A stretch of DNA of 64,000 bases, taken from Andalucia godoyi And28 (lineage: Eukaryota > Protista > Jakobida). The position numbers and the translations under genes are program-made. The DNA is taken from assembly GCA_009859145.1 (NCBI GenBank), contig VRVR01000031.1, positions 202,597 through 266,596 of the forward strand. Reading direction: 5' to 3'. The notes below the pieces were generated by a model, which saw only the letters and a list, made by a program, of their open reading frames with translations, had not been told where the DNA came from and searched no databases. This document shows positions 1 through 64,000 of this stretch, one piece after another (within the stretch, counting starts at the first letter, position 1; the number at the start of each line of letters is the position of its first letter).

Positions 1-401
1 CGCTTCACCGGCTTTTGAATCCCCGGAATGCGGATCATGGCTTCTGCAATCGACGGGAAGATATGGTCGGCCGTAGACTTTGTCGCATCCGATCCATAAA
101 GCTCCTTCACAATCGCACGCCGCGTCAGAGCAATCAATCTCTGGTAAGGAGTCGCGGACCCCTGCAGCCGCGTTACGCTCTTCATGTACTCATGGACCGA
201 GTCCGACAGATGCAGCAGCAAAAAGTACACATTCGCCGCATTCAAAATCGAATACTCCACATTCCGGTCGTTCGAAAATGGAAGAACAAGCAGCGCTGTC
301 CGCGGAACAAGAATATCGGACACTACTATATACGAATCTAGCGCGTACATCGGAAGCCGATTCTGCACCGCATTCGCAAACAGCGAAAGAACACTCGTCA
401 T
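1..401 (-). CDS. Hypothetical protein, truncated by the left window edge (not in ORF track)
   Basis: Hand-translated from ATG at 401: MTSVLSLFANAVQNRLPMYALDSY...AEAMIRIPGIQKPVK, no stop before base 1. No family recognised. Confidence 0.6.
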   Translation of the reverse strand, partial: MTSVLSLFANAVQNRLPMYALDSYIVVSDILVPRTALLVLPFSNDRNVEYSILNAANVYFLLLHLSDSVHEYMKSVTRLQGSATPYQRLIALTRRAIVKELYGSDATKSTADHIFPSIAEAMIRIPGIQKPVK

Positions 402-598
402 TATCCACCCTTTTTCTCAACCGCCTCTTTCCCTCCCCACCAAAAACAACAACAACAACAACAAGCAAACAATATCAAAGTACAACCTTTTCCGCAGTAA
501 TGAAAATTAATTAATTAATTATCAATAAAACACCCAAAGAAGCAGAGCAAAGGAGCCACAAAAACCCAACATTAAAGAAGGCCAAAAGACTGCGCGCG

Positions 599-635
599 TC
601 AAGTATCAAGTATCAAGTGTCAAGTATCAAGTGTC
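599..635. repeat. Heptamer tandem repeat (TCAAGTA/TCAAGTG) x5
   Basis: tcaagta tcaagta tcaagtg tcaagta tcaagtg tc, in a divergent intergenic region. Confidence 0.9.
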
Positions 636-892
636 TTTTTTTGTTGGTGTGCAGCAGACTACAGTCAGTCAAGCCTTTTTTTTTTGAATTGCGCGGATAA
701 AAGTGAAAAGGACGTTTCCGCGAGATTTTACGAATGATCAGCTGGGCGAAAGTGGATGATTTTTCTTAATTAAAAAAAGTATTTAATTTTTTCATTTTTT
801 AATTAAAAATTTCTTTTTGGTGGGGAATGGTTTCCGCGGTGAATTGTGCAAAAGGTTCAAAAAAAGGGGCCTAATAACAAGGAACAGCAAGG

Positions 893-2035
893 ATGAAGCT
901 GCGTTGCTCGGGGCCGCTATCCACGAGTGCGTCGTACAAGATTGCGGCGCTGATATTTATTTCGGTTCAGATTTTGTTTGCGGTTTACACACTGCTTTCT
1001 GCGCGAGCACTGTCTGGCTCAAGCTCTTTTCATCCATTGTTCTTCATTGTGCTGCGGGGACTGTTTGCGACACCGCCGATGATGCTGCTTGCGTATCTTG
1101 CGGATCGGCATGTGCCTCGATCGTGGAGCAGCTTGAAGGGGCCGTCTATGCTTGGGATCCTTGGGTTCGGGTTTTCTCAAACGACGTATGTGTATGCGAT
1201 CATGTGGTCTTCTGCACTCACGGCCTCCTTGTTCCAACAGCTGATTCCGATCGTCACGACGATCACGTCGGTTATTCGAAAACAAGAGACGATGAGCCTG
1301 CGCAAGGGACTCGGAGTCGCGACGTCCTTCATCGGATGCTCTATTATCATTTTGAATCCGTTCGACGGCACGTTCAAGGCAGATATTGAACCCTGGGGTA
1401 TTGTTGCAATGGTCGTCAACATCACTTCGAACTCGGTGTACTTGTTCAAACTGAAAAAGGTCCTTGCGACTTCCGGTATACCGACGCTTACAGTGACTGC
1501 GATATCCTTCTTGTCGGGCCTCCTGTTTCTCACGCTCATTGCGCTTCCAGTTTTCTTGTTTATTGAGACGGACGTGGATGTGTGGAGACCGCTGAGAGAA
1601 CCAACGGCTTTGGGGATATTCACCGTGGTCTACGCTGGGCTGGTTTCTTCGTGTTTGTCATTCTCGATATCCAACATTGGAGTCAAGATGTCCGACCCGA
1701 TGTTTTCGGCGCTCTTCAATCCGCTGCAGCCGGTGTTTGTGGCGATCTTTGGCCTTTTGGTCTTTGGCGGAACACCGTCCATTGGGCAACTTGTCGGCGG
1801 ACCTTTGGTCCTTGGAGGACTGTCGCTCGTGCTCTATGAAAAGCGACGAGAGGCTCGTGCAAGGGATACTGTTCTGAAACTCAAGGAAGCAGGATCGATG
1901 CCAGACACAGATGAGCAGGAGATGAACGAGACAAGAATCGCAGATCGCTCGCTGTTGAACGACCAGGATGTCCCCGACTACGACGAACACGAACATCAGC
2001 ACGAGCACGAAGGCCAGGGCGAATGCGAATACTAG
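893..2035 (+). CDS. Drug/metabolite transporter (EamA/DMT, WAT1-like)
   Basis: 380 aa; about 10 hydrophobic helices in two repeats (SALTASLFQQLIPIVT; DPMFSALFNPLQPVFVAIFG); acidic tail. Confidence 0.85.
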   Translation: MKLRCSGPLSTSASYKIAALIFISVQILFAVYTLLSARALSGSSSFHPLFFIVLRGLFATPPMMLLAYLADRHVPRSWSSLKGPSMLGILGFGFSQTTYVYAIMWSSALTASLFQQLIPIVTTITSVIRKQETMSLRKGLGVATSFIGCSIIILNPFDGTFKADIEPWGIVAMVVNITSNSVYLFKLKKVLATSGIPTLTVTAISFLSGLLFLTLIALPVFLFIETDVDVWRPLREPTALGIFTVVYAGLVSSCLSFSISNIGVKMSDPMFSALFNPLQPVFVAIFGLLVFGGTPSIGQLVGGPLVLGGLSLVLYEKRREARARDTVLKLKEAGSMPDTDEQEMNETRIADRSLLNDQDVPDYDEHEHQHEHEGQGECEY

Positions 2036-2457
2036 GTGCACAGCAAAGTGTTCATGTAAGTTATTGTTGAAAAAAATGTCTTCTTATAGACGTCTGTACG
2101 CCTACGCTGCACACTATTTTGCAGTTTGTGATGCAAGTCCGTCGTCCGATTGCGGATCTTCTGTTGCATTCGCAGTGGCGCTCGACGCATTGTGCACACC
2201 ATTGGCGAACCTTTTCTACCGTTGCAATCTTTGGATTCGAGTGTATCTGAAGCACCAACACAAACGATGTAAATTCGAAAAGTGTCTTTCGATCCTACAT
2301 GAGGCAGTTTTAAGAAAGGTATACGTTGGTGTTTTTTTAAAATTCCGAGTCGATGGAAGATAAAATGAGAACAGAGAAGATGACCCGTCGCACATAACGT
2401 TACCGCAGCGCTTGCAGCAGCTGTGGGCGCATCGGGCCTGCACACCTCTGTGTCGCG

Positions 2458-2709
2458 ACGGCGGAGACAGCTTTGTGTATCAACGTTGAACATCAAACAG
2501 TACGATTTTCTAACCGCAGTCAACTTGAGAATTTCTTCGTTCTTCGCGTTTTTTCCTTTTCTTTTTATTATTTTCTGTTTTTTTATTTTTTATTTTTACT
2601 GTCGATCCCTCAAGCAGCACCCTTCACCAAAGACAGAAAAGCATCTCATGGCTCCGAAGAGGGACAGCCTAGCCGATGACCGATAGGTTTTTTGGCGAAC
2701 GGCGGAGAC
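2458..2709 (-). mobile_element. Element A: 230-nt insertion (2469-2698) between 11-bp direct repeats; homologous to element B; domain V/VI-like hairpins on minus strand
   Basis: ACGGCGGAGAC at 2458-2468 and 2699-2709; six colinear blocks shared with 35400-35810. Strand inferred from G-U pairs. Confidence 0.55.
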
Positions 2710-2856
2710 GACCACACTTCAGCAAAAGCAAGCGCGCTGCGTCACACCGCACGTAGATACTGCTGCCCATTTTTTGTTTTAGTCGACAGCTGTCAACTCA
2801 TCCGTGCTATCCCGCAGCGATCACGAACGCATCAAACGCGAGAATGTTGGAGCTGG

Positions 2857-2897
2857 ATAATAATGATAATGATGATAATGATGATAATGATGATAAT
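2857..2897. repeat. (ATAATG/ATG)n microsatellite
   Basis: Direct reading. Confidence 0.85.
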
Positions 2898-2962
2898 TGT
2901 TTTTTAAAAAAATAATTAAATAGAATTAATTCTTTTCTTTTTTGTTGGCGGTATCAATCTAG

Positions 2963-5641
2963 ATGAGCGCTGGGGCAGGCCCAGTTGTTGGGAAGCTTCA
3001 TCGCTTTGTTGAGCTGGTGTTTAAAGGAAAACGCGAGCTGGCGGTGTTCAAAGGATACGCATCGAAGCGAAAGTGCCTTGTGAGTCTTGCGGCTGGAGAC
3101 GAACTAGCAGTCGAGACTTCCAAACTGACGTTTGTCGTGCCATTTATTCCCAATACAGCAGTGCTTTCGCTCCAGGATTTCAAAGTCCAAACGGATAAAT
3201 TGCAGAAGCAGCTTGCGCTGAAGCCGCTGGACCAGTACGACGCATTGCACAGAGCGTTCGGTACAAGGGCGTTTTCGGCTTCGGATGCTGCATCCGTCTT
3301 GTTCAACCAAGGGCTTCCAGCCGATAGAAAGGACTCGACTCCCGTTTCGGGGGATGGTGCTGAGGCTAGTGGCTGTGGCGGCGGCGACGGAGATAGCACG
3401 CACGAGATCGTGGAGAATGCACAGGACAGCAATGTTCCAGCACGTGCGTTCATGGAAGCGTATGCAGTGCATCTGATGCTGCTTGACCAAGACGTGTTTT
3501 TCCGGCCGAAGCGAAGCAGCGATCGCGAGTCGTTGTTCCTTTGCCGATCGTCGGAAGATGTTCGCTTAGCGGTGCAGCGTTGCGCAGTGGCACAAGATCG
3601 CAAAGTTTTGAATCTTCTTTGTTGCTTGAGAATCTGTGGGCGACTGAAGGAGCTAGTGAAAGAAGGTGTGCTCCCGCTTGCGGATACTCCTGTTCCGTCC
3701 GAGGATATCCGGCGCGTTCTGTTGCACGAAATAGCCAAGAATCCAAGCAAGTACGGGCCGATGTTCAAGGATTCTGCAATGACATCGTGGAATCCGGACC
3801 TTGATCAGCACTTCTTGCACACTCTGCAGATGTACGCATTGTTCGGACATCTTGTACAACCTCATAACTTGCATGTCGCACTTCCGTCAACGCCCATCCG
3901 CGTGCCTTCGGTTTTGATGCGAGGAAAGGGCCACATGTCCGATTCATTTGACTACATTCAGCTTGCCGACTATCTGGACGATATGCGGCACATTCCAAAT
4001 GAGATACTTCGGCCGCTGCGACGGAGACCCGGTCCTCAGGATGCCCACAGACTGTGCGTTGATCTTGGCATTTTGGATGAAGTGCAAAACATGTCGCTCT
4101 TTCTTACTCCGTTGCAGTTGGATTTCATGAAACATCACGAGGATAGTGCCGGGGAATTGGTCGCTGGTGTTCCGTCGGTCGGCTCCACCCAGCATCTGGA
4201 TTACATCATGGGGTCACCCGACAAGCCGTATGACTGGGGTGATTTGGTAGCCTATGCTATTGACGACGCCAAGACAAGGGATGTTGACGATGCCGTATCC
4301 TTGCTGGAGGATGGTTCCATTGTTGTACATATTGCAGACCCTGGTAGGTTCTTCTCTGTGGCGAGTGAGTCTACTGACAAGGTCCACTCCATGGCGTTTG
4401 ACCGCATTACATCTGTTTACCTCCCTGAAAAGACAATTCCTATGCTGCCGTCGTCCCTTTCGGAAGGCTTGTTCTCGCTAGCGGCTGACCGTCCTTGTGC
4501 CGTTCTTTCGTTCTGCGCTCGCCTGTCTTCTGATGGCACCATTTTAGAGTCAAGAATTGTGCCGGCTGTCGTTCGTCGCATTGTCCGATTAACGTACGAA
4601 GGAGTGGACGGCCTGTTGGCGGCGTACCAGGGAGCTGCTGATGGAGCTGCGCCACATTCCGTCAGAGTACTGACTGCTCTTCACCGATTTTCCGTGGCGA
4701 GAGAACGGTTCAGGAAGGCAAGCGGTGCGATTGCAGTTGATCTTCCGCAGTGTGAATCCAGGGTCTCCTATGTCCAGACGTCTCCGAGCCGACGGGGTGA
4801 TCCGCAGGTTGTTTTGGATGTGCAGAGACCGTATCTCTCGAAATCGAAGAGTCTTGTGCAGGAAATGATGGTCCTGGCGGGAAGCATTGCCGCAGCATTC
4901 ACGTCGCAGTTTGCTGTTCCTGTTCCGTACCGTGTGCAAGCGCAACCGTTGCTGGATGCAGGCATATCAGCGGAATTGCATGCTGCCTCCGTCGCTTCTT
5001 TCTTGCCGGATCCTTCGAAAAACGTTTTGGGATACTCAGAAGCAGAGCTGCGCCACATTGTGTCTGGCTCGCAAATGGTCCGTAACATGACGGCAGCGAT
5101 CGTGCAAGTGGAGCCTGGTCCTCACGCTGGCCTTGGGCTTCCGGGATATGTACATGTCACGTCGCCAATCCGGCGATACGGAGACCTTGTTGTTCAGAGC
5201 CAGATCAAGTCGTTCTTGCGGAATGACACAACTGCGGGGCTTCCATTCTCCGCGGAGTCCATATCGCAGATCGTTTGCCCGCAGATGGACCGAGTTTCGC
5301 AATTAGCAACCCGACTGCAACGCGAGTCGGAGCGTTTCTGGCTGTGCTTCTACCTGGACCAGATGCTGCAGCAAGCGCGACAGAAGGGTGAGAAGTTCGT
5401 TTTGTGGGGACTCGTTACTTCGCTGGACGCATCCGATCAGCGAGGTATCTTCGGTGCAGACATCATGCTGCTGAGCCTTGGTATGCGCTGGCGGTTAGAT
5501 GTCCAAGAATCCGACGCGGTTGCTCCTGGCATGGTACTGCCTGTGGTTGTGAATGAGGTTTTTGCAGATCGCAGCTTTGTGCAACTCTCTCTTCTTCGCA
5601 CCCCTCCGTCGGCAACAACTCCCGTTGCACTATCTCCTTGA
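2963..5641 (+). CDS. RNB-domain 3'-5' exoribonuclease (RNase II/R family, Dss1-like)
   Basis: 892 aa; catalytic YAIDDAKTRDVDDAVS, VHIADP, TSVYLPEKTIPMLP, YVHVTSPIRRYGDL. Confidence 0.9.
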   Translation: MSAGAGPVVGKLHRFVELVFKGKRELAVFKGYASKRKCLVSLAAGDELAVETSKLTFVVPFIPNTAVLSLQDFKVQTDKLQKQLALKPLDQYDALHRAFGTRAFSASDAASVLFNQGLPADRKDSTPVSGDGAEASGCGGGDGDSTHEIVENAQDSNVPARAFMEAYAVHLMLLDQDVFFRPKRSSDRESLFLCRSSEDVRLAVQRCAVAQDRKVLNLLCCLRICGRLKELVKEGVLPLADTPVPSEDIRRVLLHEIAKNPSKYGPMFKDSAMTSWNPDLDQHFLHTLQMYALFGHLVQPHNLHVALPSTPIRVPSVLMRGKGHMSDSFDYIQLADYLDDMRHIPNEILRPLRRRPGPQDAHRLCVDLGILDEVQNMSLFLTPLQLDFMKHHEDSAGELVAGVPSVGSTQHLDYIMGSPDKPYDWGDLVAYAIDDAKTRDVDDAVSLLEDGSIVVHIADPGRFFSVASESTDKVHSMAFDRITSVYLPEKTIPMLPSSLSEGLFSLAADRPCAVLSFCARLSSDGTILESRIVPAVVRRIVRLTYEGVDGLLAAYQGAADGAAPHSVRVLTALHRFSVARERFRKASGAIAVDLPQCESRVSYVQTSPSRRGDPQVVLDVQRPYLSKSKSLVQEMMVLAGSIAAAFTSQFAVPVPYRVQAQPLLDAGISAELHAASVASFLPDPSKNVLGYSEAELRHIVSGSQMVRNMTAAIVQVEPGPHAGLGLPGYVHVTSPIRRYGDLVVQSQIKSFLRNDTTAGLPFSAESISQIVCPQMDRVSQLATRLQRESERFWLCFYLDQMLQQARQKGEKFVLWGLVTSLDASDQRGIFGADIMLLSLGMRWRLDVQESDAVAPGMVLPVVVNEVFADRSFVQLSLLRTPPSATTPVALSP

Positions 5642-5755
5642 TCGCTGCGCTATACATTTTCCATTTTCCCCACAGTCTATTTGTTGCTCATATTTACTGT
5701 ACAGAATGTATTCAAACTTGGAATAAAGCGACAACCGCTTTTTGCGTATTCTTCC

Positions 5756-7318
5756 TCACGCAATCCTTGAAAGAACAGCCTTGCGGATGGCTTCTTCGTT
5801 CACAGCCGAGGCATACTTCTTGTCTTCAGCGCTCTCTAAACGATCGCGAGCAAGTATGATCTCCTTCCATCGTTGCTCCCGAACCTCGCGAAGTAATTTC
5901 TCAGACGCAAATTTCTGTGCTTTCTGCGCCAGAATCCGCTGCTTGATCTCTGCTGCAATGTTCTCCTTCAGCATGTCTACCTGTTCAGAGTAATATTTTT
6001 GCTGAGCAGCCTTTGCTACGCGCTGATGAGCCTCACGTTCGCGTTCCTCAGCCTTCGTGATTGCCTTCTCAACCAACAAGCGTTCCTTTTCCAGACGGAG
6101 AATGTCGTGCCAGATGTTCTTGAACATTGTTTCCTCCTTTGACTTGCGGCGAATCATGACGGCCTTGGTCTCTCGTTCTTGCTCCACTTTGAACCTGTCT
6201 TCACGCAAATGATCCACTTTCTTTTGCAGCATCGCATTGCGAAGCGCAAGCTCCTCGTCAACCTTGGAACGCATCAAGATCATCTTCTGCACATCGGCGG
6301 TGATCTTGTCCAACTCCAAGTGAAATGGAGATGACTTCTGTTTACCCGCGCCGCTGGCCCTGGAAGAAGCAGATGCTGGCCGAGCGGACAACACGGCACG
6401 TCCACGAGCATCTGCTGTCTTTGGACGCTCGCCATTTCGTCCAAACGCTGCATGAGTACCAGCACCGCTGCCGCCGTGGGATGTCGCTGAGCCTCTCGAG
6501 TTCGAAGAAGGTTCCGCCACCTTTGGAGTCGGAAAGTGCTCCTCGGACGAATCGCTGGTTCCTGTTCCTGTTCCCCTCCTTGTCCTCGCCTCCTCTCCTT
6601 CCGATAGCAAGACGTGCGACTTAGAGGTAGCCGATTTCCTGCGATCTCTTTTGCGGTCATCTGAATCACTTTCCGACGACGAGCGCTCCTCCGAGTCCAT
6701 TGCTTCAAACTGGCTTTTGAACGCCATTGAGCCGGACGGCGCCTTATTCACTGCCGACTCTTCGGAGTCGCTGTCGAACCGCACGCGGTCATTTCGTGGA
6801 GAAGCTGGTACGTCGCTGCTGCTCGCGCTCGAATGCGGCTCAAGCCCAAGGTCTGCATTTTGACTTTTGAATCTTTGTTGCTTTTGTACAAGATCCATCA
6901 ACTCCTGGTGACCCTGATCCGAAGTCACATGCTGGTCTTTGCCCGCTTCTCTGCTCTCAGAAACAGCCTTTGCGTACTCAAGAACACCGTAAATTTCATA
7001 AATGATGTCAATCATTGCAAAGACAGTTTCTGGCTTCTTGTCGACGAGGTCCGACGCAGCAATATGCGGGAGCTTCGTCCCAATGACCTGGGCCACAGCA
7101 TCGATGACCTGCTGAGAATTCCACAAGTGATCCCGCCGCGACACAGGGGGTCTTACGATCGACGCAATTCGCACACCAATCATCTTTTCAAAAAGCACAA
7201 CAAACATCGAATCCGAACACGCATCCACAGAAGACACCGCTCGCGAAACACCCAGTTTATCCAGCAATTCATTCACTCGATTAATGTGAATAAGTTCGGA
7301 GGCTGAACTTCCCTTCAT
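5756..7318 (-). CDS. CEP95: Centrosomal protein CEP95-like
   Basis: First ATG 7318. N-terminal CDSMFVVLFEKMIG...NSQQVIDAV...LPHIAASDLV resembles the CEP95 N-terminal domain (recalled); C-terminal coiled coil. Confidence 0.65.
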   Translation of the reverse strand: MKGSSASELIHINRVNELLDKLGVSRAVSSVDACSDSMFVVLFEKMIGVRIASIVRPPVSRRDHLWNSQQVIDAVAQVIGTKLPHIAASDLVDKKPETVFAMIDIIYEIYGVLEYAKAVSESREAGKDQHVTSDQGHQELMDLVQKQQRFKSQNADLGLEPHSSASSSDVPASPRNDRVRFDSDSEESAVNKAPSGSMAFKSQFEAMDSEERSSSESDSDDRKRDRRKSATSKSHVLLSEGEEARTRRGTGTGTSDSSEEHFPTPKVAEPSSNSRGSATSHGGSGAGTHAAFGRNGERPKTADARGRAVLSARPASASSRASGAGKQKSSPFHLELDKITADVQKMILMRSKVDEELALRNAMLQKKVDHLREDRFKVEQERETKAVMIRRKSKEETMFKNIWHDILRLEKERLLVEKAITKAEEREREAHQRVAKAAQQKYYSEQVDMLKENIAAEIKQRILAQKAQKFASEKLLREVREQRWKEIILARDRLESAEDKKYASAVNEEAIRKAVLSRIA

Positions 7319-7844
7319 TTTCTCACCGTGCCTTTTCCTCCTCCTCCTCGCCCTATTTCTACAATCAGTTGAATACAAATAACAATAACAATAACAATGA
7401 TGATTATATAATCAATCAACAGCAGTTCAAAATTATATCCGTATATGAATGAAGGAAGAAAAAAAAAGAAAAAAAAATAATATCTAAGAAACCCAGAGTC
7501 GTCGTCAGCATAGTCAATCGTCGACATTGAGAACGGTTTCTGTTGTTTTGCCAAAAAAGGCACACATGCCTAAAGCAGAAAAGCGCCGATTTTTCCCAAT
7601 TCAGAAATGGTCCGGCAGAAAGAAGCGTTTTTTATTGTTGCGGGCTTTTTTTTGCAGAAGAAGGGGGGGGTTGTAGGTATCTGCTGTAGTTTCCCAGCTG
7701 CCGTAACGCTGCCTTTTTTGCGCGGGTCGCCTGCGCAGCACTGCTGAGGATTATGGTGACAGCAGGGAATTAATATTTGCGAATCACAGGGTGTGAGAGG
7801 GAGAGGAGGGGGGAAAGATAGAGAATAGGAAAGAAGACGGCAAG

Positions 7845-9884
7845 ATGGAGGTGATAGTGAATCCGTCGAATTTGGCGAGTCGGTTTGCGGAGATGGCGAA
7901 TGAGCCGAGTGTTCGATCGTCGTTTGTGCTTTTTTCAAAGATACTTGACTGTCATCCGCTTGATCGGTCTGTGTTTGTGCATCATTACCGGACCGTTCTT
8001 TCGAAATTGTGCAAAGGGGTATCGTGGCTTGATGTCGGCAGCCGCCAAAAGGAGTTTTCACAGCAGCTGTGGAGTGTTTTCAATCGAACCTCCAAGTTTT
8101 TCGACATTCTAGTTGAGCTGCAACGGATGAAAAACCGCGGGTTTGAGTTTCGGTTTGAGACGAAGCTGCTTCCTGAGCCTGCGCTGCTCGAGTTCAAGGT
8201 GGACACCAGAAGGCATTTTCTGGCCGAGTTTATGGAACCGGATGGATCGCACATCCTGGTCGGTGCTCTCGACTGCTTTGTCCTGGAGCTGCTTTACTAC
8301 ATCTCACAGCGCACTGTCTTTGCTCCGAACGGCAGCCGAAGACCCGAGGACAAGGTGTTTCCAATTGACATTTTGATGCTAGATGAAGTTGTTCGGCTGT
8401 ACGTAGTCATGTTTCCAGAGAATGTGAACCGACTTGTGTGTTTTGCAAACATGTTTCTGTTCCAGTTATCGCACTATATTCTTCCGCAAAAGAATCCAGC
8501 AGGACTGGCTACGCTGGATGTGTATCGGCTGCACCGTGTCCTGAAGGCCGGGAGATGCTTCTTGGTCGCGCTGCGCGGTGGCCCGCAAAATCGACATGCT
8601 GCAGCACTCAATGTCCATTCCCGAGGCGGTTCGTCGCGGGTCTTTCAGTCGTTTCTCGCCAGTTCATCATCATCGCCGTCGTCATCATCATCGTCGCTGT
8701 CTGCTGCAGAAAATGCGAGTCCAGGAAAGGGATCCTCGTCTGCATCGTCTGCATCCCCGACACCTCGAGTGGCACTCACAAATGTGTTTAAAGAACTGGA
8801 TCGTGATGTCTATCTGTGCGTCAAGTTTGTATTTTCGTGCTCGGATTTCACATGGGAGGATCGGTCGCTGCATTTTGTTTTCAACAATCTCCAGAACCAG
8901 GCGGTCAAGCTGTGGACCGAATGGGTGGGGCCAGCAATGGTGTGCGGCGAACGGAAACCGTGGAATGGAAAGCCGGTGTATGTCGTGGATGCTCCAGCAA
9001 AGTTTTTGATCCAGGATCGTTTCTGGAATTTTACAGGGCTCTTGCTGACGTACTTGTCCAAGATGCCCACGGGCATCATGAAGTGTGGCCGATCTGCGTC
9101 GCTGAAGCATGTTCAGCGCGTTCTGGATTTCATTCGCCAGATCGTCATTTTCAACGACGACGGGGTTCCATTCCTGAAGGTGTACGAATCGTTGCCTGTC
9201 CCGAAGGCTGTTGTCTGTTTTGACGAAGCGCTGCGAAAGGATTCCTGGCTGGATCGGTCCTTTACCGGTAGTCCAGGGGCGCTCTTTCACTCTGCGTATT
9301 TCCACGAGAGGCTGTTCAAGTTCTGTCTTGCCATCCGATCCTGCCCTGCACCCCATCCGATCTTTGAAGAGGACGATTCAGACGACGACGAAGACGGATC
9401 CATCAGCACGTCTGTTTCGCGCCGCATCGTTCGTCCAGTCAAGCGATTGTTCGTGTACGGTTCTATTGATGATGACAAGCGGAGAAAACGACGTGTTTTA
9501 GCATTGGACATTGTGCAGGCTTTTGGAGGCCTTCCACCGCAGTATTCTCTAAAGTCCGTTCGCTTGCCAGAAGACTCTGTAATGAAGAACGTTTACGCGG
9601 AAACGGATCCAGATGGCAGACTCACACGCGATGGAGCCTTGGATGTTCTGGATGGCAAAAAGATCTTCCCTCCGAACCTCCACCGGCGTTCTATGCTTCG
9701 CTCGCCGGTGCACCCGTTGGAAATCCCACGAAGCTTCGAGATCGCCTGGATCGTCAGTTTGACGGCAGTGCTTTACTCCAGGTTTGGTGTCAACATGCGA
9801 TTTCTCGCAGACCGCGATGTGCTTGCTCGCTATGTGTTTATGAGCTGCATGGCGTGCTTGCTTTACTTCATCTTTATTCGTTAA
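7845..9884 (+). CDS. SMPD4: Sphingomyelin phosphodiesterase 4 (nSMase3)-like membrane protein
   Basis: 679 aa; C-terminal IPRSFEIAWIV...VNMRFLAD followed by a terminal TM helix, as in SMPD4 family. Confidence 0.55.
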   Translation: MEVIVNPSNLASRFAEMANEPSVRSSFVLFSKILDCHPLDRSVFVHHYRTVLSKLCKGVSWLDVGSRQKEFSQQLWSVFNRTSKFFDILVELQRMKNRGFEFRFETKLLPEPALLEFKVDTRRHFLAEFMEPDGSHILVGALDCFVLELLYYISQRTVFAPNGSRRPEDKVFPIDILMLDEVVRLYVVMFPENVNRLVCFANMFLFQLSHYILPQKNPAGLATLDVYRLHRVLKAGRCFLVALRGGPQNRHAAALNVHSRGGSSRVFQSFLASSSSSPSSSSSSLSAAENASPGKGSSSASSASPTPRVALTNVFKELDRDVYLCVKFVFSCSDFTWEDRSLHFVFNNLQNQAVKLWTEWVGPAMVCGERKPWNGKPVYVVDAPAKFLIQDRFWNFTGLLLTYLSKMPTGIMKCGRSASLKHVQRVLDFIRQIVIFNDDGVPFLKVYESLPVPKAVVCFDEALRKDSWLDRSFTGSPGALFHSAYFHERLFKFCLAIRSCPAPHPIFEEDDSDDDEDGSISTSVSRRIVRPVKRLFVYGSIDDDKRRKRRVLALDIVQAFGGLPPQYSLKSVRLPEDSVMKNVYAETDPDGRLTRDGALDVLDGKKIFPPNLHRRSMLRSPVHPLEIPRSFEIAWIVSLTAVLYSRFGVNMRFLADRDVLARYVFMSCMACLLYFIFIR

Positions 9885-10086
9885 ATGCAGCTGCTTGATT
9901 CGCCAGTATAAAAATAAAATAAAATAATAATAATAATAATAAAAAGAGTCTCCTTCCTGTGGAACGAGCAAACTCCTCTCGACTTTCTTTTTTAAATGGA
10001 TGTCATCATGCTTGCTGCAGCATGTTCCGGCTCTGTATGTACATTCCCGACCCTCCTTTGGATTTGCGGGCATGGGCTCGAAATCT

Positions 10087-12993
10087 TCAAAAGTAGTCAT
10101 CATCGTCTCCGCCGTTGTCGCTCTTTGCAAAACCCGAGGACTCGGCCTCTGAAACCGTGTCCTTGTGGAGATTGTCAGACGACGCAACAGACTTTTGAGA
10201 AGGAGTTGGCGACACCACTGCCGGACGTGCAACGGAAGCGGATCCTTGCGACGCCCACGCTCCACCGCTCGAGCTGGAAAGAGGCTGAGACTGGGATTCC
10301 CGTTGCTTGCGCACCAATTCAAGGTAGTAGTTGATATCCTTGGATTCTGTGACGTCTACAGAGTCCGTAACCTTCGGCGCAGGCAGTCGATCTTCAGCAG
10401 CGGCAATTCTTGGGGATTCGTCACCGGCGGAAGGGGCAGGTTGTGGCTCAACGCTGGACCGTGCGGGCAGCGCTTCCACTTCAGGAATATCATCGACTGC
10501 GATTGAATCGTCGTCGCTCTCACCACCCATTCTATCAGTGCTTTGTCGCTCACCAGAGTTTTCAGAATCGGATAGCACAGGCGAGAACGCGGCCACCCTG
10601 TCACGGTCGTCCATTCGAGACTCTGGACGCGCAGGAACAGGAGAATGCGCCCGTTCGATATGCGGTGACTTTTCCTGTCGGAATTCGGCAACGGTGCCAA
10701 TTAAGTCCTCTGACGGAGACGACACTCGCGACTGTTGGTCCATTACGTTATGCTCAGCAACCAAAGGAGACGGCGCCACATCGGAGTTCTCATGGGCTGT
10801 ACCTTCAACAACGGCACCACCATGAAGCGGCTCGGGCGCTTCTTCGGGAGTCTTCGCGGTTTCGCTGTTTATCGCAGAGGCAACTGGCGAGAGATCCTCG
10901 ACGACAGACGAAGCAGCGTACACGGGAACTGCAATTGACGAAGAGGGTGGAGCAAGCGATGCTGCGGTCATTCGTGCCTCCCGAAGCTGGGATCGCAACG
11001 CGTTGCATTCCTCTTGACTGAATCGGAGATCTTCGCGCGCAGCCTTCACATCGGACTGCAATCTTACGATTGTTCTTTCCGACTCTTGGATGGACCGTTC
11101 GAGTGACGCAATTCTGTTCTTCAACTCCGCAGCCTCCAATCGCAACCGAGATATCTCTTCGTTCTTTTCCCGCTCCAACGACGACAACGACAATGAGGAG
11201 GAGGATGCGGAGGAGGTTGCATTGGAGGTGGCCATTTCTGCCTGGCGTTTCCATGTATCACGATCCAAAAGCGTGTCTTCATAGCGTCGTTGTGCGGCAT
11301 CTCGCGCGCGTTCGACATCATCAATCCTCCTTTTCAGCCCGGACAACTGCACCTCGAGGTCTCCTGCAGCAGCCGAGTCTCGTCGTCTGGATTCCGAAGC
11401 TTGCTCGCGGTACGAGTTAATTTCCGCTTCGAAGGACCGCACGATGCGCTGCGATTCATCCAGAGAAACGACAGCTGCCATGTACTTTGATCTCCAGTCG
11501 GAGCCTTCCCCGCGCAGCTTTGCAATCTCTCGCTGCTGCTCATCCGTTTTTTCTCGATACGTATCCACCATGGTTCGGTACTTTTCAATTTCCTGGAACT
11601 TTGGTTGGAAGTATTGCTCAGCGTCTCGTTGCAGTAAGTTACGCTCCATGGACAGCTCTTCATATTTCCGCAATGCATTCTCCTTGGCGCGCTGCTCTTC
11701 TTCGAACCTTCGTTCCATGAGTGCCATTTCTGTTTCCATCTCTCGCAAAATCGCCTCGCGTTTTCGGAGCTGCACGTTTTCCTGGCGGTATTCCTTGACA
11801 TCGTTCTCTAGCATCTTGACTGTCGCGCGGGCTTCCTCCAGCGAGGTCAGAATCGACGCATTTCTGCACTTCACGTCGGTGCATTCGGTTCTTACTCGCG
11901 CCATTTCTAGCCGCTCATCATCGAACTGCGCCCTTTCCTTTTCCAACAAGGCCTTCTTCTCTGCCCACTCCGCCTCGAGCTTTGCAACCGCATGATGAAT
12001 CCCCGTTGCAATCCGAGCCTGCATAGCGTCCTTTTCCTTCAGCAGCTCCGATTCCCTCTCCTTCAGTTTGAAATCCGCCTCTCGAATCGCCGTCCACGCG
12101 ATTTCTTCCCGTCTCTTGATCTCCTGCTCTCGTTCATCAAGCCGCGCCTGATATTCGAGCAACCGCTGACGCGCCGCGAACATCTCCTGGTCCCTCTCCA
12201 GCGCCAGTCGATCATTGCGTTCCTGAAATTCCTGCTCTCTCCTTGTTTGCGCATTCACACGCGATGCAAACTGCTCTTCCATATCTGCTCGAATCGTCGC
12301 AAGTTTCACTCTGTACTTTTCGACCTCTTCTGCTCGGATCTTGTTTGCCTCGATCGACGCCCACCGCTCCATCTCGCTCTGCAGCCTCTTCGCGTACCGC
12401 GCCTCAGCTTCTCTTTCCATTTTCCCCATTCGCTCCTCAATCGTCATCTGGATGCTGTGCTCTTCAAGCTGCATTTTGCTTGACGAAGCAGTTTCAAGCT
12501 GCCGAAACCGATGTTCCAACGGGTTCATAATGTGGCCATCCGACGTCTGTGTCTCCACGCTATGTGCGCTCAGTCCGCCCGTTTTCGACACAGAGTAGAC
12601 GATGTTCTCAAGCTGCGAAATCGACGTGTTTCGAAGCATCCACTGCGGAACCGACAACACAGAGCTCGCATCTGACACATGGTCGCCACACCCGGCTTCC
12701 GGCACAAACACCGACCTCGACAAGTCGAACTTCTGGTACGAAAGATACTCGGACACAAGACAGTCAATCGCACGCAGCTTCAATGTGCGTCCTCTCTTCA
12801 ACGACAACGACGACGACGACGAAGAAGAAGACTGCTGTCGAGGCTCAGATCCGGCACCAGATGAAGCAGCATCCGGAAGTGACGGAACCGACTCGAGAAT
12901 CACTCGGCTCCGAAGCGACGCTTTCAGTGCATCCAAAGAACCATTCTTGACAAGTTTGTCAAAGATCCTCTGTTGAAACTCAGCAACATCCAT
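10087..12993 (-). CDS. OFD1: OFD1-like centriolar LisH/coiled-coil protein
   Basis: GSLDALKASLRSRVI and LisH IDCLVSEYLSYQKFDLSRSVFVPEAG, then long coiled coil. Confidence 0.8.
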   Translation of the reverse strand: MDVAEFQQRIFDKLVKNGSLDALKASLRSRVILESVPSLPDAASSGAGSEPRQQSSSSSSSSLSLKRGRTLKLRAIDCLVSEYLSYQKFDLSRSVFVPEAGCGDHVSDASSVLSVPQWMLRNTSISQLENIVYSVSKTGGLSAHSVETQTSDGHIMNPLEHRFRQLETASSSKMQLEEHSIQMTIEERMGKMEREAEARYAKRLQSEMERWASIEANKIRAEEVEKYRVKLATIRADMEEQFASRVNAQTRREQEFQERNDRLALERDQEMFAARQRLLEYQARLDEREQEIKRREEIAWTAIREADFKLKERESELLKEKDAMQARIATGIHHAVAKLEAEWAEKKALLEKERAQFDDERLEMARVRTECTDVKCRNASILTSLEEARATVKMLENDVKEYRQENVQLRKREAILREMETEMALMERRFEEEQRAKENALRKYEELSMERNLLQRDAEQYFQPKFQEIEKYRTMVDTYREKTDEQQREIAKLRGEGSDWRSKYMAAVVSLDESQRIVRSFEAEINSYREQASESRRRDSAAAGDLEVQLSGLKRRIDDVERARDAAQRRYEDTLLDRDTWKRQAEMATSNATSSASSSSLSLSSLEREKNEEISRLRLEAAELKNRIASLERSIQESERTIVRLQSDVKAAREDLRFSQEECNALRSQLREARMTAASLAPPSSSIAVPVYAASSVVEDLSPVASAINSETAKTPEEAPEPLHGGAVVEGTAHENSDVAPSPLVAEHNVMDQQSRVSSPSEDLIGTVAEFRQEKSPHIERAHSPVPARPESRMDDRDRVAAFSPVLSDSENSGERQSTDRMGGESDDDSIAVDDIPEVEALPARSSVEPQPAPSAGDESPRIAAAEDRLPAPKVTDSVDVTESKDINYYLELVRKQRESQSQPLSSSSGGAWASQGSASVARPAVVSPTPSQKSVASSDNLHKDTVSEAESSGFAKSDNGGDDDDYF

Positions 12994-13309
12994 TCCTTTT
13001 CTTTAAAAAATAATAATAATAAATAATAATAAACAGAAAAAGAAAATAATAATAATAATGAATACATGTATAAACTGGAGAAAACAGCAACAAACGCAAA
13101 ATGCAGAGAACATTCATAGTCTAATATAGGAAGCAAGTTCATTATAGTGCTTAACGATACTCTTGCATCACGTGAAATGGGTTGATGCTGCACTCGCATT
13201 GTTTTTGTTGTTGTCTGAAAATGGTGTTTTCTTGTTCTTGTTCTTGTTCTTGTTCTTCTTTTGTTTTCTGTTGGTTGGCGGAGAGTCAACGAGCGCGGGG
13301 GTGGTGGTG

Positions 13310-13639
13310 ATGTCGAAGCATAATCCGGATCTTGTGATGTGTCGACGGCTAGTTGGGATTGGGGCTGCTCGATTATGCGACAAGTGCGATGGCCGATGTC
13401 CGATCTGCGATTCGTATGTCCAACCGACTGTAAAGGCCCGGGTTTGCGACGATTGCAATTCCGGTCCGGCACAGGGCCGATGCATCATTTGCGGAGGCCC
13501 TGGGACCGCAGATGCTTTCTACTGCAGGTCATGTGCTGCTCTTGAAAAAGATCGCGATGGATGCCCCCGAATCATCAACGTTGGTGCCGCCAAAGCTGAC
13601 ATGTTTTACGAGCGCCGAAAACAGCTCGGAAAATCGTAA
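13310..13639 (+). CDS. PHF5A: PHD-finger-like splicing factor PHF5A/Rds3 (SF3b)
   Basis: 109 aa from ATG 13310: [13 protein letters not shown]...[16 protein letters not shown]...[14 protein letters not shown]. Confidence 0.95.
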
Positions 13640-13798
13640 TAAATCGACTGTAGATAGCATCGATCTCCTTTTTGTACGGCAGGTGTGGCGGCTGCTTCAC
13701 CGCCAAAATTCCCGCACCTTGTTGCTCTTGCTATTCTTCAACCCATTTTTGCTTCAGTCTTTCGAATCCTTCTTTGAGATGATGCAGATTGCAAAACC

Positions 13799-14901
13799 AT
13801 GAATGATGAAAAGAGAATTTCCATTCTGATTCCCAAGAACCCGCCTTTGGAATTGGTAAAGCTGACCGTTAAAGAATGGGCAAAGCAGATTCTGTATTTG
13901 CGGAACCAAATTCCTTCGTATGAAGCCACTTGACTTTTTTAAATTTCTTCTTCTTCATTTTCATCTCTTTTTAATTGCATGTTATTTTTTGATTCCTATG
14001 CAATTGTATGTATGGCGCGATCTCCTAATGCGGATGCTCATAATACACGCACATGTACAGACCAGTTGATGCAATTGTTGCAGAGTACCAGGAGTTTCAG
14101 CAAGCGAGAAATTGCACAGACACCGACGACGGCCTCCACAAGCAGAAGAGGAGGATGATTTCGCATGCTGAGCGAAACTTGCAACGATTTGCAAAGAGCG
14201 TGCAAATTTGCATGTCTGCGATAGAGGACTTTGTTGATGGGATCTTTGGTTCATGTTCTTCATCATCATCATCCTCGATGGCTACGAGGGCTCCTCCTGT
14301 CCATCGTCTTTATTCAGCAGTATGTGTGCTGGGCTCGTCGATCCACAGTGCGCAGGAAGTGTATGTGCTGCATTTCCCCAGCATCACGACCGGTTCTGTG
14401 CCGAGTCCGCAAGTGATCGGTAACGCAGTTCGACGCATTGTCCAGCAGATTGTCATGAATGGCGGATTGTCCGATTCTGCAGTTGCAAAGCCCACTCGAT
14501 GTTCGTTGCTGATGGTCGCTTCGAAGCCGGATGAGCACCAAAAGCGGTCGAGCATGTTTCATCGCTGGAGAGTGCAAGCTGCGCCGTCTTCGTTGTCTCC
14601 TCACGCTCTCTTCAATTCCTGGCGCAAAAGAAAAGGATGCAAAGTATCAGAATTCCAAGTCGTGGTTGCCGGATCAGAATCAGAATTGGCTGTCCAAAGT
14701 CCGAGTCCGAGTCCAAGTTCGCTTCCCAGTTCTAGCCAGGGTCAGACCGCGGATTGGACAAGTGCGGACATCGTGGATGCGAACGTGTGCATGTACGTGT
14801 GCAAGGAAAAGCTAGTGGGATTGCGCATCAAGGATGTGAACGAGGACGGGTTCGAAGATTCTTCGGACAGTGAATTTGACGATGGGTTTGGGGAAGTCTA
14901 G
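13799..14901 (+). CDS. MAD2L1BP: p31comet/MAD2L1BP-like HORMA protein; exons 13799-13917 and 14061-14901
   Basis: Exon 1 KEWAKQILYLRNQIPS joins in frame to PVDAIVAEY; later VLGSSIHSAQEVYVLHF and KPTRCSLLM resemble the p31comet family. Confidence 0.65.
13918..14060 (+). other. Spliceosomal intron, 143 nt
   Basis: GTATGA...TACAG; removal restores the frame and removes an in-frame TGA. Confidence 0.8.
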
Positions 14902-14950
14902 CTCGCAATCGCAGCAGCAGTGGGTACTGTTTGATAATCAAACGTGTACG

Positions 14951-15754
14951 TTACGGTGACTTCTGTGCACAGACCAGACAGTACTGGACCAGCGCGGGTA
15001 CATTGGTGTTGAGATCCGTGGTTCCGAAAGCATTGAGCAAGTCCCTTGTCAGATCCGGGATTGGATCGAGGCCCTTCCCGCGCATTGTGATGACGGGCGA
15101 GACCGTGGACTGCAACTTGAGGAAAGATCCAATGGTGTACGTTGCCGGAACCTCGAACGTGAACCTCTTTCTGTTTCCCAAAGGAGCGACATCGAGTTCT
15201 TCGTACAGACTGTCGACAAGATGCATCTTTGGGTTCTTGTACGGCTGCAACGTGACGTCCCAAAAGTGGTTGATGACCTTTGTTGCCTCCTCTGCGTCGA
15301 CGAACCGGGTCCGCGAGTACGTGAAGAAGGATGCTGTGCCGCCTGCAACCAGCACCCGATTGCACTCCTTCATGAATGCAGGAATATCAAACCAGTGGAT
15401 TCCCGCAGCAACGTTCACATGGTCCACAGCTGCATCCGGCATCCCAGACTCTTCGGCTTTTGTACGCCGGTACGTGATGTTCTCGGCCGGAAACGCGTGC
15501 TTCAGCTGCTCCTCCGATGCATCCGTCGCAACTACTGCCGAAAAGTACCGCGCGAGTTGGATCGCTGCTTGTCCTTGTCCCGTCGCACAGTCCAGACACA
15601 CCCCGACCCGCCCGCTTGCGTCCGCACCATCACCTGCAACTCCACGACCCATATAACTCAATATATGGTCATACACAATCTGAGGATGTCGAGGACGGTT
15701 CGCCGCATACGCAGAGGCAGCAGGCGAAAACAAGTCTGTAAAATCCTGTGACAT
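14951..15754 (-). CDS. Class I SAM-dependent methyltransferase (Methyltransf_11, Tmt1-like)
   Basis: 267 aa; YAANRPRHP, CLDCATGQGQAA, VVATDASEEQL, GIHWFD. Confidence 0.9.
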   Translation of the reverse strand: MSQDFTDLFSPAASAYAANRPRHPQIVYDHILSYMGRGVAGDGADASGRVGVCLDCATGQGQAAIQLARYFSAVVATDASEEQLKHAFPAENITYRRTKAEESGMPDAAVDHVNVAAGIHWFDIPAFMKECNRVLVAGGTASFFTYSRTRFVDAEEATKVINHFWDVTLQPYKNPKMHLVDSLYEELDVAPLGNRKRFTFEVPATYTIGSFLKLQSTVSPVITMRGKGLDPIPDLTRDLLNAFGTTDLNTNVPALVQYCLVCAQKSP

Positions 15755-16077
15755 TTTTCCTTTTCCTGTTTCTTCTGCTTTTCGTTCCTCCTCTCTCTCA
15801 AATTCTCAATAACAAAAAACATCAGCAAAACCACCCCAAAATGCAGACCTTGTGTTGGACGAGTTTCTGAGCTGACCCGCTACGGCCGGCCAGACGCTTT
15901 TTCCCTCCCCGCAAAACGGTTCCCCGATTTCCCCGACAAAAAGCATGCTCGGCTTTTCCTTCCAACTTGCGGGCCGGGGATCGCTGGGGCGCCGTTGACG
16001 GACGGGGTTTTATCTGTCGGTGCCTGGTAGAATTACCAGTAAGAATAGATACGTAGGGTTTCGGTAAGCGGAGAGCC

Positions 16078-16764
16078 ATGACGGCCTTGGCGAGCGTGCG
16101 CAGGCTGACGAAAGACGACGTGGCAAGATACAGGGCACTTCGACTACGGGCGTTTCAAGAGTCGGCGAGTTCATTCAGCGAGAGTTTTGAAGACGAGGTG
16201 AATCAACCAATCGAGTATTTTCAACGTGTGATGATGATGAGGTGCGACGATGGCGACGGCGACGGCGACGGCGACGGCAATAACGACAGCCAAGAACATT
16301 TCACGCTTGGTGCATTTGCAACAGCCATGGCAGCTGCCTCCCATCCACCGGTGTCCACTGCAGTGTCCCTGTCAGCGCCAGTGGCCGGGCGAGTGCCAGG
16401 GTCAGTGGCTGGGTCGGGGTCCGGATCACAAGAGGATGAGCCGGTGCTTATTGGGATTGCAACGTTTAAAAGGGACGGTCGATCAAAAGCGCGCCACAAG
16501 GGCTACATTCACACAATGTTTGTTGCGCCAGAGCATCGAGGCTGCGGAATCGGGCAGTCCATTCTGAGACAGCTGATCGAGCAGGCGAGATCGCTGGATG
16601 GGCTGGAGCAAATGCATCTGTGGGTGCTGCAGCCACACACATCGGCTGCGCGAAGAATGTACGAGCGCGTTGGGTTCGTGATGCAGGGCACTGTCGTTTG
16701 TCGTGATTTAAAGATCGGTGGGGTGTATGTTGATGCAGCGTACATGAGCCTTGGCTTCTCATAA
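16078..16764 (+). CDS. GNAT-family N-acetyltransferase
   Basis: YRALRLRAFQE, acetyl-CoA motif MFVAPEHRGCGIG, ARRMYERVGF. Confidence 0.9.
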   Translation: MTALASVRRLTKDDVARYRALRLRAFQESASSFSESFEDEVNQPIEYFQRVMMMRCDDGDGDGDGDGNNDSQEHFTLGAFATAMAAASHPPVSTAVSLSAPVAGRVPGSVAGSGSGSQEDEPVLIGIATFKRDGRSKARHKGYIHTMFVAPEHRGCGIGQSILRQLIEQARSLDGLEQMHLWVLQPHTSAARRMYERVGFVMQGTVVCRDLKIGGVYVDAAYMSLGFS

Positions 16765-16908
16765 TAAAAAAATAAAAACACAAACACAAGCACAAAACGC
16801 CAACTGGTCTGGTAACAACACACGTGCGGAGACGGGGCAATGCTGGACAAGTACGATTAAAAAACCTTAAAAAAGAAACAGTATGTATAAACATATTCAT
16901 TTGTCATG

Positions 16909-17805
16909 TTAAATCTTGGGGACCGTCCAGACACAGTTGGACTCGATTCCGAGGTTGTCCGAGTGCATCTTGATTCTGGCAAAGCCGCCATCGGCCCAGT
17001 AGGTACCCCACGAGTTTCGGAGGACCCAGAACTCCTCCTTGGAAGCGGCATCGACGCCGAATCCAACGACGGAGATGACGTGGTTGATGGAAATAGACGG
17101 CAGCACCTCGGAGTAGATGCTTCCTCCTTTGAATGCTTCAAAGTTTGCAGTTGCATCGATCTCGCAGGCGATGGGTCCTCGCGCATAAATCTCAGCCTTC
17201 ATTGCATCTGCGCCGGAAATGGAGCCAAACTCTGCAGCGTAGTACTTTGTGTATGACGTCACCGCCGAGCATTTTCCAGGGAATCCATATGCGCAAGTCT
17301 TGCAGTATGCCTCATCGTTGCACGTTCCATCTTCTGCGCGGTACGGAGCACAGGTCTCATCGCCCATTCCATGTGCATTCAGATACTGCGCAGTGCACAG
17401 AAAGTCGCCACCATGGCACGATCCGCAGACGGGGCAATCCAGCAGAGTTTGACGAGAAATTGCAATTTCCGGGAAATCAGCACGTCGAGCAATCTTCAGA
17501 CGGTCGCTGAATGCAGAGACCGATGCATGCAGCCAGCACGATCCGCAGTATTGAGGAATATGTTGGTTAATGCTTGGCGTAACCCAGTTCGTCTGCGTCG
17601 TTCCAGAAAGAGACGCATTGCGCCAGTCCCATGCAGAAGGCACATCGGCAACTGACAAGACTTGATGCGGCAGCGGAGTCACGATGACCTCCAGCGGTGC
17701 TCCAGGAAGACGTCTGGACACGACCTCGGAGCGACGACCCGCAACACTGCTCACCGTGCACACAACCAGCGTAGCCACAACACACAACAGCACTGCAGCC
17801 CTCAT
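16909..17805 (-). CDS. CTSZ: Cathepsin Z/X (papain family C1A), secreted
   Basis: Signal peptide; NQHIPQYCGSCW with the HIP mini-loop; NHVISVVG (His); WVLRNSWG (Asn). First ATG 17805. Confidence 0.9.
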   Translation of the reverse strand: MRAAVLLCVVATLVVCTVSSVAGRRSEVVSRRLPGAPLEVIVTPLPHQVLSVADVPSAWDWRNASLSGTTQTNWVTPSINQHIPQYCGSCWLHASVSAFSDRLKIARRADFPEIAISRQTLLDCPVCGSCHGGDFLCTAQYLNAHGMGDETCAPYRAEDGTCNDEAYCKTCAYGFPGKCSAVTSYTKYYAAEFGSISGADAMKAEIYARGPIACEIDATANFEAFKGGSIYSEVLPSISINHVISVVGFGVDAASKEEFWVLRNSWGTYWADGGFARIKMHSDNLGIESNCVWTVPKI

Positions 17806-18113
17806 CCACAACCAAAAAACAACAACAGCAACTCAAAAAAATCCCTCTCTTTTTCCTACTGATGATCTCTCCTGAAGAAACTAAAAAGAAACCGAAAGTT
17901 CTCATACTTCAACGTTGAGGACTGACTTGGAAACTCTGTTCGGAATTCCTTGCGGGGGAATGACATGTCACCGGGTCAGTCCCGGTATGTGTCACCGCCG
18001 GTCAGTCTCCAGTTGTTATTCAAACCAATGCTGTCAAATGACGCATATAGTGTCCGATGTGCTGAGAACCGCAGGATGGACGTACGTACGGAGTCTCTGC
18101 AGCATATGGCTTC

Positions 18114-19274
18114 ATGCGTGATGATGTGAATCGACGGACCACTCGCACGCCGTGGTGGTGTTTTCACTCGTGTCTGCATCACCTTGCGGTCTCCAGCGGG
18201 CTGCTCGCAGTTCTCTGGCACCAATCGTACTTTCTGCCCGCGAGCCGTCCCTGCCCCAACCTCGCCAACTTGGAAAATAGCAATCTTGATCTTCCTTTTG
18301 CGTCGTATCTGATTCCGACGTCGCACAACTCGTACCTCCTTCATTGTTCTCAACTCTGGGGCACGGTCTCCGAGCATGCATACGCAGACTTGATTGAGCG
18401 AGCGAATTGCAAGTGCGTGGAAATCGATGTCGTCGATGATCCGCAGGCCGACTCTTCGTTTGCAGTCACGCATCGGCACACTCTCTGCAGCAAAGTCCCG
18501 CTTTCACGAGTTCTCGCCCAGATCCGCGAGTCGTATCAACGACTTTGCCAAGCAGCACAACCACCATCATCTTCGGCGTCGCCATCGTTTCCGGAGAACG
18601 GGGATGACTCGCCACTCATCCTGTCCATCGAGGTTCGAACGCCAAGAATCGGCGCATTGTGCGATGTTATCCGACAGCAGCTTGGCTCTCTGTTGTTTGA
18701 ATGGCCATACGAGATCGACAGGGAGTCTCCGATCACACCCGGTTCGTGTCGCGGTCGGATTCTCATTCAGAATGCAGTGGGCGTTCCGCTGTCCATCTCC
18801 TGCATTCCGTGCTTCAACGTCGCAGAAACGCATCTGAGGTCTGTCAGCGAGGACATCCAAGATATGTACAAGACGGTGCACGAGCGTCCGATTGACGAGG
18901 GGCATCGAATTGTGCGAGTGTATCCTGGCTGGTGGCGAATGTGGTCCTCCAATATGCGCTGGGACATGCGCTTCGACTACAACATGGTAGGCTGGAACTA
19001 CCAGAAGCGGTCCCTCTTTCCGCTTTTCAGCCAGCGAGCGGTGCAATCCTCTGCAGACGCGGAACGTTCTTCTTGGTGGGACCCAAGAACGGCTACACAG
19101 CTTGCGGGATATGTGCTGAAACGGCATTCCATACACTTGCGCGGCCCGCTTGCGTGGTGGACACTGCCCGAGTCTCTTGGGCCTCCTCCGTTGATGGAGT
19201 CGGTTCTTCGAGAGCAACTTCTTTTTCAACGCGAGTTCCGTGACTCGCCCTCGCCCTCTGAAAATGCAAAATGA
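18114..19274 (+). CDS. Phosphoinositide phospholipase C-like, X and Y boxes only
   Basis: TSHNSYL, KCVEID, VTHRHTL, LILSIE (X box); RVYP...SSN...MVGWNYQ (Y box). Confidence 0.75.
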   Translation: MRDDVNRRTTRTPWWCFHSCLHHLAVSSGLLAVLWHQSYFLPASRPCPNLANLENSNLDLPFASYLIPTSHNSYLLHCSQLWGTVSEHAYADLIERANCKCVEIDVVDDPQADSSFAVTHRHTLCSKVPLSRVLAQIRESYQRLCQAAQPPSSSASPSFPENGDDSPLILSIEVRTPRIGALCDVIRQQLGSLLFEWPYEIDRESPITPGSCRGRILIQNAVGVPLSISCIPCFNVAETHLRSVSEDIQDMYKTVHERPIDEGHRIVRVYPGWWRMWSSNMRWDMRFDYNMVGWNYQKRSLFPLFSQRAVQSSADAERSSWWDPRTATQLAGYVLKRHSIHLRGPLAWWTLPESLGPPPLMESVLREQLLFQREFRDSPSPSENAK

Positions 19275-19580
19275 CGAGGAAAATGAATGCAGGAAGTTTT
19301 ACTTCAAGCAGAGGAAAAAGCAGAAAAACCGCCATCATAATAATAACTATAACTGTATAAAAAAGCAAGCAAACAAACACACAAACAACAACAACAAAAA
19401 CAACAAATACACGCGAACGAAAAACGAACAAAACGAATCATGGCACAGACAGCCACCTTGACATCATAAAGGTATACATCAGAAACAGAATCCACACCGG
19501 ACAGGGGGCGGGGTGGGTGGCGACGTTGATGATGACGGTTGTTCATGGCATCACACTCCAAGAGGAACCGCAGTGACCGC

Positions 19581-22184
19581 TTACGGATTCTGGGATTTTC
19601 CTGGCCAGTTGCGCTGATCAACGTCGGCGACCTGAATTGCGGACAGGATCCACATATTGAGCATGGCTTCCCATTCAAAGATACGGAATGGAAGCGCAAG
19701 AGAGGATGGTGCCTTCCAGACGGGAGACCCCTTCGGAACGAGCTTCTCAACATCGCCTACCATTGACTGATCCTCCGGTCCGAACAACAACAAGTACGCC
19801 TTCGGATCCGAGAAGTCCTGCTGGAGGGGCCCGTGCGGGAACTCGAGAAAGTCCGTCGAGATGGGCTGATGCGCGAAGATTCCTTCCGAGAACTTGAGGG
19901 ACAGGTTGAATCCGGCGACAGGCCACGGGTGACCTGCAAGGACATGCACGGGCCGAGCCTTGCTTGCAACCACCGACGTCCAAGCATTGTCTGGCAGCAG
20001 TCGATACGCCTCCTGTACCGCCTTAAAGATCTTTTGCTGCTGCTCCGGCAGATCGAAGATGCGGGGAAGATCCTTGTCAATCTTCTCGTCGTCGAATGCA
20101 GAAAATACAATCTGCAGCGCCGCAACGTATCCACACAGCGGTCCAATAGTCCGGATGAAGATTCCCGATTCATCTGCAGCTGGAATTCGAACAATCGTCA
20201 CGTCCGCGGCGGACTCGAGCTCGGCGTTACGCGCCGCAGTCACGACAATCGTCTGCGCAAAGCGAGACCGGATCTCGGGCTTCAATGCCATTGCAGAGTG
20301 CGGGGACAGTCCCTGCGAAAACACAACCAAGGTCGTTGACTCCTTGTCAACTTGCAGCTCAGGAATCGCCGAATAAGGAACAACATCCGCAAGCACCTTC
20401 TTACCGTGCAAAACGTACTTGCGAATCAAAAACTGCAGGTACAATGCGTGTGCCTTGGACTCGCCAGTGCCAGTCAGCACAAACCGAGCGCATGCGGACT
20501 TGTTCAGTGGTTTGGCCATGTTCAGACGCTGATCAATGCCATACGATGCAAGCATACTCTTGAGAATACGCTCGGAATCCATCGTTCTGTGCAGCAGCAG
20601 ATGGTGTCCTTTGGGATCTGCGCTGTCCTCGACGTTGAGAATGCGATGCACCCGGATTCCTGCCTTGTCTAGCGCAGACGACCAAGAATCGCGAGCCAAA
20701 TCGGAATGCGAAATCAGCTGGCAGGACTTGACACCACGGTGCAGCAACAGCTGCACAGTCGCATCACGGTCTGCGTAGTCTCTGCCTTCCGAAACACCCA
20801 GCAGTTTGAAGATCTCTGCCTCCGCCTGTTCCGAAGTCACATTCGCATTGATGGCTGCATGGTTTTGCATCATGTAGGATGCTGCAAGCGAACCAAAACC
20901 AACTCCGCGACCGTCGTGCGGATACAACAACAAGAATCCAGCGCCATGGCGAACGATGGCCTCAATGGACCGGCGGAAGATCTTTCGAGGGCGAACGGAC
21001 GGATCATTCTTGTCCAGCGGGAATCTGTTCCAAAGGGATTCCGACTGCAAACGAACGACAGGAAGGCCCAACGGATCGACCTCGGCACACTCGTACTGCA
21101 AAAGGACGAACTCGGTATTGAGCACGATATCACGATACACGTGGATTCGGAACCAGTTGGGCTTCATGCGCAGCGGGCCTGGAATTTCCTGTCCTTCCGG
21201 AACGCGAATCAGATGACGGCCTCCGCGAATCCACTCATGCTCCACGTTGGGGCCAAGCTCCGATTGCAAAGCATCGTACTCGGCTTGCGACAGGACAACG
21301 CGATTTGAAACAGGCCTCATTGGCAGCAGGTATGACGCCATGTAGATAAACCGCTGTGCGTTCGGCACGACATGCGGTTCGAACGGGGCGATTGGATAGA
21401 TGCTCTGAGGCAGCTGCGCAGCGAATCGTGGCAGCTTCACCTTGGTCAAGAGCAGATGGTGCCCGCTCATCGCCTTTGACTTCAGATAGGCAGCGTTGAA
21501 CGGCCCTGGCGTGAACTCAAGGTTAACAATCTCGGTGATCTTGAATCCAATTGAAGTCAAGCCCTGAATCTTGTCCGGGTTGTTCGACAACAGCACCCAG
21601 TCTACATCCGTTCGCAGCCCCATGAGTTTGCACGCGTCGCCGATGGAGCGATAGTCTCTGTAGTCCGGCTTGACACCCATGCACGCATACGCCTGGAAGG
21701 TGTTGATTCTCTCATGCGTGAACTGCGTCAGCTGAATTCCACGGGCTTTGATGTTGTACCCGGCAGCGCGTCCTTCTTGCAACAAGTACCACAAAATGCC
21801 TCCACAGTCCGACTTTGCAATGCGTTCAAGCGCACCATGAAGCTGCTGCACGCAGTCGCAGTCCACTCCATGCAGCGTCTCGGACGAAATGCACGATGAG
21901 TGCGCCCTCGTGTAGAGCCTCTTTGAGTTCCGGATGTCTCCGCGGCCCGAAACCACCGCCATGGTGTACGCATTCGTCGTCACGTCCTGGAACACAAGCA
22001 TTCGAAAAGTCCCTACGCGAGTTGGAAGGTCTGCTGCAGAGAGGAAAATCGTCGTTCCATGCATCGGACGCTGCTTCAGAACCTCTGGAGACGGATTCAC
22101 AAGATCAATCCCAGACGGATTCAGAAGCGAATAGTCCGGGGTAAACGGACCCGGTGACTTTGGCGATGCGGTTGGGCTGTCCAT
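19581..22184 (-). CDS. GTP cyclohydrolase II-like + degenerate second GCH-II-like domain + SIS domain fusion
   Basis: First plausible ATG 22184 (867 aa). RAHSSC-x10-CDC, QEGR, DYRDY, LLSNNPDK; second domain RLQSES...HDGRGVG; SIS TGTGES, FSQGLS, EFPHGP. Confidence 0.8.
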   Translation of the reverse strand: MDSPTASPKSPGPFTPDYSLLNPSGIDLVNPSPEVLKQRPMHGTTIFLSAADLPTRVGTFRMLVFQDVTTNAYTMAVVSGRGDIRNSKRLYTRAHSSCISSETLHGVDCDCVQQLHGALERIAKSDCGGILWYLLQEGRAAGYNIKARGIQLTQFTHERINTFQAYACMGVKPDYRDYRSIGDACKLMGLRTDVDWVLLSNNPDKIQGLTSIGFKITEIVNLEFTPGPFNAAYLKSKAMSGHHLLLTKVKLPRFAAQLPQSIYPIAPFEPHVVPNAQRFIYMASYLLPMRPVSNRVVLSQAEYDALQSELGPNVEHEWIRGGRHLIRVPEGQEIPGPLRMKPNWFRIHVYRDIVLNTEFVLLQYECAEVDPLGLPVVRLQSESLWNRFPLDKNDPSVRPRKIFRRSIEAIVRHGAGFLLLYPHDGRGVGFGSLAASYMMQNHAAINANVTSEQAEAEIFKLLGVSEGRDYADRDATVQLLLHRGVKSCQLISHSDLARDSWSSALDKAGIRVHRILNVEDSADPKGHHLLLHRTMDSERILKSMLASYGIDQRLNMAKPLNKSACARFVLTGTGESKAHALYLQFLIRKYVLHGKKVLADVVPYSAIPELQVDKESTTLVVFSQGLSPHSAMALKPEIRSRFAQTIVVTAARNAELESAADVTIVRIPAADESGIFIRTIGPLCGYVAALQIVFSAFDDEKIDKDLPRIFDLPEQQQKIFKAVQEAYRLLPDNAWTSVVASKARPVHVLAGHPWPVAGFNLSLKFSEGIFAHQPISTDFLEFPHGPLQQDFSDPKAYLLLFGPEDQSMVGDVEKLVPKGSPVWKAPSSLALPFRIFEWEAMLNMWILSAIQVADVDQRNWPGKSQNP

Positions 22185-22882
22185 GAGCAATAAGATTTTA
22201 ATATAAAAAAACCAAAAAAGTACGCAGGACAGAAAGCAGAGACCAATATCAAAAACAAAAACAAAAACAAAAACAAAAATAACAATAACAATAACAATAA
22301 CAATAATGATCTCAAGATAGTAAAAGAAGAGAGACGCGCGATCTTGAATGGAGGAGGATAAGTGGAATACGGAAACAGAGGAGCCCCCATTAAAGACGTG
22401 TCCGCGAGTGTGTTTTTTCTTTTTCTTTTCTTGGATTTGAGAGTGATGAAGCATCAAGCCGCTCCCTCTCCCCCCCCCCCCAAGAGGTTTTACGACTGCG
22501 CAGGAGTTGAAGAACTTGCAGCTTCATGTGAGTTTGTGTGGCTGTTTGCGGGCATTTTTCATGGTCCGAATCCCTGTGATCTTTCATTAAAAGAAGGAAT
22601 CACTCCGATCGTTGCTTTCCTTCTTCTTCACGTTTGAATACATACATATATATGTAAATACCAAGATCAAGTCACTTCATCCGTTTCTTCTTTTATTTTA
22701 TATAATAGATTATATATTTTAAATCGACTTTTCCTTCCTTCAACCTTTTTCTTTTTTCATCCTTGATTTATTGGTGAATTTCACGTTTGCCTGCACTTTT
22801 TGTCTGCTGTTTTTATTTTTGAAAGACTGCTTTCTTCTTTTTCTCCTGTTTCCACCACCACTCCTCCTCTTTTTTTGTTGAA

Positions 22883-25411
22883 ATGACGTACAAGTTCAAG
22901 GTCCGCTTTCGTAACGAAGTCCGCCGATTTTCGCTGGAGCGTCCTGTGACACTGCATGCACTGTTTTCGCGTCTGGTGATGATGTTTTCGCCTTTTTATC
23001 CTCAGTTTCCATCGTCTGCTACTGCCGAAGAAGCAGGGGCGTTGCTTGTGACGTATTTTGATGGGAACGATCAAGTCACGATTCGGGATGACCAGGATCT
23101 CGAGGAAGCGCTCGTCATCGGGAAGCCGGTTCTGGAGCTCACCGTCCATCTTTCGCAAGATGCACGGACCCAAAAGGGAGAATCAAGCGGCGAGTCATCC
23201 GACAGTGAGGCCCATTGCCACGCAAAGTCCCGGCATACCCACGGCCATCACGGCCATCACCGTCAACACGGTCATCACGGACGCGGCCATGGACGTCACA
23301 ATCCCTTCATGAACCTGATTGACGGACTTCTCGGCGGAATCGGAGGAGCTTCAGGTAACGACGAAAAGAAAGAGGACCGTCCTAGACATGGATTTCGTCA
23401 CGGACACTGTTTTCGTAGTTTTTTCCACCCCGAGGTGAACAGGAATGCATCCGAAACACCGGCTCCCTCTGCACCCTCGTCTTCCTCGTCTTCTTCTGCT
23501 GGCTCGTCTTCTGCCGCCGCTTCTAGTTCTGGAGCTGGGGCGGCGTCCAATGCGAGTGGATCGACTGGACCGTCGCATCGCGAGGAAAAGAAGCCAAAAA
23601 ACACAAGCGAGTATCCTGAGTTTGCTCCGGATCTGATTTCTGATTTGGAAATTGTGCTGAATTCATTTGCAGCGAATCCAGAGCAGGTTGGTCATCTGCT
23701 TGACACGGGGCTTCCGCTGACTGTTCTGGCTCGACTCCAGTCCCTTGGAATGCCCGCACGTGTGCTTCGTCACCGTGTGAAACAGTTTGCGCATGAGTTC
23801 TTTTCCACGCGCGAAGGCTTGTTGATGAACATGAGGCAGACTGTGTTCTCGCCCGCGTTCTTTGGTGTCCTTTGCGGCTTGAATACCCCGGCAGGACAGG
23901 AGTTCATTCGCGGTGTTGTGTCGACATTTGGATTTGGAATTTCCATACCAGAAGAGTTTGATGTGATGACGCTCCTTCCTACCATCATGTCACAGTTCGG
24001 TCATCATGGACGGCGTGGTGCGTGTCCTTTTGATTTTTTTGACGCGATGCACGGCAGCACCCAGGATGGCAATGAAGGTCCGTCCACTTCCACCGCAGAA
24101 GCGCCTCTGCAGCCGGAGGTTGCCGTTCCTGTGAAGAAGGTCGATGCACCGGCTCAGCAGCAGCAGCAGCAGACGCCTCGGATGGAGGAGAAGAGCGCCG
24201 TTCCTGCTCCGAGTTTCCATGTGCCATTGTCAGCAACATCATCGACATCGTCCTTGTCATCTGCCTCCACTTCTCCTTTCCAGCCCCGTGCGTCGACGAG
24301 CGACGTAGATATGGTGCACTCGTGGGAAGTTGTATCCAATGACGATGACGATTCTGCAAAGTTTGAGAACTTGTCACGCAAGGTCGACTTGCTGTTGAAG
24401 GACGAAGATGATGTCTCGGAGAACGGGAACGTCACGTCTTCCGAGCTCGTCGGATCCTCCTACACTGCTGTGGGCGACTTTGAGTCGTCGGCTGTGAGCA
24501 CCGCATCCAGCGCTGTTCCCGTAGCGCCGGGCTTGTCCGCGTCCTCCGCCTCCGTGACTCCCACGACTGTCTCGTCCACATACTCCATGGCAGCCTCTCA
24601 GGACAATACTGCCGCAGTGCTTCTCCCCGTCTCTCCTGTCGCTGCTGCACCTGCACGTGTACCTGCGCCCACTCCTGTTCTTGTCCCAGCACCAGCACCA
24701 GCACCAGCACCAGCACCAGCACCAGCACCAGCACCAGCACCAGCACCAGCACCAGCACCAGCACCAGCACCAGCACCAGCACCAGCACCAGCACCAGCAC
24801 CAGCACCAGCACCAGCACCAGTACCAGTACCAGCACCAGCACCAGCAACAGTTTCGAGCAAGGTGACTGTCTCGAATGCAGCATCCAAGGCGACCGCGAG
24901 CTCAGCGTCTGTTGTGGATTCCGACCTTCCGCGCTGTGCCCTTCTGTCGTTCTCCATCTCTCCATCAAAGATTGTGCAGCCCGCATCTCCCGTGACGCTT
25001 GAATGGCGTTTCCGAAACACTGGAAGCGTTGCATGGTCGGAGGGCTGTAGGCTCATGCTCGAGTCCGGAGATGTAGTTCCAAAAGCACCGATGTTTGTGG
25101 AGCTTCCGTCTGTTGCACCTTCGCACATCTGCACCGTTTCCGTTCGTGGAAGCGCACCCGACGAGCAAAAGTCAGTCAACTCCGTGTGGAAACTGGTGTC
25201 GCCAGACGGCCAGTGTTTCTATGTGGCACGCTCGCTGTTCCGCGCAGAGTACAAGGAGGAAATGAAGCAGCTGATCCAAACCATCCGCGAAATGGGCTTC
25301 TTGGCAGTCCCGGAACGCCACATCTTTGAACTCCTGACTGCCAGTCACGGTGCTCTAACGTACGAAGTTGTCAACGAGCTTACTCGCCTGGAATCCATGT
25401 TTTCGAAATAG
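22883..25411 (+). CDS. NBR1/p62-like autophagy receptor (PB1, LIR, Pro-Ala repeat, NBR1-FW/Ig-like, UBA-like)
   Basis: PB1 FKVRFRNEVRRF...TYFDGNDQVTIRDDQDL; WRFRNTGSVAW...SVWKLVSPDG; C-terminal IREMGF. Confidence 0.75.
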   Translation: MTYKFKVRFRNEVRRFSLERPVTLHALFSRLVMMFSPFYPQFPSSATAEEAGALLVTYFDGNDQVTIRDDQDLEEALVIGKPVLELTVHLSQDARTQKGESSGESSDSEAHCHAKSRHTHGHHGHHRQHGHHGRGHGRHNPFMNLIDGLLGGIGGASGNDEKKEDRPRHGFRHGHCFRSFFHPEVNRNASETPAPSAPSSSSSSSAGSSSAAASSSGAGAASNASGSTGPSHREEKKPKNTSEYPEFAPDLISDLEIVLNSFAANPEQVGHLLDTGLPLTVLARLQSLGMPARVLRHRVKQFAHEFFSTREGLLMNMRQTVFSPAFFGVLCGLNTPAGQEFIRGVVSTFGFGISIPEEFDVMTLLPTIMSQFGHHGRRGACPFDFFDAMHGSTQDGNEGPSTSTAEAPLQPEVAVPVKKVDAPAQQQQQQTPRMEEKSAVPAPSFHVPLSATSSTSSLSSASTSPFQPRASTSDVDMVHSWEVVSNDDDDSAKFENLSRKVDLLLKDEDDVSENGNVTSSELVGSSYTAVGDFESSAVSTASSAVPVAPGLSASSASVTPTTVSSTYSMAASQDNTAAVLLPVSPVAAAPARVPAPTPVLVPAPAPAPAPAPAPAPAPAPAPAPAPAPAPAPAPAPAPAPAPAPAPVPVPAPAPATVSSKVTVSNAASKATASSASVVDSDLPRCALLSFSISPSKIVQPASPVTLEWRFRNTGSVAWSEGCRLMLESGDVVPKAPMFVELPSVAPSHICTVSVRGSAPDEQKSVNSVWKLVSPDGQCFYVARSLFRAEYKEEMKQLIQTIREMGFLAVPERHIFELLTASHGALTYEVVNELTRLESMFSK
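24686..24847 (+). repeat. Coding (CCAGCA)n hexamer, about 27 units, encoding (Pro-Ala)n
   Basis: Direct reading; two CCAGTA variants near the 3' end. Confidence 0.95.
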
Positions 25412-25709
25412 TCTCGCTCTGTATCCATTCTCGTTGATGTCCATCTGTGTTCTGTATATGTCTCCTCCCCCATTCTTCTTTTTTGCCTCTGGTTCGTCTT
25501 GTAAATTTCACTTTCGAATTCCATCAAAACGATTCAAACCGCTGAATAATAACACGTCATTGTCATGCATACGGAAGTATGCATAAACAGACACGGTCAA
25601 TACTGGCCGACACAAGCATGTGTTTCACAGGAATTCGTGCTTACGCGTAGCCATCGATCATTCGTTGGTTTCACTTTTTTAATTCAAATATGGGCGTGGG
25701 TGCGCTGGA

Positions 25710-25976
25710 ATGACGCATTCGCCTACGCCTGCGCCTGCGCCGCTCGATACACGGCCTCCTAGGTCCCGCAGACCTCCTAAGAGACCACGTGTCACTACGC
25801 CTGCTGCTAGGGCCGTCAGAATCAAAAATGCACCCTTCCCAGGAACAACGTGTCACGCTGAGAAAGTGGCTCACCGATTGATCGAGATTGGGAACGGAGC
25901 GCGGAGCATCTATCTGAAGAACGCCGTGAGGCGTGTTGGGGCCTATCCCCTTCCCGGCAACGAGATGCAAGACTGA
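25710..25976 (+). CDS. Small basic hypothetical protein (88 aa)
   Basis: ATG-initiated ORF filling a GC-rich island between AT-rich spacers; no family recognised. Confidence 0.35.
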   Translation: MTHSPTPAPAPLDTRPPRSRRPPKRPRVTTPAARAVRIKNAPFPGTTCHAEKVAHRLIEIGNGARSIYLKNAVRRVGAYPLPGNEMQD

Positions 25977-26064
25977 ATATGCATGTCTATTCGTAGATAT
26001 GCATGTTCAGTGTTTAATGTAGGCGCTGCGCCTCCTCTCCATCGGTTGTAATTTTATACCGCGC

Positions 26065-26075
26065 TTTCGCGCCAA
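26065..26075 (+). promoter_or_regulatory. E2F-like site TTTCGCGCCAA upstream of the deoxynucleoside kinase
   Basis: Matches TTTSSCGC consensus, about 270 nt upstream of ATG. Confidence 0.4.
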
Positions 26076-26345
26076 TCGGTGAAACGAAATTCGTTTTCAT
26101 TTTTCCTGAATTCCATATATACATATATATTTCATTCTTCGTTGTGTTGTCTTTTCGTTAGCTTTGGGGCTTTTCCTCCTTTCTTTTGTTTATTCTTTCA
26201 AGTTTCTTCTTCTTCTTTTTATTATTATTATTAATTTGTTGAAAGCTGTCGTTAGCGTAGTTGAAGCATAGAAGAAGTGTTGAGCGTTGTTGTGGGTTTT
26301 TTAAACTTTAATATTTATTTTAAACTTCTTTTCTTTGCACTGAGA

Positions 26346-27041
26346 ATGTCGTTTGCGTCGGTGTCGAACCAGCTGTCACAGAATGTTCCGCATCTTGAGC
26401 ACATGTTCATTTCGATTTCTGGATTGATCGGGGCTGGGAAGTCGACGCTTGCGACGGAGCTTGGGAAAGAACTCAACTTGCCTGTTCATTATGAAGAAGT
26501 GATTGACAACATTTATCTTGCGGATTTCTACCAAAACCCTGCGAAATATGCATTTCCCCTGCAAGTCTATTTACTGAATAAGCGTTTTGCACAGCAGCAG
26601 CAGATCATTTGGTCTGGGAAGGGGGCAGTGCAGGACCGGTCGATCTATGAAGACTCTGTGTTTGCAAGGATGTTGTACCGCGCAGGCCTCATGGAAGAGC
26701 GCGACTACCAGACGTATGTCTCGTTGTTTCAGAACATGTCGAATTTCATGAGACGTCCCAATCTCATTGTGCATTTGGAGGTTTCTCCAGAGGAGTCGCT
26801 CGAGAGAATCAAATCGCGGTCGCGGGACTGTGAGACCACCATCTCAATCGAGTATCTCCGCAACTTGCACGCCGCGTACGAAGAGTTCCTTGAGGACATC
26901 GCCCATGTCATTCCCGTTCTCAAAGTCGACTACTCGCGGTTCAGAACCGCTTCAGAAATGGCCCGTGTCATCCGCAAGGAGTTCACCTCCATGCTCAACA
27001 TTCGTGATGTGTCGTGGAGAGAACCGTCTCCTGCGATGTAG
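26346..27041 (+). CDS. Deoxynucleoside kinase (dNK family)
   Basis: P-loop GLIGAGKST, QDRSIYED, lid RIKSRSRDCE, YLRNLHAAYEE; first ATG 26346. Confidence 0.92.
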   Translation: MSFASVSNQLSQNVPHLEHMFISISGLIGAGKSTLATELGKELNLPVHYEEVIDNIYLADFYQNPAKYAFPLQVYLLNKRFAQQQQIIWSGKGAVQDRSIYEDSVFARMLYRAGLMEERDYQTYVSLFQNMSNFMRRPNLIVHLEVSPEESLERIKSRSRDCETTISIEYLRNLHAAYEEFLEDIAHVIPVLKVDYSRFRTASEMARVIRKEFTSMLNIRDVSWREPSPAM

Positions 27042-27180
27042 CACACCGTTTCTTTTTTGTTGTTGCAAGAATTCACTTCTTTTATCCGCGTTGTAAGCAC
27101 CTTCTAGTGCAATTAGTCAAGTACACATTCAAACCAAACTATTCTTTTCTTTTCTTTCTTTCTTTCTTTCTCTGCGAGGG

Positions 27181-29292
27181 TCAAAATTCCTGCTCGCTTA
27201 GCTGATGCTCAAGCTCATGGATGGAGTTTCCGAGAAACGACAGCCGTGAGTAGAGCTGACTCCGCCGCTCATCATTGCTAGATGCTGATGATGAAGATCG
27301 ACAGTGGTCTGACAGATCTCTGCGGGTTGTCGTGGCGTCCTCGCGTACAGCACGCGCCACCAGCTCCTCGTCGACAAGATCTTCTAGTTCGGCTTCGGCT
27401 TTCCGTCGAGCGTCAACATCTTCGCTGCAATTGTCCTCAATCGCGTCCGCGTCATCCTCCTCCTCCACATCCCCAATTTTGGAAAATAAATCATCGTCAT
27501 ACTCTTGCAGTCGAACCATTTCGGGAATACCCGTCAGCGAAGGAGTACTTCTCGACGAGAATGTAGGCGACAGCACGCGCCGAGTTGGACTGTGCAGCGA
27601 CACCTGTTCAGCCTCTCCGAGGCCCAGTGCAGCCATCCAGGTGCGGCTTTCATTTGCCCGAGCAGCTTGAGCACTCAGAGGATGTTGAGACTTCTGTAAG
27701 GCATCTGGGGAAGACGGAGCCTTGTGGTTATGTCGAGGAAGGACAGAAGCGACAATGGACGGTCGCTTTGTAACCGCATACGATGCGGACGATGCCGGCC
27801 GCGAGGAGGATGCAACACTTGAAGCAAGATCGAGCTCCTTTGAGGAGTTCGAGATTGTGGAGGCCACGGATCCTCGTCGCACGTCCAAAAATGCCCTCTC
27901 GATTTCCGCAAGAATATCATTCGTCTTGTCGTTGGACGTTGCAGAACTTCTACGATACGAAGTCTCCAAAGCATTCTTTGGGGCAGCGGGTTGTGGCCGT
28001 GAGCTCCGTGAGCCCGGGGAGCCCGTAAGCGACGAAAGAGACTCGGAAAGTATATCAATTCGTGGCTGCGATCTTGCAGCAGAGATCGGCCGAGTCGCTG
28101 AGCCAGGCCTGGACGAACCCCTGGGCTTGCTAGAGCCATTCATTGCGCTCGATCGAGGAGATGGCGTTTCCATGTGCACATCTGCTTTTCCCGTTCCAAA
28201 CTCCGAGGCCTCTCCGTGACGCGCAGCTTGCTGAATACGGGGAGAGGACATCCGGGGACTTGAGACCGACGGAGGTGCGTTGCTGTCCGTCTTCGACATT
28301 AACCGTTGCAAGTCGGCCAACGCCGAGACCATTCGTTTGCACACGGCATGATCTTTTCCGAGGGCCCTACGTCCCCACGCGTAGCCTCTGCGCATCATTT
28401 CTCTCGATTCGCCCACATGGTCATCCCCAAGCGCCTCCAACAGTACTGCAGTGTTCCAAAATCCGAGCACCACAAACAGCGCATTCTTGTTCCCCATCAG
28501 CCCTGTCTCGGTGTCCGCATTTTGCCGCATCTTTTCCTTCTTCTTCATGAACCGCAACGAAGTGTGCAGCGCAGCTTGTGCATGCTGCAGCGCCGATTCC
28601 AGCCGTTTCATTTTTGACAGGATGAATGCCATGATGAGATGCGACACGACCGCAGGATGTTTCGCATGTTCTGAGGCATGTTCAGTTTCGAGCGCAAGCG
28701 ACTCTTGCGCATGTTGCAAGGCAAGATGCCACTTTTGGCGCAGCGAGAAGTAGTATGCAATATTTTGCAACGTGGTGATGCGAAGCACAACACAAAGATT
28801 GCGGTTCCCACACTTTTCCGAGGTTGTCCACAGCAGCGCTTTTCGAAGCAACTGCAGGGATTCCTGCTGATGCAGATCGCTCTGCAGCAACCGGAGTGCG
28901 ATTTGATTCAGTGCGGCAGAAAAGTCCGAGACATACATGTTCAGCTCCGGAGACCCATACGGTAAAATTGATACCCACAGCTCCAGGCATCGCTCGAGGT
29001 ACTGCACCGAGCGCTTGTAGTCTCCCTGATCCTGCAACACGCGAGCAATCTTCTGCCAGACATGGATCGACGCAACCACGCCCGTCGCAGTCTTCCCCAT
29101 CGGCCCACCCGCAGCGCGATCCACCTCCATCATCATTTTCGCGGACTCACCATTGCGGCTCTCAATCGCCAACCGCAACACATCCAAGCACGCAGCAGAA
29201 TCATCCAGAAGAAACAGACTGCACGCGGTCGCACTCGAACTATCCGTTCGAAAAGAATCCGAACTCGCTAACCCCCAACTGCCACGATGCAT
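27181..29292 (-). CDS. TPR-repeat protein with Ser-rich disordered C-terminus
   Basis: Helical repeats (QDQGDYKRSVQYLERCLE; TLQNIAYYF...ALQHAQESL). Start could be a downstream Met. Confidence 0.75.
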   Translation of the reverse strand: MHRGSWGLASSDSFRTDSSSATACSLFLLDDSAACLDVLRLAIESRNGESAKMMMEVDRAAGGPMGKTATGVVASIHVWQKIARVLQDQGDYKRSVQYLERCLELWVSILPYGSPELNMYVSDFSAALNQIALRLLQSDLHQQESLQLLRKALLWTTSEKCGNRNLCVVLRITTLQNIAYYFSLRQKWHLALQHAQESLALETEHASEHAKHPAVVSHLIMAFILSKMKRLESALQHAQAALHTSLRFMKKKEKMRQNADTETGLMGNKNALFVVLGFWNTAVLLEALGDDHVGESREMMRRGYAWGRRALGKDHAVCKRMVSALADLQRLMSKTDSNAPPSVSSPRMSSPRIQQAARHGEASEFGTGKADVHMETPSPRSSAMNGSSKPRGSSRPGSATRPISAARSQPRIDILSESLSSLTGSPGSRSSRPQPAAPKNALETSYRRSSATSNDKTNDILAEIERAFLDVRRGSVASTISNSSKELDLASSVASSSRPASSASYAVTKRPSIVASVLPRHNHKAPSSPDALQKSQHPLSAQAARANESRTWMAALGLGEAEQVSLHSPTRRVLSPTFSSRSTPSLTGIPEMVRLQEYDDDLFSKIGDVEEEDDADAIEDNCSEDVDARRKAEAELEDLVDEELVARAVREDATTTRRDLSDHCRSSSSASSNDERRSQLYSRLSFLGNSIHELEHQLSEQEF

Positions 29293-29835
29293 ATGTATAT
29301 AAATATATAAATATATATATATATATACACCCCTCCGCCTCTACCACGCCCTCTATCACCTCTTTCTTGATTTAATTTATATAAAGAAAACAAAAACACG
29401 GAAACCAGGTAACTGAAGAAAACCACACAAAAATGAAAAAGAATGTGTGGCATAGGAAGCTTAATGGGTTTAGTGGTTTTTTGGTTCGATACAGTTGTCG
29501 ATTGAAATTATAGAGACTGAGCAAACGTCGGAAAAAGCTTTTTGCAAACAGATTAGGAGGGGAACACGCCGCAGCATCAATGCATCACGTTGCTTGGGGG
29601 AGGCTTCCAAAGTGGTTGGCAACTGTTCTTATTGTGTTTTATTTCGTTTTCATCGTCTTGACAAAATGCTTTGAAAACGGTTTTGTCGGGGCATTTTCTG
29701 CGTCGGGCATTTCAAAAAGCAAATCGGGGTTTTGGAAAGACGATTGTGAGCACCGTTGTCGTTTATTTCCCTTTTCTCCCGAGTCGTTTACTTGGGTCTA
29801 CAGAAGTGCGGGGGTCAGAAACCGAGAGTGTGACT

Positions 29836-29887
29836 GAGTGCGTGTGCGTGTGTGTGTGTGTGGGCGTGCGTGCGTGCGTGTGTGCGT
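29836..29887. repeat. Compound (TG)n/(TGCG)n microsatellite
   Basis: Direct reading. Confidence 0.85.
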
Positions 29888-29904
29888 GAAGAGAGAGATT
29901 TGCC

Positions 29905-30498
29905 ATGAGTGATGCGCTTCTTTTGCATGCTGTTTCGAATGGGGATCACGACCAGGTGCGAGCGTTGCTTGCGGAGGGAATGGCATCTGCAAACACAAAA
30001 TCTGCAACGGGGTCGACCGCGCTGCATCTTGCTGTGAATCGGAGCATGGCCTCGATGGTGGAGCTTCTTATTCCGTATGTGAACGACCCGAGCGTGTCGG
30101 AGAAGCCGGAGTGCGGTGGTCTAACGCCGCTGCATGCCGCGTCGCAAAGTGGGAATGTGAAGATCATTGAGCTATTGTGCGATGCAAAGGCCGAAGTGAA
30201 CATCATGGACTCGCTTGGATACACTCCGTTGCACTGGGCTGCAAAGAAGGGGCATTTGGATGCCGTAAAAGTGCTGCTGAGCCGCGGGGCCAACCCGGAA
30301 ATACAGGATCTCATGGGGAAAACAGCGTACTACTGGGCAAGGGAGTTTGGGCACAAGCAGATATGTGAGTTGCTGCCGGTCTTTAAGTACGATGTTTGGA
30401 AGGCGACGGAGACGCACGAGGCTCGGTTTGGGGTCAAGAAGGACGATGATGATGGCGATCCAAAGAAGAAGAAGGACGCAAAGAAGAAGAAGAAGTAA
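29905..30498 (+). CDS. Ankyrin repeat protein with Lys-rich tail
   Basis: GSTALHLA, GLTPLHAA, GYTPLHWA, GKTAYYWA. Confidence 0.92.
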   Translation: MSDALLLHAVSNGDHDQVRALLAEGMASANTKSATGSTALHLAVNRSMASMVELLIPYVNDPSVSEKPECGGLTPLHAASQSGNVKIIELLCDAKAEVNIMDSLGYTPLHWAAKKGHLDAVKVLLSRGANPEIQDLMGKTAYYWAREFGHKQICELLPVFKYDVWKATETHEARFGVKKDDDDGDPKKKKDAKKKKK

Positions 30499-30690
30499 GC
30501 ACGTAAATCAGTCCGTCCGTCTTGCATGTAAATAAGAAGAATTAATAAAAAAAAAATAAAGGATGAAAAATGGGGATATTTTTACATATCTTTTCTTGTT
30601 CGTTGCGTAATAAATAATGAAGCATGATAGATTTTGTGCGAAGCAGCCACACAGAAAAGAAAGAACGAGAGAAAGAAAGAAAGAGAGAAA

Positions 30691-32616
30691 TTACAGGTAG
30701 CGAGACAATATAGAGACAACGGCTTCGGGATGTACTGTGGTCACGGATCCGTCGGGGAGTCGCTGCGAATCTGAGGGAGACGCCGTCCACACAGCATAGT
30801 CAAAATCAAGCCATTTGGAAAGATGCTCAAAGACGCGCCATGTGCTCTCCCGGAAGATTTCAAAGCACAGGGGCTTGCGTCCCGTGATATGCTCCGGTAG
30901 CAGGTACAGAATATTCGCTGTTCCTCCGCCGTGCATCGCAAGCCAGACGTGATGCCGTCGAATAAGCAACACTTGTTCAAGGAAGGGCAGGTTGGCCATG
31001 TCGACGATCGAAACGTGAACTTCGGGATGTGCCTTCTTCACCTCGTCGGCCAAATCATCTTCGTTTGCAATACGCCGGTCCATAAACGTATGGCCTTCAT
31101 AGGGTCTCCGTGACGACAGCAGAACTAAAACGGGAGACTTGCCCGCCACTGCCACATTCTGCTCGTGCTGCACAATTCGAGTCATGAGTTCTAAGAATGC
31201 AGGAGAGCGGATTGCCACGACAGACCGCTGTTGCAGCATGGACCGTATCCATTGGTTGAAGGAATTTCGCATGAACGATGCAAAGTCCTTCGCAAGATTC
31301 ATGGATGAATCACATGATAGATCCGCGTGCATATCCGCGAAGAAGTAAGAATGGTAGCCAGGAGGAACGAAGAAGGCATTCCGGTAGCCGATGGCGGAGG
31401 AGCTCAGTCCTTCCTTTGTCGCGTCCGTGAATTCTGTTAATTCCGTGGACTTGGTGGCGCGCATCATGTTCTTCCACAGTTGATCATACGGGCTTGGGCC
31501 ATGATTGTCCAGCAGGACTACTCTCCAATTTTGGTCATCCAGTCCAAACATGCGAATCGTGGCGTGCACCATTGTCATATCCGTCATGGAATGGAAGGTA
31601 TTGCGATGTTCCTGATACTCGCGAGTAACAAACAGCACCGGATCTTCAATCCACAACACATCTTCTTCTGCAAACCTGCTCGAGGGCCTGTCTTCCTGAT
31701 CATCTGTGCTACTATCGCTGGAGCACTCGAAAGAGGAGAAGATATCTTGGAAATGGTCCTTTGAAAGATCAGTGAACCACTGCTGGCTCGCAGACGCCAG
31801 CCTGCAATTGATCCCTTGCAGTGCCCCTTTTCTGTAATCAAACAGCGTCTTCTCCTTGGACGGCATCCAATCCCTGTACTTTAATTTTTCCAGCGGTAGC
31901 CGCTTTCCGTAGTCGATAATTAAATTGGAGGCACGGCACCACGTGTGCGGATGCGTCGCCGGTGGCGCCCAGCCCGGGCTCGCCATTCCACAGTCCACGG
32001 TCGTCGAGCTCGCACGACCCCTCCCTTTGCCACCCGCACCCGCACCGGCACCCGCACCGGCACTGTCGGACGAAGAACGCGGTGACACAAGAGTCTGCGA
32101 CGCATCGAGCCACGTCTTCAACCACCCGTAGCCCATCTTCCGTTCACAATCGCTCCAGCTAGACATTGGCGCGCTCACCGACGAGCTCTGGCCTTCGTCG
32201 CTTCCAAAAACATGAAATTCCGAATAGTCGACTTCTGAGTGATCCATGATCGACGACTCGACGCGCGGCCTCTGTCCTTTTTCCTGCTTCTTCTGTGCTT
32301 CGGGTTCAGCTTCGGGTTCAGCTTGCTGTGGACTCTTTTGAGTCTTTGGACTGCGCTGCTTCAAACCCTCTGATGGGACAGCGGGAGGAGGAGGAGGAGG
32401 AGGTGTTGGCGGCGGCGGTTGTGTCTCTGGCTTGCGCCATCGTGGGGCCAAAGGTGGCGGTGCATACTTGCTAGCAGCTTCAGCTTCTGCCCGCAATCGT
32501 CGCAGCGAACCTGGCACAATCAGATTAAACAACAGAATTGCAACGAGAATAATCATCAAGAATGAACCGGGATTCGGCATCGAGCGAACTCGGAGCAATG
32601 GACTCGACAACACCAT
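30691..32616 (-). CDS. Glycosyltransferase family 61 (EOGT-like), type II membrane protein
   Basis: N-terminal TM + Pro-rich stem; NTFHSMTD, RRIANEDDL, FLEQV...LAMHGGGTANILYL. Confidence 0.85.
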   Translation of the reverse strand: MVLSSPLLRVRSMPNPGSFLMIILVAILLFNLIVPGSLRRLRAEAEAASKYAPPPLAPRWRKPETQPPPPTPPPPPPPAVPSEGLKQRSPKTQKSPQQAEPEAEPEAQKKQEKGQRPRVESSIMDHSEVDYSEFHVFGSDEGQSSSVSAPMSSWSDCERKMGYGWLKTWLDASQTLVSPRSSSDSAGAGAGAGAGGKGRGRASSTTVDCGMASPGWAPPATHPHTWCRASNLIIDYGKRLPLEKLKYRDWMPSKEKTLFDYRKGALQGINCRLASASQQWFTDLSKDHFQDIFSSFECSSDSSTDDQEDRPSSRFAEEDVLWIEDPVLFVTREYQEHRNTFHSMTDMTMVHATIRMFGLDDQNWRVVLLDNHGPSPYDQLWKNMMRATKSTELTEFTDATKEGLSSSAIGYRNAFFVPPGYHSYFFADMHADLSCDSSMNLAKDFASFMRNSFNQWIRSMLQQRSVVAIRSPAFLELMTRIVQHEQNVAVAGKSPVLVLLSSRRPYEGHTFMDRRIANEDDLADEVKKAHPEVHVSIVDMANLPFLEQVLLIRRHHVWLAMHGGGTANILYLLPEHITGRKPLCFEIFRESTWRVFEHLSKWLDFDYAVWTASPSDSQRLPDGSVTTVHPEAVVSILSRYL

Positions 32617-32670
32617 CTTCTTCCTTTTCTTTTCTTCTTCCCCTTTCTCCCACGTTCTTTTGCCTTTCCT

Positions 32671-32710
32671 TTTGCTATTTGCTATTTGCTATTTGCTATT
32701 TGCTATTTGC
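32671..32710. repeat. (GCTATTT)x5 heptamer repeat
   Basis: Direct reading. Confidence 0.9.
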
Positions 32711-33075
32711 CTTCTTCGCTTTTTGTCATAGTCATAGTTGTTGTTTGTTGTGAGGCAATGGGCACGTCTTGGACTTGAGGCTTGAGACTTGGCGTGGCAT
32801 TGGACCACGTTCCACTACAGTTGGCAGAGCAGCTCCCGGTTGCTTACCCCTCAGAACTGCACAAAAAGAAAAAGAAAAAGAAAGGTCTGCGGGAAAACTG
32901 CGAATGACGCGACATGCCGAGATTGAGAAGCATCGGACGCAAACGACGTACACGCAAGAGAATAGCGGTCTTTCGTACGAACATAGCATTCTATATTTGA
33001 AATAGAAGAAGAAAGGAGAAAAGAGGAAAAGAAGAAGAAGAAGGAGGAAAAAAAAAAAGAAAAAGATTAATCGTA

Positions 33076-34308
33076 ATGCTGCCTCGGTCGTTTGCGGGGT
33101 CGAGTGATCTTCGGTTCAAGCTTTCTCGAAAAATATTCGAATCTGCCTCTGCATCTGCGTCGTCTCTGCTTGATCGGGACTCGTCGTCATCGTCGTCATC
33201 GTCGCCTCCGCCTCTGCTACCGGGTTCGCCTGTGCGTTATGCAATCGAAAAGAATGCACATGATGAGGACTCGGAGCGTAATCAGAGTCGCCACAGGACA
33301 CCAAAGCCTTCTGCGTCAGTAAGCGCGCAAAAGCCGGTTGTCCATTCGCGCAAACGCCAGCGAGGCAACGCATATTCTGAGGCGCAGCAACTCAACAATA
33401 ATCGTGATGGTGATGATGATGATGATGGTGATCACGATGATGATGGTGCTGATGAGGATGGAGATGGTAATAATGATGATGATAACAATGACGACGATGA
33501 CGACGACGACGATGATGATGGAGAAGAAAAAGAAGATAGGGCTGATCGTGGGAAAAAGATTCTGAATAATAACAAACGACGAGTCGGTCAGAGTCCTCCA
33601 GGGAAGAAAAAGGCCGCAGGATCTGCTCCAGCTGCGAAGATTGTGCCCGTTGTTTCCCGGCGTCGCAATGGGCATGCCGGGGAAGGCAGTGCCAATGCCA
33701 ATGCCAATGGTAATGGTAATGATGGCGATGACGATGATGACAACGACGAAGAAGATGATGACGACGATGATGACGAAATGGATGATGTGGATGCTGAAGA
33801 GCAGGAGGAAAATTTCAGAACGGGAGAGCTTGTCTTGAAGAAGAAGAATCGAAAGTACATACCGACGCAGGATGAGCTGATTACGAATGAAGCTCTGGTT
33901 ACGAATGTTCGTGGATACCGTGCGAAGATGGCTGCGGCGGAAGGTGGCGTGGATGAAGACGAAGAGGCTGCACGGAGACTGGAAGCCAAGCGCAAGCGAA
34001 GGATGATGGAGGAAAAAAGAATGGAGCTGCAACGCACGCAGACCATCGAACGTCTTCTGCAGAGATCGCAGAAGAGTACTCAAAAGGGAAGAAAAAAGGA
34101 GACGGATATCACCGAGAGTATGACGGCGGCGGCAAAGTCTGCAGAAATTATCGAGCAAGAGCAGCAGCTCAAGGACCGCAAGAGCGCCATTGTCGCACAG
34201 GGAGAGCTGAAGCCTGGATACTTTCGATACATCGACAGTCGGGATAAAACAGTCTTGGTGCTTCCCATTCCCGATGCACCACCATCTGTGGACTACGCCG
34301 AGTCGTGA
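33076..34308 (+). CDS. INO80B: INO80 complex subunit B / Ies2-like (PAPA-1 domain)
   Basis: Acidic low-complexity N-terminus; EAKRKRR...QTIERLLQ and GYFRYIDS...TVLVLP typical of PAPA-1. Confidence 0.65.
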   Translation: MLPRSFAGSSDLRFKLSRKIFESASASASSLLDRDSSSSSSSSPPPLLPGSPVRYAIEKNAHDEDSERNQSRHRTPKPSASVSAQKPVVHSRKRQRGNAYSEAQQLNNNRDGDDDDDGDHDDDGADEDGDGNNDDDNNDDDDDDDDDDGEEKEDRADRGKKILNNNKRRVGQSPPGKKKAAGSAPAAKIVPVVSRRRNGHAGEGSANANANGNGNDGDDDDDNDEEDDDDDDDEMDDVDAEEQEENFRTGELVLKKKNRKYIPTQDELITNEALVTNVRGYRAKMAAAEGGVDEDEEAARRLEAKRKRRMMEEKRMELQRTQTIERLLQRSQKSTQKGRKKETDITESMTAAAKSAEIIEQEQQLKDRKSAIVAQGELKPGYFRYIDSRDKTVLVLPIPDAPPSVDYAES

Positions 34309-34431
34309 GAATGTCGGTATGACCGTGACTGTGAAAAATCATCATGCATGTAAAAAGTATACGATTATTTACAATGGCACATGGAAGGATAATACACGCA
34401 AAAATGCAGGAGCAACGACCATGACGTTGCG

Positions 34432-35328
34432 CTACACAGCCGTCAGCAGGACCAAGAGTTCGTGCGCTCTCGAGCGTACAAGCTTGTTTTTTGGAGCTGC
34501 AGACTCTGCGTTGAGACCCTGCATGGGAGTGCGGACAAGGTCTTCGTCGAGTTCTCTGTGCTGACTGCACAGCTCGTGCAACGCAGACTCGAGAATCCGC
34601 CTTTGCTGCAGCGAAATACTCATTTGCAAGTCAAACGAACGCTCCATAAAGTCCAGCCCGAGCACAACAAACTCGCGCATTCGCAAAAACGAAATGCACT
34701 TGTTCACCAACAGCATGCACCACGGTTCCTGGATCGTATCAAGCACAGAAGGGCCCGTTTGACGCATCAGCCGTGCAACCATGACATCATCTCCGTTTTC
34801 CAGCGCAATCGAGTACGCATCCTCAATGCTGCCTTCGTCCAGCGCAGACAGGACTTTTCGCCAAACAGATTTCGGATCCATGAATCCAATCTCGTGGATG
34901 GCCTCTTCTCCGCCCCACAGATCACGAGCCGAGTTGGCGAAAGACGGACCCTCTTGTGCGTCCATGCCGTCCAGGTCGAGCGCTGGGACACTCGAGTTGC
35001 GCGTCCCACCGCCGTTGGATGTCTGCTCGTCGGGCATTAAGCTCCGAATCCGAGACGAGGATGCTTTTGCAGCATCCTGAACCCGATCCAGATGCGTGGA
35101 CACCCGCGTCAGATGCATGTCCACGGCTTCAATGGAGTCGCGCGTGGACTGGAAAAACGGACCAAGGAGCTCAAACATGCGACGATTCGAGTCCAAGAGG
35201 TATGAGAGATTCTGCTGGATCGATCGAGAGCCGTACTCCTCGGAACTCTTGTGCGCCAGTCGTCCATTCTCCGATTCAAATCTCTCGGAAAACACTTCGG
35301 GAGTCAACGGAAACGAGCAGATACTCAT
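34432..35328 (-). CDS. TORTIFOLIA1/SPIRAL2-like protein (coiled coil + C-terminal domain, no HEAT/TOG)
   Basis: GSIEDAYSIALENGDDVMVARLMRQTGP resembles the SPR2 C-terminal domain (recalled); first ATG 35328. Confidence 0.6.
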   Translation of the reverse strand: MSICSFPLTPEVFSERFESENGRLAHKSSEEYGSRSIQQNLSYLLDSNRRMFELLGPFFQSTRDSIEAVDMHLTRVSTHLDRVQDAAKASSSRIRSLMPDEQTSNGGGTRNSSVPALDLDGMDAQEGPSFANSARDLWGGEEAIHEIGFMDPKSVWRKVLSALDEGSIEDAYSIALENGDDVMVARLMRQTGPSVLDTIQEPWCMLLVNKCISFLRMREFVVLGLDFMERSFDLQMSISLQQRRILESALHELCSQHRELDEDLVRTPMQGLNAESAAPKNKLVRSRAHELLVLLTAV

Positions 35329-35812
35329 CTTGGTTACCGCATACAACGTCTTTGAGAATTTGTTAAAACCCGACACAAAACCAAACAAACAGTTCAAACG
35401 GCGCTGAACATCGAAAACAACATCAAATCGGAAGTTTACGTTTGTCTAACCCGATATGGGGGACGCGATGTGTTCCTACCGTAGTCAAGCTCAGAATTCC
35501 TCTTATTCATTCTACTATTCCTTCTGTTTGTTTGTGTTTTACTATCGAACCGTCAAGCGGACAAAACATCGCATGGCTCCAAAGAAGGATCTTTCCCAAC
35601 AAACGCAAACTCGGTAATGTCCGAGGATAGCGAGAACAAAGAAATTCGTTGACCCCCCTCTCATCGGAGGCGGAGAGCAGCAAGAAGAAGCGACGACCCT
35701 TTTGATGCAGATCATTCTGCACTGAAGAGTTGGTGCTCGCCCCAAATGGGATCTGTCGGCGGTGACAGCTTAGCCGATGATCAATGATGATTCATGTTTT
35801 TGGCGAGCAGAT
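35314..35812 (-). mobile_element. Element B: diverged longer copy of element A, between 9-bp direct repeats; contains a group II domain V-like hairpin
   Basis: CGAGCAGAT at 35314-35322 and 35804-35812; minus strand 35579-35547 reads GAGCCATGCGATGTTTTGTCCGCTTGACGGTTC. Confidence 0.5.
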
Positions 35813-35947
35813 GCATCCTCTTGTGAGCTGGTTTTCTTCTTCTTACAGCTGGCATCAGCGACAATCCTGCAAGCTTGGAAGCCCAGTCTAGTCCATGCCC
35901 ATTCTACGAGGTCTTCATAGCGTGGGCTTTTACAACGTATCAGTTCG

Positions 35948-37460
35948 CTACAATCGTATAAAGATCTTTGCTTTGTACAAGACGCCAGCAACGGTTGTCC
36001 ACAGCAAGACGTGGACAAACGACCAAAGGAAGTTCGCGAGCTGGTCTGATGCGACCCAGGTTTTGAACATGTTTTCGTACAGATAAAGCCACAGTGTTTG
36101 GCCGTCGGAAACAGTGATGTTGTCCATGAAGAGAACGCCCAGGAAGACCATACCGACGAAAACGACGAGCGGATTTGTGCCGAGCCATCGCAGAGGCTGC
36201 ACAAGCCGCAGAACAAGTCTCGAGGGGAAAATGTCACAAAGCGCCGTGCAAAAGCACAACACAGCGCCGCTGAATCCGCTTGTAATCAGCGTGAACGAAA
36301 CGCTCCATAGCTTCTTGTTGAACGGTGTTGCGTACTGCAGCCAGTATGCACAGGAAATCAGCACAAAGGCAAACGTCATCCACATTGCGCAAAGCCGTTC
36401 CATTGTGATCTTTGACTTGTACCTTTGCCAGATGAGGCCAAATTCATATCCAAAGAGCCCAGTGACACAGGAGGTGAGCGTGGACCAGAGGCCTTCCGGA
36501 TCCGTCGGATGAATCCTATTGCGACACTCAAAGCAAAACCGGAGAGGCGGTTGAAAAAGAAAGACACAAAGTAAGCCAAGGAGAAGATCGACAAAGCAGG
36601 AGGGAGAGGCGAGACGTCAAAATAAAAGAAATATATAATGAAAAAAAAAAAGACACATACATGTACTTTCCGTACACTTCCCGATCGATGTACCCACTTG
36701 GATTGCACGTCGGCGAAAGGTCTCCTCGATCTGTTCACGAGTGCAGGTCAAGCGGAAACCCAAACAACAAGTCCAAAAAAAGAAGAGAAGAGACGAGGGA
36801 TTAGCAATGTAGCAGCGACGGGGGGATGATGAGACGGGATGGCTCGAAAGCCGTACAAAGATCACGATACATACCGCAGTCCGAGTAGTCAGGCACCTTG
36901 ATCGAGTACATGACAATGGCATACAACGCAAGGAACAAGAACATGACGAGCCTTCTTCCAGCGTCGTTCAGGAAAACAGCGCCAAGACTAATGACACCAT
37001 AGACGATCCCAAGCCTTTGCAAGACGCCCATCACACGAAACGGGGTCTTGAATTTCCGAGCCTGCACATTGAGCCACAGCCCAATCAAAAACAAGAGCGC
37101 GGCTCGTCTCAGAATGTTAAACAGCAGCGCCCAAGTCTTGCTTTTCTTTGACAGCGAAAATGCAGCCGACATTCCCATAATGAACAAAAACGACGGGAAA
37201 ATGCAGTCTGCAAGCTGGATTCCTTCCCACTCCGTTTCATCAAACGGAGGGAAAATCGGCTTGGAAAAGTCTCCCTGATTGTCAACAATAATCATACCAA
37301 CCATGGTCGCACCGCGGAAAACATCCAGCGCCAGCAGCCGCGCTCCCAGCGTCGCATTTCCTTTTGTTGGTTCTCCTGAATTAATGCTCTGCACACTCGA
37401 CGCAGGGCCGCCAGCAAGAGGAAGCAGCGGCCGCGATTCATTCAGATTCAACACCGGCAT
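35948..37460 (-). CDS. HGSNAT: Heparan-alpha-glucosaminide N-acetyltransferase-like; exons 37460-36875, 36730-36661, 36515-35948
   Basis: ALDVFRGATM, DCIFPSFLFIMG, GVLQRLG; spliced junctions give CDRGDLSPTCNPSGYIDREVYGKYMIHPTDPEGL; LWSVSFTLITSG, LGTNPL. Confidence 0.92.
36516..36660 (-). other. Spliceosomal intron, 145 nt
   Basis: GTATGT...AATAG; restores frame into DPEG motif. Confidence 0.9.
36731..36874 (-). other. Spliceosomal intron, 144 nt
   Basis: GTATGT...CTTGAC...AACAG; restores conserved HGSNAT motif. Confidence 0.9.
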
Positions 37461-37733
37461 ATCCTCAACAGCAAAAAACCCCCAAAAATCCAACAGCCAA
37501 AAAAAAAAGAAGAAGAAAGGACGGGAGAGAAGAAATACATATATATATATATATATATATATAACGGAAAGAAGGAATGAAGGAAAAGGAATGCAACGTT
37601 GTATATTGATTTACCAGACGTGATGCTCCGCAGCGGAAATTATCGGGCTTTTCGTTTGCGCATGCTTTTCCCGATGGAGAGGTTTTTGCATGATGTGCCA
37701 TGCACGCTAAGCCAAGCAGGCCGGCCCGCCCGC

Positions 37734-37747
37734 TTTTCGCGCCAAAA
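37734..37747 (+). promoter_or_regulatory. E2F-like site TTTTCGCGCCAAAA upstream of the SNF2-RING gene
   Basis: Contains the classical TTTCGCGCCAAA; about 180 nt upstream of ATG. Confidence 0.45.
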
Positions 37748-37929
37748 ATATAAACAGACAATGACAACCCAAAACCCAAAAACCCATTTTCTTCTGTCAA
37801 ACAGAGTCATTGTTTTCCAGTTGTGAATCGTTGTTTCTTTTCCTTTATTATTTTCCATGGTGAGGGTTTTCTTCTTCTTGGTCGTCTTTTGATTCCTATT
37901 TTTTTCCTCTCCTTCTTCAGCTCCGTCCA

Positions 37930-40380
37930 ATGTGCTCTGTTCAGCAGACGCAGTATGTCGGAGTGCACTGCTCCAAGAATATTGATCCCGATGCGTTCGA
38001 CACTCTTGAGAGTTCGTACATACGACTCTCGTATTATGCTCCGATATCGTTCTACTCCTCGAAACGAGTTCGACATCATCTGTCAGGACCCTATGCGGGA
38101 TACGAGCTTTCATCCTATGACCTGTCTTTGGAAAATCAGAGAATTCTGCTCGAGTACATGACTGCGTTTCTCAGAGAAGTCAAGCGGATGGAAGGCTTCT
38201 TTTATCCGCTCCTGGATTTTTCAAAGTTTGACCAGAATGGAGTGTATCCCCCGTCTCGAGGAACGACTCTGTACTATTTCGACAACATTCCTTCGTATCT
38301 CAAAGCGCCAGATGTGATTCATATTTCCTTTGTGACGAGCAAGATCCACATCTCCTTTGTTCCTTTGCATGGCTTCTCACTGGCGAAGTTCCAGACGATT
38401 CCGCTGAAAGTTTGGCTGAATCCATTCCCGCTGCCAAGCAGTTCCGACTGCCATTCCACTACCGATACGTTGCTTCCGTACCAGTCTGCGATCGTGAATC
38501 GCATTTTGAAACAGGAACGCGAAATGAAGCAGTACGAAGTGTGTATTTTGGACGGAGTCGCACGACTTCCGTTCACCCTGCACTCATTTTCCATTCATTC
38601 TACAGTCTTGTGTTGCCCGCCAGGGACTGGAAAGACCCGTATTGCATGCTCGATCATTGGTACAACCACCCAGCCATGCTTGATTGTGTGTCCGCCGCAG
38701 GTGATTTTGCAGTGGAAGAACGAGCTGAATCGTATGAACATCCAGCTCCTTGAGGACGGAGGATACGTCAAATTAGTGGACTTTGCGCATGCGGCGGACT
38801 CCGTGGATCTTCTCACGCTTCCCGACAAAGTCAAATTTGTTGTCATCGACGAGTTTCAAGAGTTGTTTCGCTCCTCGACATTGACAAAGTCGGTCGGGCT
38901 TGAGACGTTCCGAGAGGAGCACAAAGCTTTCTTGATTTTGATCAGCGCGACGCCACCTGCTCCCCAATCCCTTCCCGATTGTTGTCTCACCATTCCGGCG
39001 TTCCGCACCGATGTTTCCTCTTTTCGAGATGCGGTTCTGAAGCAGATTTCGTATGCAGTCTCTCCGGACGAAGTCAAGAAAGAAGCAGTCGCGGTGGGAT
39101 TGCAGTTTCCAGAAATTGTGTGCTGCACACATTTTGTAGAGCTGAACAAAATGCAGCGGCTTTCCTACGATCTTCTCAACATCATGTTTGAGGTTTTTGT
39201 GTACCGCGTGCGCCATACAACCCATCGCCTGCAGCAAGGGTACGGAAACCGTCGCTGGGTGAATGAATGCCTAGAGGCGCTGAAGAAGGGCTTCAAACGG
39301 ATCGATTTCGTGACCGTTCCGGACGCCATGCAGGGTTTCGATACTAGCATTCACAATGGCAAGCTGTGGAAATTTTTCAATTTTGATACGATTCGAACAG
39401 ATCAGCTGCTGTGGTCGTTTTCAGATCCGACCGCCTTTTTCCGATCCAAGTTGCGCATCTGCAATCTTGCCAACGAAACGGATTTCAAGCGGAATTATTC
39501 AATTCAGAGCATTGCAAAAAAATTGAATGTGCCGGTGGAAGATCTGCTGACCAGTTTGAATATCAAACCTTGTGAAATGATGGGCAAGTTCATGCAGCAG
39601 ACCATGCTGCGTTTCATGTCCATGTACTCGCAAAATTCAAGGGAGGAGAGCCAGAACCGCAGAAAATCCCAGCATTCAGGCGAAGCGGACGACGGAAGCT
39701 GCCCCATTTGCTTGGACGAGTTCGACCCCTCCAAGAGCTATATCATTCTCCATCCCTGCGGCCACTTCTTATGCCGCAGCTGTTCGATGTACTACACGTC
39801 CGAGGATTGCCCAATGTGTCGGACGTTTATCGAGGACCGGAAAATGATGACTAAGGACACGCGGCCGGTCGTTAGCGCACACATGAAGCCAGTTGCTGAC
39901 GCCCCCACTGTGGCAGATGCGGAAGGGTTTGGGAAAGTGCGTGCGCTCGTCGATTTATTGCAGACCTTCACGGAAGGGAAGAAGTCCTCTGTCGTCCATT
40001 GCGAGACGTGCCAGGCAGTGGATTTTGTGCGAGTTGTATGTGAGCAGAACCACATACCGCACATGATTTATCGTCCGGGGGACAATCCAGACGTTCTTGA
40101 ACGGTTCAAAACGGCAGTTGAGAAGTCGCCGCACCATCTTCTATGTACCAGTGTGTCTGGCATCGACTTTCCCACCGTGAAGGCTGCCGTAATGTTTGCG
40201 ACGCTTGAAAAATGGATCACAAAGCCGGTTGAGGCGATGGAAGATGAGATCCAGTTCATGTGTCGAGTTCGCCGGCTGGGAAGCCAAGAGAAGGTCGAAT
40301 TTCATCGGTTTGTGACACGAGGCACGGTGGAGGAAATTCTTTTCTGGCGTGTCTGGCATCGATACTCGGCCTTGATGTAG
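37930..40380 (+). CDS. Compact SNF2-family helicase-like protein with inserted RING finger (Rad5/Rad16/SHPRH-type layout)
   Basis: PPGTGKT, LIVCPPQVILQW, DEFQ, SAT, RING CPIC...CGHFLCRSC...CPMC, RVRRLG, FVTRGTVEE. Confidence 0.8.
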   Translation: MCSVQQTQYVGVHCSKNIDPDAFDTLESSYIRLSYYAPISFYSSKRVRHHLSGPYAGYELSSYDLSLENQRILLEYMTAFLREVKRMEGFFYPLLDFSKFDQNGVYPPSRGTTLYYFDNIPSYLKAPDVIHISFVTSKIHISFVPLHGFSLAKFQTIPLKVWLNPFPLPSSSDCHSTTDTLLPYQSAIVNRILKQEREMKQYEVCILDGVARLPFTLHSFSIHSTVLCCPPGTGKTRIACSIIGTTTQPCLIVCPPQVILQWKNELNRMNIQLLEDGGYVKLVDFAHAADSVDLLTLPDKVKFVVIDEFQELFRSSTLTKSVGLETFREEHKAFLILISATPPAPQSLPDCCLTIPAFRTDVSSFRDAVLKQISYAVSPDEVKKEAVAVGLQFPEIVCCTHFVELNKMQRLSYDLLNIMFEVFVYRVRHTTHRLQQGYGNRRWVNECLEALKKGFKRIDFVTVPDAMQGFDTSIHNGKLWKFFNFDTIRTDQLLWSFSDPTAFFRSKLRICNLANETDFKRNYSIQSIAKKLNVPVEDLLTSLNIKPCEMMGKFMQQTMLRFMSMYSQNSREESQNRRKSQHSGEADDGSCPICLDEFDPSKSYIILHPCGHFLCRSCSMYYTSEDCPMCRTFIEDRKMMTKDTRPVVSAHMKPVADAPTVADAEGFGKVRALVDLLQTFTEGKKSSVVHCETCQAVDFVRVVCEQNHIPHMIYRPGDNPDVLERFKTAVEKSPHHLLCTSVSGIDFPTVKAAVMFATLEKWITKPVEAMEDEIQFMCRVRRLGSQEKVEFHRFVTRGTVEEILFWRVWHRYSALM

Positions 40381-40937
40381 CGATAACAGCAGACAACCGC
40401 CAACCGATTCGCTGCCGTAAAAAAAAAAAACAATATAAAACATGACAAAAAGGAAACACAAAGAGAAGGAAAATCCCGGATCGGGAATTTTTTCCTTCAG
40501 CTGTTGTAATGCGTCCGACCAGCTCCTAGCCTCGTACACCAACTCCGAAAAAGGAAGCAGTTGACGCCGGGAATGTGAAACAGCAGTGCAACCTCAGCAG
40601 CAACTCCTTTCTTGATGATTCCCCTTTGGCTTTTCTCGTCGTTTTTTCCCTTTCTCCCCTCTTTTCCGATTCTTTTCCTCTGCTTCCTTTCGCGTTTTTT
40701 TCGCGTTTGCAACTTCCCCCCATTCCCGCTTTCTCGTATTTGCCATCTCGCTGTTTTACCAGGTCCAAAACATTACCGTCTTCTTTCTGCGTTTTTCTTC
40801 AAGCGCGTCGCTAATCGAGTTCTTGTGTGAAGCGTCGACTCTGGGGTTTCCCACGCTCGCGATCTCTGTGCACTTCTAGAGTCTTTTTTTATATAGTTAT
40901 TTTATATTGTGATTTTAGTGTTTTTGAAGTATCTCAG

Positions 40938-42170
40938 ATGGAAGTTCAGCATCAGCAGGTGGTGGGAACGGTTGTCGCAGATGCACGCAGCAATTCAAAC
41001 TGGAACAGCAGCAACGGTCTCGGGACGTTCCCGAATCGTGTGTCGGAGATCATTCCGGGAAAGATTCTTATGGGTCCATTTCCGTGGGATATCGAGAATT
41101 TTGCGTATCTTAAACAGCAGTTTGGTGTCACGCGCATTGTGAATTGCACGCTGGAGGACTATGCAGCGTGTCTTGATCCCCCAACGGTCTCGTTTGTGGA
41201 CAAGACGTTTGCAGTGCATCACATTCCAATGGACGATGCTCCAATGCAGACATTCACGCAGTATCTGGATGATCTTTTTGCGTTTTTGGAGATCTATTCT
41301 GATGAATCCGAAGCAGATATCGTCCAGTACTATAATGATGAGAACCCTATCAACAATATCCACAGCCATAGCCACAGCCACAGTCGTGGGATCTCCTGCC
41401 CAAATCCAATCAAGAGCCATATGAGCTGTAACGGCTTCAACAAGAGCAAGAATAATAGCAATAGGGCTCATAACACCAACAACAGTAATAACAACAACAA
41501 CAACAACAGCAGCAGCAACAGCAACAGCAGCGGCGGCGGCAATGGCAGTGACCGTGAGGGCATGGACAAGAGCGAGGCGATGACTGCTCTTGAAGACCAA
41601 ATAACACGGATCCACGTCGCGGATGAAAATTCGATCGATCCGTCGCTGTTGTGTCCCCACCAGGTGATCTACATCCACTGTCTCATGGGGGTCAGCAGGT
41701 CAGCGGCGGTTCTGTTGTCGATACTAATGCGTGCATTTGGGCTTCCTCTCCGAAATTCTCTTGAGCTTGTCAAAAAGCGAAGGTCCGTTGCGGCGCCGAA
41801 CCACGGATTCTTCTCACAGTTGCTGCGGCTTGAAGAACAGTGGATCCCAGATGCCTATCCAAGCATGACATACGAGGATTATGCAGGAAACACGTGGTCG
41901 GCACAGACCGCCGTGCTTAACGCAAAGATTGTTGAAGACTACATTGACGACGACGAAGTCGACGGCGATGATGACGGTGATGATGACGATCGCGAACATG
42001 CAGGCAAGGGCGGGATTGGCGGTGCGTTTGGACATTATTCCAAAAAGTACTGGGGCAGTCCTTTTGGGCCCTTTCCAAACGACAATGACAAGGATGAGCT
42101 GGAAGAGGACATGGACGACGGCGAAGAAACACGTGTCCAAGATGACGAGGATGCCGACGATGATGCATGA
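40938..42170 (+). CDS. Dual-specificity protein phosphatase with Asn-rich insertion
   Basis: VSEIIPGKILMG, IPMDD, HCLMGVSRS, PNHGFFSQL; first ATG 40938. Confidence 0.92.
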   Translation: MEVQHQQVVGTVVADARSNSNWNSSNGLGTFPNRVSEIIPGKILMGPFPWDIENFAYLKQQFGVTRIVNCTLEDYAACLDPPTVSFVDKTFAVHHIPMDDAPMQTFTQYLDDLFAFLEIYSDESEADIVQYYNDENPINNIHSHSHSHSRGISCPNPIKSHMSCNGFNKSKNNSNRAHNTNNSNNNNNNNSSSNSNSSGGGNGSDREGMDKSEAMTALEDQITRIHVADENSIDPSLLCPHQVIYIHCLMGVSRSAAVLLSILMRAFGLPLRNSLELVKKRRSVAAPNHGFFSQLLRLEEQWIPDAYPSMTYEDYAGNTWSAQTAVLNAKIVEDYIDDDEVDGDDDGDDDDREHAGKGGIGGAFGHYSKKYWGSPFGPFPNDNDKDELEEDMDDGEETRVQDDEDADDDA

Positions 42171-42621
42171 ATAGGCAAAGAAAGAATGGAATGATGTGCG
42201 AGATGACTTTCATGGGATAGAGACGAGATGTGTGTGTACAGAATACAGCAGTAATTTCAGTGATGATATTTAAAAAAAACAATGACGACTTCAGGCTCCC
42301 CAGCGTCTTCTCGATAGCAATATTGAATCGTCCATCAATACTTGGACGACGGATTTTTTTTTTTCAAAAGACAGAAAAACGAACGTAAGAATTCGCGAGC
42401 TGAGCCTGCCAGTTCCTCTCGATCGGGCATGTTTTTGATTGACAAACAGCTCCTCTTGCATTTCTGCGGGCGATTTTGACGATTGGCATCCAAATTCCTA
42501 TCGTTTTCGTTCCTCTTTCTCCTTCTGAATGTAACTGTTATTTTAATGCTCAAAATAAATAAATAAGTAAATTCTCTTTGTTGTTTGATACTCTCAGACA
42601 TAAATAGATAAATAGATAGAT

Positions 42622-42652
<31 letters not shown>

Positions 42653-42653
42653 G

Positions 42654-44525
42654 ATGGGAACAGAATGTCAGCTTCCCGCTCTAGGGGCTTCGGTGTTGCT
42701 CGCGTGTTTTTCATTCATATTGCTGGTGCTAGGATGCAACCGCCGCGAGAATCATTCCGATTCGGTGTCAAAGCCAGTGACACTAGAGTATGGCGGGAAG
42801 ACGTATATAGGAGGGTGGCCATCAGTGAACAGCGACATGCAGATTGCTACGGCTTGCTTGGGACTTGCCGTATCTGCGCTTTCCATTGCATTTCGACAAC
42901 GAATTCGCATTGAAACGCTCTTTGCTCTCTGCGTTGTTTCGCTTTGCGCATTCGCAGTTGGGCTGGCAGCCTGCATACTGGATGCACAGGAAGTCCAGAG
43001 TGCGATGGATGACTGTAAAAAGAATAGCGCGGCGACAAACTGCGAGAATTCAGAGTACGTGTATGTCGCGGTTTCCGACATTTTTGTTGCGTTTCTGAGT
43101 TTTTGCGTAGCGGCGCTGTTTGCAGCCGAGGTTGGACGAAAGCAGGACGAAAAGGTCGCCCCGCAGAACACGCATTCAAAGCTGGAATGCCCAGATGGCG
43201 TTGCTCCGACAGTTGATCAACCATCTGTGCACACGAGGCTGCCAAGCAACCTCGTAGTCCAGGCTGTCACAAGCGCCCCGGCAGCAATGGGCGGCCAGAC
43301 TGCTCATCATGGACAATCTGGCCAACAGCATGCAGACGGCACAAAGAAGCAAGAGTCAGTCGTTGCACCCGTTGGTGCTCCAGGTGGTGACACTCCAGAA
43401 AAGAAGACACCGCAATTTGCAGATCCCGTTTTGGAAGCGCCATCGCAAGCCGTCGCTACACAGGATCTGCCACCACAAAATCCTCAGCAGGAAGTGATGC
43501 AACCAGCACAGAATGCCAACGTTGTCGAAAGTGTTCTTACAGAGGAGCCTGCCGCGGCCGATTCGTCATCAGAACGTACGTTGCCAGCAGAATCTCGAGC
43601 GCCCCTTCAGCGTACGGCGGAGTGCGACGTCACGAGCAGCAGGCCGTCGTTTGCGTCGGAAAATGGCTCTGTTTCACAATTGTTGCCACGGCTGGCTTCA
43701 AAATCGAGCATGTCGCCGACACCCGAGGACGCATCGTCGGCTGGAGCCACGCCGAGGAGCGCGGAAAGGGAAGTGAGCGGAATCCCACCAAGCTTGCAGG
43801 GTGTAACACCTTCACTTGGCGCCGTGTTACGTTCTGGAGAGGAAGGAAGAAAGGGAGTTCTTGTCGTGGATTCTCTTCAAGGCCAGAGTGCCATGCAGGC
43901 GTTCATTGCGGACGGCGACTACATTACGCATATTGCTGGCCAGTCCGTTGAGAACCGATCCGACGTTAATCTCATCTTGGCGAACTACAATCCTGGGGAT
44001 GTTGTGGATGTTGCAGTCTTACGTGGGACGGGCCTCGGAGAAGAAGTTTCTCAGCTTGAAATCGGTGGTCAAGGTCTGTCGCTGCTGCAGGTTCGAAAGT
44101 TCAGAGAGCAAGCAGGAATGCCCGTTTGCCCACGTCCTCTTTGGACCACTGAATCTGCACTTGCAGCAATCACGATCTTGCGTCCTTGGACTGGTTTTCT
44201 CTGCAAGCATATCGGCTCGGAGCTGCAGATCACCGCAATTGCAGAGGAGTCCCCTGCAGCGAGGGCAAAGCCTGCCCTCGAGAAAGGTATGGTGGTCGTG
44301 GCGATCGATCGGAAGAAAGTGGACTCCTTGCAGCTCCTCGAATCTGAGCTTTCCACAAAAGCCGCCGGCGAGGTGGTTGTCTTTGAATGCCGTCGGTCGG
44401 GCGCTTCGCAGACATCTTTCTTTTCTCAAGTGGAGCTGGGAGTTGAAGGAAGATCTGTATCTGAAATCCGCTGTCTCCGTGAACTCGCTGGATTCAAAGC
44501 TGTTTCGCAAACCGGCAGGAGCTAG
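42654..44525 (+). CDS. Four-TM membrane protein with two C-terminal PDZ domains
   Basis: Four hydrophobic segments in the first ~160 aa; PDZ-like GDYITHIAGQSV and GMVVVAIDRKKV. Confidence 0.75.
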   Translation: MGTECQLPALGASVLLACFSFILLVLGCNRRENHSDSVSKPVTLEYGGKTYIGGWPSVNSDMQIATACLGLAVSALSIAFRQRIRIETLFALCVVSLCAFAVGLAACILDAQEVQSAMDDCKKNSAATNCENSEYVYVAVSDIFVAFLSFCVAALFAAEVGRKQDEKVAPQNTHSKLECPDGVAPTVDQPSVHTRLPSNLVVQAVTSAPAAMGGQTAHHGQSGQQHADGTKKQESVVAPVGAPGGDTPEKKTPQFADPVLEAPSQAVATQDLPPQNPQQEVMQPAQNANVVESVLTEEPAAADSSSERTLPAESRAPLQRTAECDVTSSRPSFASENGSVSQLLPRLASKSSMSPTPEDASSAGATPRSAEREVSGIPPSLQGVTPSLGAVLRSGEEGRKGVLVVDSLQGQSAMQAFIADGDYITHIAGQSVENRSDVNLILANYNPGDVVDVAVLRGTGLGEEVSQLEIGGQGLSLLQVRKFREQAGMPVCPRPLWTTESALAAITILRPWTGFLCKHIGSELQITAIAEESPAARAKPALEKGMVVVAIDRKKVDSLQLLESELSTKAAGEVVVFECRRSGASQTSFFSQVELGVEGRSVSEIRCLRELAGFKAVSQTGRS

Positions 44526-44642
44526 TCCCACAGCTCGTTGTTCCCCCAAAAATCTCTAGACGTATCCATCTTGCAATGAATCACTGTTTATTATTATTAT
44601 TATTATTATTATTACGGATCCAACATGGACAGCTCCTTTGCA

Positions 44643-46250
44643 TCAATCAACATCTTCGCCGTCTTCTTCAGAAACCGATGCATCGTTCTCGTTCTCGTTC
44701 TCGTTCTCGTCATATCCTTCCCAACGTCCAGCTCGAACGGCAGCAATGATCTGCTGAACCTCGAGTGTTTCTTGCTCATTGAGCTCCGCAGCATCAGCAT
44801 ACGGGGACTCGTGGACAAACAAAGAGCGCCCAAAGGGCAGAGCGGGATCCTTTCGCTCTGGCGGTTCAACATAGTCCCACGCAACGATGTTGCCGTCCCA
44901 TCCCGAAGTGACAAGAAGTGGCAAAAAAGGATGCCAGGAAACATCCCGAACGATGTAAGAATGGAATGTCTTGGAAGACACCGTTCTTCCGGAGAGAATG
45001 TCGTACACCACGACAGATCCATCGGCAGAGCCAGTATAAATGTACTGCTGCCCGGTTGTTTCTCGAGGAGAAAAACGCGCACGAATAAGAGTACCAGTCA
45101 GCGTGTGCGAGCCGCAATACGTCATTACGGACGTGTCGCTTGGGTGGACCGGTGCATCTTCAATGTTAAAGCCCACATTGCCATAGCGATAGTCATGATG
45201 GAGCAGACCTGCTGCCTGAACATCATCCTGCGAAATGGTCGAAGACGCACGACGAAGATCCCACAGTTTAATCGTTTGATCTTTGCTCGACGACAGGAAG
45301 TACCGTCCGTCTCCTCGAGAATCCAAGTACGCAACACCCGCCAAATGGCCCATGAACATCCCGGAAGGAACATGAAATTCCGGAGATCTCCTATCCCACA
45401 GACAGATGAGTCCGTCGTCGCCGCCGGAAACAAAGACATTTCCCGTCTCGTCTGCAACCGCCAGAGCATTTGCGTCGTCCGTGTGCCCCCGTCGCACCCG
45501 GATTCGCTCTCCATTCACGACATCCACCTCGAACAAAAATCCACCCGAAGTCCCACACACCACAGTTCCTGTCCGGGCCGCAAACCGGACGGAAAACACG
45601 CACATTGCTTCGTCGGCACCGAACTCGTCATCACTCACTCCGAGGTCAATCGACTTGCCCCGCAGTTGCTGCGGGCTCCCAAGCCCGGACCGCTTGGACA
45701 GAGATACGCTGTTCTCTACCGAACCATCGCTTGTCGCAGGCTCCTCTGCTGGTGGAGCATCTGACTTTGCCATGGAGAAGCAGTACAAAGAAGACCCCCA
45801 ATGGGCAGAAACACCGACGGAGTCGTCGGGGCTGAACGCAACATCCGCAATTGCCCATCCACTAAAAGGAACCGACAGGCTTAGAAACGGACTGGCTTTC
45901 CGCTTCTCGGACATGGCCTGCTCGATCTCTGCCGTCTCAAACAACTTCACCTGGTTCGTCTGCTGAGCAGCCATGAACACGTCTCCCGAATGCGAAAACG
46001 CGCCGCAAAAGACCCGCGAAGATGCATGATGTACACACTGCGCTGGATGGTTTGGGATGAGGTTCGACAGCACTGCCCGGTACGGCGCAGGCGAGCGCGA
46101 GGACGATCTCAGCGCAGACAGAACATCCGAGCCGCCTCCACCGCCCCCACTACTACGATCGCCGCGGCCCTGTGCCGAGCACAAAGAGGAGTGTTCCTGT
46201 CGAAGAAGCGTCTGCTGTCCAGCTGCATGCCGCGACACTGTAACTGGCAT
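44643..46250 (-). CDS. DCAF11: WD40 protein DCAF11/WDR23/LEC14B
   Basis: SGGDDGLICLWDRR, GHLAGVAYLDSRGDGRYFLSSSKDQTIKLWDLR, TGQQYIYTGS, VRDVSWHP. Confidence 0.9.
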   Translation of the reverse strand: MPVTVSRHAAGQQTLLRQEHSSLCSAQGRGDRSSGGGGGGSDVLSALRSSSRSPAPYRAVLSNLIPNHPAQCVHHASSRVFCGAFSHSGDVFMAAQQTNQVKLFETAEIEQAMSEKRKASPFLSLSVPFSGWAIADVAFSPDDSVGVSAHWGSSLYCFSMAKSDAPPAEEPATSDGSVENSVSLSKRSGLGSPQQLRGKSIDLGVSDDEFGADEAMCVFSVRFAARTGTVVCGTSGGFLFEVDVVNGERIRVRRGHTDDANALAVADETGNVFVSGGDDGLICLWDRRSPEFHVPSGMFMGHLAGVAYLDSRGDGRYFLSSSKDQTIKLWDLRRASSTISQDDVQAAGLLHHDYRYGNVGFNIEDAPVHPSDTSVMTYCGSHTLTGTLIRARFSPRETTGQQYIYTGSADGSVVVYDILSGRTVSSKTFHSYIVRDVSWHPFLPLLVTSGWDGNIVAWDYVEPPERKDPALPFGRSLFVHESPYADAAELNEQETLEVQQIIAAVRAGRWEGYDENENENENDASVSEEDGEDVD

Positions 46251-47518
46251 CTTCCGTTTCTTCCTTACAACGGCTATTTTCTTCTGTTAGAAATCAGCAC
46301 GTGCAAATCCTCGGAGTCCCAGAACGCTTGACCTGGAAGAAACAAGACAAAAAAATATAATAAAATAATAATAATACAACACTACTGTTGTGAATCGCAG
46401 ATTCAATAAAACTCGACTTTGAAAAACACACCAACTTGAGTCCGCGGGTTTTCGTGGTTCTTGTGAAGGGATGCAAATTGCCCCGATCCGGTGGGCATTC
46501 CCCGCAAATGCCCCGACAGCCGCTCGCAGAACGCACGTTGCGGCGACGAAACCGAAACGGGATCCTCATATTGGGGATTCAGCTGCATTGTCGGCGAAAA
46601 TTCCCCTTTGTGAGCGCCAGTCGATGTGTGGTTGGTTACCCATGCTTCGAGCCGGTTAACCACGCCCTCCTGCACTGCAAGCACCTTTCTAAAGCGCGAC
46701 ATAAATGGGTAAACGGAGTCCGTCATTTGCTCAGTGCGTCGTTCAAAAATTGCTGATTTTAGCAGTGCCATGAAGGAGCGTTTCCTCAAATGCTTTTCGA
46801 TATGGAGTGGCGATGCAAGATTTTTTTACTGTAGCCCTGAATGTGCGCAGATACTGTTTGAATTGCAGGAGGCGCGCACCTTCAGTGTTCAACGAGAGGC
46901 GTATACGGCTTTCTGCGGAATCACTTCTACCTGTTGCATGACTTCTGTGATGCACAGTAATAGTAATTCGCGGCTGTTTCCGGCTGCAGTCATACGGTTG
47001 ATTACTTGACCACTGTGCATCCGTACTGAGAAAATTAGTGTGTTCTTTTTTTTTTAAACACTAAACGTCCACTACGGTCCTCCGAGACGACGATCACATG
47101 GAGATTGGAGAAGCAAAGACCCCGATTGAAGCGTCCTACGGGTCCTTTTCATCTTTTGGGTAAATCCACTGTTGTTCGTATGTGCGAAGGGGGAAAGGGG
47201 TGACAAATAATTTCTGAACAACGCAGTGCACCACCACCTTGACCTGTTTTTTCTGAAGAGTGTTGACGGGCGTATCGGCAGATGCGTGCGATCGCTTTTT
47301 CCACAAACAGCTGCTTCACTTGAACACCATTTTTGGAACGCCGTTTTCTGCAACAGTGGTCCCCGTCTTCTTGAAAGTGCTGGCTTTTTGTTGTTGTATA
47401 AACAGGAGGAAAAAACATGCACGTCTCACCAATTTGCACTTCCATTCGGTCAATGGCACTTCGAGTAATTAGTCTTTTGCTTATCTGACAAACCTGCATA
47501 GAGCGAACGTCCCCGTCG

Positions 47519-47520
<2 letters not shown>

Positions 47521-47558
<38 letters not shown>
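47521..47558. repeat. (CAA)n microsatellite
   Basis: Direct reading. Confidence 0.9.
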
Positions 47559-47559
<1 letters not shown>

Positions 47560-47815
47560 AAACAAAAAAAAATAAGAAAAAAGAAGATAAGAAAGACAAT
47601 TTTGAAAAACGCAAATAACAAGTTTTATTTTTTTATTTACGGGTTTCGATTTACTGACTGTGACTTCCTTGTATTTTCCTCCTCCTTCTTCTTTTGCGTC
47701 TTCTTTTGGTTCTCCAGCTGTGGATCATTGCTATCGTTTGTGCTCCCCCCGTAGATTACTCAGGTCTCGTCAACAGAAGCAAAGAGGAAGGGAGGAAAAA
47801 AAAAAGAAAGAAAAA

Positions 47816-50800
47816 ATGTCAATCGAGGATTCTGTGGGTATGCCGTTGCGGTTTCCCGTGCCCTTGTTCGATGTTGGTGACGAAGCGACATATGAAGTAT
47901 CTTCGGGAAAGTTTGATCCAGGGCAGTTTCGGAGGCTAGACCGCTTGTCCAGCTCGTATTGGCAATCGGATTCGAGCGTGCGACCACACTGGATCGATAT
48001 CACATTGACGAAGCCTCGCGTTCTCTGGGGTGTCCAGCTGTGCTCCAGACTCGAGTATGACAACTCGTTTGTGCCCTTGAACGTCAGCGTCGTTATCAGC
48101 GATCGAGTGGAGGCTGCATCCCCCGGGTCCACCTTGATCCAAGATTTGGACGTCAGGTATGAAAAGATTACACATCATTCGTTGCCCAATGACGTTGCCT
48201 TTGGGACTGTTTGGTTCACAAAGGGTCCACAGCCAAGTTTTAGCGGCGTGTCTCCCTCGGCAGCGTCGCAAAAGTCCGTGTTGAACAATCTGGGGGCAAA
48301 ATGTGCTCGAATCCGGCTGCTTCTTACGCCTTCCGGCATAAACTGCAGGCTTCGCTTTGTTCGCCTGCTTACCGTGCGCGAATTGGACTTGACCGCGGAT
48401 CAGCTGCTGCAGCCAGCGGTGTTTCGTGTTTCATCGAAACGATTGCAGTTTCACGAGGAGTCCTTGGGAAAACCAGGGACACTTGTCCGCGTGTCTCTGG
48501 CAAGGAGTCACGGGACCGATGTTTGGGTTCCAAAGAGTTTAGTGCAGGAGCTGTGGGGAAAACACCCCGGCGAGGTGTCAGCAGACAGCGACTGTGGCAT
48601 AGTCATGCAAGACGCTGACAAAATTCGTGGTCTTACTGCTGGCATTATTGGAATGATCAAGGAGTTCTCTTCAAATTCTGCCGCTAAGTTTGCAGAATGT
48701 TTCGACACACTTCTGCCCGTTCTTGAAACGCTCAAGACTTTGTCGCAGCTCCGTCCGTCGGGCGTGCTGCACGAATCTGGGCTTCTGTCCCTTATTGTGA
48801 GCGCGTTGATCTCTTCTCCATCGAATTCACTGCTGCTCTCGCTACTGTCATCCATTCCCGTGGATCACCATCCTTCGATACTGTATGTGCTGTCTCGATT
48901 CCGGCAGTGCCCTCCTAGTGATGCCGTGCTTTCGCTCGTTGCGAAGTGGCTGAGTGCATTGCTGGTGAATTCGGACCGAATGCGAGCTGGCTGGTCGATG
49001 TACTTTGGAAACACGGAAGTTGAAAAACTGACAGGTGTCTTGTTCGGCTGCCATGAGGTTTCAAAGAGTCCGTCTGCGTTGATTGCTTTCATCACTCACT
49101 TCTTTCAAATATCCTCTGGTTCAGGAAGCCGTCTTTCTGAAGAATTCCTCAGCGATTTAGTCCGCCAGTTGGACGACTCCATTGGCTTGATGTCCTTCTC
49201 CCCTGGCGAGCTTTCCTTCTTGTTCTCCTCGGAAACGGAGGAGCCGCGCGATGTCGATTCTCATGCTGTGGCATCCCAAAGTACCCTTTTTCCGAGAGAA
49301 AAATCGGCCGTTATTCGAGAAATGGAAATGCTTATCGAGGCACAGCAGATGGATCGACAGCAGGGAAATCAGCGAGAACGCAGCGCTCTAACCGCGTTGC
49401 ATGTTGCGCTTTCTGCAGATTCCCCGCCCAAGTTGCGGATGCATCCGATGGACGTTGGTGACGATGCCGAATCGGCTCATGAAGAAGAAGATAGCGAAGA
49501 GCTTTCTGACGACGGCTCGCCAGACTTCTGTGAATCCCCGTCGTCACTGATGGCACCTGGGGAGCAACGTGAGAATCTTGGAACTCGGGAGCGCATTGCA
49601 CTTGCTCTTTTTACGCGGGTATCCGATGACATTTTGTGTCTCCTCGATCAATCCAGGCTTCTAAAGAAAGTCAATCCAATTGTCGTGAGATTCATCACGA
49701 TGTTGAGCAAGACTACGCTGCCGCTCTTTGCACACTTCTTCTTCATCCCATTTCTCAAACGGACGCGGCTGTTTTACGGCATCCTGTTTGCAACCCATTT
49801 GAAAACCCTTCCGTGGATGCAGTTTGTAGAAGAGGCTACGTCTTTCATGGATTTTGAGAAAGCGCTATTTTCGGAAGTGCATTTCAATGAAAAAACGTGG
49901 AATGTGCTCAGACACACAGTCATGTTTTCGCTGTTCGACGGTGGACGATTGCGAAGTTTGCTGCGAGACACAACGTTAGCAGGACCGCTGAAAGATCTCA
50001 TCTGCGTTGATCCTTTTCGACCTTCTGCGGACTTGCGTCACACGCGCCTTCTCCTGCGAATTTGCATTAGCAGTCCTATCTCATCGCACGTCGAAATGTT
50101 GCTGTCCGTGATCGAGTCACTGGTTACTGTTGGATTTGGAGACCTTTTTCAAAAGCCAACGACAGTTTCCACCGACTGTTCAGATGTCGTTTCTTGGGTC
50201 AACCTGCATCAGACGTGTGTTTCCAACCTCGGAATCCTGATCGGGTCATTTTCTATTGCCAGGAGAGTATGTGGTCAAGCGTTGCAGCATTCGCTGAGAA
50301 CTCTGAATGAGGCATCTTGCATTCTTGTGTTTGGACGATTGGCACTGTGCTTACATTTGCTCCTGGATTCCACTGATGGACACGTGTTCAAGAATTCTCA
50401 GCCTTGGTGGCTGTCGTCTCAGGATGCACTTCTAGATCCTTTGCTGCAGTTTTTGAATTTTGTCCCCTTGGACAGGGAATTTGCCCACTTCTACGAAAAA
50501 TACCTCTCACGACGTCTTCTCCGGTCATCAGCGAGGTCGATCGAATTAGAACTGCACGTCATTCACGAGCTGTCGTGTGTGGATCTTGGAAAATGCAGGA
50601 GAATGTTGTCGGATGTCATGTCGTCCATTTCTCTGACGTCTCAGTTTGATTCCTATGCCCTTTCTGCGTTTGATCTGAAACACCTATCTGAAGCGTCGAA
50701 GCCGACGTTTGATGCCAGGGTATTGTCTGTCCGACTGCTGACCAGCTCCATCTGGCATCCGTTTATTCGGTCTTTGCTGGATGCAAAGTACAATGTCCCC

Positions 50801-53800
50801 GAGGCAATTTCCAAGAGTCTAGCCCAGTTTGAGCAGTTTTATGCTACGATTCATCCGGACCGCAAGGTGAAATTCTTGCTGGCCGTTGGCTCTGTGACAC
50901 TGGCATACGGGAAAGCCGTATTGCATCTCTGCCCTCTTCAGGCGTCCATTCTACTGTCGTTCAACGACAGACCGCGTTGGAACATCGATGATTTGCGAGC
51001 GAGTTTGGGATTCACGAAGGGCAACTTGCTCTCGGACGCTTTACAGATCCTGACATCGTTTGGTGTCCTGGAAGTATCTGGCCGTGTTGTGCAGCTGAAG
51101 TTCTCATTCAAATCCGATTCGGCTGCCGTGACTGATCTTCCGCACGTTCTATCTCTCGTCGATGAAGAAAATGTTGGCAGCCTTCCTTCAACGGATGTTC
51201 CAGTTTTGATTAGTTGGAGGCGCCAGGTCCTGGACTCCTTCTTGGTGCGCATTGTGAAGAGCAATTCGTCGCGGCAGCCGAAGCCTGGCATGCCATATGA
51301 CGAGCTTGTGAAAGAGGCCGTCTCCCGCGTTTCGTTCTCTGTTCCACTGCAGCAGATACACTCAAGAATTTCACGCCTCGTAGATGCCGGGTTTCTCGCT
51401 GTCAAGGACCACGGTCAGTGGGTGCGTTACGTGAATGAAAAGCAAGACCAGAATGTGGCGCATGCCTCCCAGGACAGTTCTATTGTCAAGGAAGGCAGGT
51501 CTTCCTGGGAAATCGTTCTGGAGTGCTCCTGTTCATCAACGGATACGCTTCGAATTTCGGAAGAGGCCTTCTTTCAAGGGTTTTGGAAGAAGATCTTGCG
51601 CACAAGAGTCACTGTGGACACGGATCTTGTCTCGGCTGCGGTGCTGTCCACGAATCTCTGCGCTTCCATAGTGTCGATTTTGCAAAATCGTGTGACTCGG
51701 CTGCATGACAGTTTGGTCAATTGCCGTGACAGAGATGCTTCTGTTTCCTTGAAAAAAATGGAAATCATGAGTGGCATCAGGTTTGAGTTTCCTTCGTTGT
51801 CTGATTTTTTGATTGCTTCCTTGCCGGACACTGCGATGCAAACGCTCAAGGATCTTTATCATAGGCTGTCTGCTAGGTTTCCGTCGTCGTCGTCCAATTC
51901 AGCAACGCTGCGGTCCTGGTTGGCAGGCTGCGTTGTGCATGCGGACTTGCCTTTCCACGACTTTTTAGAGTCGATTCCTCGTTCATGCGACTCCGTATCC
52001 ATGGAAGCATTTATTGAAAGTATCCTGCATGCATCCCTTCTTTGCGAATGCCAGTTGTCTTCGCTGGCAATGCCGTTGTCGGCTCTGCTGACAGAGTTTG
52101 CTGCCTCTTGGCTCAACTGCGTGCTGTCTGTGGCCGATATTGTTGCGAGAGCTTGGGATCTTTTCCAAGAGGGCGACGTTGTCCGAGTTCGTATTTATAC
52201 GGGAACGATCGTTTCCATGTCGAACCGTGAAACGATTGTTGTCCGCCTGGGAGACGAGGGCGGAAAGGAAGAATGTGCCATCCAGCAGTTGCATGTTGCA
52301 ATTCCTCTCTCTGCACAGTCTCGTTCACCTCCGCTGTTTTTCAAGAAGCAATTGGGAGATGTCTTCCGTTGCATCGAATGTGTCAATCCGATTTTGAAGA
52401 TGCGAGAAAATAGAAAGAGCTCCGTGTCGGTGATGGCTGGTTCTATGGTGGAGCAAGTTTGGTCTGTCTATCGAAAGACGTCGTATGACATGTCTCTGGG
52501 AGTTGCAAAGCAGCGTGCAATAACGCAACTGCAGTTGAACGCAGGTCTACACGAAGAACCAATCAATCGCATACCAGAGTCTGCGCTGTTTGAATCGGTC
52601 TCGGAAGGCCAGATTTTAAAGACAATTCAGGAAGCGATCAATCAAGTGTGCGAATGCTTCTCCATCGATTATGACACGAGCCTTGCGTTACTCACCCTGT
52701 ATGGATGGTCCATTCCGCTCTTGGTAGAAGCCCTCGGCAGCCAATCTTTCAAGATTCCGATTATCTGCGATTACCAAGAGATCGTGGAGCCCTTTTTGTG
52801 TGCCATCTGCTATACGGAGTCGCAAAAGGGCTGTCACCTTGGATGTGGCCACGTGTTTTGCGACCACTGCTGGCGAAGCTACCTTGATTCCAAGCTTGAT
52901 AATCGGGACATTTTGATCGTTCACTGCATGGAACCGTCGTGCACAGACCATGTCCTGCCGTATTCCAAAGTGCAGCATCTCAACCAGAGTGTATCGCAGC
53001 ATCTGCAGAAGAGCTTGTTAGAGAGTTATTCGCTCCAAAAGCGCATCCAACCATGCCAAAATCACCGCGGATGCACATCATTCATCAGCACGGTTCCTGG
53101 TTTCTATTCTTACAGGCTTCACTCGGATCCTTCGTGGGCGAAGTCCTCTGCGACGGGGGCTTCTGGAACCACCGTCGTATGCTCGGATTGTTCAACTGCA
53201 TTTTGTGCGTCCTGCCGTGCACCGGATCATTTCCCAGCGACGTGCGACTGGATTAAGGATTGGATTTCGAAAGGTGGATATGCGGAGACGGACAGTGATG
53301 AGGACACAGCTTCACTTCGTTTGAAGGCGCTGACAACGCGGCCGTGTCCGGTTTGCAACACGCTGATTGAAAAGCAAGGTGGCTGTCCGCATATGCAGTG
53401 CTCGTCCTGCAAGACGGACTTTTGTTTCCACTGTCTTGGATCGTATCCAAACTGCTTTTGCCAGTCCGGAGTTCGAGGGGCGGTGGGGGGCTCTGCCGTG
53501 GGCACATCGGTTCACGAGCGTGCACACCTTTTCCGGCAGTTTAATGAACAGTGTGCGTCGTACGCGCTTGCAAAAGAAGTCTCCTTGCAGTTGGCGGCGA
53601 AGTTTTCGTCCATTTCGTCGTCTGAGACGTTTGATGATCGATCCGGCTCGCATCGTTTAGAAGAACTGTGTCGTTTGCTTGCGCGCTCCAACTCGCTTCT
53701 TGCGCATGCCTGCATTTCGTTGTATTTCCTCCCGGATTCTTCCCTCCGATCTCTTTTCGAGTTCAATTTTGAGGAGTTGAAAGTAGTAGTCAACAGAGTG

Positions 53801-54376
53801 CAGACCGAACTAGAGCGCAATATCCGTGGTGTTCTGGAATGGAAACGAGACGATGCACAAACCGTCATTCAGGAACTGCAGAGAATGATTCGAGTGTTTT
53901 GCAGCGTTGCGGAAGAAGTATCATTCTTCAAAGTCCCTGGCCATGGACTGTTAGTCTGTGATGTTTGTGGAGAAGGAGTCGAGCGAGAAGAATGGAAAGA
54001 GCATGCAGATGGCCATGTTGCGGAGCCATCCCCTTCGCCAATGGTCGGCACGTCCAACATGTTTTTTTCCTCTACGCAGGGAGCAACATCCAAGTCACGC
54101 GGCAGTCTGCATTTCTCGTTTCGCAGCTCCCAGATCCTTCCCGTTTGGCGCTGCATGGTGGATGTGGGTGTCGTGCAGAGTCTTTTGTCGATTGCCGTTG
54201 ATGTTGGCCTTCATCGCATTCGTAAGGCGGACCTTGGTGTCTTTGCACATCTCTCGGCCGACAAGCGAATGCACAAAGTCTTTGACATCTCTGATGAAGC
54301 TGGTGATAACGGCCAGTCGCTGTTGAACACATTCATTCAAGCACAAGGAAGAGTGCCGGTTGGCTTCAAGCAGTAG
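47816..54376 (+). CDS. CUL9/PARC-like E3 ligase: DOC/APC10 + cullin + Ariadne-type RBR (2186 aa)
   Basis: First ATG 47816. DOC YWQSD...PHWIDI; cullin FYEKYLSRRLL, RLLTSSIWHP, RIVK; RING1, IBR, RING2 GGCPHMQC; Ariadne domain. Confidence 0.88.
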   Translation: MSIEDSVGMPLRFPVPLFDVGDEATYEVSSGKFDPGQFRRLDRLSSSYWQSDSSVRPHWIDITLTKPRVLWGVQLCSRLEYDNSFVPLNVSVVISDRVEAASPGSTLIQDLDVRYEKITHHSLPNDVAFGTVWFTKGPQPSFSGVSPSAASQKSVLNNLGAKCARIRLLLTPSGINCRLRFVRLLTVRELDLTADQLLQPAVFRVSSKRLQFHEESLGKPGTLVRVSLARSHGTDVWVPKSLVQELWGKHPGEVSADSDCGIVMQDADKIRGLTAGIIGMIKEFSSNSAAKFAECFDTLLPVLETLKTLSQLRPSGVLHESGLLSLIVSALISSPSNSLLLSLLSSIPVDHHPSILYVLSRFRQCPPSDAVLSLVAKWLSALLVNSDRMRAGWSMYFGNTEVEKLTGVLFGCHEVSKSPSALIAFITHFFQISSGSGSRLSEEFLSDLVRQLDDSIGLMSFSPGELSFLFSSETEEPRDVDSHAVASQSTLFPREKSAVIREMEMLIEAQQMDRQQGNQRERSALTALHVALSADSPPKLRMHPMDVGDDAESAHEEEDSEELSDDGSPDFCESPSSLMAPGEQRENLGTRERIALALFTRVSDDILCLLDQSRLLKKVNPIVVRFITMLSKTTLPLFAHFFFIPFLKRTRLFYGILFATHLKTLPWMQFVEEATSFMDFEKALFSEVHFNEKTWNVLRHTVMFSLFDGGRLRSLLRDTTLAGPLKDLICVDPFRPSADLRHTRLLLRICISSPISSHVEMLLSVIESLVTVGFGDLFQKPTTVSTDCSDVVSWVNLHQTCVSNLGILIGSFSIARRVCGQALQHSLRTLNEASCILVFGRLALCLHLLLDSTDGHVFKNSQPWWLSSQDALLDPLLQFLNFVPLDREFAHFYEKYLSRRLLRSSARSIELELHVIHELSCVDLGKCRRMLSDVMSSISLTSQFDSYALSAFDLKHLSEASKPTFDARVLSVRLLTSSIWHPFIRSLLDAKYNVPEAISKSLAQFEQFYATIHPDRKVKFLLAVGSVTLAYGKAVLHLCPLQASILLSFNDRPRWNIDDLRASLGFTKGNLLSDALQILTSFGVLEVSGRVVQLKFSFKSDSAAVTDLPHVLSLVDEENVGSLPSTDVPVLISWRRQVLDSFLVRIVKSNSSRQPKPGMPYDELVKEAVSRVSFSVPLQQIHSRISRLVDAGFLAVKDHGQWVRYVNEKQDQNVAHASQDSSIVKEGRSSWEIVLECSCSSTDTLRISEEAFFQGFWKKILRTRVTVDTDLVSAAVLSTNLCASIVSILQNRVTRLHDSLVNCRDRDASVSLKKMEIMSGIRFEFPSLSDFLIASLPDTAMQTLKDLYHRLSARFPSSSSNSATLRSWLAGCVVHADLPFHDFLESIPRSCDSVSMEAFIESILHASLLCECQLSSLAMPLSALLTEFAASWLNCVLSVADIVARAWDLFQEGDVVRVRIYTGTIVSMSNRETIVVRLGDEGGKEECAIQQLHVAIPLSAQSRSPPLFFKKQLGDVFRCIECVNPILKMRENRKSSVSVMAGSMVEQVWSVYRKTSYDMSLGVAKQRAITQLQLNAGLHEEPINRIPESALFESVSEGQILKTIQEAINQVCECFSIDYDTSLALLTLYGWSIPLLVEALGSQSFKIPIICDYQEIVEPFLCAICYTESQKGCHLGCGHVFCDHCWRSYLDSKLDNRDILIVHCMEPSCTDHVLPYSKVQHLNQSVSQHLQKSLLESYSLQKRIQPCQNHRGCTSFISTVPGFYSYRLHSDPSWAKSSATGASGTTVVCSDCSTAFCASCRAPDHFPATCDWIKDWISKGGYAETDSDEDTASLRLKALTTRPCPVCNTLIEKQGGCPHMQCSSCKTDFCFHCLGSYPNCFCQSGVRGAVGGSAVGTSVHERAHLFRQFNEQCASYALAKEVSLQLAAKFSSISSSETFDDRSGSHRLEELCRLLARSNSLLAHACISLYFLPDSSLRSLFEFNFEELKVVVNRVQTELERNIRGVLEWKRDDAQTVIQELQRMIRVFCSVAEEVSFFKVPGHGLLVCDVCGEGVEREEWKEHADGHVAEPSPSPMVGTSNMFFSSTQGATSKSRGSLHFSFRSSQILPVWRCMVDVGVVQSLLSIAVDVGLHRIRKADLGVFAHLSADKRMHKVFDISDEAGDNGQSLLNTFIQAQGRVPVGFKQ

Positions 54377-54904
54377 TTGTCAAGCAGAATAAATACCGAT
54401 TACATGTTTGTTGCTACAATGCACTAAATCGGCCTCCCGCTCTCGCTCTCTGTCGTGCTGTGCTTTACCATCCCAAGCACTTGCGGACATGTTCGTACTT
54501 GTGGGATCCGCACAGAAACGGAAGAATGTGTTTTGCACATCATCCCGTCTTTGCTCCAATAATCGCCTGCTCAATCCGCCATTCCCTTGCTGGGTTGTAT
54601 TTTGCAGCCAACGCATTAATCAAAGACCGCCTTCCGTAGGCGTCGCCTTGACGTCGCATTCAAGTTTATCAGCATCAAAGCATCACATCCAGCCTATTTT
54701 TTCTTTCTTTTTCCAAAGGGCTTGTGGAAAACCTTGAAGTGAAATGAGCCCAGCAAGTAGAGGAGCCGTGGCTGCAAAAAAGAAAAAAAGAAAAGAATAA
54801 CGATATGTATAATCACTAACGCTTTTTTTTTTTGTTGTTGTCTTGCACAGTGCGCAATATACACCTTGTATCCGAACAACGTACTCGCATTGCACGCGCT
54901 CGAG

Positions 54905-54906
<2 letters not shown>

Positions 54907-54946
<40 letters not shown>
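54907..54946. repeat. (AC)20 microsatellite
   Basis: Direct reading. Confidence 0.95.
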
Positions 54947-54948
<2 letters not shown>

Positions 54949-55024
54949 ACATACATAGCACACAGTCAGACCGATTGTGAGATTGTGAGAGAGCGAGTGT
55001 ATTGCATAGCATTGCCGAGACAAG

Positions 55025-56482
55025 ATGCCCGTGAAAAAACTTGTGCTTGTAGGTTGTGGACATGCCAGCCTTCAAGTTTTGGAGGAGATTGCACCGCAAC
55101 GGCATCGACTGGAGACCCAAATCACGGTACTAACCCCGCATCCGCAGTTCCAATACTATGCTATGACTCCAGGCATCTTGTCTGAACAGTTGTTGGCATC
55201 GGACGGGGTCGTTGATATTCCAGCGCTCTGTATGAAGCTGGAGGTCAACCTGGTGTTTGGAGCTGCTGTGGCTCTTCGTCCGAATGAACGAATCATCGAG
55301 TACACTTCGGAGCCGGGGAGGATCCAGGAGCTTCCCTTTGACTTTTGCGTAATCGACATTGGTGCACAGAGAAAGAAGCAGGGTTTACTGACGGATTCCA
55401 TGCTGGATCATCTGCTCAAGAAAGGGGAGGATAGGATTCCGCGTTTGGCATTTCCGCTCAAGCCTTCCTATGAAGTTCTTCGCCGTGTCACGGAGTTTGA
55501 GAAATGCCTTTCGGAATACGTCTCTTCTCGATCTTCCGAGTCCGCAACAACACTGCTCCCTGCACTGCATACGGTCACTGTTGCCGGCAAAGGCAACTCC
55601 GCTTGGAATGTGATCGACGGGTTCGAAATGGCGTTTGCCCTGAAACAGCGAGTGACATCAAAGTTCTCCAAGAACTTTGAGAAACTGACTTTCAAAATTG
55701 TTCATAACGCCCTGAATACAGATGTTCCATCGTCCATCTTGGATGAATGCAAGAAAATGGAAATTGACGTGGTCGAGGATGCGGAGGTCATTGAGATTGA
55801 GCGCACTGGAAACCTTGTACTTTCCAAGGCCTCCAACATCGGGTCTGCCGGAGGCGTTACAAACATGTCACCCGGTCGTGCGCGGAGCTATTCCGAGGCC
55901 TCTGTAGCAGGCCGGAGGCTTCCTTTTCATGTCTTGTGCTGGGCCCTTGATCCTGCGGCACAGACATTCAATGCGTGTTCCGATCTCTCCCTGTCGCAAG
56001 ATGGATTTCTCAGAGTGGACGACGCCCTCAGATCTGTGGACTATCCCAATGTGTTTTGCGTTGGGGATTGCGCTTCTGTGGACTCTGCTCGCGACTTTCC
56101 GAAGATGGGCAGCCAGTCCAGCAAGTTTGGTCCCGTCGTGTCGAAGAACGTGCTTTCATCACTGCGTGCGGTCCAAGATCCAGCCATGATTCTGGAGTCT
56201 TTGGTCGGTCTGAAGTTGTCCAAGTTTTCTCCACCCAAGTTCTCATATGTGTTTAGCACGTCGGATGGGCGGGCCTTCAGTGTTCCTTCGAAAAAGTGGC
56301 TGCCGAATCTGCACAACAAGATGATTGAGAAGATGAAGGAAACATCGCTTCGAAAGTGGATGAAGCGGTTCTCGACATTGATTGCGACAGGGCAGCGCGT
56401 GAGCGAAGAGGAGTCCAAGGAAGACGACGCTGATTCCTCGGAACCCGACGTGTCGAACACACCTGCAGAGTCGTTACCGTAA
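55025..56482 (+). CDS. FAD-dependent pyridine nucleotide-disulfide oxidoreductase-like, related to the domain fused N-terminally to bacterial SelD
   Basis: KLVLVGCGHA, YYAMTPG, FDFCVIDIG, LRVDDALRSVDYPNVFCVGDCA, KWMKRF. Confidence 0.75.
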   Translation: MPVKKLVLVGCGHASLQVLEEIAPQRHRLETQITVLTPHPQFQYYAMTPGILSEQLLASDGVVDIPALCMKLEVNLVFGAAVALRPNERIIEYTSEPGRIQELPFDFCVIDIGAQRKKQGLLTDSMLDHLLKKGEDRIPRLAFPLKPSYEVLRRVTEFEKCLSEYVSSRSSESATTLLPALHTVTVAGKGNSAWNVIDGFEMAFALKQRVTSKFSKNFEKLTFKIVHNALNTDVPSSILDECKKMEIDVVEDAEVIEIERTGNLVLSKASNIGSAGGVTNMSPGRARSYSEASVAGRRLPFHVLCWALDPAAQTFNACSDLSLSQDGFLRVDDALRSVDYPNVFCVGDCASVDSARDFPKMGSQSSKFGPVVSKNVLSSLRAVQDPAMILESLVGLKLSKFSPPKFSYVFSTSDGRAFSVPSKKWLPNLHNKMIEKMKETSLRKWMKRFSTLIATGQRVSEEESKEDDADSSEPDVSNTPAESLP

Positions 56483-56878
56483 ATTTAAAAATAACAATAA
56501 AAAAGAGGCCAGAAGTCTCAGCGCAAGCACGCGCAGCACAGCGCGGGGATCATCAACTTTTGTCAGATTGAAGTGCGTGTATAGCGCCCGGTGGCCAAGT
56601 CCAATGTGTGTGTGTGTGTGTGGGGAGGTGTCATAGGGAGGGGGGGGAAAAGCGACGTTGAACGACCACTTCGAGTACCTTTTCCATCGGAGCTATACAA
56701 TAATACTTGGACAATGCAAGTGACTAAAACAAAAAATAAACACATATTAAAAAAAAAGGCCCGTTTAGCCTTTTCGTACTGAGACTCATAAGGCGAGGAA
56801 AAACACAAGCGTCCTTTCCCAAGTAGTTTTTTAAGAATATATTCTTGGAGAAAAAAGAAGAAGAGAAAGTACAATGCA

Positions 56879-57685
56879 ATGGGACTCAACAACTCTAAGC
56901 GCAGACAAACACAGCCGATCGAGAACGTTGGGCGCCATGGAACTGATGATGCTCGAGTGCACAATATAGAAAAAGAAAAAAGAGACGTTCTTGATATGAA
57001 TATCAGCAGCAGCAACAACAACAACAACAATAACAAGAAAAGCAAACCCGGACAGAATGCACCGATTGGACAGATTCCGCGATATCATCATGGTGAGAAG
57101 ACATTTCGAACGGGCTACAGACTCTCCGTTGAGGAATTTCCAGAGCTGAAGGACCTTGATTACAAGAATCACGACATCGAAGATTCAGATGGTGACGGGG
57201 GCATCCCCGACAAGGTTTTCCAAGAAGCGCTGGTGACAGAGACCTTGGGCGACTCGTGGCCGCGGCTTCAAAAAGTGGAGGTACGGCAGTTCCGGCAGAT
57301 TCCGTTGACGATGGCCGCTATCAGTATGCATCGCCGGTGCTACGAGCCGTACTATAACAGCAATTCTGGTTTTCCGGCACCAGACGGGTGGGAAAAATGG
57401 ATCGACAAGTGGCGGACGGAAGTGTGGCAGGCGTCCGGGGACATGTGGCGTGTGTACGAACTGTGGCGAAAGGATCCGGTTATTGCAGAATATATTGATG
57501 CCATGCAGGATGCCATGCAGACGAGCAGCGAGAATACGGAAACGGGAGAGACGTCCTTCTCGAGCCATTCAACCGACACAACAGCACATTTTTCACCGAA
57601 ATCGCGAAGATACATGCTTTTTGGAAGAAGCAAAGCCAAGCAACGACGATCATTTGTGGATCACTCTGCCCACCGGTCTTCATAA
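56879..57685 (+). CDS. Hypothetical protein, possibly N-myristoylated
   Basis: 268 aa; starts MGLNNSK (MGxxxS); Trp-rich core; no family recognised. Confidence 0.7.
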   Translation: MGLNNSKRRQTQPIENVGRHGTDDARVHNIEKEKRDVLDMNISSSNNNNNNNKKSKPGQNAPIGQIPRYHHGEKTFRTGYRLSVEEFPELKDLDYKNHDIEDSDGDGGIPDKVFQEALVTETLGDSWPRLQKVEVRQFRQIPLTMAAISMHRRCYEPYYNSNSGFPAPDGWEKWIDKWRTEVWQASGDMWRVYELWRKDPVIAEYIDAMQDAMQTSSENTETGETSFSSHSTDTTAHFSPKSRRYMLFGRSKAKQRRSFVDHSAHRSS

Positions 57686-58181
57686 AATAAGTAAAGAAAT
57701 AAACAAAAAAAAAAAAGGAAAAAAAAAAAGGAAAAAGAAAAAAGAAGCATGCTAAAACCTGACACACGCCTCGGGCAGAAAGTCTCGAGCACATACACAC
57801 ACGCACACGCACACATTGAACAACAACATCACCGTTTCTGACCGGAGGGGAGGCGGAAGTCGCCACCTCAGATGCACTGTTTCTCGTGTCCCCCACACTC
57901 TGTTCTGTCGACAGCGGAAACGTGAACAGCGCAACATATGCGTACAAGACGAGTTGGTTGCATTGTCAGCGCTTTTGGCGGTGGTGAAAAAAGCGTGATT
58001 GACAGCTCGTCGAGCACTGTCGACACTCAGAAATGCTGCTTTCCTGCTGCCTTTTGGCCCCCTTCCCACCCTCCCCCCCTCTGCACATCCGTCCGACGTT
58101 CGGAGTCGCGAAAGGTACTTGCGTTCTGCAGGTTTCGAAGGGATCGTGCTCGCCAAAAGGAACACTGGAATGAGAATGTAA

Positions 58182-59753
58182 ATGGATGACGACAGCTGGA
58201 ATTCCCAAAAGCTGCACAGCCTCGTCAAGCTCTGCTTCTCCTCTGCAGGCGGCATCTCCAGAACGGTCTACGATGTCAACAAGTTTCTGCACGAAGAATG
58301 CAGGAAACGAAGCTTGCAGCTGGAGTGGACGCTTGCGACGCTGAGTCATATTCTGGCGCAGTTGCAATCGTCTGAATTTCTCTGCTGTCTCAATGCAGAA
58401 CACAGCAAGTATGCAGTTGGCAAGGTCCCGCGATATGTCCTGAAGGAAGATGCCTCAAAGTTGGTCAGCGTGTCCAAGGGCGTGTTTATCCCTGCCGAAC
58501 AGTGCATCTTGCGAACTGCCCATGTGCAGTCCGTGTGCTTGTACCTCAAATCACTACCCATGACAAAAAAGAGCCTGAAGCAAATAATCCGTCTGTCAAA
58601 TTTTCGGTCGGAATTTTCGTTGCCTATCGAAGCAGACTCGGTTGTAACGAGACTGGTCGAGGACTCGTTGAAGTTGCTGTGTGCCAACGGCACAATCCAG
58701 TTTGACGGCCTTATGTACTGCTACGTTCCTCCGAAGAGAGCCCCTGCGTCCACAAACCAGCCCCTTGCTTCTTCAGCGAAATCTACAGCCAAGATGTCTC
58801 CGCAAAAGCGGTCAATGGCTGCAACTCCAAAGCGGAGTCCCAAAAAGATCATACCACCGAGATTAGGCTCCACAGAGCGCCATGAGAATCGTGTGGTGCC
58901 GCGGGATTCGTCGTCGACGTCTTCTCCTTCTTCGGGCGATGATTCATCTCATGGCGCACATCACTCAGATGACGAGAGCTACACATCGAGGACGTCTGAG
59001 AAGAAACGCCGCATTGGTGTCTTTATCCCTAGAAAAAGGCCCGTTGTCTTGCGAAACGGCAGATATGTCACAGCAGATGACAATATTCCCTCGCCGCCTG
59101 CGTCGAAGCGACCGATTCACCAGTTTATACCCATGACTGCTGACGACGTCCCGGAGCCTGAAGTCGATGATCTTGAATTTTCTCCAGGCGCGGATGATTT
59201 TGTTCCGGTCCCAATTGTGCATGCTGAAGAGGACTCTGGCTCATTGACCACTGACTATGAGCGTCTGAACATCTTCGACTTTCAGACCAACGCCTTTGAT
59301 GGTATTGCGGCTGCCTGTCCAGAATTTGTACCTGCCATTGAGGACCGGTCGTCTTTTTCCTCATCCCGCAGAGATTCGCTTTCGTCCAGCACAGTCTCTG
59401 TTTTACTATCCGTGCGAACATTTGCGAGAGTATCTGCAGACTTGCTGAAACACCAGCGGGCTCTTCGTCTGTCTGTCTCTGAACATTCGTTGAGTCTTGC
59501 AATGCGGCGCGCCTTCGGAGTCGACGCATTTACCGTGGAATGGGCCGCAGGAGATTACGGAGATGATGTTGCGGATGATTCTGCGTTTCCATCTGAAAAT
59601 GCGATTCCATGTGCGTTCGAGCGACTTGTCCGCCATCACTGCCCCAATGGTAGTCGTCTCCGGCCGATTGCTATCCGATCTCAATACGAGAAATTGTTCT
59701 CCAACTGTCCAGATATCGAAATTCCGGTGTCATTTTCTGTTTCTGCAAAATAG
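58182..59753 (+). CDS. Hypothetical protein with basic NLS-like motifs
   Basis: 523 aa; ordered N- and C-termini around a Ser/Pro/Lys-rich middle; no family recognised. Confidence 0.75.
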   Translation: MDDDSWNSQKLHSLVKLCFSSAGGISRTVYDVNKFLHEECRKRSLQLEWTLATLSHILAQLQSSEFLCCLNAEHSKYAVGKVPRYVLKEDASKLVSVSKGVFIPAEQCILRTAHVQSVCLYLKSLPMTKKSLKQIIRLSNFRSEFSLPIEADSVVTRLVEDSLKLLCANGTIQFDGLMYCYVPPKRAPASTNQPLASSAKSTAKMSPQKRSMAATPKRSPKKIIPPRLGSTERHENRVVPRDSSSTSSPSSGDDSSHGAHHSDDESYTSRTSEKKRRIGVFIPRKRPVVLRNGRYVTADDNIPSPPASKRPIHQFIPMTADDVPEPEVDDLEFSPGADDFVPVPIVHAEEDSGSLTTDYERLNIFDFQTNAFDGIAAACPEFVPAIEDRSSFSSSRRDSLSSSTVSVLLSVRTFARVSADLLKHQRALRLSVSEHSLSLAMRRAFGVDAFTVEWAAGDYGDDVADDSAFPSENAIPCAFERLVRHHCPNGSRLRPIAIRSQYEKLFSNCPDIEIPVSFSVSAK

Positions 59754-60272
59754 CTTCTTCTTCTTCCTCTTCTTCTTCCTCCTCTTCAGGACATTAGTAT
59801 GCTTATATGGTTCCACCGCCACAGTGTTTAAATTAAAAATATGAAAAAAGAATGAAAACGAAAAAGTGGAGAGCGGAGCGGCGGGGGAGTGCCGCGACAG
59901 CGATTTCGGACCATCCTGTTCAGACGCAAATTACAAGGTTCATCCGCGCAGCTCACGGGCCCGTCGAAACGCAGAATGTCGGATTTTGCGACTGCATGTT
60001 GTTATGCGTCTTTTGGAGTGGCACTGAATCGGGGCGCGTGAGTCGTGCGACATGTTTCCTTGCTCTTCCTGCTGCAGCTTTTGCGTGACTCCAGGACGTC
60101 CGAGCAGAACTCGAATGCTGCAGTGGTTGGATTTGAGAGTTGGAGACACCCGGAATTTCATTATTAGGGGTCGTTCTTCGCGTGCACCTTTCTTGGTCTT
60201 TTCGATTTTCCAGTTTGCAACCCTGGAAGATTTCATTGTGCAAAAGATCGAACTGCTGAACGTTGCACGAAT

Positions 60273-63200
60273 ATGCAAAGACAGTGGCAAATAGTTCATG
60301 GCAATGAATATGGACGGTGGCAAGAGAGTCCGAATTTGATAATAGGACGGCGTAGTCATTGTGCAGTTGTACGAAAGGACACCATATACGTGATTGGCGG
60401 GCTCATTCCTTCGACTGCTGGCGATTCTGTTGAGTGGATGAACATGTCTGCTGGTGTGGCAACACGGAAATGGTATTTCGGTCCGAAACTGAATGTCAAA
60501 CGTGCCTCAGCCGCCGCTGTGTTATGCAGAGGATCGATTTTCGCACTCGGTGGGTTCAGTCGAGGCGACAAATGGCTGGATTCCGTGGAGATGCTTGGCG
60601 CGGAAGAAGATGCTTTATGGGAGATGTATGATGCGCAATTGATTCGGGGTCGTGCTTTCCATTCTGCTGTCTCCTTGAATGATCAGTTGTTTGTTATTGG
60701 CGGTGCGTACGAACCAGAAATGATGCAGGGTTCCGTAGAAATGCTGAATTTCGAAGGAAGCCAGTGGATAGAAGCACACCCGATGCAGCAAGCACGACGC
60801 AACTTGGCGTGTGTGTCTTTCCCTTTTCGAGGCTGCATTTATGCAACTGGTGGAGTTGCTGCGGATGGAAGGAACCTGTCCACAGTCGAACGATATGATC
60901 CCAGGGAAGGAGCCTGGATTTCTGTAAGCGATATGGCGCGACCTCGAGCTCATCACTCTGCTGTCATTGTTCATGATTTGCTCTACGCAATGGGTGGTTT
61001 CAAAAGTGATGGAGCTATTGAAGTGTATGATCCGCGCATGAATCTGTGGTTTGATGGACCAAATTTGCCGTTTGACCGGACCGGCTTCGCTGCCGTGAAT
61101 GTCAGGTCTGGAATTATAACAACTGGCGGTCTGTGTGAGCAAGTACTGTCATCTACTGCGTATCTTCCTCTCATTCCCGCATCTTTGTGTTCCGTCAAAG
61201 CGACGTGTCGTGCTGTCGCGTCGGAGATTTCTTCCGCGGGTTTCGAACTTCAATCCGCGTCGTTGGAATTTCAGTGCGGTGATCGTCTCGTCCACACAGC
61301 TGTTTCCAATACAGATGCGCGGAAATCCTTGCATCAGCTCATTCGCGACTGCCGTCCTGTGGGGTTTCCAGCTGCTTCCGATTCGCAGTCGCCGATTCCG
61401 GTTAGCATTTCAAAAATTGACATTGACAAAGGAACAATGGTGAAGCCGTCGCGAATGCGGGTGCTTGTGGTCGGGAATGGGCGTGTCGGCAAAACAAGCC
61501 TTATCGGAAACTTGTCCTCTGGCGGTGTCGCGTTTCGTCATGACCAACCGTCAACCGAGGTTGCGGATGTGAGCACATTCGAAATCTCCATCAAGAAGCA
61601 CGAATGGAGGCCGCTCAAGTACGGAGCAACTTCCGTGCTGTCACACGTCATCCGCCAGAAACTAACAGAGCCTTTCGGGTCTGCGGAAACGGAAACGGAT
61701 GCGGCTTTGGCAGTCGGTCCAGCAACTGCATCCAGTAGTGCAGGGTCTGGCACTTCCAATTCGAAAGCCCGTAGCCGGAAGAGGCCACGGATTTCTCACG
61801 GCAAGCGTCCTGTTGCGAAACGGAGACCATCCGACGTCAACAACGCAGCAGCTTCAATCAACGATGTCCCGCCTTCTGCACACAGTGGCACGAGTACGGA
61901 TCGGCCGAGCGTGCGACGACGAGTCGATTCTGTGACGTGTTCTGAAGCAGTGGCGGTGACGGCAGAAACCTTGTCAGAGCTTGACAGAGATTCTTTGTCG
62001 CTCAGCGTGCTCGATTTTGCAGGTCAAGATGTGTTTCGTGTGTTTGATCCATTCTTTTTTGGAAAACAATGTTTGTACTTTTGCGTCTTCAGTTTTGCAA
62101 AGTTACACGCTGCGGATCTGAACAACTCTCTTGAGTTTGAGGTGGACAAGAGCATTCTATCTTGGTTGCGGCTCATTGACAGCGTGGGGTCGACCATTGG
62201 GAGTTCGCGGGATGGAGAGTCGCGTGTCATCTTGATTGGTACGCACTGTGCATCCTTCTCGTCACCTTCCCGAGAAGACTTTTTCTGCCGCGTCAACATA
62301 CTGCTCACCAAGTCCTGCGACGAAGGTCGGCAGCCGTTCAGGTCGTTCCGTGTGCAGACGTTTGATGAATGGCGATTCGTCAGAATTGAAAATGACCCTG
62401 CTTGTCGACAAACTCTCATGGAAGAAGGCAGCCAATTCGCATCACAAACAGTTTTGTGTGAAGCGATTTTGGACTTTCACAGAGCTTTGCCAAAAGTACT
62501 CCTGCAAAATCTGATTGTGGAGTCCGTCTTCCGAAATCATAACCTCGTGGTCGCCGACGTTGCGGACAGTTTCAGTACACTTGCTGATCTGAAGAGTGTT
62601 TGCTGTTCCGTCGATGACTTGAAGACCTGTTTGAAGGATCTTGTATCGCTCGGTTCGTTTTTCGCTCTGTCTGCTGACGCGTCGATGTTTGTCGTGAAAC
62701 CCGAGGTCTTCATCAAAGCGTGTGCTCAGATGATCCCGAACAAAATTCCGGACGCGGGACGTGGGCGTTTGCCGTTGCCGTTGCCGTTGCCGTTGCGCAT
62801 GGAGCAAATGCTTCATTTCGATTGTGACTTGTGGGAACGCCGCGGCATCTTGTTTCGAGATACCGCAGATCGGGTCATTTCTGACTACCTCACACCCGTC
62901 ATCGAAGATGCATGTGAGCGAGACTTGTGCGTGAAGCGGATATTCTCGATGCTGGAACAACTGGGCGTTGTGATTCCTATCGTCAGCAACGAGAGCAAGC
63001 ATCAGTACTTTTACCCGCAGTGGCATCAAAGTTCTGCCAGTCACCAATCTGGTGAGACTTCCGTCAAGTCAGTAGGTGAACTGTGGAACGTGCAGCTTTT
63101 GCACACCATGCCCGGCGCAAAACGATGCTCATTTGCAGTGCGATTTGTTGCTTCAGATTTTCCAGCAGGCTATGACTATGATGGTGTCATTACTGACAAC

Positions 63201-64000
63201 CATTTTTGGCGTTTTATTCATTTTCTTGGAAATGAGGTGTCGTTTCAGCCGCGGATATCTTCGGAGGATCCCCCCGTGACGACATCGGATGTTATCGTTG
63301 AGCGTCCGCGTCCAGATGCAAAGGAAAAGTGTCGCATTCGACAGATCCACGGATCAAACTCCCCGAGTTCCTGTTTTGTCTTTGACTGCGCCATTGTTGG
63401 AACGTCTGTTGAGGTGGATGGACCTTCATGGAGCGGCACGAACATGTACAACTTGGTTGCACGTTTTGTTGAAAAAGACCCGATGTCCGCACGGTTGAAA
63501 CCGATTCTGGGGTTTATGTTTGATAATGCGGTATTTGTTCCGAATACTCGCTTAGACGATGTCATTCAGCGCCTCTCTTCTGTAAGGTCCGACCTGAAAT
63601 CGCAAATCGACGAATACCAAGGACTGCAAGGAAATTGGAGGACGTATCACGACACCTGCGCCCCCAAAACGAAAGACAAGACGGGGGCTCGTGATATTTC
63701 AAACGCTCTCGATGATGCTGCGCGTCTTATTGGGGATGTATACACACCCTTCAGAAATCGGTTTGCAATGAAACTTGGAACACTCATTCCTAATCAGGAC
63801 GGAAAAGTACTGGCAACCGCTGTTGTGGAATTGGCATGCGAAAAGTCCTCTCGGACGTCTCTGTTGGCTGTTTGTAAGCACGACGGCAAGAGTTGCGCAG
63901 AAGTATGGAGAGAGCTCCTGGAATCTCCACACTTGCACACGCTGCGTCTCGGTGCGTTTGCAGCCGCAGTCCATGAAGCAGCCAGCGATTTGGACTTCCC
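60273..64000 (+). CDS. Kelch-repeat Roco protein (Kelch-Roc-COR), truncated by the right window edge; absent from ORF track
   Basis: Hand-read stop-free frame. Kelch IYVIGG, IFALGG, LFVIGG, IYATGG, LYAMGG; Roc GNGRVGKTS, DFAGQ, GTH; COR-like LKDLVSLG, MLEQLG. An upstream exon is possible. Confidence 0.85.
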   Translation, partial: MQRQWQIVHGNEYGRWQESPNLIIGRRSHCAVVRKDTIYVIGGLIPSTAGDSVEWMNMSAGVATRKWYFGPKLNVKRASAAAVLCRGSIFALGGFSRGDKWLDSVEMLGAEEDALWEMYDAQLIRGRAFHSAVSLNDQLFVIGGAYEPEMMQGSVEMLNFEGSQWIEAHPMQQARRNLACVSFPFRGCIYATGGVAADGRNLSTVERYDPREGAWISVSDMARPRAHHSAVIVHDLLYAMGGFKSDGAIEVYDPRMNLWFDGPNLPFDRTGFAAVNVRSGIITTGGLCEQVLSSTAYLPLIPASLCSVKATCRAVASEISSAGFELQSASLEFQCGDRLVHTAVSNTDARKSLHQLIRDCRPVGFPAASDSQSPIPVSISKIDIDKGTMVKPSRMRVLVVGNGRVGKTSLIGNLSSGGVAFRHDQPSTEVADVSTFEISIKKHEWRPLKYGATSVLSHVIRQKLTEPFGSAETETDAALAVGPATASSSAGSGTSNSKARSRKRPRISHGKRPVAKRRPSDVNNAAASINDVPPSAHSGTSTDRPSVRRRVDSVTCSEAVAVTAETLSELDRDSLSLSVLDFAGQDVFRVFDPFFFGKQCLYFCVFSFAKLHAADLNNSLEFEVDKSILSWLRLIDSVGSTIGSSRDGESRVILIGTHCASFSSPSREDFFCRVNILLTKSCDEGRQPFRSFRVQTFDEWRFVRIENDPACRQTLMEEGSQFASQTVLCEAILDFHRALPKVLLQNLIVESVFRNHNLVVADVADSFSTLADLKSVCCSVDDLKTCLKDLVSLGSFFALSADASMFVVKPEVFIKACAQMIPNKIPDAGRGRLPLPLPLPLRMEQMLHFDCDLWERRGILFRDTADRVISDYLTPVIEDACERDLCVKRIFSMLEQLGVVIPIVSNESKHQYFYPQWHQSSASHQSGETSVKSVGELWNVQLLHTMPGAKRCSFAVRFVASDFPAGYDYDGVITDNHFWRFIHFLGNEVSFQPRISSEDPPVTTSDVIVERPRPDAKEKCRIRQIHGSNSPSSCFVFDCAIVGTSVEVDGPSWSGTNMYNLVARFVEKDPMSARLKPILGFMFDNAVFVPNTRLDDVIQRLSSVRSDLKSQIDEYQGLQGNWRTYHDTCAPKTKDKTGARDISNALDDAARLIGDVYTPFRNRFAMKLGTLIPNQDGKVLATAVVELACEKSSRTSLLAVCKHDGKSCAEVWRELLESPHLHTLRLGAFAAAVHEAASDLDF

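What the first reader, a model, noticed from the sequence alone, without database searches (positions are those of the whole stretch)
47816..54376. Complete CUL9/PARC-type cullin-RBR fusion in a unicellular flagellate
Seen: DOC/APC10 (~47870-48380), cullin with neddylation-type Lys (RIVK, 51257-51259), UBA-like segment, RING1, IBR, RING2 with catalytic Cys (GGCPH, 53384-53386), Ariadne domain and a C2H2-like tail. To my knowledge this order is described for chordate CUL9 and is regarded as a late fusion. So this is either convergent fusion or a much older origin. It hard-wires the known neddylated-cullin/ARIH1 partnership into one chain.
Basis: partly seen in the sequence, partly recalled or inferred. 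Interest (0 to 1): 0.75.

Follow-up and report, generated by a model that had tools for sequence, protein, structure and literature searches.

The report
Protist DOC–cullin–Ariadne RBR ubiquitin ligase
One intact 2,186-codon gene joins a DOC domain, a cullin and an Ariadne-type RBR ubiquitin ligase in a single protein, an arrangement the literature treats as unique to vertebrate CUL9, and relatives with the same layout turn up in several unrelated non-chordate sequences.

Summary
Window 47816-54376 (+) is one uninterrupted ORF of 2,186 aa. Its order is DOC/APC10, helical repeats, cullin homology domain with the neddylation-type Lys (K1148), a 400-aa linker, UBA-like, RING1, IBR, Rcat with catalytic C1857/H1859, Ariadne domain and a C-terminal UBZ-like zinc finger.

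It is not a misassembly. Cullin lies upstream of the RBR on the same strand in 9 other independent contigs. Two of them (L001, L003) also start with a DOC domain, and L003 keeps the zinc finger.

It is CUL9-like in logic but is not a demonstrated CUL9 orthologue:
- The CUL7/9-specific N-terminal barrel, ARM and CPH modules are absent.
- DOC is N-terminal, not inserted in cullin repeat 2.
- The cullin resembles CUL2/3/4/1 more than CUL7/9, and the DOC resembles APC10 more than CUL7/9.

The RBR does point to CUL9. It shares with CUL9, and with every cullin-linked protist RBR, a 6-7-residue "GGY" insertion between IBR and Rcat that ARIH1/2 lack. Neighbour-joining trees group all cullin-linked RBRs (bootstrap 34-91%, depending on alignment and masking).

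The most likely function is a neddylation-activated E3-E3 ligase working in cis. No paper found describes this family. The organism was not identified.

The parts
47816..54376 (+). Complete CDS, 2,186 aa plus TAG stop, with no intron
   Evidence: It is a single ORF starting at the first in-frame ATG, and codon usage is homogeneous along its length.
47867..48385 (+). DOC/APC10 domain (aa 18-190) at the extreme N-terminus
   Evidence: Pfam ANAPC10 scores 33.2 bits against a cut-off of 21. A local DOC HMM aligns aa 27-188. The profile of the three protist DOCs hits human APC10 at E 3e-13, and CUL9 and CUL7 at E 2-3e-8.
48386..50122 (+). Short beta segment, then helical repeats (aa 191-769), probably cullin repeats. 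No family assignment.
   Evidence: A weak Pfam Cullin hit covers aa 598-702 at profile positions 125-234 (E 0.05). The AlphaFold model is all-helical from aa 267 but of low confidence (pLDDT below 50).
50123..51415 (+). Cullin homology region (4-helix bundle, alpha/beta, WHB; aa 770-1200)
   Evidence: Pfam Cullin 90.6 bits. The profile with four protist relatives hits CUL2 at 144 bits, CUL3 at 139, CUL4B at 133, CUL1 at 120, CUL7 at 89 and CUL9 at 83.
51257..51259 (+). K1148, neddylation-type lysine in 'LVRIVK' of the WHB
   Evidence: Invariant column in alignments A2, A3 and A7 with protist relatives and CUL9. It matches the cullin 'VRIMK' motif (established knowledge).
51416..52600 (+). Linker of about 400 aa (aa 1201-1595), mostly helical, with no detectable family
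   Evidence: No Pfam hit. Low-confidence model. No significant similarity to the relatives' linkers. Coding-type codon usage.
52601..52750 (+). UBA-like domain (aa 1596-1645)
   Evidence: Aligned to the CUL9 and ARIH2 UBA-like region. Lies within the high-confidence model that matches ARIH1/2.
52793..52951 (+). RING1 (aa 1660-1712; C1662, C1665, C1677, H1679, C1682, C1685, C1704, C1709)
   Evidence: Pfam zf-C3HC4 scores 23.2 bits against 21. The ligands are nearly invariant in alignment A4.
53003..53251 (+). IBR (aa 1730-1812) with a lineage-specific insertion of about 30 aa
   Evidence: Pfam IBR 32.6 bits against 24.3. The Cys/His ligands are invariant in A1 and A4.
53252..53344 (+). IBR-Rcat linker (aa 1813-1843) carrying the 'GGY' insertion (WISKGGYAETDSDEDTASLRLKALTTRP)
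   Evidence: Shared by all cullin-linked RBRs, including vertebrate CUL9, and absent from ARIH1/2.
53345..53470 (+). Rcat/RING2 (aa 1844-1885). Catalytic C1857 is nt 53384-53386; H1859 lies two residues on.
   Evidence: Pfam IBR_1 31.9 bits against 27. C1857 is an invariant column. The motif is 'IEKQGGCPHMQC'.
53501..53935 (+). Ariadne domain (aa 1896-2040), a four-helix region
   Evidence: Aligned to the CUL9 and ARIH2 Ariadne region. Model pLDDT is about 90 with long helices. Foldseek matches to ARIH1/2 span it.
53945..54025 (+). UBZ-like zinc finger (aa 2044-2070; C2048, C2051, H2063, H2067)
   Evidence: zf_UBZ is the top Pfam hit at E 0.012, below cut-off. The same finger follows the Ariadne domain in L003: 'CKTCNVSVVEDKYAEHVERAH'.
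54026..54373 (+). C-terminal tail (aa 2071-2186), unassigned
   Evidence: No Pfam hit. Low-confidence model.

Best explanation
The gene encodes a real single-chain ubiquitin ligase that joins a cullin-RING scaffold to an Ariadne-family RBR catalytic module. It belongs to an undescribed protist family whose layout is N-terminal DOC, helical repeats, cullin/WHB, linker, UBA-like, RING1, IBR, Rcat, Ariadne, with or without a UBZ finger.

Proposed mechanism, inferred by analogy with neddylated CRL-ARIH1/2 and with CUL9-RBX1:
1. The cullin C-terminal region binds an RBX1-type RING protein.
2. NEDD8 is attached to K1148 of the WHB.
3. The NEDD8-WHB unit engages the UBA-like domain, and the RBX1 RING engages the Ariadne domain. 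This releases Ariadne-Rcat autoinhibition within the same polypeptide.
4. A UBE2L3-type E2~Ub docks on RING1 and passes ubiquitin to C1857.
5. Ubiquitin goes from C1857 to substrates. These are recruited not by a classical adaptor but probably by the N-terminal DOC domain, as for the DOC-dependent CUL9 substrate APEX2.
6. The C-terminal UBZ-like finger may bind ubiquitin on substrates or products.

Shown here: the ORF, the domains, the catalytic and zinc-binding residues, the neddylation-type Lys, and conservation of the architecture in other organisms. Inferred: RBX1 binding, neddylation, cis activation and the substrate-receptor role of DOC.
For: - Intact ORF with uniform codon usage.
- Domain calls by Pfam, PDB sequence search and structure comparison.
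- All RING1, IBR and Rcat zinc ligands, catalytic C1857 and H1859 are conserved.
- K1148 is invariant against protist relatives and CUL9.
- Cullin lies upstream of the RBR on the same strand in L001-L004 and L008-L013.
- P0155/L003 has ANAPC10 at E 5.6e-14, Cullin at 2e-26, Cullin_Nedd8, RING1 and IBR. Its Rcat, Ariadne and UBZ-like finger follow a 114-nt intron.
- L001 has a DOC exon, a GC-AG intron, then cullin and RBR.
- The CUL9 mechanism, including K1881R, the catalytic Cys mutant and DOC-dependent APEX2, comes from PMC11257990.
Against: - No biochemical or transcript data exist for this gene.
- Cullin_Nedd8 scores below Pfam's cut-off.
- CUL7, a close paralogue of CUL9, has not been found neddylated (PMC11257990). 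A cullin-like WHB therefore does not guarantee neddylation.
- The 400-aa WHB-RBR linker is far longer than in CUL9, so cis versus trans (between protomers) activation is open.
- The N-terminal 770 aa were modelled only at low confidence. Whether an adaptor-binding repeat exists is unknown.
- RBX1, NEDD8 and E2 genes of this organism are not in the window.
Confidence: 0.7

Rival explanations
1. Ancient common origin. The cullin-RBR junction arose once, early in eukaryote evolution. This protein and vertebrate CUL9 are divergent descendants, and CUL7 lost its RBR secondarily. This is a claim about evolution and is compatible with the mechanism above.
For: - The 6-7-residue 'GGY/F' insertion and the following 'K.L..L(T/I)(T/S)K' segment between IBR and Rcat are shared by the window, all protist cullin-linked RBRs and CUL9. 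They are absent from human ARIH1/2 and about 80 ARIH-like proteins.
- The long linker co-occurs with a cullin upstream in cis in 9 of 9 testable loci. It does so in none of the 8 loci examined that have another linker and at least 8 kb of upstream sequence.
- Neighbour-joining trees that include human ARIH1 and ARIH2 place all cullin-linked RBRs in one clade. Bootstrap is 91% with all columns and 72% with the linker masked.
- An HMM built from the protist RBRs ranks CUL9 above every ARIH-like protein.
Against: - An earlier alignment gave only 54% and 34% bootstrap. Neighbour joining on long branches is prone to long-branch attraction.
- The CUL9 HMM ranks several ARIH-like proteins above the protist fusions.
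- The cullin profile scores higher against CUL2/3/4/1 than against CUL7/9. The DOC profile scores higher against APC10.
- The DOC position differs from CUL9, and there are no ARM or CPH modules.
- The taxa of most relatives are unknown.
Confidence: 0.4
2. Convergent fusion. An Ariadne RBR was joined to a DOC-bearing cullin in protists independently of the chordate CUL7-ARIH fusion. The shared IBR-Rcat insertion is either a functional adaptation to cis tethering or was inherited from a free 'GGY-type' Ariadne paralogue.
For: - The literature model is a chordate or vertebrate fusion (PMC2785787; PMC11257990).
- The cullin and DOC parts show no special similarity to CUL7/9.
- N-terminal architectures differ. 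Protist subgroups themselves carry different accessory parts: EF-hand, FG repeats, GLEBS-like motif, presence or absence of DOC.
Against: - It requires the same insertion at the same site, with a similar sequence, to arise twice.
- No free GGY-type RBR with enough flanking sequence was found.
- The tree groups the cullin-linked RBRs.
Confidence: 0.45
3. Artefact. A misassembly or read-through joins two separate genes (a cullin and an ARIH homologue), or the locus is transcribed as two mRNAs.
For: No transcript evidence is available for the window. The long unassigned 400-aa linker could in principle hide a gene boundary.
Against: - There is no stop codon in 6.5 kb, and the linker has in-frame codon usage like its neighbours.
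- The same order on one strand is seen in 9 other contigs from different assemblies.
- The Mallomonas annulata protein of 3,073 aa holds both parts.
Confidence: 0.03
4. The RBR module is active but not controlled by neddylation. The cullin part serves only as a scaffold or dimerisation element, as proposed for unneddylated CUL7.
For: The Cullin_Nedd8 match is sub-threshold. CUL7 has not been found neddylated. The linker is long.
Against: The 'VRI.K' lysine is invariant across relatives that are only 22-25% identical. The UBA-like and Ariadne domains that read out NEDD8-cullin-RBX1 are retained.
Confidence: 0.15

Closest known systems
Vertebrate CUL9 (PARC)-RBX1, the chimeric cullin-RING/RBR E3 (PDB 8Q7E/8Q7H; PMC11257990)
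   Same: One chain holds a DOC domain, a cullin homology region with a WHB lysine, then UBA-like, RING1, IBR, Rcat and Ariadne. CUL9 is the best PDB sequence match (E 3e-25). The 'GGY' insertion between IBR and Rcat is shared. The presumed logic is the same: E3-E3 activation by NEDD8 inside one protein.
   Different: - There is no CUL7_CUL9_N barrel, ARM1-3/ARM9 or CPH (TP53-binding) domain.
- DOC is at the N-terminus rather than inserted in CR2.
- About 650 aa of other helical repeats lie between DOC and the cullin core.
- The WHB-RBR linker is 400 aa.
- There is an extra C-terminal UBZ-like finger.
- The cullin part is closer to canonical cullins than to CUL7/9.
- Hexamer formation is unknown.
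ARIH1 / ARIH2 working with neddylated CUL1-4 / CUL5 (E3-E3 super-assembly; PDB 7B5L, 7ONI)
   Same: The RBR module is Ariadne-type throughout (UBA-like to Ariadne). Foldseek E is 4e-18 over about 460 columns. Catalytic Cys and His are conserved.
   Different: Here the partner cullin is covalently attached. The IBR-Rcat linker is 6-7 residues longer, and the conserved 'DDSET.NW' segment of ARIH1/2 is replaced.
CUL7
   Same: A DOC-containing atypical cullin.
   Different: CUL7 has no RBR and has the ARM and CPH modules. Its DOC is internal. The profile score of the protist cullin region to CUL7 (89 bits) is lower than to CUL2/3/4/1.
APC2-APC10 (APC/C) and other DOC-bearing E3s (HECTD3, HERC2)
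   Same: A DOC domain combined with a ubiquitin-ligase catalytic core. The protist DOC profile matches APC10 best (53 bits) and HECTD3 next (38 bits).
   Different: In the APC/C the DOC and the cullin are separate subunits and there is no RBR. APC2 is the weakest cullin match (43 bits).
Uncharacterised protist cullin-RBR proteins found here (P0155/L003, P0005/L001, L004; P0010/12/13/22/30/34 and L008-L013)
   Same: The cullin > RBR > Ariadne order and the GGY linker. L001 and L003 also share the N-terminal DOC, and L003 the UBZ-like finger. The window groups with L003, L001 and Clastostelium P0007 (bootstrap 57-58%).
   Different: They are only 22-35% identical to the window protein. Relatives carry FG repeats (L003), a GLEBS-like motif (L001, L004) or an EF-hand (P0013, P0016, P0030). 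A second subgroup has no detectable DOC.

Membership tests
CUL9/CUL7 (atypical DOC-cullins) | Cullin homology region with a WHB lysine at the neddylation position | tested here: met
   Pfam Cullin 90.6 bits. K1148 is invariant against CUL9 rows in A2 and A3.
CUL9/CUL7 (atypical DOC-cullins) | Ariadne-type RBR element fused C-terminal to the cullin (CUL9 only) | tested here: met
CUL9/CUL7 (atypical DOC-cullins) | DOC domain inserted within cullin repeat 2, after a long N-terminal region | tested here: not met
   DOC is present but occupies aa 18-190, the extreme N-terminus. The CUL9 arrangement is taken from PMC11257990.
CUL9/CUL7 (atypical DOC-cullins) | CUL7_CUL9_N beta-barrel, ARM_CUL7_CUL9 repeats and CPH (Pfam Cul7) domain | tested here: not met
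   No hit at E up to 1 in the full-length scan or at E up to 10 in the segment scans. The same library finds them in the CUL9 fragments P0020 and P0093.
CUL9/CUL7 (atypical DOC-cullins) | Cullin and DOC domains closer to CUL7/9 than to other cullins or DOC proteins | tested here: not met
   Cullin profile: CUL2 144 bits, CUL3 139, CUL4B 133 and CUL1 120, against CUL7 89 and CUL9 83. DOC profile: APC10 53 bits against CUL9 and CUL7 at 37. These are similarity ranks, not a phylogeny.
CUL9/CUL7 (atypical DOC-cullins) | RBR groups with the CUL9 RBR to the exclusion of ARIH1/ARIH2 | tested here: inconclusive
   The insertion is shared. NJ bootstrap is 91% and 72% but 54% and 34% in an earlier alignment. 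HMM cross-scores are mixed.
CUL9/CUL7 (atypical DOC-cullins) | Binds RBX1; forms a hexamer; neddylated by a NEDD8 E2 | not testable with these tools
   Needs biochemistry or complex modelling with this organism's RBX1 and NEDD8, which are not in the window.
Ariadne subfamily of RBR E3s | UBA-like, RING1, IBR, Rcat with catalytic Cys (and His at +2), and a C-terminal Ariadne helical domain | tested here: met
   Model pLDDT is about 90. Foldseek to ARIH2 and ARIH1 gives E 4e-18 over about 460 columns.
Cullin family | Pfam Cullin above the gathering score; Cullin_Nedd8 (WHB) domain | tested here: met
   Cullin scores 90.6 against 33.2. Cullin_Nedd8 scores only 21.6 against 36.9, but the profile aligns through the WHB of CUL2, CUL4B and CUL1 to the C-terminus.
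DOC/APC10 domain | Pfam ANAPC10 above the gathering score | tested here: met
   28.6 and 33.2 bits against 21. Profile hit to human APC10 at E 3e-13.
UBZ ubiquitin-binding zinc finger | CCHH/CCHC finger matching Pfam zf_UBZ | tested here: inconclusive
   15.7 bits against 25.6, E 0.012, though it is the top hit. The finger and its position are conserved in L003. The AlphaFold model of it has low confidence.

The most novel reading that the evidence does not exclude
The covalent cullin-RBR ligase is not a vertebrate invention. It is an old eukaryotic enzyme class, found in stramenopiles (predicted proteins on record for Mallomonas annulata), probably in Amoebozoa (Clastostelium), in this flagellate-type genome and in several uncultured protists. 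It is marked by a diagnostic GGY insertion between IBR and Rcat. Vertebrate CUL9 would be its animal descendant and CUL7 a derivative that lost the RBR. Cis-wired E3-E3 catalysis would then be about as old as, or older than, the trans partnership of ARIH1/2 with canonical cullins.
Probability: 0.4. Interest if true: 0.8.

Novelty: new variant of a known kind. Interest (0 to 1): 0.62.

Why it matters
CUL9 is presented in current structural work as vertebrate-specific and as the only enzyme that unites cullin-RING and RBR catalysis in one chain. Its supposedly late origin is used to explain its odd neddylation pathway (PMC11257990).

This work finds a conserved protist family with the same wiring. 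It has a simpler N-terminus (DOC only, no TP53-binding CPH) and an added ubiquitin-binding-type finger. Three things follow:

- **Origin.** The claim of a late origin becomes testable, with a concrete sequence marker: the GGY insertion.
- **Experimental system.** The proteins are smaller and occur in intron-poor genomes. They could be used to study cis E3-E3 activation and DOC-mediated substrate choice.
- **Annotation.** Cullin and RBR surveys that rely on animal, fungal and plant models miss a recurrent architecture.

Tried and rejected
1. **The search for homologous proteins.** The full-length query returned only itself and two bird CUL9s. The profile of 8 RBR regions, with my over-strict E cut-off of 1e-20, returned two fragments and not even the alignment's own members. 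I did not use the third search. The exhaustive representative search, cluster look-ups, contig look-ups and a metagenome scan replaced it.

2. **AlphaFold of aa 1-1200** with a 6-row alignment gave mean pLDDT 45. That is too poor for fold search, so the DOC fold and the number of cullin repeats rest on sequence only.

3. **A suspected Tudor/SH3-like barrel** at aa 1440-1500 resembles segments in P0010 and P0012 by eye. It has no statistical support and was modelled as low-confidence coil. I dropped it.

4. **Linker and middle regions.** No significant similarity of the 400-aa linker or of aa 190-845 to any relative.

5. **UBZ-like finger in L001.** Sought downstream of the L001 gene and not found.

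6. **DOC in the second protist subgroup.** Sought upstream of the cullin in L008-L013 and not found, although L008-L010 and L012 offer 4-5 kb of upstream sequence.

7. **Organism identity.** No tRNA and no Rfam family in the window, and the window protein is not on record. The compact genome, with no intron evident in the ORFs examined and neighbours on opposite strands, resembles the description of the jakobid Andalucia godoyi (PMC7050145). This is untested. Strictly polycistronic kinetoplastid organisation is not seen.

8. **HMM cross-scoring** of CUL9, protist and ARIH-like RBRs gave mixed ranks.

9. **Literature.** Four searches found no description of protist cullin-RBR proteins. The trypanosome cullin paper does not mention CUL7, CUL9 or APC10.

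Full report
**1.

The ORF listing shows one ORF, 47660..54376 on the + strand. The first in-frame ATG is at 47816, which gives 2,186 aa ending in TAG. The window contains no N. GC by codon position and codon usage are uniform along the ORF and match 15 neighbouring genes, including in the unassigned 400-aa linker (cosine 0.87-0.96 in frame, 0.76-0.82 out of frame).

Pfam results:
- ANAPC10, aa 18-96, above cut-off.
- Cullin, aa 869-1087, 90.6 bits.
- Cullin_Nedd8, aa 1135-1195, 21.6 bits, below cut-off.
- A C3HC4 RING at aa 1661-1693.
- IBR, aa 1730-1810.
- IBR_1 (Rcat), aa 1842-1877.

The best solved-structure match is human CUL9: aa 1600-2003 against CUL9 2002-2387, E 3e-25. ARIH2 and ARIH1 come next, and the cullin part matches CUL1, CUL4 and CUL2.

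K1148 in LVRIVK is nt 51257-51259. C1857 in EKQGGCPHMQC is nt 53384-53386, with His at +2.

An AlphaFold model built with a 38-row alignment is confident (pLDDT about 90) for aa ~1590-2040. It matches ARIH2 and ARIH1 over about 460 columns (E 4e-18), so it covers UBA-like through Ariadne. CUL9 is rank 13.

The "C2H2-like tail" is CxxC-x11-H-x3-H at aa 2048-2067. Its best Pfam match is the ubiquitin-binding zinc finger zf_UBZ (E 0.012, sub-threshold).

**2. The surroundings**

The window is a compact eukaryotic region of about 50% GC. Genes lie on both strands and no intron is evident in the ORFs examined. No tRNA or Rfam family is present.

The divergently oriented upstream neighbour (44643-46250, - strand) is a clear DCAF11 homologue (E 2e-69). 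I could not identify the organism. The window protein is not on record. "Unicellular flagellate" is therefore unverified.

**3. It is not alone and not an artefact**

An exhaustive HMMER search of 1.84 billion cluster representatives with aa 845-2039 found no close orthologue; the best non-self hit scored 164 bits. It did find many long proteins that match in both the cullin and the RBR parts.

Pfam confirms Cullin, with or without Cullin_Nedd8, plus UBA_ARI1, IBR and Rcat in P0005, P0012, P0017, P0016, P0030, P0034, P0190 and P0154. P0022 has Cullin_Nedd8 only, and P0010's cullin match rests on phmmer alone (Pfam).

Named sources are few:
- P0030 is from Mallomonas annulata (stramenopile, EukProt).
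- P0007 is from Clastostelium recurvatum (Amoebozoa). Only the RBR part is seen in that 953-aa predicted protein.
- P0016 is labelled as an "archaeon" MAG.
- The rest are metagenome or Logan contigs.

A metagenome scan added 80 loci. Every locus with the long IBR-Rcat linker and enough upstream sequence has a cullin region upstream on the same strand: L004 and L008-L012. L013 also has an upstream cullin, but introns split its linker and Rcat region, so its linker type could not be read.

Two loci repeat the window's full layout.

- **L003** (ENA ERZ27263109, GC 61%). P0155 has ANAPC10 at aa 16-90 (E 5.6e-14), Cullin (2e-26), Cullin_Nedd8, RING1 and IBR. The catalytic Cys codon is split by a 114-nt GT-AG intron. 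The joined 2,786-aa model continues with Rcat (GGCNHMTC), Ariadne and the finger CKTCNVSVVEDKYAEHVERAH, at the same place as the window's finger. phmmer aligns window 1662-2091 to it at 154 bits.
- **L001** (Logan ERR14822400, GC 50%). It has a DOC exon, an inferred GC-AG intron, then DOC, cullin and RBR. The joined N-terminus scores ANAPC10 at E 3.8e-4, just under cut-off, and 47 and 105 bits (the two exons) with my DOC HMM, whose training rows included this same L001 N-terminus.

Misassembly of the window is therefore very unlikely.

**4. How it probably works**

By homology with neddylated CRL-ARIH1/2 and CUL9-RBX1 (PMC11257990), the likely sequence is:
1. The cullin C-terminus binds an RBX1-type RING.
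2. NEDD8 on K1148 repositions the WHB and binds the UBA-like domain.
3. The RBX1 RING engages the Ariadne domain, freeing Rcat.
4. A UBE2L3-type E2~Ub on RING1 charges C1857.
5. C1857 modifies substrates.

The N-terminal DOC domain is the obvious candidate substrate receptor, as CUL9 has a DOC-dependent substrate. The UBZ-like finger may add ubiquitin binding.

All zinc ligands, the catalytic Cys and His, and the neddylation-type Lys are conserved among relatives only 22-35% identical. That argues for retained activity and NEDD8 control. RBX1 binding, neddylation and cis versus inter-protomer activation are inferred, not shown.

**5. Relation to CUL9**

Against orthology:
- No CUL7_CUL9_N, ARM_CUL7_CUL9 or CPH domain is found, although the library detects them in CUL9 fragments.
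- DOC is N-terminal, whereas in CUL9 it is inserted in CR2 after about 1,100 aa.
- The profile of five protist cullin regions scores CUL2 144, CUL3 139, CUL4B 133 and CUL1 120 bits, against CUL7 89 and CUL9 83.
- The DOC profile scores APC10 53 bits, against CUL9 and CUL7 at 37.

For a shared origin of the RBR, and perhaps of the junction:
- Between IBR and Rcat, the window, all protist cullin-linked RBRs and CUL9 carry W..(G)G(Y/F).E...K.L..L(T/I)(T/S)K.CP.C. This is 6-7 residues longer than the W.KKC.DDSET.NW..ANTK.CPKC of ARIH1, ARIH2 and about 80 ARIH-like proteins.
- The long form goes with a cis cullin in 9 of 9 testable loci. None of the 8 loci examined that have another linker and at least 8 kb of upstream sequence has a cullin.
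- NJ trees of 103 RBR-Ariadne regions, including human ARIH1 and ARIH2 transcribed from the PDB alignments, recover one clade of all cullin-linked RBRs. Bootstrap is 91%, or 72% with the linker masked.

Reasons for caution:
- An earlier alignment gave 54% and 34% bootstrap.
- HMM cross-scores are mixed.
- All these branches are long.

I rate common origin and independent fusion as about equally likely.

**6. Novelty**

The papers found state that CUL7/PARC are chordate-restricted (PMC2785787). They describe CUL9 as vertebrate-specific, late-evolving and unique in combining both E3 types (PMC11257990). Four literature searches found no description of protist cullin-RBR proteins. Domain-architecture databases may list such proteins, but I could not check them.

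I classify this as a new variant of a known kind: a protist DOC-cullin-Ariadne RBR family with an N-terminal DOC, no ARM or CPH modules, and a UBZ-like tail.

**7. Limits**

- There are no transcript or protein data.
- The taxa of the window and of most relatives are unknown.
- The N-terminal 770 aa and the linker are structurally unresolved.
- The trees are distance-based.
- The intron models for L001 and L003 are my own inferences from splice-site consensus and reading frame.

Noticed in passing
window 44643-46250 (-): A DCAF11 (WDR23) homologue, that is a CUL4-DDB1 substrate receptor (PDB 9ptu_A, E 2e-69). It is divergently adjacent to the cullin-RBR gene across a 1.5-kb intergenic region that holds an (AAC)16 run at 47519-47565 and A-rich tracts.
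   Followed up: partly
L003 5721-14195 (model aa ~590-950); L001 (P0005 aa 1319-1340); L004 ~700-760; P0007 N-terminus: Relatives of the window protein carry nucleoporin-like pieces: FG repeats ('GTGFSFGS') in L003 and FG-like repeats in Clastostelium P0007. A Nup98 GLEBS-like motif ('DELRLQDY' in P0005, 'DEIRLEDY' in L004) sits in the WHB-RBR linker, with a weak Pfam Nup98_GLEBS hit for P0005. The window protein has none of these.
   Followed up: partly
P0013/P0190, P0016, P0030 (Mallomonas annulata): A second protist cullin-RBR subgroup has an EF-hand between the cullin and the RBR, an Rcat ending in 'YHT..C', and no detectable DOC within 4-5 kb upstream (L008-L010, L012).
   Followed up: partly
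L002 5552-11792 (contig of P0070): A CUL9-like gene sits on a metagenome contig. It has three DOC exons and a single 1,263-aa terminal exon holding cullin C-terminus, RBR and Ariadne. It is very close to vertebrate CUL9 in the RBR, but its taxon is unknown. It may show how far CUL9 proper extends beyond vertebrates.
   Followed up: no
window 22883-25411 (+): An NBR1-like protein (PB1 plus N_BRCA1_IG/FW domain) with a long (Pro-Ala)n run and His-rich and Ser-rich low-complexity stretches.
   Followed up: no
window 19581-22457 (-): A 957-aa protein with a GTP cyclohydrolase II domain (aa 140-310) followed by a long C-terminal region with a weak SIS match. This is an unusual architecture for RibA.
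   Followed up: no
window 37930-40380 (+): A protein with weak SNF2/ResIII helicase matches and a clear C3HC4 RING (aa 588-636). It is a third ubiquitin-system gene within 17 kb.
   Followed up: no
window 54907-54946: A perfect (AC)20 microsatellite lies in the intergenic region just downstream of the gene.
   Followed up: no
tool behaviour: the search for homologous proteins failed to return proteins that are representatives in the same collection (for example P0005, P0007, P0012), even when they were rows of the query alignment. Absence of hits from that tool should not be read as absence of relatives.
   Followed up: partly
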